Source: Desulfosudaceae bacterium (GTDB lineage Bacteria; Desulfobacterota; Desulfobacteria; Desulfobacterales; Desulfosudaceae). Taken from it: 64,000 bases of DNA. Position 1 is the stretch's first letter; every line of letters begins with the position of its first letter. The stretch covers positions 224,001-288,000 of the forward strand of contig CAXXDV010000003.1 of NCBI GenBank assembly GCA_963674745.2. The letters are read 5' to 3'. The notes beneath the pieces are model-generated. The model had not been told where the DNA came from and did not search any database. It worked only from the letters and a program-made list of their open reading frames with translations. Position numbers and translations under genes: made by a program. Positions 1 through 64,000 of the stretch are shown here, one piece after another.

Positions 1-388
1 GGCCCGCCATTTTCTCCGCCGGCTGGAAGGCGATGTGCCCAAAACCGAGTTTTCCAGCGGCGCACTGCGGCTGCTCAAGGAATACACCTGGCCGGGGAAT
101 GTCCGGGAGCTTTCCAACGCCATCGAGCGAGCCGTCATCCTGTCGCGGGGGACAAACAAGATTACGGCTGAAACGCTCTCGTTTCTGGACGCCAACCGCT
201 CCCAGCCGGCCGCTAAAATCGGTTTTCGACTTCCGCCGGAAGGAATATCTCTGGAAGAACTGGAGATGGATATGGTAAAACAAGCCCTTGAAACATGTCA
301 GAACAACCAGACCGCGGCAGCGAAATTCCTGGGGCTGACCAGGGCCAAGTTCAGGGTTTTGATGAATCAGATGAAAAAGGATGAATAA
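1..388 (+). CDS. sigma54-dependent (NtrC/Fis-family) transcriptional activator, C-terminal part; 5' end lies outside the window
   Basis: YTWPGNVREL-x-N-x-IERA AAA+ motif followed by Fis-type HTH (ALETCQNNQTAAAKFLGLTR). Confidence 0.93.
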   Translation, partial: ARHFLRRLEGDVPKTEFSSGALRLLKEYTWPGNVRELSNAIERAVILSRGTNKITAETLSFLDANRSQPAAKIGFRLPPEGISLEELEMDMVKQALETCQNNQTAAAKFLGLTRAKFRVLMNQMKKDE

Positions 389-2498
389 TCCCGGGCTCAA
401 ACCGGACAATATTTTTATAAAAGGTGCTTGTCATAAGGTAATGAACGGTCGATTTCTCAACATATCCTTGATGGTTTTAGTTCTCCTGATGTTCCTGCTT
501 ATGCCGGGGATATTGCCGGCTGAAGAAGCCGAGCCGTGTGACGGACAGAATGATACCCTGCTGATGTTTGTCGGAGAAGATCTGGAAGTCCTGTCCATTG
601 CCTCCCGGCGCCGGCAGAGTGCCTGGCAGGCACCGGCCGTGGCCCATGTGATTACCCGGGAAGACATCCAGGAGCAGGGGATCCAGACCCTGAGCCATGC
701 TTTGGAAATGGCGCCTGGTTTTTATATGGCCCAGAAAGAGTGGGGCAAACAGCCTTATTTGAGAGGTATCCCCGATTCGGTCCTGTTTCTTTATGACACG
801 GTGCCCATTGGCTCGGATATCAGCAAATCCATCCATCCACTTGACAATGAACTGTCCATTGCCCCGGTCAAGCGCATTGAAATCCTGCGCGGTCCCGGGT
901 CGGTGCTCTGGGGGGCGGACGCCTTTGCCGGTATCGTGAACCTGGTGCCCATGACCGGTAAGGATGTGGACGGGGCGCAGGCCGGGATCATCGGCGGCAG
1001 CCCCAATGGCCAGCGGGCCTTTTATGTCAATGCCGGCCATGACGCAGGTGCCTGGGACGCCTTTTTGTCGATCAGCGGCCGTGAAGGAGAAGAAGGCGAT
1101 GGCGATTACAATCTCGTCCGTTTCTGGAAAGATGATATCACCGCCTACCCCCCTGACGAACGGTATGGTGATCAGCGGCCGGGAGATTCGCACTACCTTG
1201 AACTGTCGGGGAATTTTTCTTATGACGACTGGTTCACGCTTTCAGGCCTGTTTCACGATTATACCCGGAAATTTACCCTGTCGCGGCCGGAAGCGGATAT
1301 CTCTTGGCGCGAGAGCCGGGGGGTACCCTTCGGTTTTATCAAAATGGAGGCGAAAAAGGACCTGGGGTGCGCTTCCGCCCTCCGTTTTACCGGTTCCTAC
1401 AGCCTGTTGAAGCCCGAATACGAGATCATTGACCGGGTCATGAAGCAGAAGGAAAAAACCGTTTACGGTGAAATTATTTATGACCGGTCTTTTATGGCCG
1501 GCCGGGGCCTTTTCACCGGCGGGTTTTCTTACCGGGACAAGCAGGTGGAGGATGCCCCCATCTGGGACGGTTATCTGCCGGATTACCTGGGCGGGGAAAA
1601 TGTCAACCTGGTACCGGGGCTGACGGTGAATGATTATAGTGACGGGTTGTGGTCGGTTTTCGGGCAATACAATCAGAAAGTCGGTAATTTCGATCTCTGG
1701 GCGGGCTTGCGGAACGATGCCCATGACGAATACGGTGATTATCTGAGTTACAATCTCGGTGCTGTCTGGTCTCCTGAATCTCAATGGATGGTTAAGCTGC
1801 TTTACGGGGTGGCCTATCGCACGCCCTTTGCCCGTCAGCTTCTGGAAGAACAACGTCCCGACACCGAGGAAATCAAGACCGTCAATTTTCAGGTGGCCTG
1901 GCGGCCGTCCCGGCAGGTGGGGCTGAGTGTGTGCGGTTTTGTCAGCCGTATCGAGAACCATATTATCGAAGATCCCTATGCCGGTCTTTCCATGCCCAAC
2001 GAACAGGATATCCAGGGGGTGGAAATCGAAGGTCATTTTTCACCGGTCAGCAGCCTTGATTTCGCGGCCAACCTGACCCTGCTGGACAATGACGGCCCGG
2101 ATGAGGTCTATAACTGGAACGACTATTCCTTTGTCCGACCCGATGGAACCGTGGAGAAGCATTACACCGAACTCAAATACCCTTATGACAGCGGGCCGGA
2201 AAGGCTTTTTAATCTCAGCGGGACATGGCGGCCGGTCGAACGGGTGTCCGCCTTTTTGCGTCTGGGTTATTTCGGTCCTCGAGACCTGATATTCCCCCGC
2301 AGCGCGGAAATATGTTCCGTTCCCGGCGTCTGGCTGCTGGATACCAGTGCCACGGTCCGGGATATCGGTTTTCCCGGCCTGGACCTGGAAATTACCGTTC
2401 GCAATCTCCTGGACGAGTCGTACCAGACCCCCGGGACTTACAGCCTCATACAGGGAGATCCCATCACGCTGTGGGTGGAGTTGAGAAAGGGGTTTTAG
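381..2498 (+). CDS. TonB-dependent outer-membrane receptor
   Basis: Signal peptide; plug motifs APAVAHVITREDI and IEILRGPGSVLWGADAFAGIVN; beta-barrel segments ending NLLDESY...F with C-terminal Phe. Overlaps the activator stop; true start may be a later Met. Confidence 0.9.
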   Translation: MNNPGLKPDNIFIKGACHKVMNGRFLNISLMVLVLLMFLLMPGILPAEEAEPCDGQNDTLLMFVGEDLEVLSIASRRRQSAWQAPAVAHVITREDIQEQGIQTLSHALEMAPGFYMAQKEWGKQPYLRGIPDSVLFLYDTVPIGSDISKSIHPLDNELSIAPVKRIEILRGPGSVLWGADAFAGIVNLVPMTGKDVDGAQAGIIGGSPNGQRAFYVNAGHDAGAWDAFLSISGREGEEGDGDYNLVRFWKDDITAYPPDERYGDQRPGDSHYLELSGNFSYDDWFTLSGLFHDYTRKFTLSRPEADISWRESRGVPFGFIKMEAKKDLGCASALRFTGSYSLLKPEYEIIDRVMKQKEKTVYGEIIYDRSFMAGRGLFTGGFSYRDKQVEDAPIWDGYLPDYLGGENVNLVPGLTVNDYSDGLWSVFGQYNQKVGNFDLWAGLRNDAHDEYGDYLSYNLGAVWSPESQWMVKLLYGVAYRTPFARQLLEEQRPDTEEIKTVNFQVAWRPSRQVGLSVCGFVSRIENHIIEDPYAGLSMPNEQDIQGVEIEGHFSPVSSLDFAANLTLLDNDGPDEVYNWNDYSFVRPDGTVEKHYTELKYPYDSGPERLFNLSGTWRPVERVSAFLRLGYFGPRDLIFPRSAEICSVPGVWLLDTSATVRDIGFPGLDLEITVRNLLDESYQTPGTYSLIQGDPITLWVELRKGF

Positions 2499-2556
2499 GT
2501 TCCAGGTTCAGGGTTCAAGGTTCAAGGTTCGGGGTTCGGGGTTCGGGGTTCGGGGT
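2499..2556 (+). repeat. GGTTCRR heptamer microsatellite directly after the stop codon
   Basis: ggttcca ggttcag ggttcaa ggttcaa ggttcgg x4. Confidence 0.85.
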
Positions 2557-2579
2557 GTTGCGGGCCGTTCACCAGGGGT

Positions 2580-2886
2580 GTAGGGGCAGGCCCCCGTGCC
2601 TGCCCAAGGGCAACCACAGGGGGTTGCCCCTACGGGTCGTGGTGGCCGATTATGAACAATGTAGGGGCAGGCCCCCGTGCCTGCCCGGCAAAAGGGCACC
2701 CACAGGGGGGTGCCCCTACGGGTTGTGGTGGCCGATTATGAACAATGTAGGGGCAGGCCCCCGTGCCTGCCCAAGGGCAACCACAGGGGGTTGCCCCTAC
2801 GGGTCGTGGTGGCCGATTATGAACAATGTAGGGGCAGGCCCCCGTGCCTGCCCGGCAAAAGGGCACCCACAGGGGGGTGCCCCTAC
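2580..2886. repeat. Cluster of four inverted REP doublets (GTAG-type REP, BIME/REPIN-like), A-B-A-B order, 167-bp period
   Basis: GTAGGGGCAGGCCCCCGTGCCTGCCC at 2580, 2661, 2747 and 2828, each followed by an inverted REP ending GCCCCTAC; linkers nearly identical. Confidence 0.9.
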
Positions 2887-2982
2887 AATAAAAGGGCATG
2901 GGTTCAAGGTGACATGCCCGAAGGTTGAAATGCTTAGGCCAGGTGTTAGGGTTTAAGGACTTATGTGGCTTCCAGGTGGGGG

Positions 2983-3020
2983 TTGGCTAAATATGACCAG
3001 TATTGGTTAAATTTAGCCAA
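2983..3020. promoter_or_regulatory. AT-rich inverted repeat (operator/enhancer or terminator)
   Basis: ttggctaaat-atgaccag-ta-ttggttaa-atttagccaa followed by a T run. Confidence 0.4.
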
Positions 3021-3394
3021 TTTTTTTGTGCAAAAGCTGCCTTTTTGCTTCCGGAACCTTTACGTTCAAGGGCCGGCGTTATTTTTTTTGATAAGTAGAT
3101 CCGGTTTGGTCAAAAGAGCGCCTGCTGCCGGATTGAGGTCCTATCTGCCGGGCGGTAAACCGCACCTGTTGGTCGTCATCTCCACCAGATAAAACGGTAA
3201 TTGATATTAATACCGCTACATATTGTGGTTGTTGGAAAAGCCGTTTGTTTTTAAAGCGGGTTCACGGGGTTGTTTGAAGCCTGATGACAAAAACGCCGGC
3301 ACGGTCTTTGTATAACCATAAAGAAATTTTTTGTTAAATAAAGATGCGCGTGAAAGGGACTTGCGCACGGATATTGCATCCAAACTGAGTCACT

Positions 3395-4645
3395 ATGGTC
3401 AGCATTAGAAAAACATACATTTTAATCGGGTTTGTCGTCATTTTGTTTGTCGGGGCAATCGGTGTTGCCTTTGCAGATGAAAATGACGTCCTGACGCCGG
3501 AGGAAGCCCTGCTGGCCCTGATTAATGAGGCGCGTGGCAATCCGCTGGAAACGGCTGCTGCCATGGGCATGGACCCGGAGCAGATTCTGGCCGACTTTCC
3601 CGAACTTGAAAATATCCTGACCGATGGGATGCAACCCCTGGCCTTTAACGAAAACCTCGATGAAGCCGCTTATGCCCATACCGGGGACATGTTTGCCAGG
3701 GGCTATTACTCAAGCCTTTCACCGGACGGGCAGGATTATGAGGAACGTATTAATGATGCCGGGTATCCGGCCGTATTGTCCGGAGAGTCCCTCGGCCTGA
3801 TCCTTTTTGCCAATTTTATCAACCCGGAAGAGGCCGCCCGTCTGATCTTTGAATACATGTTTGCCGATGAACTGGATGCTTCGCGAACGGAAAAAAGAAA
3901 TATCCTGGATCCCTGCTTAAGAGAAGTGGGCATCAGCATCCAGGCCGGTACATTATCCCTGGGAAACGGCCGCTGGAATGTTTACCTGGCCACCTGTGAT
4001 TTCGGCTCGCTGATGTCCTGTGCCGAAGGTGAACTTTTCAACCTGATCAATCAGGCCCGGGTGAATCCGCTGGAAATGCTGGCAGCCTATGAAATGGATG
4101 CCGAAGAACTGCTTGACGAATATCCGCACCTGGAGACCTTTTTTTCAGAAGGGGTTGCACCGCTTTGTTTTAATTTAAGCCTGGCGGAAGCGGCCCGGAT
4201 TCATGCGGCCGATATGCTGGAAAACGGTTTTTTTTCCAGTGAGTCTCTGGACGGTCGAACGGTTGAGGATCGTCTCCTCGAGGCTGAATACTCAGAAGAA
4301 GACTTTAGCGCAGATGAGTTGCTCTGGCGCTCCTGCCTTGGCAAGGACGACGATTTGTTAAACGAGCTGGCCGAAAGCAACTATGATCAGATCCGGGTAT
4401 TGATGGGCCGGGTTTTTGAGGGCATGCTGGATGCCGCTTTGAAAACGAACGTGGATGAGGCGAACAACAGCCTGCTGTTTGGCGAGACCTTTGAGGAAAT
4501 GGGTATCGGAATGGCGGCCGGTGTTTGTACGGAATTTGAAAGTATCTGCGGTGACCGCATATTGCTGCTGACCATGGATTTTGGGGCACGTCCGGAAATG
4601 GAAAGTGAACCGGACACGGCCCTGGATACCGAGGATTTGCCGTAA
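3395..4645 (+). CDS. Exported acidic protein with two tandem CAP (SCP-like) domains
   Basis: Signal peptide (AFA-D); two repeats of LINxARxNPLE...FNxxLxEAAxxHxxDM...G[YF][YF]SSxSxDG...E[VM]GI. Confidence 0.85.
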   Translation: MVSIRKTYILIGFVVILFVGAIGVAFADENDVLTPEEALLALINEARGNPLETAAAMGMDPEQILADFPELENILTDGMQPLAFNENLDEAAYAHTGDMFARGYYSSLSPDGQDYEERINDAGYPAVLSGESLGLILFANFINPEEAARLIFEYMFADELDASRTEKRNILDPCLREVGISIQAGTLSLGNGRWNVYLATCDFGSLMSCAEGELFNLINQARVNPLEMLAAYEMDAEELLDEYPHLETFFSEGVAPLCFNLSLAEAARIHAADMLENGFFSSESLDGRTVEDRLLEAEYSEEDFSADELLWRSCLGKDDDLLNELAESNYDQIRVLMGRVFEGMLDAALKTNVDEANNSLLFGETFEEMGIGMAAGVCTEFESICGDRILLLTMDFGARPEMESEPDTALDTEDLP

Positions 4646-4716
4646 AGGCTTAATATTACTGAATACAAACGGGGTCTTGATCCGTTATGGGTAAAAAAAG
4701 CTGTTAAATTAAAAGC

Positions 4717-4745
4717 TTGACAACAGGCGGGTCTTTAGCTATAGA
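4717..4745 (+). promoter_or_regulatory. Near-consensus sigma70 promoter for the Cys-rich exported protein
   Basis: TTGACA-17 nt-TATAGA with AT-rich upstream DNA. Confidence 0.65.
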
Positions 4746-4902
4746 CAGAAAAACAATATCAATCAAGACGATAGAAAGGAGGGGGATAAAAAAATAAAAT
4801 CAAGTTGTTGATGTTGTAAAGTGTATGTAAAGTATGAAGTTGTTGAAAAGTTGTGAAGTTGTAAAATTGATTGTTGTTAAACGAACTGCAAAGGAGAAAA
4901 CA

Positions 4903-6069
4903 ATGAAAAAGATTTTGGTTTTGATGACCGTCGTGGCGACCGCTCTGGTTCTTTCCACCGGCGCTTTTGCCGACCCGTGCTCAAACTGCAAGTGCCAGCT
5001 CAGAAACATTCCCTGTCCTTCAGACACCCAGTTGGGTCCGGCGTCCTGTAATTGGTTTGATTTTGACATCAATGCTACCCAGGCCAATCAGGCTCTCAAC
5101 GTGACTGACGGCTACTGCAACACGGTTGCCGGCGTTGCCAGCACCCTGAATTGCCGTGCCATCCTGCACGTCTGCGACTGTCTGCCGGATCCGACGGTTT
5201 TTATCGCCGGTCTGGATGTTGGTATTCGTATGACCATCCTGGTCGACGGCCAGGCCGGTGACAACGGTGCTTACTGGTCCGACACTGCCGTTGCTCCAGG
5301 AGGGAATGTGTTTGCCGGTATCGGTGCCGGCATCCTGTGGGATAGCGCGTTGACCCAGGCCAATGCCTGTGCCATCCCTTCCCATGGCGCCGGTGTTCCC
5401 GTAGCTCCCGCCGTTTCTTCCGACACATTCGGTCCGGAAACCTACTACCTGTCCGACGGTGTTACCGTAGCTGACCCGCTGGGCTCCACTGCCTGTTCCG
5501 TTCCGGCCGCCAACCGTGCCACCGTTCTGGAAGCCAGCAACATTGGTCCCGGTACGCTGGTCGGTGGTGAAGGCGAATGGTGGTGGATCGATATTCCGCC
5601 GATCCGCGCCGATCCGTCTTTGCTGGCTGCCGGCTCCACCATCCAGGTTCAGATTTGTCTGCTGGATGACGCCGGTACCTCCATCTGCGGCGGCTGCACC
5701 ATCTGCGAATGCGTCATCGACGTAGCCCAGATGTGCTGTGCTTCTGCTGCTCCGACCACAGGTTTGGTCTTCCCGTATTTCGCTTCCAACGCGTCTTACT
5801 GGAGAGGCGTGGCCATCATCAACCCCAGCACCTCTACCGGTACCATTACCATGACCCTGCATGACGTTGCCGGCAACACTGCCACCGCTTCCGGTACAGC
5901 TCCGGCCGGCGGCATGTTCGTCGACTCTCTGGATAACCTGACATGGACCGGCGCTGCCGACACCAACGGCCGCTGCTGGGTATCTGCTACCTGCAACTTC
6001 GGCGCTGCCGAAGGCGCTGCCATGATGGGTTCCGGATCTACAATCAACATGGGTTACATTGTTGACTAA
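4903..6069 (+). CDS. Cys-rich exported protein, candidate surface-layer/structural subunit
   Basis: AAGGAG RBS before ATG 4903; signal peptide MKKILVLM...AFA; 20 Cys and one Lys in the mature chain; C-terminal LVFPYF...YWRGVAIINP beta-domain; strongly biased codon usage; own promoter and terminator. Confidence 0.8.
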   Translation: MKKILVLMTVVATALVLSTGAFADPCSNCKCQLRNIPCPSDTQLGPASCNWFDFDINATQANQALNVTDGYCNTVAGVASTLNCRAILHVCDCLPDPTVFIAGLDVGIRMTILVDGQAGDNGAYWSDTAVAPGGNVFAGIGAGILWDSALTQANACAIPSHGAGVPVAPAVSSDTFGPETYYLSDGVTVADPLGSTACSVPAANRATVLEASNIGPGTLVGGEGEWWWIDIPPIRADPSLLAAGSTIQVQICLLDDAGTSICGGCTICECVIDVAQMCCASAAPTTGLVFPYFASNASYWRGVAIINPSTSTGTITMTLHDVAGNTATASGTAPAGGMFVDSLDNLTWTGAADTNGRCWVSATCNFGAAEGAAMMGSGSTINMGYIVD

Positions 6070-6126
6070 TTGTAGGTACGACCTGTTGTGTTCTGCTTGA
6101 CGGCAGATACGCAGATCTGAAAATCG

Positions 6127-6160
6127 GTGGGGGGTTTGTTTAACAGACCCCCCACTTTTT
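6127..6160 (+). terminator. Rho-independent terminator
   Basis: gtggggggtttgtt...aacagaccccccac hairpin followed by ttttt. Confidence 0.85.
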
Positions 6161-6210
6161 CATTTTACCAGTAAAATCCCACCCACTGATACTTCCGACC
6201 AGGTGACACA

Positions 6211-6882
6211 ATGATAAACAAAAACAAGGTTTTTACATTTCTTTCAATCCTCATGGCCTTTATCGGATTGCTGGCAGGGGCGATTGAGTGTCCGGCCGCA
6301 TTTTACCGGCCGGACGGGACCATTCAGATTTTATCGGAATATTCCGGTATCGATGCCCCAAACCCTTCTGGCACCCGGCACTGGACAGTCATACCGGTTA
6401 CAACCACGGACGGAAAGGTAACTATGGGTTTTTATCTGAAGGACGCTTCCCCGCAGCAGGCGATATGTCAACTGACGTTTGCCGCAACCGGATCAGACCG
6501 CATTCAATGGCAGGGGATTGAAAATATCAGCCCCAAAATATCTGATGACGGCTTCTTACTCGTCCCGGGTTTCCCTGCGCCCTGCGATGTGTTGCCGGTG
6601 GGTGATATCTCCGAACAAGGCCTTTACCAGGATAGAAATGAAGCAGGCGGCAGCGTGTTTGTTAAATCTTACCAGGTAACCACCAGACCCGTTACGCCGG
6701 CTGAAGCGGTGGACAGCGGCTGGATTAATGACACCATGCCGGATGTGGGTGCTCTGGTGATGGTCACGGCCACGGACAAAAGAGGCGAAACGGTTGTCCG
6801 GCAGTTATGGCCGGTCAATGGTGCCTGGTGGATTTATGAAGAGACGCCCATCAGGCGTTCCTGGCGGATAGAAAATAAATGA
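6211..6882 (+). CDS. Secreted hypothetical protein
   Basis: Signal-like N-terminus, 223 aa, abuts the next gene; no recognised family. Confidence 0.75.
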   Translation: MINKNKVFTFLSILMAFIGLLAGAIECPAAFYRPDGTIQILSEYSGIDAPNPSGTRHWTVIPVTTTDGKVTMGFYLKDASPQQAICQLTFAATGSDRIQWQGIENISPKISDDGFLLVPGFPAPCDVLPVGDISEQGLYQDRNEAGGSVFVKSYQVTTRPVTPAEAVDSGWINDTMPDVGALVMVTATDKRGETVVRQLWPVNGAWWIYEETPIRRSWRIENK

Positions 6883-9386
6883 TGAGTTTATTAAAGATGA
6901 AAAAAATCAAGTTGCGCTGTCCGGTGTTTTCGGCCGCCCCTTTTAAAATCGTACCGGGGGCCACATTTTTATTTCTGGTTTTGTTTTTTGCGGTCACCGG
7001 TGCTCAGGCATACCAGGCCGCCGCCATTCCCTGGTCGGGATACTGGTGGCCGGTAACTCGCGGCGGACTGGCTACCGGCAGCGATTACCGGGGGCACCCG
7101 GCACCCCTGGAAAAATACCATCTTTACACGGACGGTGTCACCACCGGTTATGCCCTGACCCAGTACCTGGATATCGCCTATGATCCCTACGCCTCGGCCT
7201 GGTATGGATTCTGCCTGCACTGGGCCCGGGCGGCCTGTTTTGAGCCCGGCGATATTCTGCCCTCTTCGAACGATAATATTATTTTCCGGGTAGGGGATAA
7301 AAAAGGGCTCCTGACCCTGGCCCACCACAAAGACATTGTCGAGACGGACAACGGTTCCTATCCCGAATCCTTTCATTACTGGCTTTTGCATTATATCAAG
7401 GACCAGAAAAAAGCCTTTACCGCCGATCTTTTTGCCGGTACTGAGGTCTGGTCCTACCCGATTTACAAATACGAGATGCAGATCACCGGCGGGGGCGCCA
7501 CCCAGTCGGTGTATGTAAAAATCTATTATGCCGATGATTTTGTCTTCCCTGACTTTATGGGAACACAGGAACGGTCCACTTTCTACACCTACGATCTGTT
7601 TCTGGACGGAAGCGGGGCCATCACCGGCGGTCAGTGGACCGGCAACAGCATTACCGACCATCCGGAAAACATGAGTATCCCGCTGGGGGTGGGTGAGGGC
7701 TTTCCCGGACTGGATTATCAACAGGTCGTTAAACTGGCCACATCGAAAGATGATTTTCTGGAAGACGGCAGCCGGCCGGTTGAAATCGGCCCGGGAACCT
7801 ACAATCTGATCCTGCTTGATGAAGATGCTTACCGGTTTCCAGTTCAAGTCGACGATGTCATTTCCCTGCGGATAGACAAGCAGTCCGGAAGCGCGCAGGA
7901 TATCAGTGCGGTGATGATGGATGGCAATGGTGCCGAGGTTTTTCGTAACGATATTACCGAGGACAATCCCGTCGATCAATTGTTTACCGCAACAACACCG
8001 CCCTACACCGTTTATCTTACCCAGGCCGAAGCCTACACCACGGACCCGAACATTTACACCCTGGCCCTGGATCTTCAAAAGCCGTTCAGCCAGGAAATTC
8101 CCTACATTCCCAAATCAGGTGGCTGGTCCGGGTTTGCGCTGACCAATCCGACCGACACCACGGTAAAAAATGTGATTCTGGTCAGCAGCGATGCCGACGG
8201 CGTGCCGATCCAGACACTGGAGGGGCCGCTTTCGTTGGCGCCGGGAGAGAAAAAACGATTTTTCTTCAGCGATTATGATGTGCCCATGCATGAACTGATT
8301 GATACCGAGCGGCTGACCCTGATGGCGGATGGATCTGTGGTGCTGCTTAATCTGGTCGGAGAAGGAGATGATTTTTTGGCCACTTTTGTACAGGGAAAGG
8401 CCCGGGGGAATCGGTTGGTCCTTCCGGATACCGCCCCTGCCATGATGCCGGGTGTGCGCATGTTCGGAGGGGTTAAAAATGAACGTTTCCAGGAAACCGC
8501 GGTAAAGATCAGCCTTTATACGGCGGCAGGTGCGCTGGCCGACGAAGTGATCCAGAATGTGGCGCCTCGCGGGTACCTGACCATTAAACCGGGTTCTGAT
8601 CCGTTTTATAGTATGCCGTCATCCGGTTGGATGGAAATTCAGGCGGGCGCTGAGGCCAGCCTGAACGGGTTTCAATACCTGTCCAACGCTTCGGGCGTGG
8701 AAACCCTTTTTGCCCTTCCGGTAAATTCGGCAACAAAAATTGTGCCCCACATCGCGAAAAAAGGGTACTGGGTAACGTCGGTTACCCTGATCAACCCGAA
8801 TAACACAGACAATGCTGTTAACCTGCACCTGGCTTTGGCCGGTGGAGACACAAGCGGCGATTACGATATTGTGCTGGCCCCTTATGAAAAACGGGTGTTG
8901 GAGATTCAGGATCTGTTCGGAAAATCAACGGGTGATCCGCTTTATCATTCGATTCTGGAAATTACCGGTGAACAACCGTTGGCCGGTTATTATGCTTACA
9001 ACCGGCCGGATATCGGCGATTATGCCGCCTTCCCCCTGCTGGATGAGAGCGATTTTGCCGAAGTGCTGGACATGCCGCATTACGCGGGAAACAACGGCGG
9101 CTTCTGGTGGACCGGTGTCGTGGTCTGTAACCCCTCTACCATTTCTCAAACGGTACGCGTGGAACCGTATAATGCTGAAGGCGAGCTGATACAGGGGGCG
9201 GTCAAAACGCTCGATCTCAACGCCGGTGCCTATGACGTCATGGACGTGCAGTTGTATTTTGGTGGAACCGCGCCTGAGATATCTTTTATCAAACTTCGCG
9301 CCACCGGGGGGGCAGGCAGTATCGGCGGTTTTTATCTGTATGGCAACCGCAGAAACAGAAATATTCTCAGCGGCGCCAATATGTGA
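6879..9386 (+). CDS. Exported GP42/TGase_elicitor-like (transglutaminase-fold) protein with four C-terminal beta-sandwich repeats
   Basis: PWSGYWWP, LEKY, WYGFCLHWARAACFEP, GDKKGLLT, EVWSYPIYKY, YTYDLFLD...GGQW...HP match the motif order of oomycete GP42-type transglutaminases; repeats IPYIP..WSGFALTNP, LVLPD.., IVPHI..WVTSVTLINP, MPHYA..WWTGVVVCNP. Confidence 0.75.
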   Translation: MMSLLKMKKIKLRCPVFSAAPFKIVPGATFLFLVLFFAVTGAQAYQAAAIPWSGYWWPVTRGGLATGSDYRGHPAPLEKYHLYTDGVTTGYALTQYLDIAYDPYASAWYGFCLHWARAACFEPGDILPSSNDNIIFRVGDKKGLLTLAHHKDIVETDNGSYPESFHYWLLHYIKDQKKAFTADLFAGTEVWSYPIYKYEMQITGGGATQSVYVKIYYADDFVFPDFMGTQERSTFYTYDLFLDGSGAITGGQWTGNSITDHPENMSIPLGVGEGFPGLDYQQVVKLATSKDDFLEDGSRPVEIGPGTYNLILLDEDAYRFPVQVDDVISLRIDKQSGSAQDISAVMMDGNGAEVFRNDITEDNPVDQLFTATTPPYTVYLTQAEAYTTDPNIYTLALDLQKPFSQEIPYIPKSGGWSGFALTNPTDTTVKNVILVSSDADGVPIQTLEGPLSLAPGEKKRFFFSDYDVPMHELIDTERLTLMADGSVVLLNLVGEGDDFLATFVQGKARGNRLVLPDTAPAMMPGVRMFGGVKNERFQETAVKISLYTAAGALADEVIQNVAPRGYLTIKPGSDPFYSMPSSGWMEIQAGAEASLNGFQYLSNASGVETLFALPVNSATKIVPHIAKKGYWVTSVTLINPNNTDNAVNLHLALAGGDTSGDYDIVLAPYEKRVLEIQDLFGKSTGDPLYHSILEITGEQPLAGYYAYNRPDIGDYAAFPLLDESDFAEVLDMPHYAGNNGGFWWTGVVVCNPSTISQTVRVEPYNAEGELIQGAVKTLDLNAGAYDVMDVQLYFGGTAPEISFIKLRATGGAGSIGGFYLYGNRRNRNILSGANM

Positions 9387-9392
9387 TAAGAC

Positions 9393-9824
9393 CTATTCGT
9401 CGATAAGGGTGGCTTCCGGATGAATATTCACATACCAGGCGCCTTTTTCCTTGACCCATTGCTGGTTATGGGGCGCGCGTTTTAATTCATATCCCATAAA
9501 CATAATGTCGATCCTGACCCTTACTTTGGCTTTATCACCTTCGGGAAGCACGTTTATTTCATCTACCTCAAAGCCGGTGTAAATCGCCTTGCGGGTCTGG
9601 TGGATAAATTGGTCCCGTTGAACCTTTTCCCGGGATGAGGCGTTTAAAAATGAATAGGCGGTATTCCATTGCTGGTCTACCTGGGCCTGCATGTAGCCTT
9701 TGACACGGTCTTCGAGGGAGGCTTTCTTGTCGGCGCTTCTGGACGATAATGCGGCGCATCCGGTTATCAGGAACAGCATCAGGCAGACAGAAAGGGCCGA
9801 CAGTGTTATTCTGGTTTTTTTCAC
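9393..9824 (-). CDS. Small lipoprotein (possible NTF2-like fold)
   Basis: GAGGAG RBS with GTG start; lipobox LITG-C; ends WVKEKGAWYV. Confidence 0.8.
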   Translation of the reverse strand: MKKTRITLSALSVCLMLFLITGCAALSSRSADKKASLEDRVKGYMQAQVDQQWNTAYSFLNASSREKVQRDQFIHQTRKAIYTGFEVDEINVLPEGDKAKVRVRIDIMFMGYELKRAPHNQQWVKEKGAWYVNIHPEATLIDE

Positions 9825-9836
9825 GGTACTTCTCCT

Positions 9837-10949
9837 CTATTGATTGTGTTGTTTCTGGTATTGCTCCATAAATTCTTCCGGACTCATCTGCAGGCCATTT
9901 ATCAGTTCCTGTTGTGCTTTTGCTTCTTTTCTCTCAAGCACTTTCTTGTGCTTCTCAACCAGAACGGCCATCTCCTGATCGTCGGCAAATGAGCGATCAA
10001 GGGTAATGGGTTTGCTTTTGCTGATCAGCATTTTTCCGTTACTGTCAAGCATGACCGTCAGCCTGCCCAGGGCCATGCCTTTGGGGCCGGAATAGAGTAA
10101 AACAGGGCCCTCTGAAGGTGTTTCATTTATATCCGTGTCATGGTTGGCATCACTCGAACCGCATCCAGGTGAATGCATTTTGCCGGATTCGGCACTTTTC
10201 GCAAGGAATTCTCTGCAACCGGCGGTAATGGACACGTCGATACCTTTGACCGACTTGAAAAGGCTCAGCATTTCGGAAGTGCTGAGTTGAGACAACAAAA
10301 TGACCAGGTCAGCCTGCTTTTTGACTTCCGGCACCAGTTTGTTCAGGGCTTCTGCGGGCGGAGTTGCCTGCAGTTGTTTTTTCTGCTCTTGTGTCAGGAA
10401 ATCGGGCAGTTTGTCCGGATCAACAATGCCAAGAACGGCCATTTTAATGCCGCCGACGTCTTTGATGATGTATTTACGAGCCCAGGAAGGGCTGCTGCCG
10501 TTGTATTTCAGGTTGGAGGCAATAAAGGGAAAGGATATGGCAGACTGGTTTTTTTCGAGGATTTCAGGTCCGAACTGTAGTTCCAGAACACCAAAATTCA
10601 AAGCATCGTACTTCATTGATGTCATGGCCTTTAACATGAATTCGGATGTGTCTTGACGAAGATCCAGTTCTTTACTCTTCTCACTGAAGGCTTCTCCACA
10701 ATCCAGCAGCAGCACCGGAAGGCCTTCGTCCCGAATGGCCGCGATTGCCTGGGCACGGCGGGCAAGACCGCCCGCGAAATTGTTCCCTCAGGTATGAATC
10801 GGGTCAAGGTTTCCCCTGGCCGCTCCGGTGAAAAGAATGGTGGCGCGTTTTTCTTCTCCGGCAAAAGCGGGTGGCAGGGAAAGAACGCTGCACAGAATGA
10901 ATATGGACAATGAAAGAATGATCGGTTTCATATAAATCTTTTGAAACAT
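9837..10949 (-). CDS. Exported UshA-like (5'-nucleotidase N-domain fold) selenoprotein, 370 aa, Sec at codon 54
   Basis: AAGGAG RBS with ATG 10949, signal peptide, then ILFTGAARGNLDPIHT-UGA(10790-10788)-GNNFAGGLARR...LLLDCGE in the same frame as the tracked 9837..10715 ORF; SECIS-like hairpin follows. Confidence 0.85.
10751..10787 (-). promoter_or_regulatory. Bacterial SECIS-like hairpin
   Basis: mRNA after UGA: GGGAAC AAUUUC GCGGGCG-GUCU-UGCCCGC C GUGCCC; upper stem starts 13 nt after UGA with a G-initiated apical loop; lower stem GGGAAC/GUGCCC. Confidence 0.75.
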
Positions 10950-11266
10950 GTTTGGTCTCCTTTAAAGCGTAATTTATGTTCTGTGTTTATACCACATCAG
11001 TTGATCGTCCGCAATTTTTTTGATGGGTGATACACTGCTGCATACCTGAAAAAGAACGGTGTAAAACGAACCTGATCAGGCACCTGGTCATGGATTCCTG
11101 TGTAACCGCAAATGAGGCTCCGGCCCAGCATCCGGAGATAAGCCGTGGTTAAATTGAACTTTTTTATATCCTGAGAAGGCATCTGTCAAGTCTTTTCATA
11201 TATAATTCGTAGGGAATAGCTATTAATGACTACTGTGGTTAAGTGATTATGTGTTTAAGTGGTTAT

Positions 11267-11290
11267 GTAGGGGCACGGCGTGCCGTGCCC
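11267..11290 (+). repeat. GTAG-type REP (class GTAGGGGCACGGCGTGCCGTGCCC) embedded in 8-mer microsatellite
   Basis: Identical copies at 60836 (+), 45100-45123 (-) and 49551-49574 (-). Confidence 0.85.
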
Positions 11291-11491
11291 GATTGTGATC
11301 AGGTTTTAAAGTTTTAGCGTTTTAGGGTGACTCGGGTTTGGGGTGATGCCTTCTCCGTCCGGCCCTGATTTACCTTGACTTCCGGATGATCGAATGATTA
11401 AATTGCAGGTTTAAAGAATGGACAATAATGTCGAGCGGTTGGCAACGGTCTTGTCGCAACCGCATATCCGGTTACCACGGACAGTAACGCA

Positions 11492-12283
11492 ATGAAAACA
11501 CCGGTTGATTCAAATCAAAGGGATTGGCGTTATCTGACGGATCTGATCCTTCAGAAAGCCAGGGCCGGGCTGCGGGCTGAAGCTTCCCGGGGCTACCTGG
11601 GGGTGTTGTGGTGGGTGATCGAACCGGTCATGTATATGACGGTGTTTTATGTTGCTTTTGCCCACCTGTTGAAACGGGGGGATGAGAATTTTGTCATATT
11701 TCTGCTGACCGGCCTGATCGTATGGAAATGGTTCCACGCCACCATTAATACCGGCTCTAAGAGCCTTATGGCCAGCGCGGGGCTGATGAACCAGATCTAT
11801 GTGCCCAAGATTATTTTTCCATTGACCAATGTCGCTGTAAACACCTTTAAATTTTTTCTTATTCTGCTTATTCTGCTGGTCGTTCTTCAGTTTACGCCCG
11901 CCCGGGTGACATGGGCCTGGTTGTTGCTGCCGGTGCTGGTCTTCACGCAACTGTTGCTGATTGCCGCCCTGAGCAGTTTGCTGGCGGCTGTTATGCCTTT
12001 TTTCCCGGATTTAAAAGTCATTATCGACAATGTCCTGATGATGCTCCTCTTTCTTTCCGGCATTTTTTTTGATATCGCCAAACTGCCCGAAAAGATACAG
12101 GGGTATTTGTTGCTTAATCCCATGGCGGCGCTTATTGCCATGTACCGAAAAATGCTGCTCAAGGGAATGCCGCCGGACTGGGGACAGGTTTTATGGATAC
12201 TGGTGCTTTCCACGATCATTATGATGCTGGCGGTATGGGTTTTACGTCGGTATGACCGGATTTATCCCAAAATTATTTTTTAA
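11492..12283 (+). CDS. wzm: Glycan ABC exporter permease
   Basis: GYLGVLWWVIEP, multiple TM helices, LLNPMA motif of ABC-2 permeases. Confidence 0.92.
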   Translation: MKTPVDSNQRDWRYLTDLILQKARAGLRAEASRGYLGVLWWVIEPVMYMTVFYVAFAHLLKRGDENFVIFLLTGLIVWKWFHATINTGSKSLMASAGLMNQIYVPKIIFPLTNVAVNTFKFFLILLILLVVLQFTPARVTWAWLLLPVLVFTQLLLIAALSSLLAAVMPFFPDLKVIIDNVLMMLLFLSGIFFDIAKLPEKIQGYLLLNPMAALIAMYRKMLLKGMPPDWGQVLWILVLSTIIMMLAVWVLRRYDRIYPKIIF

Positions 12284-12294
12284 GTGAAAGATTG

Positions 12295-13029
12295 ATGACT
12301 TCACATATGTCGCCAGAACCGACGATTGTCGACGATACCGTACTGTTGAGACTGGAGAATGTCGGGCTGTATTACAGCCGGCGCCAGGGGTTTTTGAAAC
12401 GGTCGCTTTTCTGGGCGCTTAAGGATGTCTCTTTTGATCTGTGTGCCGGCGAAACCCTGGGGGTAATCGGAAAGAACGGGGTCGGCAAGAGCACGTTGCT
12501 GCGGGTACTGGCCGGTATCATCGCCCCGGACACCGGAAAGGTGGTGATCCATCGTCCGGGATTGAGAATTTCACTCATTTCCCTGGGGGCCGGTTTTGTG
12601 CCGTTTTTAAGCGGTCGTGAGAATGCCATTTTAAATGGTATGATGCTGGGTGCCACCAGGAAAGAAATTCTTTCACGCATGGACGATATCCTGGATTTTT
12701 CAGAGTTGGGCGATTTTTTTGATGAGCCGGTCAACACGTATTCCACCGGTATGCGCGCCCGCCTGGGATTTTCAGTTGCCCTTCACCTTGACCCGGACGT
12801 GATCCTTTTGGACGAGGTGCTGGGGGTGGGCGATGAGTCTTTCCGGAAAAAATCAACCGAAGCCATGAAACAGCGGATCAAATCCGATAAGACGGTCGTG
12901 ATGGTGTCCCACCACGTACCGATTTTAAGGGAACTTTGCGACCGTATTGTCTGGATCGAGGCCGGTAAAACCAGGGCCCAGGGTGCCGCAACGGAGGTTC
13001 TGGATGCCTATCTTGAAAATATTGGATAA
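12295..13029 (+). CDS. wzt: Glycan ABC exporter ATPase without C-terminal carbohydrate-binding domain
   Basis: FWALKDVSF, GKNGVGKST, YSTGMRARLGF, LLDEVLGVGD; only about 245 aa. Confidence 0.93.
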   Translation: MTSHMSPEPTIVDDTVLLRLENVGLYYSRRQGFLKRSLFWALKDVSFDLCAGETLGVIGKNGVGKSTLLRVLAGIIAPDTGKVVIHRPGLRISLISLGAGFVPFLSGRENAILNGMMLGATRKEILSRMDDILDFSELGDFFDEPVNTYSTGMRARLGFSVALHLDPDVILLDEVLGVGDESFRKKSTEAMKQRIKSDKTVVMVSHHVPILRELCDRIVWIEAGKTRAQGAATEVLDAYLENIG

Positions 13030-13159
13030 CCAGGGCGAATGTCGTGTGTCAGAACCTGTCGCCGTCGGCGCGGGTGGGGGGCGCCCGAAGGGGAATAATA
13101 CGCATAAATAATGATATATTGAACGGTAACGTGAAGAAAATGAAAGGCCCTGCGAAAAG

Positions 13160-15331
13160 ATGTTGAACAAGGCGGATAATGAATCGAATAATACGCCGGC
13201 GGCGGAATTGACCCGCATGGAACAAAATTCATTGAAACGAAAATTTATCAATGCGGTCAAACTCCGGCTTGCCCCGTATCCCCGTGTTTTTGCATGGGTA
13301 TTACGAGCCTATATTTTTGTCATAGAGACATCAAGGCGATTTGGTCGCAATATAGGGTATCTGGACCTGTCGTCAGCTGTTTCGGGTCATACCAGGCAGC
13401 ATCTCACGGGCAATAAAGGCCTGGTCCAGGTCACCGCCACGGAAGATGGCAATATGGTGATGCCCCTGCCGGCCTATGAAGCCCAATACGAAGAGCGGCA
13501 GACGTTCGGCATGCAGACGGATATCAAGCTCATTGCCTATTACCTGCCCCAGTTTCACGCCATACCTGAAAATGACGAATGGTGGGGCGAAGGCTTCACC
13601 GAATGGCACAACACGCGTAAAGCCAAACCCGCCTTTGCCGGACACTATCAGCCGCGGGAACCCCATGATGATATCGGCTATTACGACTTGAGTGATGTCG
13701 AAAGCATCAGAAAACAGGTCGATCTGGCCAAAAGTTACGGCATATATGGTTTCTGTTTTTACCATTACTGGTTTCACGGCACGCGGCTGCTGGGAAAACC
13801 GGTCGATCTGCTGTTGAACAATCCCGATCTGGACATGCCCTTCTGCCTCTGCTGGGCCAATGAAACATGGAGCCGGAAATGGGATGGAAAAGACGAGCAG
13901 ATTCTGATCAAGCAGACCTTTTCCGCCGAAGATGACCTGGAATTTATCGAATTTCTGGCCCCTTATTTCCGTGATCACCGGTACATCCGGGTCAACGGAA
14001 GGGCTGTGCTGCTTGTCTATCGCGCCAGTAAGCTGCCCAATCCTTTGAAAACCACCAATCGCTGGCGCAAATGGTGCTGGGACAACGGGCTTGGAAAAAT
14101 CCATCTGGTGGCGGTCTGTCATGGAGAGGTGTTTCCCCATATCCCCCTGGAAAAGATCGGGTTTGACGCTTATGCCGCCTTTCCCCCGCACAGTTTCCCC
14201 TGTCAGCATCTGTCCGAAGAGCATGAACTGTTCGACGGTGGTTACCGTTTTGACTATGCTTCAGGTGTGGATTATTTCTGCCCGGAAAATAACGGGACCC
14301 GGATTTATGAAGGCTGTATGCTCGGCTGGGATAACACGGCCCGGATGGGGACGCGCGGTGTGACCATGTTTCAGAATTTTTCGGTTAAAACATATTATAC
14401 CTGGCTTCGTCGCATCATTGAGTATACGCGAAACAGATTCCCTGAAGACGAACGCCTGGTGTTTATCAATGCCTGGAACGAATGGGCCGAAGGCACCTAC
14501 CTGGAACCGGACAAACGCTACGGTTATGTTTATCTGAATACAACGGCCAAGGCACTGTATGATTATCCGCTGAGTGACCCGGATGAATCCGGTGAAAATC
14601 ATGATCATGATTCTGCGGAAAAGTATACACAGGAATACAAGTGGTTGAAATACATGATCGAAAACACCGATGATCATTCGTTTTCCATTATAAACCGGTT
14701 TATTGACAACGACGCGGATGTACTGGAATTCGGTTCCGCGGCCGGCTATTTCACCCGCTACTTGACCGAGGAACGCAATGCTGCGGTGGATATTGTGGAA
14801 ATAGACAGCGATTGCGCCGCCAAGGCGGCTGTATACGCTCGTGATTCCTACATCGGGGACATAGAGCAGTATGGATGGAAAGACGCTTTTTCGGAAAAGC
14901 GTTATGACTATATTCTCTTTTCCGATGTACTTGAACATCTGCGGGATCCCTGGCGGACGCTGAAGGAATCCGTGGGCATGCTCAAGCCCGGTGGCCGGAT
15001 CATTTTATCCGTGCCCAACATTGCCCATACGCAGATCCTGTCCAGCTTATATAACAATGATTTTTCCTATTCCGACGTCGGTATTATGGACAGGACCCAC
15101 CTTCGTTTTTTTACCGAAGCCACCCTTCGGGAATTGATTGATGAGGCCGGCCTGAACGCCGGTGAGGTGGTTCCGGTAGAGGCCCCGGTGTTGCCGAAAA
15201 ACTGCGGCACACGCTGGAATAAAATATATGTGCCGGCCAGGCTGTGGGAAGCACTCGCCTCCAAAGAACACGCCAATGCCATTCAATTTGTGGCATGTTG
15301 CCAGAAGGAAGATCACGATGGTGACAAATAA
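13160..15331 (+). CDS. WbsX/GH99-like domain fused to class I SAM methyltransferase
   Basis: IAYYLPQFH..ENDEWWGEGFTEW, CWANETW, INAWNEWAEGTYLEPD; C-terminal VLEFGSAAGY, DVLEHLRDP, DRTHLRFFT. Confidence 0.9.
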   Translation: MLNKADNESNNTPAAELTRMEQNSLKRKFINAVKLRLAPYPRVFAWVLRAYIFVIETSRRFGRNIGYLDLSSAVSGHTRQHLTGNKGLVQVTATEDGNMVMPLPAYEAQYEERQTFGMQTDIKLIAYYLPQFHAIPENDEWWGEGFTEWHNTRKAKPAFAGHYQPREPHDDIGYYDLSDVESIRKQVDLAKSYGIYGFCFYHYWFHGTRLLGKPVDLLLNNPDLDMPFCLCWANETWSRKWDGKDEQILIKQTFSAEDDLEFIEFLAPYFRDHRYIRVNGRAVLLVYRASKLPNPLKTTNRWRKWCWDNGLGKIHLVAVCHGEVFPHIPLEKIGFDAYAAFPPHSFPCQHLSEEHELFDGGYRFDYASGVDYFCPENNGTRIYEGCMLGWDNTARMGTRGVTMFQNFSVKTYYTWLRRIIEYTRNRFPEDERLVFINAWNEWAEGTYLEPDKRYGYVYLNTTAKALYDYPLSDPDESGENHDHDSAEKYTQEYKWLKYMIENTDDHSFSIINRFIDNDADVLEFGSAAGYFTRYLTEERNAAVDIVEIDSDCAAKAAVYARDSYIGDIEQYGWKDAFSEKRYDYILFSDVLEHLRDPWRTLKESVGMLKPGGRIILSVPNIAHTQILSSLYNNDFSYSDVGIMDRTHLRFFTEATLRELIDEAGLNAGEVVPVEAPVLPKNCGTRWNKIYVPARLWEALASKEHANAIQFVACCQKEDHDGDK

Positions 15332-16115
15332 AGCAAAAGTGACGCGCGAACTGCACTGGGAAAATGACAATATCTTTAAAATAGATGACGTGACTTTTGT
15401 TGTGGAAGCGGGAGACGGGTTATACAATGCAATCTCCGAAGAACAGACATTTGTTATCGGCAAGTCCCGCCGTCAGCTGGAAACGATCCAGGGATTGGAC
15501 TTTCGTAACCCGGTTAAACGGGTTTTTGACCTGGGTATTTACAAGGGCGGCAGTGTCATGTTTTATCACAAACTGTTTTCCCCGGAAAAGATTGTCGCCG
15601 TTGATATTGACAACAAGCCGGTTGAACCCCTGGATGCTTATATCAGCGCCAACGGGCTCGACCGTACAATCCGTACCTATTATGGCGTGGACCAGTCAGA
15701 CCCGGACGCGATGGGGGAAATCCTGCGGAAAGAGACGGAAGGACAGTTTTTCGACCTGGTGGTGGACGATGCTTCCCATTTGCTCAAAGAGACCCGGGCG
15801 TCTTTTAATATGCTCTTGCCCCATGTCGCGCCCGGTGGATACTATATCATTGAAGACTGGGGCTGGGCGCATTGGGAAGGCGAACACTGGCAGGGGAAAG
15901 GTGGCCCCTGGCCGAATGAGCCGCCTTTGTCCAACCTGGTTTTTGAGTTGACCATGCTGCTGGCTTCACGCCCGTTCGTCGTCGAGTCCATTTTTCTGTT
16001 GCCGGCTTATGCCGTAATAAAACGGGGAACGGAAGCACTTGACCGCAAGTCGGGGCAATTCGATATTTCAAACAGCTGTCTGAATCGCGGCAAACAGGTG
16101 CAGTTCCTCGATTGA
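15318..16115 (+). CDS. Class I SAM-dependent methyltransferase
   Basis: FDLGIYKGGS, FDLVVDDASH, PGGYYIIEDW; ATG 15318 overlaps the upstream stop. Confidence 0.85.
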   Translation: MVTNKAKVTRELHWENDNIFKIDDVTFVVEAGDGLYNAISEEQTFVIGKSRRQLETIQGLDFRNPVKRVFDLGIYKGGSVMFYHKLFSPEKIVAVDIDNKPVEPLDAYISANGLDRTIRTYYGVDQSDPDAMGEILRKETEGQFFDLVVDDASHLLKETRASFNMLLPHVAPGGYYIIEDWGWAHWEGEHWQGKGGPWPNEPPLSNLVFELTMLLASRPFVVESIFLLPAYAVIKRGTEALDRKSGQFDISNSCLNRGKQVQFLD

Positions 16116-16132
16116 CCGTTCCTGAAAATGTT

Positions 16133-16158
16133 GTAGGGGCAGGCCCCCGTGCCTGCCC
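16133..16158 (+). repeat. Single GTAG-type REP
   Basis: gtaggggcaggcccccgtgcctgccc, identical to the 2580 copies. Confidence 0.85.
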
Positions 16159-16254
16159 GGCAGAAGGAGTCAGGGGCTGGGGGTCAAATCAGCTCGTGAA
16201 ATATCCGGGTTAAAGCAGAGCAACCGTTTTGGCGAAAGCGCCGGGCGGGCAAGG

Positions 16255-16962
16255 ATGAACATGAAACCGGCTTTATTTCTTCATATTCAAAAGACGGCCG
16301 GCACATCTGTGGTGAAGATGTGCCGTGAATATTATGGAGAAACGCTTGTTTCGCATATCGATTACCGCGGGCGTAAACCCGAATCCTTTGAGGAAACGGG
16401 TTTTGTTTCCGGTCATTTCGGATATGGTTTTGCCCGACCGCTGATGGGCTCCCGATACAGCTTTACCTTTCTCCGTGATCCCGTGGAGCGCGTTTTATCG
16501 TTCTATTATTTCTGTTGCCGGTCCGATCCGGATGCCTATGAAATTTACCGGCTGACACAGGAAAATACAATAAATGATTTTCTGGACATGGGCCTGGATA
16601 ATCCCCGGGTCAAAACCCATATCTGGAACCATCAGACCTGGCAACTGGCCTGTGGATGGGGGAATCCTTCCCAAAAAAGCATATTGGATTACGACGGGGA
16701 GGCGATGCTGGGCGAAGCCAGAACACATCTGGCTGAATTCGATTATGTCGGTTTTACAGAATCGTTTGATCAGGATATTCATGTCATATTAAACAGTTTA
16801 GGCATCAGCCGATCCGCAAAGGCTTTAAAGACCAATGCGGGCGGTCCCAGACCCCGGAAAACCGATTTGTCCTCGTCCATCCGGGAACGGTTGGCCCGGC
16901 TGACGGAGCTGGATCAGACGCTGTACGATTCTGCTCTGGCCGGACGTTTAAAACGCGTCTGA
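16255..16962 (+). CDS. Sulfotransferase family protein
   Basis: 5'-PSB FLHIQKTAGTS; SGHF; 3'-PB FLRDPVERVLSFY. Confidence 0.88.
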   Translation: MNMKPALFLHIQKTAGTSVVKMCREYYGETLVSHIDYRGRKPESFEETGFVSGHFGYGFARPLMGSRYSFTFLRDPVERVLSFYYFCCRSDPDAYEIYRLTQENTINDFLDMGLDNPRVKTHIWNHQTWQLACGWGNPSQKSILDYDGEAMLGEARTHLAEFDYVGFTESFDQDIHVILNSLGISRSAKALKTNAGGPRPRKTDLSSSIRERLARLTELDQTLYDSALAGRLKRV

Positions 16963-17054
16963 ACAGAATCCGGAACACCGCCGCCCCCGGCCTGGCGGAT
17001 TGGTATTGATGCCTTCCGGCTCAGCCGGTTGAGTTAAGGTGGAAATCGTTGTTT

Positions 17055-19028
17055 ATGAGCGAACGAAAAGATCAGACCGTATACCTTCATCTGGGAACGT
17101 ATAAAACCGCCACTACTTTTCTGCAGCGCGTTTTGTGGAAGTCATACGATAATCCCGGCGGCGATATTTATTATCCCCGGGCCGGCATTTACGGAAACGC
17201 CCATCATTACCTGACAACAGAAAGTTTTCCGGGTTGGACCAACGGCGTGACGCCGGAAGAATACGAGCAGGCCTGGAAGCATTTGCTGGCGGATATCAGC
17301 GGGAGTAAGGCCGCATCTATTGTTATCAGCTCTGAGATGTTCTGCTCGCTCTCTTTGGCCCGGATACGTTATATAAGGGAGACGTTGCGCGACTACCCGG
17401 TGCGGGCGATTGTCTATTTAAGGCGCCAGGACCAATATATCTCTTCGATGGCGGCGCAAATGGTCAAAGGGTGTAACGGCAAACCTGAATACTACACGGA
17501 CTTGAACCGCGCCGTAAAATTCGTCCGGTCCGAAAAACAGTTTGATTATGAAATCATTTGTGACAAATGGGCATCAGTAATCGGGAAAGACAATCTGGTG
17601 GTGCGTCCTTTTGAGCGGAAGCAATTGCATAAAGAAGATATCCTGGCCGACTTTTTCCATTATCTGCTGGGCATGACTGTCCCTCAAAGCGCCGTTCTCC
17701 CGGAGCGAAACATAAATCCCCGGCTTTGTCGTGATGCCCTTGAATTCAAACAACTGGTTAATCGTCTGCCGACCGACAGGGATACCAAAATCGCCACCCT
17801 GCCCGGTCTTCTGGAATATTCACGGAAAATAGATTCCGGAACACAGAACATTTATCAGGAGCATGTGTTGCTGCCGCTGCCTGAGCGCCGGAAAATCCTT
17901 CACCAATGCGCGGACGGCAATGCTAATATTGCCCGCACCTATCTCGGACGGGAAGACGGTGTGTTGTTTATGGAACCGCTGAACGAACCGGTCGTTGAGT
18001 GGAAGCCATATCCCGGGTTAAATGTCGACACGATTGAGGCCATGGTCGGCTATCTGGGTGAGACCAATCCCGGTGTGGTAGAGCTTCTGGCGCGGGCGGC
18101 ATTGTCAGCTGACAAGAATGATGCCCAATTGCTGCCTCTGGTTAAAGTGTTAAAAAGATACGTGAATAAAAACAGGTCGATCGCTTCATTGATGCCGACA
18201 TCTTTGTTGCGTTCCCGCCCCATTCGTGTGCTGGGGCGATTTCTGGCCAAAACAAAGAAGGCTCCGGCGGTGGCGGCGCCTAAACACCAGCCGGAACAGG
18301 AAATCGCAAAACAGTTTGTCCCGGCCTTATTCCTGCATATCCGAAAGACAGGCGGTACCTCGATTGTCATGCAGGCCATGGACCACTATGGCTATGAGAA
18401 TGTGTGTGGTCATGGTGACTACATGGGCAAGCCGCCGCCGCATTTTAAAAATTTACCTTTTGTTTCCGGGCATTTCGGGTTTGATTACGCCAGGGAGTTG
18501 ATGCCCGGTCGGTTTTCGTTTACGTTTTTAAGGGATCCGGTCGAAAGGATTCTTTCCCTGTATTCTTTCTGCCGGGTTCAGGACCCGGAGGAATTCCCCA
18601 TCTACCGGGCGGCTTCGGATCATGACCTGGACGGATTTCTGCGGGCGGCTGAAGATGACGGCCTGGTCCGGGCTTATATCTGGAACAGCCAGGTCTGGTG
18701 CCTGGCCGCCGGACCCGGTTACGTTGAGACGCTGGAAACAGTGGCACAACCCGACGAAATGTTCAATCAGGCCCTTGAAAACATCAAACAGTTGTCGTTT
18801 GTCGGGATGATTGAGACCTTTGACGCGGACGCCGGATATATTATGCGGGCCTTGAACATGAACGCCGGCGAAAAAGTCAGAAAAGACAATGTCACCCGGG
18901 ACAGGATTTCGGTTGAAGGCCTTCCGGAAAAGACGTTGCAGCTGTTAGCGGACCTGACCGAATGGGACCGGAAACTTTACGACACCGTCCGGCGCAAAAG
19001 AGACCGGTTAGCATACCAGGCGGATTGA
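17055..19028 (+). CDS. Two-domain sulfotransferase-like protein
   Basis: N-domain YLHLGTYKTATT..ISSE..YLRRQD; C-domain FLHIRKTGGTS..FLRDPVERILSLY. Confidence 0.85.
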   Translation: MSERKDQTVYLHLGTYKTATTFLQRVLWKSYDNPGGDIYYPRAGIYGNAHHYLTTESFPGWTNGVTPEEYEQAWKHLLADISGSKAASIVISSEMFCSLSLARIRYIRETLRDYPVRAIVYLRRQDQYISSMAAQMVKGCNGKPEYYTDLNRAVKFVRSEKQFDYEIICDKWASVIGKDNLVVRPFERKQLHKEDILADFFHYLLGMTVPQSAVLPERNINPRLCRDALEFKQLVNRLPTDRDTKIATLPGLLEYSRKIDSGTQNIYQEHVLLPLPERRKILHQCADGNANIARTYLGREDGVLFMEPLNEPVVEWKPYPGLNVDTIEAMVGYLGETNPGVVELLARAALSADKNDAQLLPLVKVLKRYVNKNRSIASLMPTSLLRSRPIRVLGRFLAKTKKAPAVAAPKHQPEQEIAKQFVPALFLHIRKTGGTSIVMQAMDHYGYENVCGHGDYMGKPPPHFKNLPFVSGHFGFDYARELMPGRFSFTFLRDPVERILSLYSFCRVQDPEEFPIYRAASDHDLDGFLRAAEDDGLVRAYIWNSQVWCLAAGPGYVETLETVAQPDEMFNQALENIKQLSFVGMIETFDADAGYIMRALNMNAGEKVRKDNVTRDRISVEGLPEKTLQLLADLTEWDRKLYDTVRRKRDRLAYQAD

Positions 19029-19094
19029 CCAAAGCGCCGATAATCCGGATATCTTTCCCGGGTGAGTCACCTTGAACCCGAGTCCCTGGCAAAA

Positions 19095-19119
19095 GGGCAC
19101 CCACAGGGGGGTGCCCCTC
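19095..19119 (-). repeat. Single degenerate REP
   Basis: gggcacccacaggggggtgcccctc, matches the B-type half of the 2661 doublet. Confidence 0.75.
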
Positions 19120-19284
19120 ATTAATTACGTCCTGCGCCTTGCACGAGCGCCCAAATCAACATGTGAAATATGCGGGCTAAGGGGTTTTGCTTATTGCAAG
19201 TCCGGACATAAAACAATATAATGCGTTGAAATAATATAATATAGGTCGGCAATAAGATTAAAACGCCTGGCCAGGAGGTGGTTG

Positions 19285-20478
19285 ATGACAGACCTGTCTG
19301 AAAACAGCGGTTCTCCCCGCTATGTTTACAACAGCCAGAAAACATATCTGGATTTACTTGTAAAGTCCGTTTTGGGGCTGATTTATGAAGACCCGCCTTA
19401 TCCGCGTTTCGGGGATGAAGTGTTTAATCTGGATACCCGGCTAAAAGGCCTGGATTGGCCGACAAAGGCCCTTACCATGGTCGGCCTTAAACGGTTGATG
19501 AATGCCCGGCAACTGGCTGAAAATGTAATTTGGGAAAACGTGCCCGGCGATTTCCTCGAAGCCGGTGTCTGGCGGGGCGGCGTCGGTATCATGCTGCGGG
19601 GGGTTTTGTCGGCCTACGGTGTATCTGATCGTTGTTTATGGCTGGCCGACTCTTTTGAGGGGTTGCCACCGCCGGACAAAGACGCTTATCCGTCAGACAG
19701 TGCCTCCGAGTTTCACACCTGCCCGGAACTGGCGGTGAATATCGATCAGGTTAAAGGGAATTTTCGAAAATACGATCTGCTTGATGACCAGGTTGTATTT
19801 CTCAAAGGGTGGTTCAAGGACACCCTGCCTCAGGCGCCAATAGACAAGATCGCCCTGTTGCGCCTGGACGGGGACTTGTATGAATCAACCATGCAGGGCC
19901 TGGTTTCGTTATATGATAAAGTCAGTGACAACGGATATATCATTATTGACGATTATCATTGCGTGCCCCAGTGCGCCCAGGCGGTTGAGGACTTCTGCGC
20001 CAAAAGAAACATTTCCCCGGTCTTAAACGAAATCGACGGTGTCGGTGTCTATTGGCGCAAGCAATCCGCTTCGTCCGGATTGGCAGCGGATGCGTCCGGC
20101 GGCGATACAGGGGCGGCGGCAGACAGCGACGTGATGCAGCAGGACACGCATTATGTCAGAATCAATCAGGTCTTGAATAAGCGTTATGTCCAACTGGCTG
20201 AAAGGGATGCCATGATCGCCGAAAGAGATGCCCGACTGGCCGAAAAAGACGCCCTGATCGTGGAAAAGGACGTGGCGCAGGCGGAGTTGATCGCGGACCG
20301 TGACGAGCAGTTGGCCGAGCGTGATGCCCGGTTTGCGGAACAAAAAGCATTGCTGGCCGAACGTGACGTCAGCATACAGAATCTGGAGCATACCATTGAG
20401 TTGATGGAATACTCCAGGTCATGGCGTATTACCGCGCCATTGCGATATATCACAGGCCTGCTTTCCGGAAGAAAGTAA
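19285..20478 (+). CDS. TylF/MycF/NovP-family O-methyltransferase with C-terminal coiled coil
   Basis: TMVGLKRL, GDFLEAGVWRGG, DSFEGLP, KGWFKDTLP, LRLDGDLYEST; heptads (AERDAxx)n then SRSWRITAPLR. Confidence 0.92.
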   Translation: MTDLSENSGSPRYVYNSQKTYLDLLVKSVLGLIYEDPPYPRFGDEVFNLDTRLKGLDWPTKALTMVGLKRLMNARQLAENVIWENVPGDFLEAGVWRGGVGIMLRGVLSAYGVSDRCLWLADSFEGLPPPDKDAYPSDSASEFHTCPELAVNIDQVKGNFRKYDLLDDQVVFLKGWFKDTLPQAPIDKIALLRLDGDLYESTMQGLVSLYDKVSDNGYIIIDDYHCVPQCAQAVEDFCAKRNISPVLNEIDGVGVYWRKQSASSGLAADASGGDTGAAADSDVMQQDTHYVRINQVLNKRYVQLAERDAMIAERDARLAEKDALIVEKDVAQAELIADRDEQLAERDARFAEQKALLAERDVSIQNLEHTIELMEYSRSWRITAPLRYITGLLSGRK

Positions 20479-20483
20479 TAAAT

Positions 20484-21428
20484 TTGTGTGTCAGTGTCAT
20501 CATCGTCAATTATAACAGCGGCCGGCTGCTGGCACGATGCCTGAAGTGTCTTGCGCGGCAGACAGTGACGCCGCAACAGGTGATGGTTGTCGATAATGCC
20601 AGTACCGATGGCTCCTGTGATCTGATTGAAACGCTCGACGGGATGACGCTTGTCCGGGCGGAGACAAACCTGGGGTTTGCCGCGGGAAACAATCTGGCAC
20701 TGGCCCGGTGTAGCACCCCGTTTGTCGCGCTTTTAAATCCCGATGCCTTTCCCGAACCCGACTGGCTGGAATCACTCCTGGACGCGGCGGAGAAATATCC
20801 GCAATACGCCATGTTCGGCAGCCGCCTGGTGTCGGCGGAAAACCCCCGCCTGCTGGATGGTGACGGGGATTATTACCATGTCAGCGGTATTGTCTGGCGG
20901 GAAGGCCATATGCGGCCGGTTAAAGCGCCGTCAGCGCCTCGGGAGGTCTTTTCCCCGTGCGCGGCAGCGGCCTTGTATCGGACCGAAGCCGTTAGGGAAG
21001 CCGGCGGTTTTGACCCGGATTTTTTCTGCTACCTGGAAGACATTGACCTGGGTTTTCGTCTGCGCTTGAAGGGGTATCGTTGCCTGCAGGTGCCGCAGTC
21101 CGTGGTTTACCATATGGGGTCGGCCGTTACCGGGGGGAAACGGGGTGATTTTGCGGTATATTACGGTCATCGAAACCTGGTCTGGGTATATTTCAAAAAT
21201 ATGCCGTCGTATCTGTTCTGGCTGTTTTTACCGCTGCATGTTTTCATGAACCTGATCAGCCTCGGCCTTGCTTTTAAAAGAGGCCAGAGCAGGGTCATGG
21301 CGCGGGCCAAGTTCGACGCCGTTACCGGTATTCCCCGGGCCTGGCGGAAAAGAACCGGGATACAGGGAGACCGCAGGGTTTCCGCCATTAACCTTTTTAA
21401 AGTTATGGATAAACGCATTCTCCGCTGA
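20484..21428 (+). CDS. GT2 glycosyltransferase (rhamnosyltransferase-like)
   Basis: SVIIVNYN, VVDNASTDG, NLGFAAGNN, LLNPDA, FFCYLEDIDLGFR; start estimated at TTG 20484. Confidence 0.9.
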   Translation: MCVSVIIVNYNSGRLLARCLKCLARQTVTPQQVMVVDNASTDGSCDLIETLDGMTLVRAETNLGFAAGNNLALARCSTPFVALLNPDAFPEPDWLESLLDAAEKYPQYAMFGSRLVSAENPRLLDGDGDYYHVSGIVWREGHMRPVKAPSAPREVFSPCAAAALYRTEAVREAGGFDPDFFCYLEDIDLGFRLRLKGYRCLQVPQSVVYHMGSAVTGGKRGDFAVYYGHRNLVWVYFKNMPSYLFWLFLPLHVFMNLISLGLAFKRGQSRVMARAKFDAVTGIPRAWRKRTGIQGDRRVSAINLFKVMDKRILR

Positions 21429-21484
21429 CATGGGGTGTACGGAATCCGTGAACGGACATAAAATCCGGGAAAAGAACTGAAAAT

Positions 21485-22387
21485 ATGTCTCTGGTATCCA
21501 TTATTATCGTCAATTTTAATGCCGGGCAGGGGCTGGTCTCCTGCGTGTCTTCCATCATTGATGCGACCGATGGGGGCGAGATTATCGTGGTCGATAACAA
21601 TTCCGCGGATACCAGTATGGATGATCTTGTGGCCGCTTACGGCAGCGAAAAAAGACTGAAAATCATTCGCAACAATGCCAACCTGGGATTTTCAAAGGCC
21701 TGTAATATGGGCACCAGGGCGGCTTCCGGTGACTTTTTGCTGTACCTGAACCCGGACTGTCTTATCGAAAAACAGACAATTCCTGAACTGAAGGCTGTTT
21801 TTGAGCAACACCCGGATGCCGGCATGGCCGGCGGCCGGCTGCTGAATCCGGATGGATCGGAACAGGCCGGCAGCCGGCGGGATATCCCCACCCCCTGGCG
21901 GTCGTTCGTTCACCTGTCCGGTCTTGTATATTTTAGCAAGTTATTTCCCGGGGTGTTTTCGGGTTTTTTACGCCACCGTGAGTCCGTGCCGGAGGCCGAG
22001 ATTGAAGTCGAGGCGGTTTCCGGTGCCTGCATGATGGTGCCGCGAAAGATTATTGACGATGTCGGCGGATTTGATGAAGCCTATTTTCTGCACGTGGAAG
22101 ACCTTGACTGGTGCCTGAGGATACGGCAGAAAGAATGGAAAATATTTTTTGCACCCCGGGCCCGGGTGACGCATGCCAAGGGCGTGTGCAGCGCGCGGCG
22201 ACCGGTATTTGTTGAGTGGCACAAACACCTGGGGTTGACCCGGTTCTTCTGGAAGTTTTTCAGGCACCAGGGGTTTGGCCTGGTGTTGCCGGTGGCCGTG
22301 GCCGGCATCTGGAGTCATTTTCTGCTGGTAGCGGTGTTCCGGTTTGTGAAAAGAGGGTTGCCTATCGATGGCCCCTCGACTCCTTGA
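21485..22387 (+). CDS. GT2 glycosyltransferase (WbbL-like)
   Basis: SIIIVNFN, VDNNSAD, NLGFSKACN, LNPDC, YFLHVEDLDWC. Confidence 0.9.
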   Translation: MSLVSIIIVNFNAGQGLVSCVSSIIDATDGGEIIVVDNNSADTSMDDLVAAYGSEKRLKIIRNNANLGFSKACNMGTRAASGDFLLYLNPDCLIEKQTIPELKAVFEQHPDAGMAGGRLLNPDGSEQAGSRRDIPTPWRSFVHLSGLVYFSKLFPGVFSGFLRHRESVPEAEIEVEAVSGACMMVPRKIIDDVGGFDEAYFLHVEDLDWCLRIRQKEWKIFFAPRARVTHAKGVCSARRPVFVEWHKHLGLTRFFWKFFRHQGFGLVLPVAVAGIWSHFLLVAVFRFVKRGLPIDGPSTP

Positions 22388-22460
22388 ACCCTGGAACCCT
22401 GCGCGTCAATTGAATTTGGAAAGAACCTTAAAAAGAAAACATTAGACAGGTTAGAAAGAT

Positions 22461-23339
22461 ATGTCCGAAACAATCCTGGTGGCCGGAGGGACGGGTTTTA
22501 CCGGCAGTCACACGGTGCCGTTGCTGGCCCGCCGGGGTTACAAACTGCGTTGCCTGGTTCGACCGGACAGTGACACCCGGCACCTGGAAAGCATCGGGGT
22601 GGAACTGGTGCATGGCGATCTTGACGCCCCGGAAAGCCTGAGCCGGGCCTTTTCCAACGTTTCCGCTCTAATCAGTATGGTCGGCCTTCATACCGGGCAT
22701 GCCGTCCCGCTGGTGGATTTGGCGGTCGCAGGAAACATTAAAAGAGCCCTGTTTGTCAGCAGCACATCTGTTTTTACCCGGCCCGAAACAAAGACCAAAA
22801 TCAATCTGGTAAAAGCGGAAAAGCATATCCTTGCCAGCGGGCTGGACCATACAATTATCCGGCCGACCATGGTTTACGGCACCGATCAGGACGGCAATAT
22901 CAGCCGTTTGATCCAATATCTGGCCCGATGGCCGGTGCTGTTTATCCCCGGCCCCGGGACCTGTCTGGTGCAGCCGATCTTTGTGAAAGACGTGGCCGGG
23001 GCTATTGCCGATGCATTTCAGGCGTCCGTAGCTATCGGCAGAAGCTACAATATATCCGGTCGGGCGCCGTTGACTTTCAATGCCCTGGTGGATACGGTGT
23101 TATCCGTGCTGAAACGAAAAGTCGTCAAAGCCCATCTGCCGGTTTCACCGCTGGTCCGTGCCTGCAAATGGGGCGAATCCAGAGGGTTTCCGTTTTTTGT
23201 GCGGGCGGACCAGATTGAACGGCTGAACGAAGACAAGGCCTTTGCATATGATGAAGCGGCCAGGGATTTCCAGTTTTCGCCGGTTCCCTTTGAAACCGGT
23301 GTAAGACGCCAGATTGAATCCATGGACTTGGGGCTGTAA
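22461..23339 (+). CDS. Atypical NAD(P)-binding SDR (epimerase/dehydratase-like)
   Basis: GGTGFTG Rossmann motif, IIRPTMVYG, QPIFVKDVA. Confidence 0.85.
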   Translation: MSETILVAGGTGFTGSHTVPLLARRGYKLRCLVRPDSDTRHLESIGVELVHGDLDAPESLSRAFSNVSALISMVGLHTGHAVPLVDLAVAGNIKRALFVSSTSVFTRPETKTKINLVKAEKHILASGLDHTIIRPTMVYGTDQDGNISRLIQYLARWPVLFIPGPGTCLVQPIFVKDVAGAIADAFQASVAIGRSYNISGRAPLTFNALVDTVLSVLKRKVVKAHLPVSPLVRACKWGESRGFPFFVRADQIERLNEDKAFAYDEAARDFQFSPVPFETGVRRQIESMDLGL

Positions 23340-23510
23340 AAGCCTTTTTGGTTCGCAACTTGATGATTTCGGGCGGCTGCAAAACCCCTGGCTAAATTTC
23401 TCGAACTCGGGCTGACGCCCTCGAACAGCGAGAAATTTTTTACGCCAGGGCTTTTTCATCCTTTATCCCCGAAACCATCAAATGTTGCTCACCAAAAAGG
23501 ACTTTTACAG
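23334..23510. mobile_element. ~177-bp fold-back MITE-like element
   Basis: TIRs ctgtaaaagcctttttggt / accaaaaaggacttttacag, nested internal inverted repeats, no ORF; supplies the TAA of the upstream gene. Confidence 0.7.
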
Positions 23511-23634
23511 GGTGGGCGTACCTTTTGTGGAAGATAATGCGTTTATTTTGTGGCATTTTGTTGATTATCTTTCCAAACAAAGTTATCTAAATCAAAAGCA
23601 TGTCTCTTAGAACAAAAATGAGAGTAATATCCTC

Positions 23635-24618
23635 GTGATGGTCAACAACTTGTCAATATATGGCCTGGCGTTGGCGGCAGGTGGCGCCGGTGCTCTGGCC
23701 GTGGCGATTTTCGGGAAGAAGTGGGCCCTGCTGGATAAACCAAACGAACGCAGTTCCCATCAGCGGGCGGTTCCCAGGGGTGGTGGCATCGGGATTCTGG
23801 CCGCTTTTATCGTTTGTTCGTTGTTACTGTCCGTTCCTCCTGGTTTTTGGGTTCCGGCCGCTATCCTGGCGCTGGTCAGCTTCATTGGCGACCGGTTTGA
23901 GGTCAGTGTATCCATACGGCTGCTGGCCCAGTTTTTCATGGCTTTGTGCTTTCTTTATTTTGCCGGCGGGATCCATGTTAAAAGCTTCCCATGGGTGGTT
24001 TTACCGGTTTTTTATCTGTTGTTTATCGTGGGGACGGCCAATTTTTACAATTTCATGGACGGTATCAACGGTATTGCCGGTATCACGGGAATGGTCGCTT
24101 TTGGCCTGATGGGCGCATACGGCGTCTTAAACGGCAAGGACGCCGCCATGATTACCTTATGCCTTTGCCTGGTCTGGGCCTGTGTCGGCTTTCTGCCCTT
24201 TAACCTGCCGCGGGCCCGTGTGTTTCTGGGGGATGTCGGCAGTATTCTGATGGGATTTGTTTTTGCCTGCCTGGTGGTCAGGTGGGCCGCCTCGTTTTCC
24301 GAAATTCTTGTACTTTCCGGCTTCCTGTTCCTTTTTTATGCCGACGAGCTGGTCACGCTGGTCGAGCGGCTTTGCGACGGTGAATCTCCGACCCGGGCCC
24401 ATCGCCGGCATTTGTACCAGGTCCTGGCCAACGAAGGGGGGCTGGCACACTGGCGGGTAAGCACGGGATACGGGCTGGCACAGTTACTGATCGGGCTGGT
24501 TGTATGGAAGGTCGGTGATAGTGGCAGGCTTCCGCTTCTGGGGGTACTGATTCTGTTTCTGATTGTTTTTATTGTGGTCAATAACAAAATCAAAGATCGC
24601 TATTTACCGCGAGGGTGA
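23635..24618 (+). CDS. MraY/WecA-family undecaprenyl-phosphate HexNAc-1-P transferase (WbpL-like)
   Basis: DKPNERSSH..PRGGG, NFYNFMDGING, FLGDVGS, AHRRHLYQ. Confidence 0.92.
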   Translation: MMVNNLSIYGLALAAGGAGALAVAIFGKKWALLDKPNERSSHQRAVPRGGGIGILAAFIVCSLLLSVPPGFWVPAAILALVSFIGDRFEVSVSIRLLAQFFMALCFLYFAGGIHVKSFPWVVLPVFYLLFIVGTANFYNFMDGINGIAGITGMVAFGLMGAYGVLNGKDAAMITLCLCLVWACVGFLPFNLPRARVFLGDVGSILMGFVFACLVVRWAASFSEILVLSGFLFLFYADELVTLVERLCDGESPTRAHRRHLYQVLANEGGLAHWRVSTGYGLAQLLIGLVVWKVGDSGRLPLLGVLILFLIVFIVVNNKIKDRYLPRG

Positions 24619-24621
24619 TTT

Positions 24622-25419
24622 ATGGGGATAATACTTTCCAAGTTTGTTCCGGTTTTTCTGTTCCCGCTGGGCCTGAGCATTGTGCTGCTGGTTATCTGCC
24701 TGTTCGGTTTATGGGGGCTGAACTACAGACAAAGAAAAAAGAAAGTCGCTTTTCTGCTGGTTGTCTGCCTGGTCATACTGTGGACAGCCGGTTGCCCGCT
24801 GGTTGCGGACCGTCTGATGGCGTCTCTGGAAGGCCGCTATGTCTCAAAAGCGGTTTCGGCTTATCCCGGGGCGGGCACGATTGTCGTTTTAAGCGGCGGT
24901 GTGGCCGGACAGCAGACCGGTAGGCGGGCGGTCATTCCCGGGCGGGCCTTTGACCGGTTATATCTGGGTTATCAGCTTTATCAGGCCCAAAAGGCACCGC
25001 AGGTGATACTGTCCGGCGGCGGTGTTCTGTGGAAACGCAAATCCGGGGCCTTGTCCGAGTCCGAAAGAATGTTCGCCCTGGCCCGGCAACTGGGTGTGCC
25101 GCAAAAACATCTGGTCATCGAAAGCCACAGCCGGAATACCCGGGAAAATGCCTGGTTTTCAAAGGAAATCCTCCGGGACAGAGGCTGGGACAACAACGTC
25201 CTGCTGGTTACGTCGGCCTTTCACATGCCCCGGGCGCGGGCCTGTTTCGAAAAACTGGGCATGACGGTCATCCCCTGTCCCGCCGACTTTAAAGGGGATC
25301 CTTTTCACCTGCCGACCGGCCTTGACTACCTGCCCGATGCTGCGGCCCTGGAAAAGACGACCATTGTTTTGAAAGAGTATATCGGGTGGGTGTACTACCG
25401 GCTTCGCGGCTGGCTCTGA
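24622..25419 (+). CDS. YdcF/ElyC (DUF218) family protein
   Basis: IVVLSGG, ILSGG, ESHSRNTRENA, LVTSAFHMPRA, KEYIG. Confidence 0.9.
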   Translation: MGIILSKFVPVFLFPLGLSIVLLVICLFGLWGLNYRQRKKKVAFLLVVCLVILWTAGCPLVADRLMASLEGRYVSKAVSAYPGAGTIVVLSGGVAGQQTGRRAVIPGRAFDRLYLGYQLYQAQKAPQVILSGGGVLWKRKSGALSESERMFALARQLGVPQKHLVIESHSRNTRENAWFSKEILRDRGWDNNVLLVTSAFHMPRARACFEKLGMTVIPCPADFKGDPFHLPTGLDYLPDAAALEKTTIVLKEYIGWVYYRLRGWL

Positions 25420-25433
25420 TTATCTGCTTTTCT

Positions 25434-26666
25434 TTAATCGGCGGTGTGCCGTTTTTTTGAACGTCCGGGTCGGGCCAGGTTCCGGTCGATTTCCCTTAAC
25501 GGCAAGGGGCTTTTCAAGAACTTCTCTCCGATTTCATAGATCACCACATCCGGTTGGTATGTCTCGACAAGGTCCATTATCGGGTACCTGCTCAGTTCCG
25601 AATGACGGATGTGAATGACTTCCTTGATGATGCAGTGCAGATAAGGCGCGATAAAATTACTGAAAGAATCCCTGACCAGCAGCAACCGGCTGTCGGTGTC
25701 AAGGGCCGTGTTGATGATTCGTTGCGGTGCCATCCCCTGGCGCACGCGTATCTTTCTGGTGATCCGGACATCCTCGGGCGCTTTTTGTCCCAGGTGCCTT
25801 TCCAACGTCTGTTTGCGGGGCACGGAATTAAACCACGGCTGGTTGTCTTTTAGATAACAGGTTTGCGGATATTCCAGCCAGCCGTACAGGGTATTGTCTC
25901 CGGGCGTCTCATGGTAAGAGATGGCGTCAGTTAAAACAGCGCCCGGTATTTTCAATAATGTTTGCAAATGGGCGGCTGTTTCCTGGAAGGCGTAAAAACC
26001 ACCGACACTGTTCCAGTGTGTTCCGCCGGGAAAATACAATGCCTCCGGACCGGACTTTTTTTGCAGCAGTCGTGCGGTCGGATCGATAACAGTAACCTGT
26101 CGCCGCATGAGTCCTTCACGTATAAGGTCGCGTCGGGATGGCGCGTCAATCCCCCGCTGGGCCCAGTCCGGCAGCTTTTCAGGGTAAATCGTGTGCTTGT
26201 CCGGCGCTACCAGCAGCATAAAGGGAATGCCTTTGTCTGCCAGCGCGTCGCGCAGGGTCACGAAAAACCTGATCGCTTTTGGAATATCCCCACGACTTTC
26301 CCAGTCCAGTCTGCGGTGCTGGGTAAGTGCATCGCAGGACTGATCGCCTAAAAACAGCCAGCCGTCTTTGCCGATGGTTACCCGGTCGGGCTTGGCGGAA
26401 ACGCCCAGATCGGCATACAGCCGGGTCATCGCCTTGATCAGTTCAAAGCGAAAAATGACCCTGTCATTGAACCATTCCTCCAGGGCTTCTGATTCTTTGT
26501 CAAAACGGATGGAAAAAGTCGGTGCGGGTGCCGGTTTTCGGCGTTCGATGCGGGAGAAACGTTTCGTATCCGGCGCCTTGAACATGCCCAGCATGGGAAA
26601 CACCAGCACGATCAGGAGCCCCAAAATGCAGCATATATCAAATATGGAAGAATGGTTTTTGGGCAT
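25434..26666 (-). CDS. AlgJ/AlgX-like SGNH O-acetyltransferase
   Basis: IGKDGWLFL, APDKHTIYPE, THWN, RDSFS; downstream of the MBOAT gene. Confidence 0.82.
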   Translation of the reverse strand: MPKNHSSIFDICCILGLLIVLVFPMLGMFKAPDTKRFSRIERRKPAPAPTFSIRFDKESEALEEWFNDRVIFRFELIKAMTRLYADLGVSAKPDRVTIGKDGWLFLGDQSCDALTQHRRLDWESRGDIPKAIRFFVTLRDALADKGIPFMLLVAPDKHTIYPEKLPDWAQRGIDAPSRRDLIREGLMRRQVTVIDPTARLLQKKSGPEALYFPGGTHWNSVGGFYAFQETAAHLQTLLKIPGAVLTDAISYHETPGDNTLYGWLEYPQTCYLKDNQPWFNSVPRKQTLERHLGQKAPEDVRITRKIRVRQGMAPQRIINTALDTDSRLLLVRDSFSNFIAPYLHCIIKEVIHIRHSELSRYPIMDLVETYQPDVVIYEIGEKFLKSPLPLREIDRNLARPGRSKKRHTAD

Positions 26667-26668
26667 GG

Positions 26669-28165
26669 CTAAAACCGGAAATAAATAAATGGATTATAGG
26701 CCCCGTTATATAGATGTATCATGGAAAGAAACATGACAAGGCCGCCCCATACCAGAAGTGATGCCTGTAACAAGGTATAACACGGGTTGAAGCCGCCCTG
26801 CCGAGGCTGCCATTGCTGTTTCAAACGGGTAAAGGCGACAACCGGCAGGCCGGTGGCAGCCACCACGCCCACGATCATGGAAAGCAATACCGGAGCAGAG
26901 GCGAATTCCGAAAAAGAGCGGGCATAAGCGTAAGAACCCGGGTCGCCCAGAAGGGCTCTGGTATAAAGCCAGGCCTGGCTCATATCTTCGGACCGGAAAA
27001 CGATCCAGCCGGTCATTACGACCAGCAACGCGTATCCATGCCGGAAGACGTGAGGTGTCCGCTGGAGAACGCGTTCAAATCCGGCCCGTTCAATAACCAG
27101 GAACAGACCGTGCCAGCCCCCCCAGAGCACAAAGTTCCAACTGGCGCCATGCCACAATCCGCATAGCAGAAAGACAATCCAAAGGTTCAGGTAAGTACGC
27201 CGTTGGCCGGCTCGATTGCCGCCCAGGGGGATGTATAGATAATCCCGCAGCCAGGTGGAAAGGGAAATGTGCCAGCGCTGCCAGAATTCACGGATTGACT
27301 TTGAAATATAAGGATAGTTGAAGTTCTCAGGAAAATGAAAACCCAGCATCAGCCCAATCCCGATGGCCATATCGGAATAGGCGGAAAAATCAAAATAGAT
27401 CTGCAGGGTGTATGCCGCGATGCCCCACCAGGCAACGGCCGTTGAAAGCTGATTCGGGGGCATGTTGAATATGGCGTCAGCCGCCTGGGCGATGATGTTG
27501 GCGAGGAGGACTTTTTTGGCCAGGCCGACAACAAAGCGTCTGGCACCGGCTGCGAATTGTGACCGCTCATTGCTTCGTTTGACAAGTTCGGCGGAAATTT
27601 GATTGTAGCGGACGATGGGGCCTGCCACCAGCTGGGGGAACATGGAAATATAACAGGCCAGCTGGTCAAAGCGCCTGGTGGCCACGGCAGTGCCGCGGTA
27701 CACGTCAATGATGTAGCTGAGCGCCTGAAAGGTATAAAAACTGATCCCCAGCGGCAGGCTGATTTCCGCCACATCGCGCAGCCGTGTCGCGTCGATGCCC
27801 AGCCATTGTGCTATGGCGGCAACGTTGTTCAAGGCAAAGTTGGCGTATTTGAAATAACCCAGAAAACCGAGGCATAAAACCACGGTGACAGCCAGAACCC
27901 ATTTGCGGCCGGCAGATTTTCCATTGCCTTCACCGCTCTGCGTTTCTGCCTCACCGTTGCTCAATAGAATACCGGCAATCCACACCACAGCGATCAGGGC
28001 CACCATTCCGATTACCAGTTGCGGTTCACCCCAGGCGTAAAATATGAGGCTGAAGACCAGTAAAACCCCGTTGCGCAATCGTACAAACCGGGCAGGCACC
28101 AGAAAATATGCGGCCAGCATTAACGGTAAAAAAAAATGCAGGAATATAAGCGAACTGAAAACCAT
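26669..28165 (-). CDS. algI: MBOAT O-acyltransferase (AlgI/PatA-like)
   Basis: MVFSS, LPLGISFYTFQ, FPQLVAGPIVR, YFDFSAYSDMAIG, FWQRWHISLS, GLWHGA, FIYFRF. Confidence 0.9.
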   Translation of the reverse strand: MVFSSLIFLHFFLPLMLAAYFLVPARFVRLRNGVLLVFSLIFYAWGEPQLVIGMVALIAVVWIAGILLSNGEAETQSGEGNGKSAGRKWVLAVTVVLCLGFLGYFKYANFALNNVAAIAQWLGIDATRLRDVAEISLPLGISFYTFQALSYIIDVYRGTAVATRRFDQLACYISMFPQLVAGPIVRYNQISAELVKRSNERSQFAAGARRFVVGLAKKVLLANIIAQAADAIFNMPPNQLSTAVAWWGIAAYTLQIYFDFSAYSDMAIGIGLMLGFHFPENFNYPYISKSIREFWQRWHISLSTWLRDYLYIPLGGNRAGQRRTYLNLWIVFLLCGLWHGASWNFVLWGGWHGLFLVIERAGFERVLQRTPHVFRHGYALLVVMTGWIVFRSEDMSQAWLYTRALLGDPGSYAYARSFSEFASAPVLLSMIVGVVAATGLPVVAFTRLKQQWQPRQGGFNPCYTLLQASLLVWGGLVMFLSMIHLYNGAYNPFIYFRF

Positions 28166-28198
28166 TGTCGTTAAGAAACTGTTTATTAATAAAAAGGT

Positions 28199-28351
28199 TG
28201 ATGTAGTCGTAAAAAGTCATCATTTGGATGGCAAAGTAAAAAGTTCAAGATCAAGGCGCGCAAATCCTGAGGAATGCAGCGTACATAGAAGTACGTGAAA
28301 TTCCGAAGGATGAAGCGCAACGCAGATATTGAACTTTTTACGACGCCATCA
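28199..28351. mobile_element. MITE family A copy 1 (ends TGATG..GTAAAAAG / CTTTTTAC..CATCA)
   Basis: Terminal inverted repeats; AGGT direct repeat at 28195-98 and 28352-55; homologous to 31595 and 61876. Confidence 0.8.
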
Positions 28352-28479
28352 AGGTTAACGATCTGTTTTTGTTGCATAGTCAATAACAGCGGTCCCATTT
28401 CTTGTCAATGCTTTTTCTCCACCCCGGGTTCTGACGAAAATATTGACACCCGCGGACGCCCTTGTTATGGATAATGGCC

Positions 28480-29250
28480 ATGAGTCAGAAGGAATCGATT
28501 AATAATCTTAAAGAAAAATTTAAAAGCCTTGGTAAAAAATCCAGGTCTTTTGTAAACAGATACACTATGGCAAATAACGACAAAATACTGTTTGTGCATA
28601 TCCCTAAAACGGCCGGGATATCAATCTATAATGCCCTGGCCGAAGCCGTCGGAGGACATGACCGGGCGATACGTTTCCCAAGGAATTCAGAAGAAGAAAG
28701 AGAAAAGTACCTCTCCATGACCAGGACAGAGGTACGGTCATATAACCTTTTATCCGGGCATTTCCCGCTCCCCTTTTTCTTAAGACAGCCAATTTCCGAT
28801 TACAAAGCGGTCACGGTGTTCAGAAACCCGGTGGACCGTGAACTTTCAGCTTATTTTTACATTAAAACGGATCCGGATCATCCTTTAAATACGGAGTGGT
28901 TCAGGTCTTTAAATTTGTATCAATATATCGAGCATCGTCAAGAAAAAGGCAATGCCAACCCGCAGTGCCTGTTCATGTGCGGCGAAAGGTCATTTGAAAA
29001 GGCAAGAAAAGCCGTTGATGAACAGCTTTTCCTGACGGCACCGCTTGATTATGTTAAAGACTTTCTGGAGGTGCTTGCAAAGCGGCTGGAGATTCCCATT
29101 AATCCCCCTGAGAGAGCCAATAAAACCTCTTTCCGCCTGACAGTTGACGAAATCCACCCGGACATTAAAGCCGGGTTTGAATCGTTGACCCGGGAGGACC
29201 AAAAGCTTTACGAATATGTTAAGGAGAAGTTTGAAAAAGAATTTCTTTAA
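28480..29250 (+). CDS. Sulfotransferase family protein
   Basis: FVHIPKTAGIS, SGHF, FRNPVDRELSAY; more AT-rich than its neighbours; start uncertain. Confidence 0.87.
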   Translation: MSQKESINNLKEKFKSLGKKSRSFVNRYTMANNDKILFVHIPKTAGISIYNALAEAVGGHDRAIRFPRNSEEEREKYLSMTRTEVRSYNLLSGHFPLPFFLRQPISDYKAVTVFRNPVDRELSAYFYIKTDPDHPLNTEWFRSLNLYQYIEHRQEKGNANPQCLFMCGERSFEKARKAVDEQLFLTAPLDYVKDFLEVLAKRLEIPINPPERANKTSFRLTVDEIHPDIKAGFESLTREDQKLYEYVKEKFEKEFL

Positions 29251-29330
29251 AAAAATGGTAAAGTGCTATAATTTGTTCAGAATTGGCATTTGGGGGAATT
29301 CCTGGCCGGGCAGAATAAGAAAGAGGGGTT

Positions 29331-30398
29331 ATGGGACAATTGAATGACAAACGGGTACTGGTGACCGGCTGTTGCGGTACGGTCGGCGGAGAACTGGTCC
29401 GCCAACTGCTGTCGGACTATGCCGTTAAAGAACTGGTGGGGCTGGACAACAATGAAAGTGAACTGTTTTTTACCCAGCAGCGCTACAATGATTATTCGGC
29501 GCATTTTTTTCTGGCTGATGTCCGGGACCAGCAACGTTTGATACGGCTGTTTTCAGGGGTGGATATCGTTTTTCATGCGGCTGCTTTCAAACACGTTATC
29601 CTGTGCGAGGTGTCGCCGTTCGAAGCCGTTCAGACCAATATCAACGGTGTACAGAATGTTATCCTGGCCGCTACTGAAAACCGGGTCAAAACAGTTGTGT
29701 TTACCAGCTCGGACAAGGCCGTCAACCCGACCAATGTCATGGGGACCTCCAAGCTGATGGGCGAACGGTTGATGACGGCCGCCAACAGTAACCTGCGCGG
29801 TGGTTTATCGGCGTTTATTTCCACCCGTTTTGGAAACGTTCTCGGGTCCCGGGGATCGGTAATTCCCATTTTCAGGGATCAGATCCGCAAGGGCGGGCCG
29901 GTTACCATTACTGACGAGGAGATGACACGGTTTATCATGAGTATCCGACAGGCAGTGCAGCTGGTCATTGATTCCGTGGCCCTTGCCAGGGGTGGCGAAG
30001 TCTTTGTCACCAAGATGCCGGTTATCCGCATCCTGGATCTGGCCCATGTCATGATCGCAGAACTGGCGGGAAATTATGGCCATTCGCCGGAAGATATAAA
30101 GATCGAAATCATCGGTAGCAAGCCCGGTGAGAAACAATACGAAGAACTGATGACCGGTGAGGAGGTTCGCCGTTGTGTTGAACTGGAGCGGTATTTCGTG
30201 GTCAAGCCGGCCTTTACCTCACTTTACCGGGACCTGACCTATTCCTATCCCGATGTGATCAACGGCGTGGTTGACCGGCCTTATCATTCGGCCAATGAGC
30301 CCGCCCTGGACCGTGAGCAGCTGCGCCGTTTCCTGATCGATAACGAACTGCTGGAGGGTGAGGAAGAAGATACGTTCCGGCCGGACAGGCGCTATTAG
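29331..30398 (+). CDS. Nucleotide-sugar 4,6-dehydratase (short CapD/PseB-like SDR)
   Basis: VTGCCGTVG, FHAAAFKHV, SSDKAVNPTNVMGTSK, RFGNVLGSRGSV, GSKPGEK. Confidence 0.9.
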   Translation: MGQLNDKRVLVTGCCGTVGGELVRQLLSDYAVKELVGLDNNESELFFTQQRYNDYSAHFFLADVRDQQRLIRLFSGVDIVFHAAAFKHVILCEVSPFEAVQTNINGVQNVILAATENRVKTVVFTSSDKAVNPTNVMGTSKLMGERLMTAANSNLRGGLSAFISTRFGNVLGSRGSVIPIFRDQIRKGGPVTITDEEMTRFIMSIRQAVQLVIDSVALARGGEVFVTKMPVIRILDLAHVMIAELAGNYGHSPEDIKIEIIGSKPGEKQYEELMTGEEVRRCVELERYFVVKPAFTSLYRDLTYSYPDVINGVVDRPYHSANEPALDREQLRRFLIDNELLEGEEEDTFRPDRRY

Positions 30399-30409
30399 GG
30401 GTTGTGGTT

Positions 30410-31597
30410 ATGTCGAACATTCTGATTCTCGGTGGTGACGGTTATCTGGGCTGGCCGACGGCCATGTATTTTTCCGCCCGCGGCCATGACGTCACGGTGG
30501 TCGATAATTATTTTCGTCGAAATGCCTGTACGGAACTGGATGTGGGCATGCTTTACCCCATCCCGACACTTGTTGCCCGGGCCAAAATCTGGCATGAAAA
30601 AACCGGTAGAGAGATCCGGGTGGTCATCGGCGACCTGACGGACCCCGAGATCATGCGGGGCCTGTTTGACGGCCGGGTGACCTATGTCTGGCCCCCGGAA
30701 AAGGCTTTTGCGGGCATCCCGGAAACGGTTTTTCATTATGCCGAACAACCTTCGGCGCCTTATTCGCTGATCAATTACAAGTATGCCAATATCACGATTA
30801 CGAATAATCTTCTGGTGACCAACAACCTGGTGTTCGCACTCAAGGATTTTGCGCCGTCGACCCATGTGGTCCATATCGGCACCATGGGTGAATACGGCAC
30901 GCCTGATATTGATATTGAAGAAGGATGGCTCGACATCACCCACAAGGGCCGGACGGATCGGTTTCTGTTTCCCCGACAGGCAAGTTCTCTGTATCACACC
31001 ACCAAAATTATGGATACAGACCTGATGTGGTTCGGGGTGCGCATGTGGAACCTGCGGATAACCGACCTGATGCAGGGTCCGGTCTACGGTTTTAAGACCG
31101 AAGAAACCGGCGATGATGAGCGGTTGTACACGCTTTTTAATTATGATGAGATTTTCGGCACCATCATCAACCGGTTTGTCCTTCAGGCGGTTGTCGGGTA
31201 TCCGCTGACGGTTTATGGAAAAGGGGGGCAGACACGCGGTTATCTGAATATTAACGATACCCTGCAATGTGTTTACAAGGCCTTTGAAACACCGGCCAAA
31301 GCAGGTGAACTGCGGATTTTTAATCAGATCATGGAAACCTTTTCGGTCAATGAACTGGCGGAAAAGGTGCGAGCCGTGGGTAGTGCCCGGGGACATGAGG
31401 TGACGGTCGACCATATTGAAAACCCCCGCAAAGAAGCCGAGGAACATTATTACAATCCGGTTTACCAGGGCCTGATTGATATCGGTGTCGAACCCCATTA
31501 TCTGACCGATGAGGTACTGGCATCTTTTTTTGAGGCGGTTGAAAAGTTTCGGGATAATGTGCGTCGGGATGTGATTTTCAGGGGCGTCAAGTGGTGA
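30410..31597 (+). CDS. sqdB: UDP-sulfoquinovose synthase
   Basis: GGDGYLGWPT, HYAEQPSAPYS, GTMGEYGTP, TDLMQGPVYG, YDEIFGT..NRF, PLTVYGKGGQTRG, NPRKEAEEH. Confidence 0.9.
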   Translation: MSNILILGGDGYLGWPTAMYFSARGHDVTVVDNYFRRNACTELDVGMLYPIPTLVARAKIWHEKTGREIRVVIGDLTDPEIMRGLFDGRVTYVWPPEKAFAGIPETVFHYAEQPSAPYSLINYKYANITITNNLLVTNNLVFALKDFAPSTHVVHIGTMGEYGTPDIDIEEGWLDITHKGRTDRFLFPRQASSLYHTTKIMDTDLMWFGVRMWNLRITDLMQGPVYGFKTEETGDDERLYTLFNYDEIFGTIINRFVLQAVVGYPLTVYGKGGQTRGYLNINDTLQCVYKAFETPAKAGELRIFNQIMETFSVNELAEKVRAVGSARGHEVTVDHIENPRKEAEEHYYNPVYQGLIDIGVEPHYLTDEVLASFFEAVEKFRDNVRRDVIFRGVKW

Positions 31598-31733
31598 TGG
31601 CTTCGTAAAAAGCCCAAGATCGGCGTTGCGCTGCATCCTTCGGAACTTCATGTACTTCTATGTACGCTGCATTCCTCAGGATTTGCGCGCCCCAATTTTA
31701 TATCTGGGGCTTGAACTTTTTACTTTGCCATCA
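31595..31733. mobile_element. MITE family A copy 2 (inverted relative to copy 1)
   Basis: tgatggcttcgtaaaaag...ctttttactttgccatca; internal sequence matches the reverse complement of 28230-28350. Confidence 0.8.
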
Positions 31734-31925
31734 GGATTTTGTACGAGGGAGTTAATAGGTGATTATGCTTGACAGTCTGGTGTAGTTTCGTTTAGATCAG
31801 AATGCGAATAAAATTGGGGGCGAACAATAATCATATTGTTTTACCGGGGCTGATCAGCAGGCCCGGCGCCTGGAAAAGGCATGACGCTTTTTCCGGTATT
31901 TCAACACATTACATGGAGGTAAGAA

Positions 31926-32249
31926 ATGATGACAAAGAAATTCGCAGGTTTATTGTGTCTGGTGGTTCTCGCTCTGGTCGCTTTGTCCGGCCCTACGCTG
32001 GCCGACAGTCAGCAAGAAGGACTGGCTGAAAAAATCAACATTAATACGGCATCGGCTGATGCCCTGATGCAACTGAGCGGCGTGGGGCGCGCATACGCCA
32101 ACCGGATTGTTGAATATCGAGAAACGCAGGGATTGTTTTCTCATATTGAAGAAATAAAGAATGTTAAAGGTATCGGTGACAGGATTTTTGAAAAAAATAA
32201 AGATCGTATCACTGTGGAAATCAAAACAAGCAAGAAGACTGATCAATGA
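31926..32249 (+). CDS. comEA: ComEA-family HhH DNA-binding protein
   Basis: GGAGG RBS, signal peptide, ININTAS..L..LSGVG..A.RIVEYR..G.F...EEIKNVKGIG. Confidence 0.88.
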   Translation: MMTKKFAGLLCLVVLALVALSGPTLADSQQEGLAEKININTASADALMQLSGVGRAYANRIVEYRETQGLFSHIEEIKNVKGIGDRIFEKNKDRITVEIKTSKKTDQ

Positions 32250-32415
32250 GGCAGATGATGTAGCATCAGTCGCTGTTTTGTTCGCCCTCGGCAATGTGCG
32301 GTATGGCACTGCGGCATGTACCGCGACCATGCCGCACATTTGTTTTTGACGGCTTCGTAAAAAAAATAATGGAGCCGTCAAACGGCCGTTCGCCCGTTTA
32401 TGGAAAACAGAGTCA

Positions 32416-34344
32416 ATGAAGCGCTTGTATTTTACCAGAAACAGCGTGGTTGTCATTCTGACCGACTTTCTTCTGGTCGGCCTGGCCTTTTATCTGTCTT
32501 TTCTTCTGCGTTTTGATTTTCAGATTCCCCGGCACCATGCCGAGGCGCTGTGGGATGTCTTCCCGCTGGTCCTGCTGATCAAGCCGGTAATTTTTTATTA
32601 TTTTGATTTTTACCGGGGTATGTGGCGATATACCAGTCTTTCCGATCTGTTGAACATCTTTAAAGCAACGATTTTCAGCAGTCTGATTATCGTGGGCGCC
32701 ATATTGTTTCTCAATCGGTTCGAAAATATACCCCGGTCGGTGTTTCTGATTGACTGGCTGCTGACAGGCCTTTTTGTGTCCGGTTTCCGGATCATGATCC
32801 GCTTATATTTTGAATACAGCACCGGCGCCAGGCTGACCGATATTTTCAGGATATTGCTGACCGCTGTTTTTCAACGCGGCAAGGCCGGTGAGACAAAGAA
32901 ATTGTTAATTGTCGGCGCCGGCAATTGCGGCGAAAAAATTCTTCGTGAAGTCCAGTCCGATTCGCGGCTGGGCTATCATGTGATGGGCTTTCTGGACGAT
33001 AACCCCGCCAAGATCGGCATGAAAATCCATGGCGTAACCGTCCTTAACAGCGTCGCCTTCTTAAAAAATATCGTCGCCAGGGAAAACGTCGCCGAAGTCA
33101 TCATTGCTGTCCCCTCGGCAACTTCCGGCCAGATGCGGCAAATCGTCCAGTATTGTGAAGACAGTGGCGTGAAGTACAGAACCGTGCCGGGGTATGCGGA
33201 ACTGGTCAACGGCAGAATCTCGATTTCAGCGGTTCGTGAGGTCGCCTACCAGGATCTGCTGGGCCGGGAGGCGGTTACCCTGGACATCGATCAGATCGGT
33301 GCCTATTTGAGGGGGCAGAATGTTATTATTACCGGTGCGGGCGGTTCCATCGGTTCCGAACTCAGCCGCCAGGTCTGCCGTTTTAATCCCGCCCTGGTGA
33401 TCCTGTTTGAACGGGCGGAAACGTCCCTGTATGAAATTGATCTTGAATTGCGTGATGTCTTCAGGGCCTCGGACATCGACCTGGTAGCGGTGTTAGGAGA
33501 CATCCAGGACCGGCGTCAGCTTGATGCCGTATTTGAAAAATACGCACCCGGCGTGGTTTTTCACGCGGCCGCCTACAAACATGTGCCCATTCTCGAAGCC
33601 CACCCCTGGAAGGCGGTCAAGAATAATATCTGCGGCACGCAGAATCTGGTGGAAATATCGCTTGCGCACCATGTTGAACGTTTTGTTTTTGTGTCCACCG
33701 ACAAGGCGGTCCGTCCCGCCAACGTGATGGGTGCTTCCAAGCGGATTGCCGAGATCCTTTTGCAAAGTCAGGACCACGGCAGTGATGCCGGCACACAGTT
33801 TAAAATCGTCCGTTTCGGCAATGTCATCGGCAGCGCCGGCAGCGTTATCCCTTTGTTTAAAAAACAGATTGCCAGGGGTGGTCCGGTGACGGTGACCCAT
33901 CCGGAAGTGACCCGTTATTTCATGACCATTCCCGAAGCCTGCCAGCTGATACTACAGGCCGGCGCCATTGACAGCCAGCAGGGCAGTAAAACCGAAGTGT
34001 ATATCCTCAAGATGGGCACACCGGTTAAAATTGTAGACATGGCACGTGACCTGATTCGGCTTTCCGGTTTCAAACCTGAAGAGGATATAAAGATTGAGTT
34101 TACGGGCCTGCGTCCCGGTGAAAAGCTATACGAAGAGCTGATGACCGCGGAAGAAGGCCTGGTTCCGACATCGCATACAAAAATTCTGGTGTTAAACGGT
34201 CATGAATCCGACCTGACCGTTTTGAATGAAAAGATTGTCCAGTTGATGAGATCGGCCGAAAACCAGGACGATGAGAAAATCAGGGCCGTTTTAAAAGAAA
34301 TTGTTCCCGAATTTCAACCCGGAGAAAATAATGAGAAACACTGA
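32416..34344 (+). CDS. Membrane-bound UDP-GlcNAc 4,6-dehydratase (CapD/WbpM/PglF family)
   Basis: N-terminal TM helices with YRGMWRY, IVGAG, DLLGRE, TGAGGSIGSE, HAAAYKHVP, STDKAV, TRYFMTIPEA, GLRPGEKLYEEL. Confidence 0.93.
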   Translation: MKRLYFTRNSVVVILTDFLLVGLAFYLSFLLRFDFQIPRHHAEALWDVFPLVLLIKPVIFYYFDFYRGMWRYTSLSDLLNIFKATIFSSLIIVGAILFLNRFENIPRSVFLIDWLLTGLFVSGFRIMIRLYFEYSTGARLTDIFRILLTAVFQRGKAGETKKLLIVGAGNCGEKILREVQSDSRLGYHVMGFLDDNPAKIGMKIHGVTVLNSVAFLKNIVARENVAEVIIAVPSATSGQMRQIVQYCEDSGVKYRTVPGYAELVNGRISISAVREVAYQDLLGREAVTLDIDQIGAYLRGQNVIITGAGGSIGSELSRQVCRFNPALVILFERAETSLYEIDLELRDVFRASDIDLVAVLGDIQDRRQLDAVFEKYAPGVVFHAAAYKHVPILEAHPWKAVKNNICGTQNLVEISLAHHVERFVFVSTDKAVRPANVMGASKRIAEILLQSQDHGSDAGTQFKIVRFGNVIGSAGSVIPLFKKQIARGGPVTVTHPEVTRYFMTIPEACQLILQAGAIDSQQGSKTEVYILKMGTPVKIVDMARDLIRLSGFKPEEDIKIEFTGLRPGEKLYEELMTAEEGLVPTSHTKILVLNGHESDLTVLNEKIVQLMRSAENQDDEKIRAVLKEIVPEFQPGENNEKH

Positions 34345-36046
34345 TGCTGCGCCTGTCGGCGAATCGCTTCTGGTCAACCTTCTGGTTGATGACCATAAAA
34401 GCACGTCTTTAAAAGAACAGGCACTCGGATTTCAGGAGATTATCGTAAACAACAGGCAGTTGTGTGATCTTGACCTGATGGCCACCGGTGTATTTACGCC
34501 TTTATCCGGATTTATGACCCGTGCCGATTACGAAAGTGTGCTCGAGGGGATGCGTCTGGTTGATGGCCGGCTTTTCCCTATCCCTGTCTGCCTTGATGTT
34601 TCTGCGAAGCAGGCGGAGTCTTTTGACATCGGGCAGCCGGTGGCCTTGAGAGACCAGGAGGGGCTGCTGCTGGCGGTTATGACAGTTGAAGATGTATGGC
34701 ACGTGGATCGTAAACGGGAAGCAAAGGCGGTTTACGGTACAACGGACACAAATCACCCGGGAGTGCACTACCTGATGTCCGTATGTAAGGACTGTTACAT
34801 CGGCGGTCGGCTGGAAGTGGTTCAGTTGCCGATTCATTTCGATTCCCGGCAATTAAGGCGAACGCCTCTGGAGATCAGGCAGTTATACAAAAAACTGGGC
34901 TGGCAGCGGATTGTCGGCTTTCATACCCGGCAACCCATTCACCGCCCCCAGTTTGAAATGACCATGCGGGCTATGAGAAGCGCCAGGGCCAACCTGCTTT
35001 GCCTGCCGAGTGTGGGGATGACCGATCCGGGTGATTTTGATCATTATATCCGGGTCAGGTGTTACAAGCGGGTGGCCGACTATTATCCGCTGGATGCTTT
35101 TGTGCTGAACCTGCTCCCCATGGCCATGCGAATGGCCGGGCCAAGGGAAGCACTGCTGCATATGATCATTGCCGCCAATTTCGGGTGTACGGATTTTATC
35201 ATCGGCCCGGATCATGCCAGCCCTGAAAAAAAGGAGAATGGCGGTGTGTTTTATGGGGCCGGACTGGCAGTTGAAACAGCCACCGCTTATTCCGCTGAGG
35301 TGGGGGTTCATGTCATTCCTTTTAATGAAATTGTGTATCTGCCGTTTGAAGACGACTATCTGCCCGTTGACGAGGTGCCCGAAGGCAGTCAGTGTATTTC
35401 CCTGTCCGGTGCAATGATTAAAAAACGGTTGGGAACAGGCAAGAAGATCCCTGAATGGGCGACGTTTCCGGAAGTGCTGGAAGAACTGGAACGGGCCTAT
35501 CCCCCGCCTGCCAAGCAGGGATTTACCGTTTTTCTGACCGGTCTGTCAGGCGCCGGTAAATCAACTGTCGCCAAAATTCTGTACGCCCGCTTTCTTGAAA
35601 TCGGTACCCGGCCCGTGACCCTTTTGGACGGTGATATCGTAAGGCATAATCTGTCCAGTGAGTTGAATTTTTCAAGAGAACACAGGGATATCAACGTCAA
35701 ACGAATCGGCTTTGTGGCCGGTGAAATAACCAAGAATCGGGGTATAGCCATTTGCGCACCCATTGCCCCTTATACCGTCACCCGAAACGAAGTGCGACAG
35801 GTCATCGAGGCCTATGGCGGTTTTATCGAAGTATATATTTCAACACCTATCGCGGAATGTGAAAAGCGGGATCGAAAAGGCATGTACGCCAAGGCCCGGG
35901 CCGGATTGATTACAGGGTTTACGGGTATCGACGATCCTTATCAGGTACCGGAGACACCGGACATTGCGATTGATACCACCAACCTGACACCGGATGAGGC
36001 GGTCCAGGAGATTTTGGTTTTACTCGGTGAGAGGGGCTATATTTAG
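34331..36046 (+). CDS. sat/cysC: Bifunctional sulfate adenylyltransferase / adenylylsulfate kinase (PAPS synthase)
   Basis: F.PL.GFM, MRMAGPREA, DHA; C-terminal TGLSGAGKST, LLDGDIVR, RDRKGMY..AR.G.I.GFTGIDDPY; GGAG RBS before ATG 34331. Confidence 0.93.
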   Translation: MRNTDAAPVGESLLVNLLVDDHKSTSLKEQALGFQEIIVNNRQLCDLDLMATGVFTPLSGFMTRADYESVLEGMRLVDGRLFPIPVCLDVSAKQAESFDIGQPVALRDQEGLLLAVMTVEDVWHVDRKREAKAVYGTTDTNHPGVHYLMSVCKDCYIGGRLEVVQLPIHFDSRQLRRTPLEIRQLYKKLGWQRIVGFHTRQPIHRPQFEMTMRAMRSARANLLCLPSVGMTDPGDFDHYIRVRCYKRVADYYPLDAFVLNLLPMAMRMAGPREALLHMIIAANFGCTDFIIGPDHASPEKKENGGVFYGAGLAVETATAYSAEVGVHVIPFNEIVYLPFEDDYLPVDEVPEGSQCISLSGAMIKKRLGTGKKIPEWATFPEVLEELERAYPPPAKQGFTVFLTGLSGAGKSTVAKILYARFLEIGTRPVTLLDGDIVRHNLSSELNFSREHRDINVKRIGFVAGEITKNRGIAICAPIAPYTVTRNEVRQVIEAYGGFIEVYISTPIAECEKRDRKGMYAKARAGLITGFTGIDDPYQVPETPDIAIDTTNLTPDEAVQEILVLLGERGYI

Positions 36047-36049
36047 TAT

Positions 36050-36490
36050 GGGTTCGGGGTTCGGGGTTCGGGGTTCGAGGTTTGGGGCGCCGGTTTCAGG
36101 GCTTTAAAACATGGTTTTAAAGTTTTAGGGTTTTAAGTGTTATGTGATTAAGTGGTTAAGTGGTTATGTGACTCCCGGATGAGACCGGCAATGCGTTGCG
36201 GGCTGTTGAAAAACGCCATGATCAACTAAAAGAGAAATGTCTGCTGTTCAAAAGCCCTTGCTATTATTGACTTTAGCAAAGCTTGACTTATCGACTCTGC
36301 GCTATTCGGGGTTTTTCAACAGCCCGAATGCGTTGCGAGTGTCCGAAGGACAAGAGCTAACAGAGAAAAGTATATTGTAAGGGCTCAAGGGGAAAAAAAT
36401 GAGTGATTAAGGAATTTAACCCCTTAATCACTTAATCACATAAACACTTAACCACATAAAACCCTAAAACTTTAAAACCTTAAAACCTGG
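36050..36490. repeat. Inverted pair of 7-8-mer microsatellite arms bracketing the intergenic region
   Basis: GGTTCGG and TTTTAGGG/TTAAGTGR arm at 36050-36170; reverse-complement arm at 36420-36490. Confidence 0.8.
36199..36326. mobile_element. 128-bp MITE with 16-bp perfect TIR and 9-bp target duplication
   Basis: cgggctgttgaaaaac / gtttttcaacagcccg; aatgcgttg at 36190-98 and 36327-35. Confidence 0.88.
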
Positions 36491-36512
36491 AAGACGGCCG
36501 GGTGTGCGCCGC

Positions 36513-37880
36513 TTATTTCGGCGATAAGTTAATCGTCAAACCGTCCCGGGTGGGTGTAAAAACCGGGGTCAGGGCTTGACTGGTTCTCAAATCCGCGACA
36601 ATTCTCAGTTTATCCGCATGTTGTCCGAGTCTTACGCGGCTGATATAACCGGTGGCCACCTTTTTCTCCAGAAACGGCGGCTTTTCCCATTCGCCCGGTA
36701 AATCAATGACCAGCCTGGGCGGGCTTGAAAGCGGAAAAGATTTATATTCCCCAACAGGGCCGTTTGCCATGATCTTTACCTGAAGCGAATCGCCGGTTTT
36801 TCTAAAATCAATATCAGACAGTTTATGCACCATGTTCGGGTCAGCCACGATGGTGGCCGCTGCCGGTGGTTTTGGGGCAGGCGGTGCGGCCGGTGTCGGT
36901 TTTGGAGGAGTTGGCTTTACGGGCTGTGCCTGTGTCGTTACAGGTTCGGCGGGTTGAGCTGGAGCAGTAGTGGTTGAGGTCGGCGGGATCTCTCTGGCCG
37001 CGGGTTCCGGAGATGGTTTCGTTTTAACCACAAGTTTTGGCCGGGACGTGGGCACAGGGCTGGTCGTCGGTGTCGGTATGGACCTGGACGCGGGAGCCGG
37101 TTTGGCTGCAGGTTTTGGCCTGGCTGTGGGTTTGGGCTCGACCGCAGGCGCAGGCGTGGAGACTGTTGCGATGGGTTGGCCCGAATCTTTAGAGGATGCC
37201 ATTCGGGGTTCGCCGGGTTGTTTCTGCAGGAGCAACACGATCACAACCACCAGTGCCACCAGAACCAGCGACAGCACGACAACCATGCCGATTAAAGGTC
37301 CTTTTTTGCCGGCTTTTTTCTTTTTGGCCGGTTTCATTTTGCTTTTTTTGGGGGCCGGCTCTTCTTCCTCCTCGTCCTCCTCTTCCTGGTCCTCCTCCTC
37401 TTCTTCCTCAAGCTCGGAGAAATCAGCCAGGTCTTCAATCTCCGGAACCGCTATTTTCTTTTTCGGCGTTTCTTTTTTAACGGGTTGCGGGGCTTCTTCT
37501 TCCACTTCCTCCATTTCTAATTCCACTTCGAGTTCTTCAGGGTCTTCTGTTACCGCTTCTGTATCATCCCCGTCTAACTCGAGTTCAAAGTCATTCGGAG
37601 AACTGTTGCTTTCTTTTGGCGGGTCTTTATATTCTGCGGCAGGCGTTTCGCCGGATTCCTCAGAAATAAACGTATAATCGTCATCCTCATCGTTGCCCTC
37701 CATACCGGGAGGCGACAATGAAATGGTTTCTTCATCTTCAGGTGCCTGCCGGACGATGGTGCGTTCTGTCAATTCGAGAATTTCCCAATCATCATCCATG
37801 GACATCATCTCGCTCAGTTCTTCAGTCGCTTCCGGCTTGCCTTTTTTGGAATCCTGATCGGGCTTCTTTTTTTTTGCCAT
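36513..37880 (-). CDS. Bitopic membrane protein: acidic disordered N-terminus, TM, Pro/Thr linker, C-terminal AMIN domain
   Basis: Poly-Glu tracts, Lys patch, one TM helix, PPRLVIDL...VRLGQH..KLRIVADL; GGGGAG RBS before ATG 37880. Confidence 0.85.
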   Translation of the reverse strand: MAKKKKPDQDSKKGKPEATEELSEMMSMDDDWEILELTERTIVRQAPEDEETISLSPPGMEGNDEDDDYTFISEESGETPAAEYKDPPKESNSSPNDFELELDGDDTEAVTEDPEELEVELEMEEVEEEAPQPVKKETPKKKIAVPEIEDLADFSELEEEEEEDQEEEDEEEEEPAPKKSKMKPAKKKKAGKKGPLIGMVVVLSLVLVALVVVIVLLLQKQPGEPRMASSKDSGQPIATVSTPAPAVEPKPTARPKPAAKPAPASRSIPTPTTSPVPTSRPKLVVKTKPSPEPAAREIPPTSTTTAPAQPAEPVTTQAQPVKPTPPKPTPAAPPAPKPPAAATIVADPNMVHKLSDIDFRKTGDSLQVKIMANGPVGEYKSFPLSSPPRLVIDLPGEWEKPPFLEKKVATGYISRVRLGQHADKLRIVADLRTSQALTPVFTPTRDGLTINLSPK

Positions 37881-38106
37881 ATTCTCCCCCATGGCGGAAA
37901 GGTTAGAATCTTGGTAATTAATTAAATATATCTTGTTTGACATAAAAAGTCTAATAATTTTCGTCAATGTATGCCCACGGTGGTCGTTTCGGTTTAAAAA
38001 GTCGCGCCAGGAAAAGCGGCAGAATATGTATTTACTTGATTTTTAAGGCACAAGACGGAAAGATGAACATTTTTTAATGTAACCAGGTGGTTGACCTGTT
38101 TCTGTG

Positions 38107-38295
38107 TTAAGTAGCAGAATGCGGGTTAAAACAGGAGATACTTTCGGCCAGAACGGTGCGGACTTTATCGAGCATAAGACACTTTTCAAAGCAGGCCGGG
38201 AACTCGTTTTTTCTCTCACAATCCCGGCATGGGCTTTTAACAAAATAGCCGACTTCAAAATCAAACTTCGATCTGTTTGCTGTTATTTCATACAT
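38107..38295 (-). CDS. Small Cys-rich hypothetical protein
   Basis: 62 aa, KSPCRDC..FPAC...C pattern suggests metal binding. Confidence 0.6.
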   Translation of the reverse strand: MYEITANRSKFDFEVGYFVKSPCRDCERKNEFPACFEKCLMLDKVRTVLAESISCFNPHSAT

Positions 38296-38375
38296 AGTTA
38301 ATATTTATCACAGGATTTTCTAAAAGTAAAATTACTATAATTGGATCCTTTCCAATTCCCTTGACCCCTCAACCC

Positions 38376-39581
38376 CTATTCGTTATTCATGGCCTCGGCC
38401 AGTACCGAGACCGGGTGCTTGACCGGATACCGGGTGTTGGCTTCAATCTGCCATTTGCAGGTTTCACAATCGGTGATGACAATGTCGGGATTGACCTGGT
38501 TGATCTGATCAAAAAGATGTTGCCCGATCTGTTGGCCGATATCGTGAAATTCTTTTTTAAAACCGTAGGTGCCGGCGATACCGCAGCATTCTGAATGCAG
38601 CACGACCAGGTTCAGGCCGGGAATGGCTTTTAATACCGCTATGGTATGGATCATTCCACCGGTCCGATCCAAATGACAGGGCGAATGATAGGCCGCCGTC
38701 AGGTTGACCGGTTGCATGGGCGGCAGGTTGTTGTTTTTAATTTCCCGGTGCAGAAACTTGGTGATGAATTCCAGCCGGTCGTCAATGGCGCCGGTATCCA
38801 TGGACAACAGGTGGGGATAGTCCTGCTTGACGGTCAGGACACATGAGGAAGACGAAAAAACGATTTTCATGTCTGAATCATCGCTGACGGCGCGGCGCAG
38901 GCTGGTAATGTTGAAAGCCGCATTTTTTCTGACTTGCGTAAAATTGCCGGCAGCAATCAGCGGTACGCCGCAGCACTTCTGGGGTGGCGTTAGCACACCG
39001 ATGCCCATGGCATTGAGCACGGCAATAACGCTTTTTCCCAGGGCATGGTCATAATAATTGACATAACAGCCGTGGAAATATACCACTTTCCGGGGAAATG
39101 CCTGTTGTTCCTGATGACGTGTTGTGTTGCCGGCCGTGAATGTGCCCCGGTCGAATTCGGGCATGGAGGCTTTATCGCTGATCCCCATGAACAGACTCAA
39201 CAAAAATTTGGTCACCTTCAGTTTGATAAGCGGGTTGACCATCAGGGAAAAGGTTGCTGCCAGCCGGCCGGTGATGTCCGTGCGGGTCAGAAAAAAATCC
39301 CGCAGGCGGTGCTTTTTTTTCAGGCGGATGTTCCTGGCCCGGTAGATAAAATCGGTTATCCGGACGCCCGAGGGGCAGACGGTTTCACACCGTTTGCAGT
39401 TGTTACAGTAAGACAGCGACTGGTCAATCAGAAACGGTGATTTAATGCGCATCCGTTCCGCGTCCGGGCCGGAATACTTGGGGCCGGGATAAAGGTCCGT
39501 GGCTCTGGCAACCGGGCAATAAGCCGTGCATATGGTGCACTTGATGCAGCAGTCAAAGCTGGTATTGTCGAGGTTGATCAT
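38376..39581 (-). CDS. glpC: Anaerobic glycerol-3-phosphate dehydrogenase subunit C
   Basis: CIKCTICTAYCP, YPGPK..GPD.ER.R, CNNCKRCETVCP, two CCG domains, ECCGIAGTYGFK. Confidence 0.95.
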   Translation of the reverse strand: MINLDNTSFDCCIKCTICTAYCPVARATDLYPGPKYSGPDAERMRIKSPFLIDQSLSYCNNCKRCETVCPSGVRITDFIYRARNIRLKKKHRLRDFFLTRTDITGRLAATFSLMVNPLIKLKVTKFLLSLFMGISDKASMPEFDRGTFTAGNTTRHQEQQAFPRKVVYFHGCYVNYYDHALGKSVIAVLNAMGIGVLTPPQKCCGVPLIAAGNFTQVRKNAAFNITSLRRAVSDDSDMKIVFSSSSCVLTVKQDYPHLLSMDTGAIDDRLEFITKFLHREIKNNNLPPMQPVNLTAAYHSPCHLDRTGGMIHTIAVLKAIPGLNLVVLHSECCGIAGTYGFKKEFHDIGQQIGQHLFDQINQVNPDIVITDCETCKWQIEANTRYPVKHPVSVLAEAMNNE

Positions 39582-40915
39582 GACCCGTCCCTGTCCTCCG
39601 GATGTGTCTTGTCACGCACATGGGCGGCGATCTGTTTGGCCGCTTTGTAGCCGGTGGTAATGGCCACGCCCCCGCCGCTGCCCTCACTGACCGGGTTGTA
39701 GCCCGAAAGTACCGCACCGGCACAGTAAAGATTGGTGACGGTCCGGCCGGAAGCGGTTTCGGGGCTCAAGTTGCCGTCGGTCTTCACGCCGGCCCGGAGA
39801 AAGTCGTGACTTTTGGGGGAAAAAAATGTCTCTGCGGACAGGGCCGTACAGTCGGGGGGGATATCCAGCCGGCAGTCAAACACCGGTTCGGTCATGCGGC
39901 CGTAGCGGCTGGCCAGCCCTTTTGAAAAAAAACTGCCGCTGGCCAGAACATAACAGGCGGCCCTGATATCGTCCTCCTGGTTTTGGGTATGGACAGAAAC
40001 GACCCGGTCATTTTCAACAATTCCGCTTTCGATGGTTTCACTGGCGATAAAGATTCCCCCCTGGGCGGTGAAGCGGGATTTGAGGGCGTTGTCCAGTCGC
40101 ATGCCCAGGATGGACGGCGGCAGTGTGGGGATTTCGTAAATCAGCCGGTCGGTTGCCCGGCGCAGTTCATCCACTATTTCCGGGTAGCGGTTTAAACCGA
40201 GAAAGGCCGGTAACGCAATGATATCGGATTTTCCGGCTGCTACGGCAATGGCCCGGGCCACATCCTGCAGGTCTGCCGCGGCATCCAGGATCCGGGCCAC
40301 GTCAACAGACCGCATATCCGCGGTACCGTAGGCGGCTGTTTTTTGACCGGGCAGTTCGATCTCGGCACAGGTGACGGGGCAATGGGAAAAAAGTTTGTGC
40401 CTGTTCAGGTTGGCCGCCGCCAGGACAGGATGAAAATCCCGGAAGCCCTTAATGTTCAAAATGGCGATGCACGGCTTTTTTTCAAACACGGTTTTGATTT
40501 CCCGGGTGAACACGCTGGCCGGGGAAAAGAAGGTCGGTTTCAGGGTGCCGACGGCGGTAACGTGAAAATGGTTATCGCGACTGTTGGAATGCAGCCGGAA
40601 TCCCTGTGTATCGGTTTCCCGCTGAAAGAAATCCATGGCTTCGACAACGTCGTCCAGGCCGCATTTGGTGTAAGGGTGTTCGGGATTGGCTTTGGTGAAA
40701 TCCGGCAGGGCCTCAATGGGAGAGAATACCACTTCCCGGCCCGGGTGATGACCCAGCAGGTCAATCGATCCGGATGAGAAATGGAGCGCGCTCATGCCCG
40801 AAGAGATGACGGCGCAGGAAAGCCCTTCGGCCAGGCACTTCAGTCCGCAGGTCAGTCCCGCCAGCCCCCCGCCGATGATGACGCAGTCGTAGTCATTCTC
40901 GTAAGCGATATTCAT
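39578..40915 (-). CDS. glpB: Anaerobic glycerol-3-phosphate dehydrogenase subunit B
   Basis: IIGGGLAG, SALHFSSGSIDLL, HPY, PTLPPSILGMRL, LASGSFFSKGL, GSGGGVA. Confidence 0.95.
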   Translation of the reverse strand: MNIAYENDYDCVIIGGGLAGLTCGLKCLAEGLSCAVISSGMSALHFSSGSIDLLGHHPGREVVFSPIEALPDFTKANPEHPYTKCGLDDVVEAMDFFQRETDTQGFRLHSNSRDNHFHVTAVGTLKPTFFSPASVFTREIKTVFEKKPCIAILNIKGFRDFHPVLAAANLNRHKLFSHCPVTCAEIELPGQKTAAYGTADMRSVDVARILDAAADLQDVARAIAVAAGKSDIIALPAFLGLNRYPEIVDELRRATDRLIYEIPTLPPSILGMRLDNALKSRFTAQGGIFIASETIESGIVENDRVVSVHTQNQEDDIRAACYVLASGSFFSKGLASRYGRMTEPVFDCRLDIPPDCTALSAETFFSPKSHDFLRAGVKTDGNLSPETASGRTVTNLYCAGAVLSGYNPVSEGSGGGVAITTGYKAAKQIAAHVRDKTHPEDRDGS

Positions 40916-41000
40916 AGTCTATATGTTAAGCCACAGTAAGTGTTAAGATTGTCGTTAAAGGCAAAGGGGTTTAAATTTTAAGGTTTTTATCGCTAATGCT

Positions 41001-41059
41001 GTAGGGGCGGCCCCCTGTGGCCGCCCGGAAAAAGGGCACCCACAGGGGGGTGCCCCTAC
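41001..41059. repeat. REP doublet inside the glp operon, flanked by inverted TTTTARGG arms
   Basis: gtaggggcggccccctgtggccgccc..gggcacccacaggggggtgcccctac. Confidence 0.85.
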
Positions 41060-41145
41060 AACATCAGCGGGCTGCGTCGAAAAATATAAAACATTCGTGT
41101 TAATACCCTAAAACCCTAAAACTTTAAAACCTAAAACGAGAAATT

Positions 41146-42797
41146 TTAAATTTCCTCCACCATTTCCACTCCGTCGCCTTCACCCGAAGATCCGGCCACG
41201 ATTTTTCCCATGCCGAACATGCCTTCGCATACCCAGTAGGCGAATTCAGCCTCCCGCAGCGTATCTCCCCACAGAACCGGGCGGATGCCTTTCCACCGTT
41301 CTTCTAAGAAATCGATCAACATTTTGGTGGCCTCACTGCCGTCCGTGCCTTTAAAATCAATAAACGCGCCGGCGCAGCGGTAGGCGCATAAAAGGCCCTG
41401 GCAGGGGCCCATGCCGATCCGGGTCCGGCGGCGCAGGTCCACGATATCGGTCACATTTAATTTATCAATCGCATAGGCCACTTCCCTGGCCGTGACCATT
41501 TCGCACTCGCAGATCAGGTTTTCATCCGCCCCGCCGCCTGCCAGAATGTCCCTGGCCCGCGTGCCGTGGCGGTAATAGGTGGATTCAATGACCGATTCAC
41601 CGAAGTGCCGCCGTCGTTTGATGAGCGCCGGTTGTTTCTCCGACCCGGGCAGGGGCAGGCGGTGGGTTTCGCATTTTTTGTCAACACCCAGCTTGGGGCA
41701 GGCCAGGTCGGTTGCCTGTTCAGCCATCAGCCGGTAGGTCATGAGTTTGCCGCCGGCAATGGTGATCAGATTATCCACCCCGTCCCGTTCTTTATGGTCC
41801 ACCAGCACGATGCCCCGGGTGATGTCCCGGCCGTAGGTGTCTTTGCCGGTGGCCACCAGCGGCCGGACACCGCAGAAGGCCCGCAACACACGGGTCTTCG
41901 ACAGGTTGGGCACCAGTTTTTCACCGTCATCCAGAAGGGTTTTTATCTCCTCCGGTGTCACCGTCAGATCTTCAATGGCGTCGTAAGGAATCTTCTGCGA
42001 GGTGGTGCCGATCAGCGAAACCGTATCCCCGGGAACAAGTATGTCCCCGTCACCCGGTTTGCGGCAGCGATTGATGACCACGTTGTTAATCCGGTAATCG
42101 AGGATGACCATGGCCCCTTTGGACGGGAACATGGCCAGTTCAATGCCCGCCAGTTGGCAGATCTGCTGCCCCCAGACACCGAGGCATTGATGATGATCCG
42201 GCCGTGGATCTCAAACTGACGGCCGGTTTTTCTGTCCAGACAGCGTACACCGGTGACCGTCGTTTGATTCATGATGAACGCTTCTACACGGCTGTGGGTT
42301 TTGACCCGGGCGCCGTGCTCGACCGCGTCGAGCACATTGGCGGATGCCAGGCGGAAAGGGTCGATGGTGGCGTCCGGTACGGCAATGGCCCGGGTGATGG
42401 CGGCGTTGAGGTTGGGCTCGCATTCAAGGGCCTGATCACGGGTGATCTCTTTGGCCCCAATACCGGTCCGGCGGCAGGCGTCCAGAAGCTGTTCATGATA
42501 TCGGGGGTCGTCGTCCGGCAGGGTGACAAACAGGCCGCCGGTATCTTCAATACAGTGCCGTGCGATGGCTTTTAGAATTTTGTTTTCGGAAATGCATTCC
42601 CTGGCCGATGTTTCGTCCTTGACGGCATATCTCGCTCCGGAATGCAGCAGCCCGTGATTCCGGCCGGTGGTGCCGGCCGCGAAGTCGTGTTTTTCAACCA
42701 GCACGCAATCGATACCCCTTAAGGCACAGTCCCTGAGGATGCCGCAACCGGTGGCCCCGCCGCCGATTATGATTGCGTCTGTTTCAATTCGTTCCAT
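41146..42797 (-). pseudogene. glpA: Anaerobic glycerol-3-phosphate dehydrogenase subunit A, split by a 1-nt deletion near 42180 (mutation or sequencing error)
   Basis: 5' ORF IIGGGATG..GTTGRNHGLLHSGARY; 3' ORF MFPSKG..CRKPGDGD..CECE..RRTRIGMGPCQG; one added base gives IINASGVWGQQICQLAGIELAMFPSKG. Confidence 0.88.
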
Positions 42798-43666
42798 CGC
42801 TGGTCGACTTCCTGCTGGATTTTTTCAATCTTGTCCTTCGACAGGGCCTTGAAACGTGACTGTCCGGACAGGTATTCTGTCACTGGTTTACGGTCTTTTT
42901 TAAGCAGCTTTTTTGACGCGTCGGTCAGGGTCAGGGTGTTGTTTTCAAATTCGTAAAGTTCGTACAGGCCGGATTCCACGGCCAGTTTGCCCATTTTTAC
43001 GGTCAGGCGCGGTTCAAATCCCCAGCCCGACGGGCAGGGCGTATGAATGTGAAAGTATTTGATGCCGGTCAGTGTTTTGGCCTTTATCAGCTTGTTATAA
43101 AAATCCAGCGGGTATGAGGCCGAACAGGAGGCCACGTAGGTAACGTCGTGGGCGGCGATGATTTTGGCCACATTTTTTCGCTGCTGGGGTTTACCGCTGA
43201 TGGGCGTGGTGGTGGTCAGGGCCCCGGCCGGGGTGGTGCCGGACCGCTGGATGCCGGTGTTCATGTATGCTTCGTTATCATAACAGAAGTAGATGAAGTT
43301 TTCATTCCGTTCACAGGCCCCGGACAGGGCCTGGATGCCGATGTCGCTGGTTCCGCCGTCGCCGGCCCAGGCCGCGACAATGGTGTCTTCCTGCTTGCGG
43401 GCCCGGAGTGCGGCCTGCACGCCCGAGGCGGCAGCAGCCGTGGAGGCGAAGGTGACGTTCAAACAGGGCAGCTGGGTGGCCGCAATGGGATAAAGCCCCT
43501 GAAGCACCGTCAGGCAACTGGGCGGCACCACCAGGATGGTGTTCCGGCCCAGGGCTTTGAGCCCGATGCGGTAAATCAGGGAAAGGCCGCATCCGGAGCA
43601 GGCCCGATTACCGGGATGGACCAGTTCTTCAACCGGCAGGTCTATGGCTTTTGTAACAGTGGTCAT
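42767..43666 (-). CDS. porB: 2-oxoacid:ferredoxin oxidoreductase beta subunit (TPP-binding)
   Basis: ACSGCG, GDGGTSDIG, YDNEAYMNTGIQRS, PCPSGW. Confidence 0.9.
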   Translation of the reverse strand: MTTVTKAIDLPVEELVHPGNRACSGCGLSLIYRIGLKALGRNTILVVPPSCLTVLQGLYPIAATQLPCLNVTFASTAAAASGVQAALRARKQEDTIVAAWAGDGGTSDIGIQALSGACERNENFIYFCYDNEAYMNTGIQRSGTTPAGALTTTTPISGKPQQRKNVAKIIAAHDVTYVASCSASYPLDFYNKLIKAKTLTGIKYFHIHTPCPSGWGFEPRLTVKMGKLAVESGLYELYEFENNTLTLTDASKKLLKKDRKPVTEYLSGQSRFKALSKDKIEKIQQEVDQRWNELKQTQS

Positions 43667-43678
43667 AATATCTAATCC

Positions 43679-44881
43679 TTAATTTATATCTGATAGTCCT
43701 ATCCATTGCGGCGATTCGGCGCTGGCGGTTTCCGGGTCGGCGCAAAATTCGTTCAGGGCGTTCTGCAGATCGGCGGTTGTTATGGTTCGGCCGCCCAGGC
43801 CCACGATGCAATTGTGCAGGCAGGGCCGACGGGGTCGGTTATACAGGGCGGCTTTGATTTCACCGGCCAGAGGGCCTTCATATCCGTAGCTGATGGCTTT
43901 TTCAAAAACCAGCACACCCCGGGCATTCTCCAGGGCCCCGGCAACTTCTTCCGCGGGAAAGGGCCGGTAAACACGCAGGGCAATCACCCCCACCTTGACG
44001 GATTTTACCCGCAGGGTGTCCACCACCTTTCTCAGCTGCCGGGAGAGCGATCCCAGGCAGATGGTGATAAACTCGGCATCTTCACAACAATAGGCCTCAT
44101 AAAAGGGATTTACTTCCCGGTTGAACTCGGCCGAAAAGTCTTTGGCCGTCTGTTCGATGACGGTCAGGGCCCGCCTTTGATCCTGCTGCAGGTTATGCCG
44201 GATTTCCATGTAAGCCGGGGCCGTGTCTCCCCTGACATCCGGTCGGGTGTAAGGCAGAGTGACCGTGTTCAGGTTCATGGGGGATGACGGATCGAGCAGG
44301 ACATCGGGCGCTGAATCGGCCAGAAAAGTGTCGACTTTTTCCTGGTCCGGTATCTCAAAGGGCATGTAGGTATGAGACAACAGGTAACCGTCGTAACAGA
44401 CCATAATGGGGATACGGACGGTTTCGGCGATACGGAAGGCCTGGATGACGGTATCGATGATCTGCTGGTGATTGGCGGCGTGAATCTGGATCCAGCCGGT
44501 GTCCCGCTGGGACATTGAATCCTGGTGGTCGTTCCAGACCGACCAGGGCGCGCCCACGCCCCGGTTGGCAACGCACATGACGATGGGCAGACGCGCACCC
44601 GCGGCCCAGTGAATCTGTTCGTGCATGTAGAGCAGGCCGTTGGCACTGGTGGCGGTAAAAGCCCGGGTGCCGGCGCTGGAAGCGGCGATGCACACGGACA
44701 GGGCGCTGTGTTCACTTTCCACCGGAATGTATTCGGCGGCCATTTCACCGGAGGCCACAAATTCGGAAAGCTTTTCGGTCAGCGGCGTCTGAGGGGTTAT
44801 GGGATAAGCCGCGATAACCTGTGTCCGGGCCAGTTTGACGCCGGTGGCCGCGGCCGTGTTCCCTGTTTCAATGCAATGCAT
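43679..44881 (-). CDS. porA: 2-oxoacid:ferredoxin oxidoreductase alpha subunit
   Basis: AAYPITPQT, ESEHSA, TATSANGL, NDHQD, RPFP, GLGGR. Confidence 0.9.
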   Translation of the reverse strand: MHCIETGNTAAATGVKLARTQVIAAYPITPQTPLTEKLSEFVASGEMAAEYIPVESEHSALSVCIAASSAGTRAFTATSANGLLYMHEQIHWAAGARLPIVMCVANRGVGAPWSVWNDHQDSMSQRDTGWIQIHAANHQQIIDTVIQAFRIAETVRIPIMVCYDGYLLSHTYMPFEIPDQEKVDTFLADSAPDVLLDPSSPMNLNTVTLPYTRPDVRGDTAPAYMEIRHNLQQDQRRALTVIEQTAKDFSAEFNREVNPFYEAYCCEDAEFITICLGSLSRQLRKVVDTLRVKSVKVGVIALRVYRPFPAEEVAGALENARGVLVFEKAISYGYEGPLAGEIKAALYNRPRRPCLHNCIVGLGGRTITTADLQNALNEFCADPETASAESPQWIGLSDIN

Positions 44882-44949
44882 GGCGATTGACTCCGTTCGT
44901 ATTTAATAAGTTATAATTTTTCTAAACTTGTCAGTAAAAGAATAAAAGC

Positions 44950-45170
44950 CTTAAGGGTTGAGTTGTTTAGGGGTTGAGTCGTTGAGGGCTTTTTTATTCA
45001 AATACCTCAACCCCTCAACCCCTCAACCCCTCAACAACTCAACAACTCAACTTCTTTACGCTTGCCTCCTCGAACCCTGAACCCAGAACCTTGACAAAAG
45101 GGCACGGCACGCCGTGCCCCTACGACATTTGCGAACGACCGGTGAACCTCGAACCTCGAACCCTGAACCT
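44950..45170. repeat. Composite repeat: GGTTCRR array plus REP (minus strand) and inverted GGGTTGAG/CTCAACCC arms
   Basis: gaacctc arrays, REP at 45100-45123, (ccctcaac)n at 45005-45050 versus gggttgag at 44955-44990. Confidence 0.8.
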
Positions 45171-45466
45171 CAAACCTCCTCTTCCGTCTCATTGACCATG
45201 ATAATGGCACCGGCCGGGCATTCTTCGGCACAGATACCGCAACCCTTGCAGTATTCAAAATCAAATGTCGGCGGTATGGTCCGGGTGATAACCCCTTCCG
45301 GACAATACATCCAGCACAGAAAACAGACCTCTTTGTTCGATTTGGCCGGAAGGCATTTGCTGGTATCAAGCACCGGCCGCTCCACCCGCCAGGAACCGGT
45401 ATGGCCGGCATCGCCGGGGCCGGGCTCACTGTGGGAAATTTGTTCTGCGAATTTATTTTTCTTCAT
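45170..45466 (-). CDS. porD: 2-oxoacid:ferredoxin oxidoreductase delta subunit (2x[4Fe-4S])
   Basis: TGSWRVERP, CFLCWMYCPEG, YCKGCGICAEECP. Confidence 0.92.
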   Translation of the reverse strand: MKKNKFAEQISHSEPGPGDAGHTGSWRVERPVLDTSKCLPAKSNKEVCFLCWMYCPEGVITRTIPPTFDFEYCKGCGICAEECPAGAIIMVNETEEEV

Positions 45467-46035
45467 TTCTTTTCTCCAACAATCGTGGCGTCAAAAGCCA
45501 GTCGGGCTGATTCGACATTTTTGGCGGCATGTTTTCCTTTGAACTCTTTTCCGATAGCGTCCAGCAGGGGGGCGATCTGCACCAGCCCGGTGGCTTTGGC
45601 AAAGGCGCCGATAATGCCGGAATTAACGATGCCCCGGGGCAGGCCCGCCTGCACGGCGATTTCTCCGATGTCGGCCACGGCTGTTACCGCGCCGGGAAAG
45701 GGAAACTCGTCGGGTTGTTTAGGGGTGTTGATGATCACCATGCCGCCCGGTTTGATGCCGGCCGCGGCCGCGGCTTCATCAAACAGCCGCTCATCGAGCA
45801 CCACCACGATATCGGGCTGCTCGATGGGGGAAAGGTCATAGACCTCTTCTTTGGATAGTTTTAATGAGGTAAATACCGGTGCGCCCCTTCTTTCGGTACC
45901 GAAAGTGGGGATCATGGCCACGCCCGGAAATCCCGAGGCAAAAGCCACGCCGGCCACGATCTTGGCCGCGGTGATGGCGCCCTGGCCGCCGCGTCCGTGC
46001 CAGCGGATGTCGAGTTCGTTTTTGTTCATGTTCAT
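45463..46035 (-). CDS. porC: 2-oxoacid:ferredoxin oxidoreductase gamma subunit
   Basis: IRWHGRGGQGA, PTFGTERRGAPV. Confidence 0.92.
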   Translation of the reverse strand: MNMNKNELDIRWHGRGGQGAITAAKIVAGVAFASGFPGVAMIPTFGTERRGAPVFTSLKLSKEEVYDLSPIEQPDIVVVLDERLFDEAAAAAGIKPGGMVIINTPKQPDEFPFPGAVTAVADIGEIAVQAGLPRGIVNSGIIGAFAKATGLVQIAPLLDAIGKEFKGKHAAKNVESARLAFDATIVGEKK

Positions 46036-46089
46036 TTATGTGTCCTGTATTTGTTTGTTAATCCTTTTTTGAATTCAATTGTTCAATCC

Positions 46090-46225
46090 GGTTTTAAGGT
46101 TTTAGAGTTTTAGGGTTTTATGTGATTAAGTTTTTATGTGGTTATGGGATTGGGGATCAACCGCTTCAATTCTTTACCTAAACCTTAAAACTCTAAAACT
46201 CTAAAACCCTAAAACCCTAAAACCT
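46090..46225. repeat. Inverted TTTTAGGG/CCCTAAAA microsatellite arms
   Basis: ggttttaaggttttagagttttagggtttt ... aaaactctaaaactctaaaaccctaaaaccctaaaacc. Confidence 0.8.
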
Positions 46226-46285
46226 TTCCCTTCATTCCGCGGCACAGCGCTTAGTTATTTCCAAGACTGGCCCCGTAGGCAGTTG

Positions 46286-47806
46286 CTATAATGTGCTTTT
46301 TTCTGTCCATCCCCGGGAGCGTTTCACGGCTTCTTTCCAGGCATGGTAAAGTTTTTTTCTTTCCGGTCCGGGCATCTGCGGCTGCCATTCTTTGTCCTTG
46401 GCCCAGTTGGCCGTAAGGGATTCTTTTTTGTCCCAGTATCCCACGGCCAGGCCCGCGGCATAAGCCGCGCCCAGCACGGTCGATTCGGTCACGGCCGGGC
46501 GGATCACCGGTATCTGCAGCATGTCCGACTGAAACTGCATCAGAAAATCGTTGGCGGCCATACCGCCGTCCACCTTCAGGGACTTTAAATCAATACCCGA
46601 GTCCTTGGCCATGGCATCGAATATTTCGGCTGCTTGAAAGGCGGTCGCTTCCAGCGTCGCCCGGGCCAGATGGCCTTTGTTGGCGTAATGGGTCAAACCG
46701 ATCAGCAACCCCCGGGCCGTGCTGTCCCAGTGCGGGGCGAACAGGCCGGAAAAGGCCGGCACAAAATAGACGCCGCCGTTGTCGTTCACGGTCCGGGCCA
46801 GATCCTCAACCTGGGGTGACTCGATAATCAGCCCGATATTATCCCGCAGCCACTGCACCAAAGAACCGGCAATGGCGATGGATCCTTCCAGGGCGTAAAT
46901 TGCCGGTTCCTGACCGATTTTGTAAGCAACCGTGGTCAGCAGGCCATGGCGTGAGGGCGTGATCTTCCGGCCGGTATTGACCAGCATGAAACATCCGGTG
47001 CCGTAGGTGTTTTTGGCTTCCCCCGGCTCGAAACAGACCTGGCCGAAGAGGGCGGCCTGCTGGTCGCCTAGAATGCCGGCCACGGGTGTACCTTCATCAA
47101 CGCCCCAGCCCGAACATAAATGGCCGTATACGTCGCTCGAGGGTTTTATTTCGGGCAGCATGGTTTCGGAAATACCCATGACCTTCAGAATGTCCTTGTC
47201 CCATTCCAGGGTGTGCAGGTCCATCAGCAGGGTCCGGCTGGCGTTGGTTACATCGGTGACGTGGACCCCTTTGTCCGGACCGCCGGTCAGCCACCAGACC
47301 AGCCAGGTGTCCATGTTGCCGAACAGGGCGTTTCCCTGCCCGGCGGCCTGCCGGGCTTCTTCACAGTTGTCCAGGATCCATTTTATTTTAGGCCCGGAAA
47401 AATAGGTGGCCAGGGGCAGGCCGGTTTTGTCCCGGAACCGGTCGACCCCGCCGTCCGCGGCCAGCTCGCGGCAGATGCCGTCGGTGCGGGTGTCCTGCCA
47501 GACAATGGCATTGTAAAACGGTTGGCCGGTCCGTTTGTCCCAGACAACCGTTGTCTCGCGCTGGTTGGTGATGCCCACCGCGGCAATGGCATCAGGGAGA
47601 ATATTCTTTTTCTCCAGGGCGCCGGCAATGACGGCGGCCGTGTTGGTTTTGATCTCCATGGGATCGTGCTCGACCCAGTCCGGCTGGGGGTAAATCTGAC
47701 GATGCTCGAGCTGATGGCTGGAGACGATGGTGCCCTTCCGGTCAAATACGACAAAACGGGTGCTGGTGGTACCCTGATCTATGGCGGCGATATATTTCCC
47801 GGTCAT
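46286..47806 (-). CDS. glpK: Glycerol kinase
   Basis: [63 protein letters not shown]. Confidence 0.97.
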
Positions 47807-48639
47807 GGTTTGCTTCCTTTCATCACATCGATCATGGAAAATACGGTTCCCTTATCTTTCCGGTCACAGGCCCGGTTCAGAAAAACAATGGCGTCGGCCG
47901 TGCCGCCGGCGTAAATGTCCCGTCCATTAATATTATGGGTGAATTCGAATTTTACGGTCTGGTCGGCTGACACCAGGGTGTAGGTGTGCCAGGCGTGTCC
48001 GCCGAGATATGCTTCGGGAATGTGCCAATCCCTGGCCTGTTTTTCCGGATCGCGTTCCTTGATGATATCGTTTTCCGAAAAACGGATGCCCATGGCGTTG
48101 AAATAGCCGACCATGGCTTTGGCCGTGCCGCTGGTGTCGGCTTTGCCCTGTTGATGACTTTCCTTGATGGCCAGTGAATATCCGTCAAACATGCCGGGAA
48201 ATTCCCGGGCGGCATATTCCATCATGGCCTGGAAGCCGACGATCTGTTTGGCCATGTTGGGCGCGATCACGGCGCTGATATCTGATTGACGGACCGTTTC
48301 AGCCAGCTTTTCCCGGTCACCGCCGGTGGTGCCCATGACAAAGGGCAATTTTTGCCGGCAGTAGAATTCACAATTGTCATTGACCGAGGAAGGGTGGGTG
48401 TAATCGACCGTGATGAACCGGCCGCGGGTGGCTTTGATTTCTTCAATGGCCGCTTCTTTTTTGTCCGGACGGACCAGGCGCACCGTGACCGGTCCGATGG
48501 ATACTTCCGGCTGCTCGATCTCCGGTCCGGTCAACGACCAGGGGATAAGCGCGAACCGGTCGTCATTGACCAGGCGGTCGGCTATCCTGGAAGCCACATT
48601 GCCGGGCAGGCCGTTTATCATTATTTCAATGGGTTTCAT
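47803..48639 (-). CDS. dapB: 4-hydroxy-tetrahydrodipicolinate reductase
   Basis: [44 protein letters not shown] overlap with glpK. Confidence 0.9.
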
Positions 48640-48717
48640 GCCATTTCCTTTCCTGTTCACAAACCCAAATATATTAGCAGGAAAAAGACCGTATTTCCAG
48701 CTTGTAAATAAAAATTG

Positions 48718-48790
48718 GTTTTAAAGTTTTAGGGTTTTAGGTTTTAAGGTGGTTAAGTGATTAAGTGATTAAGTGATTAAGTGATTATGT
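48718..48790 (+). repeat. G/T-rich 8-mer arm (TTTTAGGG, TTAAGTGA x4); reverse-complement arm at about 49700-49775
   Basis: Seen directly in the sequence. Confidence 0.8.
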
Positions 48791-49115
48791 GGGCCCGGGT
48801 TTTCGAAAGGTTACGCTTTATATGCTCAGCTTTGACAGATCGAAAATTTGTTCTTTTTACCAGCATTTAGGGGTGATAAGCGTTAGCGCATCCACTATTG
48901 AATTTTGAGAAAAGCATGTTAACCTAAAGATGTGCCGGAAGATCTTGTAGTTGGAATTATTTTGGTTTTTATAGCAATTTCATAAAAAACAAGGCATGAC
49001 CCAACTGGGGTCGGAGCAACTTGCACGGCCGGAGGTGCCCGCCTTTCCAGCCTTATGTGAAAATTTTAGATAAAGTTAAGGCTTGTAAATGCTATCAGAC
49101 ATTTGGAGTGACAAC

Positions 49116-49393
49116 ATGACTAACAGTTTTTTCGGAAAAATCATAATTTATTCATTTAGTGGTTTCATTATTGGTATTTTGATTCTTATTGCAGCATTGA
49201 AAACTGAGACTATACCGATTTTAGGAGCTTTTTTGACTTTATCCATAAACCTGCGAGCTGGTTGGCTTATTTTTGGTCAGATATACTAAAATTGCCCCCA
49301 CAGAGTGAATTAGCTTTCGCAGTCGTGCCAATGGTCGCAGCAGTATTGCAATGGACCTTTTTGGGCTTTCTCTTTGGGTTATGGAAAAAATAA
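49116..49393 (+). pseudogene. AT-rich small membrane protein gene frameshifted at a T6 run (49229-49234)
   Basis: GGAG before ATG; adding one T joins MTNSFFGKIII...GAF to FDFIHKPASWLAYFW...LQWTFLGFLFGLWKK (92 aa). Confidence 0.55.
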
Positions 49394-49411
49394 AAGTTCT
49401 TGTGTTTTGCA

Positions 49412-49510
49412 CCCCGGCAACAAGTTGCCGGGGCCACCCGAGGCCGGGGCAATTAGAACTGACGGGGTTATTTGTACGGCCGGGGTGGCACTGACAACTT
49501 GTTGTCAGTG
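49412..49510. repeat. Inverted pair of REP-like hairpins of a different family (GGGTGG-ended)
   Basis: ccccggcaacaagttgccggggccaccc and gggtggcactgacaacttgttgtcagtg, related by compensatory stem changes. Confidence 0.65.
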
Positions 49511-49749
49511 TGCGAAGCAAAAGAGGACTTTGAGAAACAGCCACGCCATTGGGCACGGCACGCCGTGCCCCTACATAGTCATTTCGAATTTCAATCCTTA
49601 AACTTTAAAATCCCTACCTCTCCAGAAAACCTGACAACTTACCCATCTAATCACCTAAAACTTAAAAACCCAACACACTCGCACAGCAGGCCCTTAATCA
49701 AATAACCACCTAACCACTTAATCACCTAAAACCTTAAAACCTTAAAACC

Positions 49750-51468
49750 CTAAAACTTTAAAACCTTGCATGCCTTTTCGGCGGTGGCGGCAAGCTTCGG
49801 AAACAATTCGGTAACATTCGCTTCCAGGGCGCGGATATTCCTTATCAAACTATCAACCGCCGCGGGGATATACGGTTCAAACTGGGTTTTGTGCTTTTTG
49901 CGGGTCAGAAAGCCGAAGGCGCCCAGGGCCTGGAGGTTCCGGGTAACGGCGCAGCAGGCATAGCCTTTGTGGAAATCGTTTGTATTTACCGATTGTTGAG
50001 ATGATAATCCAATGATGTAATCGTCCAGCAGCTGTCTCTGAGTATCTACTTGAAGATTGACGTAGGGATCGATCAGCAGAGACGCCAGGTCATACTGGAT
50101 GGGCCCGCGGCGGGCGCCCTGAAAGTCGATAAAAAAAGGCTGATCATTGCTGATCATGATGTTGCGGGACTGCATGTCACGATGAACGAGGCCGGAGACG
50201 GCATATCTCAAGGTCAGGTCGGCCAGGCGGGAAAATTCTTCTTCCAGGCTCATGTCGGCGGGGTCCAGGCCGAGGTAGCCGGCCAGAAATTCGTCTTTAA
50301 AATACCGGCATTCCCGGTCAATGATGACGTTACGGTCATAGGACGGGGTCTGGTATGCCCAGGCATCATCAAAATCTTCGGCACCTTTGATGGCCAGTTC
50401 CAGCAGCCGCTCGATAACCGGCCGGTAGAGCCGGATGACCGTATCGTCGTCAGTAGCAGCACGGACAGCATCCTGAAGACTGACGTCACCCAGGTCCGCC
50501 ATAAAGGCCAGTCCGGCCAGGGGATCGGACAGGTATATCCGGGGCACGGCAATGCCTTTTTTAAACAGATGGCGGTTGATCATCGTGAAAGCCCTGGCTT
50601 CGCCTGTCTCGTCCGTGGTGCAAAGACCCCGATCACACGCAACCAGGGTGCCGGCTGAAGAATGAACACGAAACCAGCGGGTATCGGAGCCATCGGCGGC
50701 AAGAGGTTCAATCTTGGTGACGGTATCAACGCCGAAAGCCGCCTGCAGGGCCTGGCGGCTCATCTTTTCAAAAGCGATTTCCCGAAAGGCTTCAGGCGTG
50801 CCGATATCCTGCCATTGATGGCCTTGTGCGATACAGGCGGCAATGGTTTGTCCGTCGGCCAGCAGGTCTGAATAGACATCGATGATGTCGACAAAAGTGC
50901 CGGGGGGGATACGGTCCAGTAAGCGGGGATGGATGACATGGATACCGGTAAAGGCCAGCAGGCGTTCTCCCCCGGGGCGGGCATCGGCCGCCCGGTAAAA
51001 GCGGGCCACCCGGTCACGATCGTCGACAGCCACGGAGTTGAATCTTTCACAATCGTGCAGGACCATGGTGACGTCATGATCATGCCGCAAATGAAAACGG
51101 TAAGCACTTTCAAGGTCAATGTCGGTGATAATATCACTGTTGATTACCACAAAGGGGGTGTCGCCGAAAAAACCGGCATTGTTTTTCATGGCCCCGGCCG
51201 TACCCAGGATGTCCGGCTCGAACGAGAGCCGGACCGGAATGTCGTAGTCGCGACTTTCGCAATGGGTTTTAATTTTTTTCGCCAGATGATGGGTATTAAT
51301 GGTCACGCCACTGCAACCGGCCGTTGTCAGTTGTTCGATGATGATATCCAGAATTGGCACATTGTTGATGGTAAACAGGGGTTTGGGCAGATGGCGGGTA
51401 TAAGGCCGCAGCCGGGTGCCGTACCCGGCTGCCAGAATCAGGGCTTTCCATGGCGGTAAACGGGTCAT
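49750..51468 (-). CDS. MurU-like nucleotidyltransferase fused to AmgK-like anomeric sugar kinase
   Basis: ILAAGYGTRLRP..PKPL, DIGTP; C-terminal DGS..R.FR, DLGD, HRDMQSRN, IDFQGA..GP..YDLASLL, RNLQALGAF. Confidence 0.87.
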   Translation of the reverse strand: MTRLPPWKALILAAGYGTRLRPYTRHLPKPLFTINNVPILDIIIEQLTTAGCSGVTINTHHLAKKIKTHCESRDYDIPVRLSFEPDILGTAGAMKNNAGFFGDTPFVVINSDIITDIDLESAYRFHLRHDHDVTMVLHDCERFNSVAVDDRDRVARFYRAADARPGGERLLAFTGIHVIHPRLLDRIPPGTFVDIIDVYSDLLADGQTIAACIAQGHQWQDIGTPEAFREIAFEKMSRQALQAAFGVDTVTKIEPLAADGSDTRWFRVHSSAGTLVACDRGLCTTDETGEARAFTMINRHLFKKGIAVPRIYLSDPLAGLAFMADLGDVSLQDAVRAATDDDTVIRLYRPVIERLLELAIKGAEDFDDAWAYQTPSYDRNVIIDRECRYFKDEFLAGYLGLDPADMSLEEEFSRLADLTLRYAVSGLVHRDMQSRNIMISNDQPFFIDFQGARRGPIQYDLASLLIDPYVNLQVDTQRQLLDDYIIGLSSQQSVNTNDFHKGYACCAVTRNLQALGAFGFLTRKKHKTQFEPYIPAAVDSLIRNIRALEANVTELFPKLAATAEKACKVLKF

Positions 51469-54095
51469 GCCAGAAGCATCAGGTAATTACGGATGGTGTC
51501 TTCATAAAAATCGGCCTTGGTCCGGTCGTCGCCCTTGACCAGGGGTTCACCCGAAAAGAACCGCAGCGCGTTTTTGATGGTCGGGGTGGAAACCGCTTCT
51601 AAGCATTCGATCTCGTTGTTTTTATACATGCGGCGGCCGTGGTTCAGCGCTTTTTTAATCATTTCTTTGGCATCCGATGTTTTCGGCTCCTGTCTTAAAA
51701 AGGTCAGGGCGATCAAGTAGGACTCAAAATAAGGCGTCAAAAACGAAGAAAAGAGTTTCAGTTTTTTGAATCCGTCCGAAGTCAGGTCGAAGTTGCCGGG
51801 TATTGATTTATGGGGTGTCAGCATGCCCCGTTCAATAAAGGTGCTGACGCTCTTTTTGGTAAAATATTCGGAATCCTTGTCGGTCTGCAGAACAAATTCA
51901 TTTCTGAAGAATTTACGCAGAAAGTTGAACTCCTTGTGAATGTCCAGGCTGGCGAACTGAAAATTGTCGATCTTGAGGATGGACAGGGCCGTAAAAGCGG
52001 CCGGAACAAAAAAGATGATGCAGTTGTTTTTATAATATTCCATGGCCGGCCGTTTGCTTTCGTTGACCATGTACAGGGGGTTTTCCAGGTCCGTGTCAAT
52101 CTGAAATCGTTCGATGAACTTGCGCTGGATAAACGAATCCAGGGCTATGCTGAAAGCGTGGTTATGATCGCTGGTAATCGTGTCCGAAAGCCGGACATCC
52201 ATTGATTTGAGGCAGACCAGGTAGGTGTTGATGATGTCCATCAGGTACTGATAGGTAAAACGCCGCTGGGGGCAGTTTAAAATGGCGCTGGAGACGATCC
52301 CGTAAGGCGTGATGGTGGTAACGTCATTTATGCGGTTGATCAGGATGCGGGAAAGCCGGTCGATAAACTGCTTTTTGTCTTCCGCGGATTTGCCGGTCAA
52401 AGATGAGCGGGTCCGGGACAGGAATTCGTTCAATGAGACCGGCTCGTTGAAATTGACATACACTTTTCCGTATCGGGATTTTAAGGACTTTCTGGCCTTG
52501 ATCAGGGCCGGCAGGCTTTCCGCCTTTTTTTCACCGCCTTCGGATTCGTGAACGTAGGCAGCCTCCTCGATGATCCGGTCATAACCGATATTGACCGGCA
52601 CAAAGATCATGTCCGGGCAGGCACCGTTTTCATAAGCGTCCAGCAGGATGGACAGCAGCCCGGTTTTGGGCGTCAGGGTTTTGCCGGTTCTGCTGCGGGT
52701 ACCTTCCAGAAAGAATTCAATACTGAATCCTTCGGCAAGCAGTTTGTACATATATTCTAAAAAAACTTTGGCATACAGTTTCTGCCCCTTGAACGTCCGT
52801 CTCATGAAAAAGGCGCCGCCGCCGCGGAAGATGGTCCCCATGGGCCAGAAAGACAAATTCTGACCGGCCGCGATATGCGGGCAGGCCATGTTGTTATGGT
52901 ATAGGACATAAGACAGCACCAGGTAATCGATATGGCTTTTGTGGGTGGGCACAAATATCAGGGGCGCACGTTCGGATTCTTTTTTCAGTTTTTCCAGGTT
53001 GTCCTGATCGATGGCGATACCGTCGAAAATATGTTTCAGCATCCAGGTCAGGACCAGGTCAAACATCATGATCCAGTTCAGGTTGTAATCGGCGGCAATT
53101 TCATCAAGGAAACGGTAGGCTTCCTTGTTGATGTCGCGCACCTGGCGATCGGTATTTATGGCCATCTCTTCGACAAACGACTGCAGCCGGGGGCTGGCCA
53201 TGATGTTTTCCTTGATTTCTTCCCTGGACTTGATGATCGGCCCGGTGACGCGCTGCCGAAGGCGGTTGATGGACATCAGCACCATTCGTCGCAAGGCCAG
53301 GGCCTGGTTGTCGGCCGACATTTCCCGGATATCGGGCTGACGCAGAAAATCGCGCAGGTCAATGGGGTCGGCCATTTCAACGAAAATGTTTTTTGATCTG
53401 GAGACCAGCAGAAAAAGACGGCGCAGGATGCCGGGCCTTTGCGCCAGGCCGCCGAACATTGAATCCAGAAGGCTGAATTTCGCCCTGGCCGGACGCCTGG
53501 AAAAGAACATGTTCTGGGGCACGATATAAATCGGGCGATCGATGGATTTCTGAATGGCGATCAGTTCCTGGACGGGGTTGCTCTTTGATTTGATAAGTCC
53601 CCGGTAAAAGGCCTTTCTGCCGAACAAGGAAAAATAGGCCGTGCGGCCATTGGTGAGTTCTTCTTTGAAATACTGGTTCTTGTACGGAGAAAGAATCGAA
53701 AACCGGGTCAGCAGATGATCGATATGGGCCATCACCACCACAAAAATCCTGGATACCGGTTGCGCCAGAAACAACCGATAGCCGAGGGCCAGTTCCGGCG
53801 CCGGCAGGTCGTGCTTGTGGTATTGCCGGTTGCAGTAAAAAAAATCCAGCTTGCTTTTGTATTTGCCGGCATAAACAATGACACCGGTCTGGTTCAGCCG
53901 GTTAACCAGATCCGTCATGTCGTTGTTGACCGTTACCCGGGAAAAAAGAAACTCCGTCAGCCGGCTCGATGGCCGCGCTTTTCCGTTGGGCAGGAAGCTG
54001 AGAAAATGATTGTGGGTGCCGCCTAAAAGCCGCTGCCGGCCGTTGCTGAAAAAACGTCCCAAAGCAGCAGATATTTTTTTGATCCAGTTTGCCAT
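51465..54095 (-). CDS. plsB: Glycerol-3-phosphate O-acyltransferase (PlsB-like)
   Basis: PTHKSHIDY (HxxxxD), AAGQNL, GAFFMRR, FFLEGTRSRTGK, IGYDRIIE. Confidence 0.87.
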   Translation of the reverse strand: MANWIKKISAALGRFFSNGRQRLLGGTHNHFLSFLPNGKARPSSRLTEFLFSRVTVNNDMTDLVNRLNQTGVIVYAGKYKSKLDFFYCNRQYHKHDLPAPELALGYRLFLAQPVSRIFVVVMAHIDHLLTRFSILSPYKNQYFKEELTNGRTAYFSLFGRKAFYRGLIKSKSNPVQELIAIQKSIDRPIYIVPQNMFFSRRPARAKFSLLDSMFGGLAQRPGILRRLFLLVSRSKNIFVEMADPIDLRDFLRQPDIREMSADNQALALRRMVLMSINRLRQRVTGPIIKSREEIKENIMASPRLQSFVEEMAINTDRQVRDINKEAYRFLDEIAADYNLNWIMMFDLVLTWMLKHIFDGIAIDQDNLEKLKKESERAPLIFVPTHKSHIDYLVLSYVLYHNNMACPHIAAGQNLSFWPMGTIFRGGGAFFMRRTFKGQKLYAKVFLEYMYKLLAEGFSIEFFLEGTRSRTGKTLTPKTGLLSILLDAYENGACPDMIFVPVNIGYDRIIEEAAYVHESEGGEKKAESLPALIKARKSLKSRYGKVYVNFNEPVSLNEFLSRTRSSLTGKSAEDKKQFIDRLSRILINRINDVTTITPYGIVSSAILNCPQRRFTYQYLMDIINTYLVCLKSMDVRLSDTITSDHNHAFSIALDSFIQRKFIERFQIDTDLENPLYMVNESKRPAMEYYKNNCIIFFVPAAFTALSILKIDNFQFASLDIHKEFNFLRKFFRNEFVLQTDKDSEYFTKKSVSTFIERGMLTPHKSIPGNFDLTSDGFKKLKLFSSFLTPYFESYLIALTFLRQEPKTSDAKEMIKKALNHGRRMYKNNEIECLEAVSTPTIKNALRFFSGEPLVKGDDRTKADFYEDTIRNYLMLLA

Positions 54096-54334
54096 GATGA
54101 GATCCCAAGTGTGATAAGATGTTAAGTCTCGGGTCGAATAAAACACAGTTATTAATTATTCGCTGATACCAGATTGAGGTGCGATTTGCAACAAGATATA
54201 GATCTTTCGTTAATGTTTACAAACCGATCAACCATATCTTCAGATATTGTGAAACAGTTGACGATGACGGATGATCCAGACTGCTTTTCACCTTGACACA
54301 GGTCGTCCGGTTTAGTAGGAAAATAAAAAGTTTA

Positions 54335-54497
54335 GAGATACCCTTATGTGATCGGTCGGTTAACGGAACCCGGTGGAAATCCGGGGCGGTCCCGCCGCTG
54401 TAACCCTGACAGGCGCTTTTTTGGAAGATGGCCACTGTGTCGTTTAAACGATGCGGGAAGGCTGAAAAAGCACGGGGAAGCCAGAAGACGAGCCGGG
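54335..54497 (+). ncRNA. Cobalamin riboswitch
   Basis: GGAACCCGGTGGAAATCCGGGGCGGTCCCGCCGCTGTAA...GCCACTG...GGGAAGG...AAGCCAGAAGAC upstream of cobT; ends approximate. Confidence 0.92.
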
Positions 54498-54524
54498 CGG
54501 TCGATATGTGTGGAACCTGATGGT

Positions 54525-54575
54525 AAAGGGTTTTGGCAGGAGTTTTATTTGTATTCCTGCCGGAACCCTTTTTTT
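54525..54575 (+). terminator. Attenuator terminator of the riboswitch expression platform
   Basis: aaagggttttggcagga...tcctgccggaaccc hairpin followed by a T run. Confidence 0.75.
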
Positions 54576-54583
54576 ATGGGAAG

Positions 54584-54668
54584 GTAAGGGCGACCCGCCG
54601 GAAGGGCGACCAGCCGGTCGCCCCTACACGGGTGCCACGGTCGGTGGGGCGACCGGCTGGTCGCCCTT
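54584..54668. repeat. REP pair (GGGCGACCRGCYGGTCGCCC class) in the cobT leader
   Basis: gggcgaccagccggtcgcccctac and gtggggcgaccggctggtcgccc. Confidence 0.75.
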
Positions 54669-54683
54669 GCTTTAGGAGGAAAC

Positions 54684-55748
54684 ATGAAACAGCTTGAAGA
54701 AACGATAAATGCGATTGTTCCGGTGGATGAGAAAATTTTTGAACAGGCTCGCCAGCGACTGGCCGACCAGGCCAAGCCGGCCGGCAGTCTGGGGGTGCTC
54801 GAAGACGTTTCGGCCCGTCTGGCGGCCATTACCGGGACCCTGGACGTGCGGTTGAAGAACAAGATCATTATTGTCTGTGCCGGTGATCACGGTGTGGTTG
54901 ATGATGGTGTCAGCCTGTTCCCCCAGGAGGTGACCGCCCAGATGGTGTACAACTTTGTGGACGGCGGTGCGTCCATCAATGTTCTGGCCCGGCATGCCGG
55001 GGCCGAGGTCAAGGTGGCCGATCTGGGGGTGAATTATGATTTTGAACCGGATCTGCCCGTATTTCACAAAAAAATCGGCAAGGGTACCGCCAGTTTCGCT
55101 CACGGTCCGGCCATGACCCGGGAAGCGGCCGTGGCCTCAATCTGTGCCGGAATTGAAATCGTGGAAGAACTGTTTGCGGCCGGTCCGGTGGACATGATCG
55201 GCACCGGCGACATGGGCATCGGCAACACCACGCCCTCTTCGGCTATTATCGCGTCCTTTTCCGGCCTTGATCCGGCTGATTTGACCGGTCGCGGCACGGG
55301 TATCGACGATGAAGGCTGGAAGAAAAAAGTGGCGGTTATCCGCCAGGGCCTTGAGGTTAACAACCCGGACCCGGCCGATGCCATTGATGTCCTGGCCAAG
55401 GTCGGCGGATTTGAAATCGGCGGCCTGGCCGGACTGGTGCTGGGATCTGCCGCCCGGGGCATCCCGGTGGTGTGTGACGGCCTGATTTCCACGGCCGGGG
55501 CGTTGATCGCCTGCGAGCTGGCACCGACAGCAAAACAATATGTGTTTGCCAGCCATGTTTCGGTCGAGGCCGGACACAAATTCATGCATGAGCGTTTGGG
55601 ACTGGCCCCTCTGCTTGACCTGAAGCTACGGTTGGGCGAAGGCACCGGTGCGGCCATTGCCATGGAGTTGCTGGATGCGGCCACCCGTGTCCTGGCGGAG
55701 ATTAAAACCTTTGCCGAGGTGAACATCAGGGATGTGCAGAAAGGATAG
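54684..55748 (+). CDS. cobT: Nicotinate-nucleotide-dimethylbenzimidazole phosphoribosyltransferase
   Basis: KPAGSLGVLE, AGDHGV, GDMGIGNTT, GRGTG, GGFEIG, LRLGEGTGA. Confidence 0.96.
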   Translation: MKQLEETINAIVPVDEKIFEQARQRLADQAKPAGSLGVLEDVSARLAAITGTLDVRLKNKIIIVCAGDHGVVDDGVSLFPQEVTAQMVYNFVDGGASINVLARHAGAEVKVADLGVNYDFEPDLPVFHKKIGKGTASFAHGPAMTREAAVASICAGIEIVEELFAAGPVDMIGTGDMGIGNTTPSSAIIASFSGLDPADLTGRGTGIDDEGWKKKVAVIRQGLEVNNPDPADAIDVLAKVGGFEIGGLAGLVLGSAARGIPVVCDGLISTAGALIACELAPTAKQYVFASHVSVEAGHKFMHERLGLAPLLDLKLRLGEGTGAAIAMELLDAATRVLAEIKTFAEVNIRDVQKG

Positions 55749-55882
55749 GGCAACCACAGGGGGTTGCCCCTACAGGTCGAGGCGGGCGTTCATGAATCAT
55801 GTAGGGGCAGGCCCCCGTGCCTGCCCGAAAACGGGTAGGGCGGCCACAAACAGATAGGGCAACCACAGGGGGGTGCCCCTAC
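55748..55882. repeat. Three REPs between convergent genes
   Basis: Copies at 55748-73, 55801-26 and 55857-82, same family as the 2580 cluster. Confidence 0.88.
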
Positions 55883-55907
55883 AGGTCATGGTGACGAGGA
55901 GTAATAT

Positions 55908-56549
55908 TTATTCCGATTGCTTGAGGGTCAGGGCACCTGTCGGGCAGACCTCAATGCAGGCCTGGCAGGCGGCTTCGTCAACGGCCTGGCCTTTGGGCGG
56001 CAGCAGCGGGGTGACGACGGTGTCGCTGCCCCGGCCGGTAAAGGTGAACAGGGGCTGCCCGTTTTTATCCCGGCAGGTGTTGACGCACCGGCCGCATAAA
56101 ACGCAACGGTCGCGGTTGTAATCCAGAACCGGATGGGATGTGTCGATGATACCGGTCGGTTCATAAGGCGGAAACTCTTTTGGTTTTAATTTGACCTTGA
56201 GAAATTTGGCCAGGTTCTGCAATTCACACTGCTTGTTGGCCGGGCAATGTCCGCAGTCCACATGATGGTTGGACAACAGCAGCTTTAACCCGGTCCTTTG
56301 CAGTTCCCGGATGGTCTCAGTATCGGTCCACACCTCCATGTCATTTTCCACGATGGTGGTGCAGGCGGTCACCGGCCGGTCAAAACCCTTAATTTCGACA
56401 AAACAGAGACGGCACGAGGCCGGCGGGTTGGGCAGTTCTTTGACCCAGCACAGGTTGGGGATATAGATTTCGCTGTCCAGCGCCGCCTGAAGCAGGCTGA
56501 TGCCTTCTTCGGCGTGTATCTCCCAGTTATCGATATATAGTTTTATCAT
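55908..56549 (-). CDS. NuoG-N/HoxU-like Fe-S subunit
   Basis: IPNLC, SCRLCFVE, TAC, HHVDCGHCPANKQC, CVLCGRCV, ACIEVCPTGAL; no catalytic domain. Confidence 0.9.
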   Translation of the reverse strand: MIKLYIDNWEIHAEEGISLLQAALDSEIYIPNLCWVKELPNPPASCRLCFVEIKGFDRPVTACTTIVENDMEVWTDTETIRELQRTGLKLLLSNHHVDCGHCPANKQCELQNLAKFLKVKLKPKEFPPYEPTGIIDTSHPVLDYNRDRCVLCGRCVNTCRDKNGQPLFTFTGRGSDTVVTPLLPPKGQAVDEAACQACIEVCPTGALTLKQSE

Positions 56550-56553
56550 GGCG

Positions 56554-58491
56554 TTATTCTACGGGGGCCTTGGGTTTTTCAATAATGGGTGCGGTCTCCG
56601 GCGGTGACGCTTTTTTGACGGCGTCGTACAGCGGCACGCAGACATTCAGGCACTCACCGCATTTGATGCATTTTTCCTGGTCAATACCTTTTTTGCGGTT
56701 GCTGGTGGTGAAAATGGCTTCTGTCGGGCAACAGCCCACACAGGCGTCGCAGCCGCGGGCGCACTTGTCCAGATCAATATAATAGGCGATTAACTCCCGG
56801 CACATCAGGGCCGGGCAGACACCGTCTCTGATATGGGCTTCATATTCGTCCCGGAAATATTTGAGCGAGGTGAGCACGGGGTTGGGGGCGGTTCTGCCCA
56901 GGCCGCACAGGGAGCCCTTCTTGACAGCCAGGGCCAGCTTTTCCATCTGTTCCAGGGTATCTTCCTGCCCATGTCCTTTGGTGATCTGGTCCAGTGTTTC
57001 CAGCAGGTGCCTGGTGCCGATGCGGCAGAAGGTGCATTTGCCGCATGATTCATTCTGGGTAAAATCCAGAAAGTAACGGGCCACGTTGACCATGCAGGTA
57101 TCATCGTTCATGATCACCATGCCGCCGGAACCCATCATAGCGCCGGCTTCGATCAGGGAATCAAAATCAATGGGCGTGTCCAGAAAGGACTCGGGCAGGC
57201 AGCCGCCGGAAGGGCCGCCGATCTGGACGGCCTTGAAGTTTTTCTTGTCCGGTATGCCGCCGCAGATGTCAAAGATCAGTGACCGCAGGGATTCTCCCAT
57301 GGGGATTTCCACCAGGCCGGGATAAAGGACATGGCCGACAATGGAAAAAATAGCCGTTCCCGGGCTTTTTTCCGTGCCGATGGTCTGGAACCAGTCCGCC
57401 CCGTTGTCAATGATGGGGGCGATATTGGCCAGGGTTTTGACATTATCGATCAGCGTGGGGTAGCCGTGTAGTCCCTGTACCACGGGAAAGGGCGGCCGGT
57501 GACGGGGCATGCCCCGGTATCCTTCCAGGGACTCGATCAGCGAGGTCTCTTCGCCGCAGACAAAGGCGCCGGATCCCTGGAAAATTTCCATATCAAAGGA
57601 AAAATCACTGCCCAGGATATTGTCGCCCAGCAGGTTGCGTTCCCGGGCCTGCTTCAATGCCCGGTCAATCAGCTTGACCGCCAGGGGATACTCGGCCCGG
57701 ACATAGAAAATACCCCTGTCGGCACCGATGGCCCTGGCACAGATGGCCATGCCTTCCACTATCTGGTGGGGGTTGCTTTCCAGGATGGTCCGGTCCATGT
57801 AAGCGCCGGGATCGCCTTCATCGGCATTGCAGATGATGACTTTATGGTCCGATTTCTGCTCGGCGGCGATTTCCAGTTTGATGCCGGTGGGAAATCCGGC
57901 CCCGCCCCGGCCCCTGAGACCGGATTCGCCGATCGTTTCGATAATGGCATCCGGCTTCATTTCCAGGGCTTTGCCCAGGGATGTGTATCCGCCATGGGCG
58001 ATATACTCATCGATTTCGGCCGGATTGATGGTGCCGCATTTATCCATGATAATGCGTTTTTCCATGTTAAACCGGGGGTACAGCATGACCGACGGCAGGG
58101 TGTCATTTTCTTCCATGGCCCCGTAAATATGCTCCAGCAGGGGGTCATGATTTTTAAGAAAGTTTTTGACCAGCATGATGGCCTTGCCTTCGTTGACCTG
58201 CTGGTACATGATCGGCGGAAAGCCGGATTCCGGAACATCGATGATGACCAGGGGTTCGGCATAGCAGTGGCCATGGCAGCCGATGGGATGAATGACGGCC
58301 TCGATACCCTCCTTTTCAAGCTGGGTTTCAAAGGCGGTTTTGGTTTCCTGGGCGCCGGCGGCCAGGCCGCAGGTGGCCATGCCGATATGAATTTTTGGTG
58401 TCGTGGATTCGGAAAACGCCCGCCATTTCTGATCGGCGGTTTCCTTCAGGGCCCGTAATTTTTCCTGTATCTGGTCGCTATTCTGCGTCAT
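56554..58491 (-). CDS. NuoF/HoxF/HydB-like NADH-binding flavoprotein subunit
   Basis: SGLRGRGGAGFPTG, CNADEGDPGAYMDR, GAFVCGEETSL, GGPSGG, ESCGKCTFCRIG; N-terminal thioredoxin-like Fe-S domain and C-terminal 2x[4Fe-4S]. Confidence 0.93.
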   Translation of the reverse strand: MTQNSDQIQEKLRALKETADQKWRAFSESTTPKIHIGMATCGLAAGAQETKTAFETQLEKEGIEAVIHPIGCHGHCYAEPLVIIDVPESGFPPIMYQQVNEGKAIMLVKNFLKNHDPLLEHIYGAMEENDTLPSVMLYPRFNMEKRIIMDKCGTINPAEIDEYIAHGGYTSLGKALEMKPDAIIETIGESGLRGRGGAGFPTGIKLEIAAEQKSDHKVIICNADEGDPGAYMDRTILESNPHQIVEGMAICARAIGADRGIFYVRAEYPLAVKLIDRALKQARERNLLGDNILGSDFSFDMEIFQGSGAFVCGEETSLIESLEGYRGMPRHRPPFPVVQGLHGYPTLIDNVKTLANIAPIIDNGADWFQTIGTEKSPGTAIFSIVGHVLYPGLVEIPMGESLRSLIFDICGGIPDKKNFKAVQIGGPSGGCLPESFLDTPIDFDSLIEAGAMMGSGGMVIMNDDTCMVNVARYFLDFTQNESCGKCTFCRIGTRHLLETLDQITKGHGQEDTLEQMEKLALAVKKGSLCGLGRTAPNPVLTSLKYFRDEYEAHIRDGVCPALMCRELIAYYIDLDKCARGCDACVGCCPTEAIFTTSNRKKGIDQEKCIKCGECLNVCVPLYDAVKKASPPETAPIIEKPKAPVE

Positions 58492-59005
58492 TTTGTTGAT
58501 CTGCTTTGGCTTTCTTTTTGGCGATGTCTATCTGGGTGAACAGGCCTTCAATTTTACTGGGGGTCATGTAGGCATGGACCTTTTCATTCACCAGGGCCAC
58601 CGGCGCCAGGGCGCAGCAGCCCACACAGGCCACCCGTTCCAGGCTGAATTCCCGGTCTTCCGTGGTCTGGCCCTCGGTAATGTCCAGCTTGCGTTCAAAG
58701 TTTTCCAGGATAATATCAGCACCGCGGACATGGCAGGCGGTGCCCATACAGACCTTGACCTGGTGTTTGCCCGGGGGGTTGAATCGGAACTGGTTGTAAA
58801 ATGAAGCCACCCCGACAACTTCACCGGTGGGAATATTTAAATGACCGGCCACCAGGTCCAGGGCCTCAACCGGCAGATATCCCAGCTCTTTCTGGGATTT
58901 TTGTAAAAGGGGAATCAGTGAACTCCTGTCCCGGGAATATGTTTCCAGAGCCAGACGGATGGTTTCGATTTTTTGTTTTTCTTCAGCGGTTATGTGGGTC
59001 AGCAT
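58478..59005 (-). CDS. NuoE/HoxE/HydC-like [2Fe-2S] subunit
   Basis: LIPLLQ..Q...GYLP, GVASFY, VCMGTACHVRG, VACVGCCALAP; start estimated. Confidence 0.92.
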   Translation of the reverse strand: MLTHITAEEKQKIETIRLALETYSRDRSSLIPLLQKSQKELGYLPVEALDLVAGHLNIPTGEVVGVASFYNQFRFNPPGKHQVKVCMGTACHVRGADIILENFERKLDITEGQTTEDREFSLERVACVGCCALAPVALVNEKVHAYMTPSKIEGLFTQIDIAKKKAKADQQNDAE

Positions 59006-59295
59006 GACAAATCCAGACAACAAAGATTCAAAATCAAAATTCAAACCAACAATATAATTCCCAACCAGGATTTTTTTCAAGTCTTTTTTTGGGACATTGC
59101 TCAATTCGTCTTTCAAATGTGGGCTTTCAGACAGCAGAAATTTGTCACTTTTCTTGTGATTTTTTCTTGACATCACGACTATACACTAACTATATAGATT
59201 ACAGGTGCACATTTCCGGTTCAAGGATGGACCGTTTGTGACAGAAAACAACCGATTTAAAGCCAGGACAGGGAGGTCGATCATGAAAATGCTTAC

Positions 59296-59326
59296 AGCCG
59301 TTCGAATTTTCCCGAACGGCTTTTTT
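59296..59326 (+). terminator. Terminator-like hairpin between divergent operons
   Basis: agccgttcg-aattttcc-cgaacggct followed by a T run. Confidence 0.5.
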
Positions 59327-59445
59327 GTTTTCCCCTTTTTCAAAACACCGGTTGAAGTTTCTATTTCCAGTTTCAGCGGATTTTTGGCGAAAAAATCCTG
59401 TTGCGGGGATTCGCTGCCGGACACTTTCAAAAACGGGCGGATGCC

Positions 59446-59928
59446 ATGAAAGACAATCGTGGCGTAACCCTGGTGGAAATGTTGACGGCCCTTGCGATCC
59501 TGGCAATCCTTTCCGCTGCCGGCGGTGTCGGCCTTCTACGCGGTATGCCCGAACGGCGGATGATGAGTGCCGCCAGGGACCTTTATTGCGACCTGCGAAA
59601 GGCCCAGTCCCGGGCGATTGCCGCGGGCGAGACGGTCACCGTCAATTTCAGCCTGGAAAAAAATATCCTGTCTCTGGTTGATGCCGGTGGCCAAACCGTC
59701 TCAGAAACCCGGTTGCCGGGTTTTATCGATCTTTGTGAAATCAAGGGCGACCGGGACGATGACCGGCGGTTTTATTTCAATTCCCGGGGCATCAAAACCG
59801 GCGTGTCCGGTTCGGTCTGGATCCGGTATCACAAGCCGGGGTATGACTGGCGGCAGGTCCTGGTCAGATCGAGCGGTTCGATGGCTATCAGGCGGTCAAG
59901 TGATAGCGGTAAAACCTGGGAGTATTGA
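59446..59928 (+). CDS. FimT/FimU (GspH-like) minor pilin
   Basis: Prepilin site G|VTLVEML; DLRKAQSRA; FNSRG. Confidence 0.88.
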   Translation: MKDNRGVTLVEMLTALAILAILSAAGGVGLLRGMPERRMMSAARDLYCDLRKAQSRAIAAGETVTVNFSLEKNILSLVDAGGQTVSETRLPGFIDLCEIKGDRDDDRRFYFNSRGIKTGVSGSVWIRYHKPGYDWRQVLVRSSGSMAIRRSSDSGKTWEY

Positions 59929-59929
59929 C

Positions 59930-60769
59930 ATGACGGTAAATAAAAACAACGGATTTTCTTTTTCCAGTGGCTTGACGCTCGTCGAAATCATTGTCGCCAT
60001 GGCGGTTTTTTCAATTGCCATGACAGTGATCATCAGGACATTTGTAAGCCAGCAGAATACGCTGGCTCATATCGATCATCGTTCGCAGATGAATATTAAC
60101 GCCCGTAATGCCATGCATATCCTTGAAAGTCATATCCAGATGATGGGGTTTTGCCCCGGAAGCGGGCTGGACAGTGCGGATGCCATGGATTTTTCGCAGG
60201 GCTGCCTGGCCGAGGGCGGGCAGATGGTTTTTTGCAGAAAAAACCCCGAACCCGGCAAACACCATGAAACGCAGACGATCAGCATTAATTTATATAAAGC
60301 CCATGATAAAGAGGGCTGCGGAGCTGACGGTCTGGCCGACAGTAAGGTAGGGGCCACCGGGTTGATCGTTCAGGGTGTCAGGGCGGCTGATGATATTGTG
60401 GCCATCCGCTTTGCCTATGCTTTTGATGATGATGGTGACGGCTGCCTGGATCTGTCGGCGGCTGATCATATTGTCTGGGCGGTGGACACGGACCAGGACG
60501 GCCGTCTGGATACCGCCCTGGATACGGATGATGACGGTGATGTGGACAGGGATGACAGCATCGGCGGTATTGATTTGGGTGATAAAATCCGCATCGGCCG
60601 TATCAGGGCGGTCAAGGCCTGGCTGCTGGTTCGGTCGCCATCTCCTTTGAAGGGCGCCAAGGACCAGCGGGAATTCGTGGTCGGTGACCGGCGCTGCAAA
60701 GTGGACGATTATTACGGACATGTGCTGCTGACGACGACGGTGCGCTGCAGGAATATGAATGACGGATGA
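59930..60769 (+). CDS. pilW: PilW-family minor pilin
   Basis: G|LTLVEIIVAM; QMNINARNAM; IRAVKAWLLVRS; TTTVRCRN; DxDxDG motifs. Confidence 0.85.
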   Translation: MTVNKNNGFSFSSGLTLVEIIVAMAVFSIAMTVIIRTFVSQQNTLAHIDHRSQMNINARNAMHILESHIQMMGFCPGSGLDSADAMDFSQGCLAEGGQMVFCRKNPEPGKHHETQTISINLYKAHDKEGCGADGLADSKVGATGLIVQGVRAADDIVAIRFAYAFDDDGDGCLDLSAADHIVWAVDTDQDGRLDTALDTDDDGDVDRDDSIGGIDLGDKIRIGRIRAVKAWLLVRSPSPLKGAKDQREFVVGDRRCKVDDYYGHVLLTTTVRCRNMNDG

Positions 60770-60868
60770 TGGGTTTTAGGTTCAAGGTTCAAGGTTCAAG
60801 GATTCGGGGTGGTTATGGAGATGTTCGCAAATATTGTAGGGGCACGGCGTGCCGTGCCCTTTTGTCAT
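60770..60868 (+). repeat. Composite GGTTCAA array plus REP
   Basis: ggttcaa x3 then gttcgcaaatattgtaggggcacggcgtgccgtgcccttttgtca, matching 45090-45170 on the minus strand. Confidence 0.82.
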
Positions 60869-60902
60869 GGTTATGCGTTTAAAGGCAAAGGAGGGGGAAA
60901 AA

Positions 60903-61307
60903 ATGTTTCAAAATAAAAAAGAAGCGCAGGCGGGTTTTTCCATGATTGAGGTGCTGATTGCGCTGAGTATTTTTGCCATCGGGTTTATGGCCATCACGTC
61001 GAGTGTGATTGCCGGTTCAAACGCCGGCCGTACGACCGCCATGGCTGATCAGGCTGTTTTCTGGGGGCAGCAGATTACGGAAAATTTGGCCGGGATACCG
61101 CTGGATGCGCCGGACCTGGATGGGGGCGGTCCGCTGACCATTGTGCGGGAAAACCAGAAGGCGGAAATCACCGTTTTTGACGCGGTTGATACAGATGGCA
61201 ACGGAAAAGACGACTATAAGTCCATCGGCCTGAAGGTGTGGGTTAAAAAAGGCGATGCCTATGCCCTGCGCATGGAGAATTATTACCGGCGATCTGTCAG
61301 GGATTAA
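60903..61307 (+). CDS. pilV: PilV-family minor pilin
   Basis: GGAGG RBS; G|FSMIEVLIALSIFAIG. Confidence 0.85.
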   Translation: MFQNKKEAQAGFSMIEVLIALSIFAIGFMAITSSVIAGSNAGRTTAMADQAVFWGQQITENLAGIPLDAPDLDGGGPLTIVRENQKAEITVFDAVDTDGNGKDDYKSIGLKVWVKKGDAYALRMENYYRRSVRD

Positions 61308-61326
61308 TTTTTTTAAGGAGGTAGAT

Positions 61327-61878
61327 ATGAATACAGCAGTGAATGACAGGCCGGGGCAGGCGGGTACGATTATCGTTGTTACGCTTCTGGTCCTGGCGGC
61401 TTTAACGGTATCGTCACTGATGGCGGTTAATATGGCCGTCAGTGACGGTACTGTCATGAGAAACAGCAGGACCTACCGCTGTGACCTGTATCGGGCGGAA
61501 ACCGGCATTACGGTCGCCAAAGCGGCTCATACCGATTCCTGGCTGGCGTCGGATTCAATTCTGTTTGATTTGTCCGAGGGCAGTGCCGGTGTTACCGAGG
61601 AGGGCTTTTCCATTTCCGGGCTGGACGGCAATGACCTGCCGGCCATGGGGCGTTACGTGATCGCGCGTATTGAAACCGTGCCTGCCGCCGGGTCCCTGTC
61701 GGAAAAATTTTACCCTTTGAGCCACATGGCACCGATGCCCTCGGGATCCGGTTACAGTGCCATGAATTTTGAAATCCGGCGTTATGGCATCCTTTCAACC
61801 GGGTCTTCAAAAAAAGACAGACCCGATACCGGCGTCACGGTGGAGGCCGGGTTGTACAAGGTCTTTAACCGCTTTTGA
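61327..61878 (+). CDS. pilX: PilX-family minor pilin
   Basis: AGGAGG RBS; G|TIIVVTLLVL lacking Glu5; ..RN...LYRAETGI. Confidence 0.82.
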   Translation: MNTAVNDRPGQAGTIIVVTLLVLAALTVSSLMAVNMAVSDGTVMRNSRTYRCDLYRAETGITVAKAAHTDSWLASDSILFDLSEGSAGVTEEGFSISGLDGNDLPAMGRYVIARIETVPAAGSLSEKFYPLSHMAPMPSGSGYSAMNFEIRRYGILSTGSSKKDRPDTGVTVEAGLYKVFNRF

Positions 61879-62001
61879 TGGCGAAGCCACAAGCTCAATC
61901 TCTTCGTTGCGCTGCGTTTTTCGGATTTTCACGTACCTGTAAGTACGCTGCAATCCTCAAAACTTGCGCGCCTTGACCTTGAGCTTGTGGCTTGGCCATC
62001 A
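61876..62001. mobile_element. MITE family A copy 3 (divergent)
   Basis: TIR tgatggcgaagccacaagctcaa / ttgagcttgtggcttggccatca; core cgttgcgctgc..gtacgctgca..tgcgcgcc shared with copies 1 and 2. Confidence 0.75.
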
Positions 62002-62069
62002 CATAAGCGATTTTTTCAACCGGATATTTTCTATTGTTGTTATAGGGCATTTTTGAAGGGGGGATAATC

Positions 62070-64000
62070 ATGATACGTTTAAAACCGTTAATTACTGTTG
62101 GTCTGGCGGCCGTGTTGATGATGAGTATTTGTGCCCCGGCGGTTGCCGACGACAATGATATTTTCGGCTTTTCCTCGACCTATGTCGAGCCGAACATTTT
62201 GATCCTGTTTGACAATTCCGGCAGCATGAACACAACGGCGGTCAAGGATTGTCGCCAGGAATGCCTCAGACAGCGTTGTGATGAATGGGGAGAATGCGAA
62301 GCCTGGGAAGAACAGTGTTATCAGCGGCGTATCGGGGGCAGGTGGGTTGAAATCTGCCAGGATGTCTGTGTCAGTCGGCCCTGCAACCAGTGGGTGTGCT
62401 CGGAATGGGAGACCGTATGCGAGGAAAAGACCCGGATGACGGTGGCCCAGGAAACGGTCAAAGATATCATTGATCGTTATGGAGACACGAATCGTTTTGG
62501 CATCATGATTTTTCATGACAATACCAGTGATACCAGTAATGGCGGATATTTTGCCGAATTTAAGGGAAAATACCCGGTCTGCGAAGTCAAGGACAGGTTT
62601 ATCCGTGATGATGCGGGCGACTTGAAAACCGGCGCTGCCTATGAACAGGCGATTGTTGATTATAAAGCCTATTTGAAAAGCTTTGTGGATACATTGACGC
62701 CGCGCACGTACACGCCCCTGGCCGAGACCCTGGCTGAAGCCGGACTGTATTTTGCCGAAAAGCCTTCCTGGTTTAATGCCGAAACCGGCACCTATCCCGT
62801 AAGCGGCCGGTATCCCGATGCTGTTGTGGATGCCTATAACCCGGACCAGACCCACCCGCCCATCGAACACCGCTGTCGGAAAAATTATATTATTCTCATG
62901 ACCGACGGTGAACCGACCCGTGATGACGCGCCGGTATTAAAAGGAAAGTACATCAATGACGATTTTATCGCAGGCGGGAAGCTGCCGGCACTGGATGATG
63001 TGGCCGGTTATCTGCACGATAATGATATCAATGTCAACTTTGATACCCCGGATTTTTCTCAGAATATTATGGTCTATGCCATTGGTTTTCAGGGTGGCGA
63101 CACGGCCCTGCTTCAGGACACCGCCGATCGGGGAACCGGTGCCGGAAACAACAAGAACGTGGATGACGGAGGGCTTTATTTTAATGCCACCAGCCCGGAA
63201 GACCTGGATCGGGCTTTTGAAACGATCATGTTTAATATCAGCGAGCGCCGGACGCTTTTTGCCGCTCCGGTTGTTCCGGTCAGTCACAGCAGTAAAGCCT
63301 ATGCCGGTGACAATGTGTACATGGCCTTATTCCAACCATCGGCCGAGGGACAATGGATCGGCAATCTGAAAAAATACAGCTTGAATCAAAACAATGCATT
63401 TTCTTCATGTAATACCCAGGTGCCCATTCTGGACGAGGCGGGTCAGATTAAAGACAGTGCCCGGTCCTGCTGGTCGGATACCTCTGATGGATATGCCGTG
63501 GACAAGGGCGGGGCAGGGGGAAAACTGTCGGAAAAGCCGGACCGGACACGACGGGTTTATGCCAACATCAGCCTTTTCCCGGACCTGACCCTGGGAATCA
63601 ACGCTTTTTCAAAAGAGAATACCGAACTCAGTGCCGATGATTTCAATGTCCCGGATAAAGCAGTGTTGATCGACCGGGTGCGCAGGGTAAATGATAGCTG
63701 GCGACTGGGTGATTTTAATCATTCACGCCCCGCAGTGGCCGTTTATGACGGGCCCTCAACTTATATTTTTGCCGGTGCCAACGACGGTATGCTGCATTGC
63801 TTTGATGATGCCGATGGCGATGAGGCCTGGGCGTTTATACCGGCGGAACAGTTCGGTCGCTTAAAAGAACTCTCAGCCAGCGAGCATAAATACTTTATGG
63901 ACGGCTCTCCCGCGATTGCCGACACGGAAAAAGGACCTAGAATCCTCGTCTGCGGTGAACGGCGGGGCGGCAATCACTATTATGCCCTTGATATTTCCGA
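62070..64000 (+). CDS. pilY1: PilY1/PilC pilus tip adhesin, runs off the window (absent from the ORF track)
   Basis: Own translation from ATG 62070: signal peptide, vWA PNILILFDNSGSM, TPLAETL, IILMTDGEP, WIGNLKKY, LGDFNHSRP, AGANDGMLHCF, EAWAFIP, YFMDGSP, GERRGG. Confidence 0.92.
   Translation, partial: MIRLKPLITVGLAAVLMMSICAPAVADDNDIFGFSSTYVEPNILILFDNSGSMNTTAVKDCRQECLRQRCDEWGECEAWEEQCYQRRIGGRWVEICQDVCVSRPCNQWVCSEWETVCEEKTRMTVAQETVKDIIDRYGDTNRFGIMIFHDNTSDTSNGGYFAEFKGKYPVCEVKDRFIRDDAGDLKTGAAYEQAIVDYKAYLKSFVDTLTPRTYTPLAETLAEAGLYFAEKPSWFNAETGTYPVSGRYPDAVVDAYNPDQTHPPIEHRCRKNYIILMTDGEPTRDDAPVLKGKYINDDFIAGGKLPALDDVAGYLHDNDINVNFDTPDFSQNIMVYAIGFQGGDTALLQDTADRGTGAGNNKNVDDGGLYFNATSPEDLDRAFETIMFNISERRTLFAAPVVPVSHSSKAYAGDNVYMALFQPSAEGQWIGNLKKYSLNQNNAFSSCNTQVPILDEAGQIKDSARSCWSDTSDGYAVDKGGAGGKLSEKPDRTRRVYANISLFPDLTLGINAFSKENTELSADDFNVPDKAVLIDRVRRVNDSWRLGDFNHSRPAVAVYDGPSTYIFAGANDGMLHCFDDADGDEAWAFIPAEQFGRLKELSASEHKYFMDGSPAIADTEKGPRILVCGERRGGNHYYALDIS

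What the first reader, a model, noticed from the sequence alone, without database searches (positions are those of the whole stretch)
3395..9386. Candidate undescribed surface-layer assembly system: Cys-rich subunit plus GP42-like transglutaminase sharing a docking domain
Seen: four co-oriented exported proteins. The 4903-6069 protein has its own near-consensus promoter, terminator and biased codons, and ends in a beta-domain (P-x-F...W-x-G-V-A-I-I-N-P). The 6879-9386 protein has four tandem copies of that domain behind an N-terminal domain whose motif order matches oomycete GP42/TGase_elicitor transglutaminases. Known: GP42 is a Ca-dependent cysteine transglutaminase; bacterial homologues are mostly uncharacterised. 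Inference: an abundant structural subunit (S-layer, sheath or fibre) and an enzyme that co-assembles through the shared domain and cross-links or processes it, with CAP-CAP and the 223-aa protein as accessories.
Basis: partly seen in the sequence, partly recalled or inferred. Interest (0 to 1): 0.82.

Follow-up and report, generated by a model that had tools for sequence, protein, structure and literature searches.

The report
Secretion-linked surface coat gene cassette
A sediment sulfate-reducer relative carries a conserved, unnamed gene set that probably builds a protein coat on the cell surface, made of one heavily transcribed cysteine-rich protein and a transglutaminase-like enzyme that share a sugar-binding-type domain.

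Summary
Genes 3395-9386 encode four exported proteins. These are a CAP-CAP protein, a Cys-rich 388-aa protein with its own promoter-like site and strong terminator, a 223-aa protein, and an 835-aa protein.

The 835-aa protein has a GP42 transglutaminase fold (Z 23.4). A collagenase-type beta-sandwich and four copies of the domain that ends the Cys-rich protein follow it.

New findings:
- The shared domain belongs to the ASRT/TM1070 ("ASRAH") superfamily, which is predicted to bind sugars. At least five other proteins of this genome carry it.
- The cassette is larger than reported. A lipoprotein and a 292-aa protein (9393-10715, minus strand) are also conserved.
- The genome's only complete type II secretion operon, a sigma-54 two-component system and a TonB receptor lie directly upstream. 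Glycan clusters flank the whole locus.
- This layout recurs in several Desulfobacterota families. Twelve of 14 genomes with the enzyme also have the subunit.
- GP42's Cys-His motif is not conserved here.
- Metatranscriptome contigs of relatives hint at high subunit expression.

Best reading (about 0.5): a secreted, glycan-anchored surface layer with a resident modifying enzyme. No experiment supports this yet.

The parts
381..2498 (+). TonB-dependent receptor (Plug + barrel). It is the last gene of the upstream block: T2SS operon, substrate-binding protein, histidine kinase, sigma-54 response regulator. That block lies before the window start, at G000:C3:209199-224388.
   Evidence: Pfam. Orthologues at 49-52% identity sit in the same position in L018 and L019. 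Upstream block.
3395..4645 (+). Exported protein with two CAP/SCP domains.
   Evidence: Pfam CAP E 9.7e-15, 2 stretches. CAP genes lie upstream of the subunit gene in L001, L003, L004, L018, L019 and L031.
4717..4745 (+). Promoter-like site, TTGACA-17-TATAGA.
   Evidence: Read. The scan does not list it. Similar TTGACA-N17-TAYAGW sites occur in L001, L024, L025 and L026.
4774..4786 (+). Shine-Dalgarno-like purine element (gaaaggaggggga) in the long leader, about 120 nt before the start codon.
   Evidence: The octamer RGGRGGKG lies at -90 to -174 in 8 of 10 subunit leaders. It occurs in 107 of 3777 (2.8%) proxy genes of this genome in the -250..-40 interval.
4903..6069 (+). Main subunit candidate. 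388 aa, 365 aa when mature, pI 4.05, 20 Cys, 1 Lys, all-beta. No Pfam or NCBIfam family.
5749..6066 (+). C-terminal ASRAH (ASRT/TM1070-like) beta-sandwich of the subunit.
   Evidence: VIA Z 12.5 to 1nc7_A and Z 9.6 to 2ii7_A. Trp300 and Asn307 are conserved, matching the superfamily hallmarks given in PMC2739507.
6126..6165 (+). Intrinsic terminator after the subunit gene.
   Evidence: 14-pair stem, 8 G-C pairs, T run.
6211..6882 (+). 223-aa exported protein of no known family. Its stop overlaps the start of the next gene.
   Evidence: Homologues occur in 10 of 18 related loci.
7005..7751 (+). GP42-fold (papain-like) catalytic domain of the 835-aa protein (aa 43-291). The Cys112 codon is at 7212-7214.
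7752..8084 (+). Beta-sandwich of the pre-peptidase-C-terminal / collagenase collagen-binding type (aa 292-402).
   Evidence: VIA Z 11-12 to 3jqw_A, 5sv5 and 1nqd_A.
8085..9374 (+). Four tandem ASRAH domains (aa 403-502, 531-611, 616-718, 725-832).
   Evidence: Copy 4 gives Z 12.3 to 1nc7_A. Four copies are detected in the orthologues in L018 and L031.
9393..9824 (-). 143-aa lipoprotein (lipobox LITGC) with weak NTF2-like hits. Conserved member of the cassette.
   Evidence: BLASTP hits in 11 related loci. Pfam MecA_N E 0.0056 and DUF4440 E 0.012, both below cut-off.
9837..10715 (-). 292-aa conserved protein of no family. In one clade its homologue is fused to a multihaem cytochrome c domain.
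   Evidence: BLASTP hits with E 1e-35 to 1e-16 in L019, L004, L018, L030, L031 and L003. Weaker hits to the cytochrome-bearing ORFs of L022, L023, L024, L026, L027 and L029. Cytochrome_C554 hits.
11492..13029 (+). ABC-2 permease and ATPase that open a large surface-glycan cluster (context only).
   Evidence: Glycan genes also follow the cassette in L018, L019 and L031.

Best explanation
This is a type II secretion-linked surface-coat system. The acidic, Cys-rich all-beta protein (4903-6069) is the major cargo. It is transcribed from its own promoter with a long stabilising leader and its own terminator, exported by Sec, and moved across the outer membrane by the adjacent type II secretion system. 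It then forms a surface layer: an S-layer-like coat, sheath or matrix.

Its C-terminal ASRAH beta-sandwich anchors it to a surface glycan, oligomerises it, or does both. The 835-aa protein carries four copies of the same module. That places its GP42-fold catalytic domain on the same glycan or layer, where Cys112 forms an acyl-enzyme and either cross-links or trims the subunit. A nearly invariant loop glutamine (Gln43) is a candidate acyl donor. The CAP-CAP protein, the 223-aa protein, the lipoprotein and the 292-aa protein are accessory factors of unknown role.

Shown: the gene content, the folds, the shared domain, the synteny, the co-occurrence and the secretion-system linkage.
Inferred: surface location, abundance, glycan binding, lattice formation, and that the enzyme acts on the subunit.
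For: - Cassette synteny. A subunit homologue lies next to the enzyme gene in 14 of 18 related loci. Three of the other four (L021, L022, L029) are cut by contig ends.
- Genome-level co-occurrence. Twelve of the 14 genomes with a true enzyme match also have a subunit match, one genome has only a subunit match, and 386 of the 401 sampled have neither.
- Secretion linkage. The only locus in this genome with GspK, GspL and GspM (strong GspD match only here) lies directly upstream. The block T2SS, binding protein, kinase, sigma-54 regulator, TonB receptor, CAP, subunit is collinear in G361 and G390. T2SS genes abut the subunit gene in G326, G350 and G374.
- Published precedent. [quoted passage not shown]
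- Shared anchor-type domain. It has the ASRT/TM1070 fold and hallmark residues. Secreted forms are reported as dyads or tetrads and are predicted to bind surface sugars (PMC2739507). Glycan clusters flank the locus here and follow the cassette in L018, L019 and L031.
- A second protein of this genome (PKD repeats) ends in two subunit-type copies at 42-46% identity. S-layer-associated proteins share an anchor in the same way.
- Different rates of change. The enzyme is 60-75% identical among its best relatives. Subunits of the collinear G361 and G390 loci are 27-28% identical to this one and carry about 200 extra residues.
- Expression hints. The leader carries a conserved Shine-Dalgarno-like element.
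- Composition. Mature pI is 4.05 and the protein is rich in Ala, Gly, Thr and Ser.
Against: - No protein-level, localisation or lattice data exist.
- The tool itself warns that contig depths cannot rank genes. They also come from relatives in a single run.
- Codon usage gives no expression signal.
- Twenty Cys is unusual for S-layer proteins (recalled general knowledge).
- GP42's Cys-His motif is absent. The residue after Cys112 is Ala, Gly or Leu in 31 of 37 homologues, so the chemistry could be proteolysis or something else.
- No invariant Lys exists in the subunit. Lys30 is present in 72 of 139 representatives.
- Since only this locus has GspK/L/M and a strong GspD match, it may be a general secretion system and not a dedicated one.
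- The role of the conserved TonB receptor is unexplained.
- CAP was not found in the fetched stretches of one clade (L024, L026).
Confidence: 0.5

Rival explanations
1. The products are secreted but form no ordered layer. The subunit is an abundant adhesin or biofilm-matrix protein, held on exopolysaccharide by its ASRAH domain. The enzyme remodels the matrix.
For: The evidence is the same as for the main reading: secretion linkage, glycan context and expression hints. The only weak sequence tie to a characterised protein is to Slr4, which is both an S-layer and a major biofilm-matrix protein (abstract and passages of PMC7821379).
Against: Nothing in the sequence separates a lattice from a matrix. 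The tie to Slr4 rests on one subunit homologue's C-domain (1 of 54 domain copies at E 2.3e-6). It falls below the cut-off for the full-length protein.
Confidence: 0.2
2. The GP42-fold protein is a maturation or release protease (or an amidase) for secreted cargo, not a cross-linker. It cuts the subunit, for instance between the Cys-rich domain and the ASRAH domain.
For: The fold is papain-like, and peptidases make up much of that superfamily (passages of PMC10318531). GP42's special Cys-His arrangement is not conserved, while His166, Asp183, Asp225 and His261 are invariant in 37 of 37. The domain that follows is of the pre-peptidase C-terminal type. The subunit has no invariant Lys.
Against: The closest solved relative by far is a transglutaminase (Z 23.4). 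A nearly invariant Gln sits in a low-confidence loop of the subunit: 119 of 139 representatives, with pLDDT under 50 at residues 41-47.
Confidence: 0.15
3. The Cys-rich protein is a secreted binder of thiophilic metals, or a redox protein. It is either recaptured through the adjacent TonB receptor or linked to extracellular electron transfer.
For: It has 20 Cys with CxC, CC and CxxCxxCxC motifs. The TonB receptor is conserved next to the cassette in three loci. In one clade a multihaem cytochrome domain is fused to a cassette protein.
Against: The motif cysteines vary: C91 and C93 occur in 89 of 139 representatives, C268 in 86, and C270 and C278 in 74. In the two other loci that keep the TonB receptor (L018, L019), the subunits lack the CxC, CC and most of the CxxCxxCxC motif cysteines. 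The signal peptide is Sec-type, and the clade with the cytochrome lacks the TonB receptor. Conserved core cysteines fit disulfides.
Confidence: 0.08

Closest known systems
GP42 transglutaminase of Phytophthora sojae (Pfam TGase_elicitor PF16683, PDB 3TW5)
   Same: The fold matches over aa 43-291: Z 23.4, rmsd 2.5 over 246 residues, 23% identity. The Pfam score is above the gathering score. The shared motifs are PWSGYWWP, W-x-G-x-C and DHP. Cys112 aligns with the residue that is Ser in the crystallised chain. I take that residue to be the mutated nucleophile, which is an inference.
   Different: GP42's His directly after the Cys (the 'CH' motif, passages of PMC10318531) is absent. The protein here is bacterial, is fused to a collagenase-type beta-sandwich and four ASRAH domains, and is embedded in a secretion-linked cassette. 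Its activity is untested.
ASRT / TM1070 'ASRAH' superfamily (De Souza, Iyer and Aravind 2009, PMC2739507), including the secreted amidase-linked tetrads of Chloroflexi and the actinobacterial lipoprotein family
   Same: Eight-stranded beta-sandwich with Z 12.3-12.5 to TM1070. [quoted passage not shown] The enzyme and four paralogues have the tetrad arrangement. The proteins are secreted and sit in a glycan context.
   Different: Sequence similarity is borderline: the profile of 55 copies gives E 0.01 to 2ii7, and Pfam ASRT gives E 0.0027 for one subunit. The His and Cys of the ASRT ligand cleft are not kept, and a Pro-His or Pro-Tyr motif precedes the Trp instead. The partners are new: a GP42-fold enzyme, a Cys-rich subunit, and PKD, beta-helix and alpha/beta-hydrolase proteins.
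Slr4 S-layer protein of Pseudoalteromonas tunicata with its upstream dedicated T2SS (PMC7821379, PMC11094555)
   Same: It is an abundant secreted surface protein that had no detectable domains when first described. A T2SS operon lies immediately upstream. One subunit homologue's C-domain matches Pfam Slr4 positions 265-344 at E 2.3e-6.
   Different: There is no whole-protein homology. The window's subunit and 7 of the other 8 full-length subunits tested give no Slr4 hit. No transglutaminase-like partner was mentioned in the passages I read.
Shared cell-surface anchoring modules of S-layer systems (SLH, CWB2), and sortase-type transpeptidases such as PorU of the type IX system
   Same: The functional analogy is one module shared by the main layer protein and its associated proteins, plus a Cys acyl-transfer enzyme acting on cargo that carries a C-terminal beta-sandwich. 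The SLH and CWB2 roles come from passages of PMC7821379. The PorU and sortase comparison is recalled, not tested.
   Different: The folds and families are unrelated, and the host is a Gram-negative Desulfobacterota. This is an analogy only.

Membership tests
TGase_elicitor / GP42 (PF16683) | Match to the family HMM above the gathering score | tested here: met
   46.2 bits against a cut-off of 25, E 3.5e-12. Orthologues score 59-61 bits.
TGase_elicitor / GP42 (PF16683) | GP42 three-dimensional fold | tested here: met
   Foldseek E 1.2e-12, prob 1.00. VIA Z 23.4, rmsd 2.5, 246 residues aligned. The model has pLDDT 89.
TGase_elicitor / GP42 (PF16683) | Nucleophile Cys at the start of the core helix | tested here: met
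   Cys112 is invariant in 37 of 37, lies at the start of helix 112-121, and aligns with the Ser in the GISHAW stretch of 3tw5.
TGase_elicitor / GP42 (PF16683) | His immediately after the Cys ('CH' motif), paired with Asp or Asn | tested here: not met
   The +1 residue is Ala 14, Gly 11, Leu 6, and never His among the six commonest residues shown. The window protein has C-L-H. The motif is taken from passages of PMC10318531. The primary paper is not held.
TGase_elicitor / GP42 (PF16683) | Ca-dependent protein cross-linking activity | not testable with these tools
   This needs an enzyme assay.
ASRAH superfamily (ASRT, TM1070) | Eight-stranded beta-sandwich of TM1070 topology | tested here: met
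   Subunit aa 281-388: Z 12.5, rmsd 2.7, 103 residues aligned. Enzyme aa 723-835: Z 12.3.
ASRAH superfamily (ASRT, TM1070) | [quoted passage not shown] | tested here: met
   Trp300 and Asn307 are invariant in A1. Asn is the only nearly invariant column among the 55 copies. W631/N639 and W743/N751 are invariant in the enzyme family. The features are defined in PMC2739507.
ASRAH superfamily (ASRT, TM1070) | Significant sequence-profile match | tested here: inconclusive
   The top PDB hit of profile A3 is 2ii7 at E 0.01. Pfam ASRT gives E 0.034 in 1 of 55 copies and E 0.0027 for one full subunit, all below the cut-off. DUF5719 matches 12 of 55 copies, best E 7e-4, also below the cut-off.
ASRAH superfamily (ASRT, TM1070) | Sugar or small-molecule binding | not testable with these tools
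   This is itself only a prediction in PMC2739507.
Slr4 S-layer family (PF19526) | Match to the family HMM above the gathering score over the protein | tested here: not met
   The window subunit has no hit. One of the 9 full-length subunits tested reaches 23.3 bits against a cut-off of 25, over model positions 265-343 only. None of the 38 relatives of that subunit carries the family in the precomputed annotation.
S-layer proteins (functional class) | Most abundant envelope protein, forming a lattice outside the outer membrane | not testable with these tools
   There are only hints: the metatranscriptome contig depths, the gene's own promoter, leader element and terminator, and the adjacent T2SS.
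CAP / SCP superfamily (PF00188), for 3395-4645 | Match to the family HMM above the gathering score | tested here: met
   55.9 bits against a cut-off of 21.1, two stretches.

The most novel reading that the evidence does not exclude
A group of Desulfobacterota builds an outer protein coat whose subunits are joined covalently outside the cell. A dedicated extracellular GP42-type acyl-transferase, parked on the same surface glycan through a four-domain lectin-like tetrad, would link the conserved loop Gln43 to an amine of a neighbouring subunit or of the glycan. This would be a Gram-negative, secretion-system-fed counterpart of sortase-built pili, and the first physiological role for bacterial GP42 homologues.
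Probability: 0.2. Interest if true: 0.8.

Novelty: new variant of a known kind. Interest (0 to 1): 0.62.

Why it matters
Neither the subunit family nor the accessory proteins have a name, a Pfam model or a paper that my searches could find. The subunit family has at least 291 clusters at 50% identity with E below 1e-30. The relatives that carry names are all hypothetical proteins from MAGs labelled Syntrophales, Desulfobacterales or Deltaproteobacteria. These groups are important in anoxic sediments and in syntrophy.

If the reading is right, four things follow:
- It identifies the main surface protein of these organisms, which matters for phage, grazing and partner contacts.
- It gives bacterial GP42 homologues a role.
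- It adds a new extracellular use of the ASRT-type domain as a shared anchor.
- It shows what the only T2SS of such genomes mainly exports.

All four points can be tested with an isolate or by heterologous expression.

Tried and rejected
A tetramer of the subunit's C-domain and an enzyme-subunit pair could therefore not be tested.
- The primary GP42 structure paper (PMC3234954) is not held. A search for GP42 with Cys290 found nothing.
- The ESM Atlas gave no usable hit for the 223-aa protein.
- Pfam and NCBIfam gave nothing significant for the subunit, the 223-aa protein, the lipoprotein or the 292-aa protein. The PGA_cap hit (E 0.092) and the NTF2-like hits are below cut-off.
- The subunit's N-domain has no clear structural relative. 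The best matches are Gram-positive pilin shaft domains at Z 5-5.8, which is within the noise range the tool describes. The Foldseek arrestin rows have TM about 0.13. I do not claim a pilin fold.
- Codon usage as an expression proxy failed.
- A sigma-54 promoter was sought upstream of the subunit gene in 10 leaders because of the adjacent activator. The regular expression found none.
- A cable-bacteria link was considered. The search 'cable bacteria' plus 'transglutaminase' returned 0 papers, and the named relatives are Syntrophales or Desulfobacterales MAGs.
- The literature search for S-layer / Desulfobacterota / type II secretion gave nothing relevant among the 12 papers listed of 19.
- Earlier scan notes by sequence returned nothing.
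- In the metatranscriptome, the parts of the stretch without cover (for example 7647-9500) say nothing.

Full report
**What is in the window**

Four ORFs on the plus strand carry N-terminal hydrophobic signal-like segments.
- 3395-4645 has two CAP/SCP domains (Pfam E 9.7e-15).
- 4903-6069 encodes a 388-aa protein. The longer ORF from 4834 is not the gene. The RBS aaaggag precedes 4903, and all 20 aligned homologues start MKK.
- 6211-6882 encodes a 223-aa protein. It has no family in Pfam or NCBIfam, and the protein atlas gave no usable hit.
- 6879-9386 encodes an 835-aa protein, and its start overlaps the previous stop.
- The mature 365-aa subunit has pI 4.05, 20 Cys and a single Lys.

**The enzyme**

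The AlphaFold model, built from 37 sequences, has pLDDT 89 and pTM 0.83.
- Residues 43-291 match the GP42 transglutaminase of Phytophthora sojae. Foldseek gives E 1.2e-12. VIA-align gives Z 23.4, rmsd 2.5 over 246 residues and 23% identity. Pfam TGase_elicitor scores 46.2 bits against a cut-off of 25.
- Cys112 is invariant in 37 of 37 homologues. It aligns with the Ser of the crystallised chain, which I take to be the mutated nucleophile.
- A review of papain-like enzymes, of which I read passages only, says that GP42 is unusual because its His follows the Cys directly. Here the +1 residue is Ala, Gly or Leu in 31 of 37. His166, Asp183, Asp225 and His261 are invariant. The catalytic arrangement is therefore not GP42's, and the chemistry is open.
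- Residues 292-402 are a beta-sandwich of the collagenase collagen-binding or pre-peptidase C-terminal type (Z 11-12).
- Residues 403-832 are four copies of one domain.

**The shared domain**

A profile made only from the C-termini of the 20 subunit homologues finds the enzyme at E 2.1e-9 among 14,157 ORFs of the genome.

The same profile also finds five other proteins of this genome:
- a PKD-repeat protein that ends in two subunit-type copies, at 42-46% identity;
- three tandem genes, each with four copies;
- a 770-aa protein with four copies.

Structurally the domain is the TM1070 / Anabaena sensory rhodopsin transducer fold. The subunit copy gives Z 12.5 and 9.6, and enzyme copy 4 gives Z 12.3. 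I read De Souza, Iyer and Aravind 2009 in parts 1 and 2 of 3. [quoted passage not shown] They report secreted forms as dyads or tetrads, note that TM1070 is a tetramer, and predict sugar binding.

Sequence-level support is only borderline. The profile of 55 copies gives E 0.01 to 2ii7. Pfam DUF5719 matches 12 of 55 copies and Pfam ASRT 1 of 55, all below cut-off.

**The subunit family**

The word-indexed search found 21 proteins. A full HMM search with a wider alignment found 3222 representatives at E 1e-3 or better, 907 at 1e-10 and 291 at 1e-30, many of them full length. There are two length classes, of about 360-430 aa and about 550-650 aa. The weaker part of the list will include proteins that share only the C-domain.

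Among 139 near-full-length representatives:
- the median Cys count is 16, with a range of 8-31;
- a core is conserved: C29 95%, C156 90%, C265 86%, C198 84%;
- the motif cysteines (CxC, CC, CxxCxxCxC) are present in only 53-66%;
- Gln43 is kept in 119 of 139, and lies in a loop that the model predicts with pLDDT under 50.

The subunit model as a whole has pLDDT 75. Its N-domain has no convincing structural relative.

**Conservation of the neighbourhood**

Eighteen related loci carry an enzyme homologue. Four came from MAG contigs. Fourteen came from a survey of 401 genomes of the phylum.

| Cassette member | Loci with a homologue |
|---|---|
| Subunit, beside the enzyme gene | 14 of 18 |
| 223-aa protein | 10 of 18 |
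| CAP gene, upstream | 6 of 18 |
| 143-aa lipoprotein (window 9393-9824, minus strand) | 11 |
| 292-aa protein (window 9837-10715, minus strand) | 6 strong, plus weaker matches |

- Of the four loci without a subunit, L021, L022 and L029 are cut by contig ends, and L030 has another gene order.
- In L003 and L004 a same-sized ORF sits where the 223-aa gene should be, but sequence search does not detect it.
- The weaker 292-aa matches are to ORFs that carry a multihaem cytochrome domain in one clade.

At genome level, 15 of 401 genomes match the enzyme profile. One of these matches only the repeat part. Thirteen of 401 match the subunit profile, and 12 genomes have both. Seven of the positive genomes belong to one genus-level group, so these counts are not independent.

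**Secretion system and flanks**

Directly upstream of the window lies a complete type II secretion operon: E, F, pseudopilins, K, L, M and the secretin. A binding protein, a histidine kinase and a sigma-54 response regulator follow it, and then the TonB receptor at 381-2498. In this genome, GspK, L and M are found only here. The only other GspD-like hit is weak.

The same order recurs in G361 and G390. In G326, G350 and G374, T2SS genes abut the subunit gene. In G123 a GspE lies downstream.

[quoted passage not shown] Glycan genes flank the locus here: GDP-mannose dehydratase upstream, and an ABC-transporter-type cluster with sulfotransferases from 11.5 kb onwards. Glycan genes also follow the cassette in L018, L019 and L031.

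**Expression signals**

- The terminator after the subunit gene is strong.
- The promoter-like site is TTGACA-17-TATAGA. It has similar counterparts in relatives, but the consensus scan did not list it.
- The leader of about 150 nt carries a Shine-Dalgarno-like element far from the start codon. It is found in 8 of 10 subunit leaders, against 2.8% of proxy genes in this genome. Three of the ten leaders are close kin.
- Such upstream Shine-Dalgarno-like mRNA stabilisers are known from Bacillus thuringiensis cry genes. That point is recalled and was not checked here.
- In one marine-sediment metatranscriptome, contigs 88-96% identical to the window have word depth 39-123 over the leader and subunit gene. 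The depth is 2-5 over the neighbouring genes. The tool warns that contig depth is a poor measure of expression, so this is only a hint.
- Codon usage gives no signal.

**Interpretation**

The best-supported reading is a secretion-linked surface coat. It would consist of an abundant, fast-evolving, disulfide-rich subunit with a lectin-like or oligomerising C-domain. A well-conserved Cys enzyme would be held on the same surface by a tetrad of that domain, and would modify the subunit.

Two things remain inference: whether the coat is a lattice or a matrix, and whether the enzyme cross-links or cuts. The metal or redox reading is weak, because the motif cysteines are dispensable in the loci that keep the TonB receptor. 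I found no paper on this system. The searches were those.

Noticed in passing
window 4806-4890: The subunit leader contains repeated GTTGT / GAAGTTGT(A/G)AAA units. An RNA contig from a relative carries an extra 16-nt unit inserted after 4851, so the repeat number varies between strains.
   Followed up: partly
G000:C1:2629575-2634618 (L007-L009), minus strand: Three tandem paralogous genes of 498-555 aa. Each has an InlB B-repeat-like N-domain and four ASRAH copies, and the called ORFs show no obvious signal peptide.
   Followed up: partly
G000:C1:713962-716274 (L011), minus strand: A 770-aa protein with three N-terminal repeats of roughly 105 aa (SASDLAG-W-AH ... SASGWEGWDR) followed by four ASRAH copies.
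   Followed up: no
G000:C3:724310-726271 (L013): An exported protein with three K319L-like PKD domains. It ends in two copies of the subunit-type ASRAH domain (FPYFxS...YWRGI..N), 42-46% identical to the subunit's. It may be a second protein displayed on the same structure.
   Followed up: partly
L024:3582-4700, L026:3701-4837, L022:5971-7149: In one clade the homologue of the window's 292-aa protein carries a C-terminal multihaem cytochrome c domain (Cytochrome_C554/C7). It sits between the enzyme gene and the homologue of the 223-aa protein.
   Followed up: partly
L004:3700-5535 and L004:16397-20428; L022:2120-5116: Further ASRAH-tetrad proteins flank the cassette in other genomes. One has an alpha/beta-hydrolase (DUF676/PGAP1-like) domain. 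Another has a right-handed beta-helix plus PKD domains.
   Followed up: no
window 13160-25419: The downstream glycan cluster encodes a WbsX glycosyltransferase fused to a methyltransferase, two sulfotransferase-family proteins, a TylF-type O-methyltransferase and a WecA-like initiating transferase. This suggests a methylated, sulfated surface glycan.
   Followed up: no
window 2225-3192: Two ORFs of 243 and 75 aa between the TonB receptor and the CAP gene have no family, have Arg/Pro-rich low-complexity translations, and have no homologue in the related loci. They are probably not genes.
   Followed up: partly
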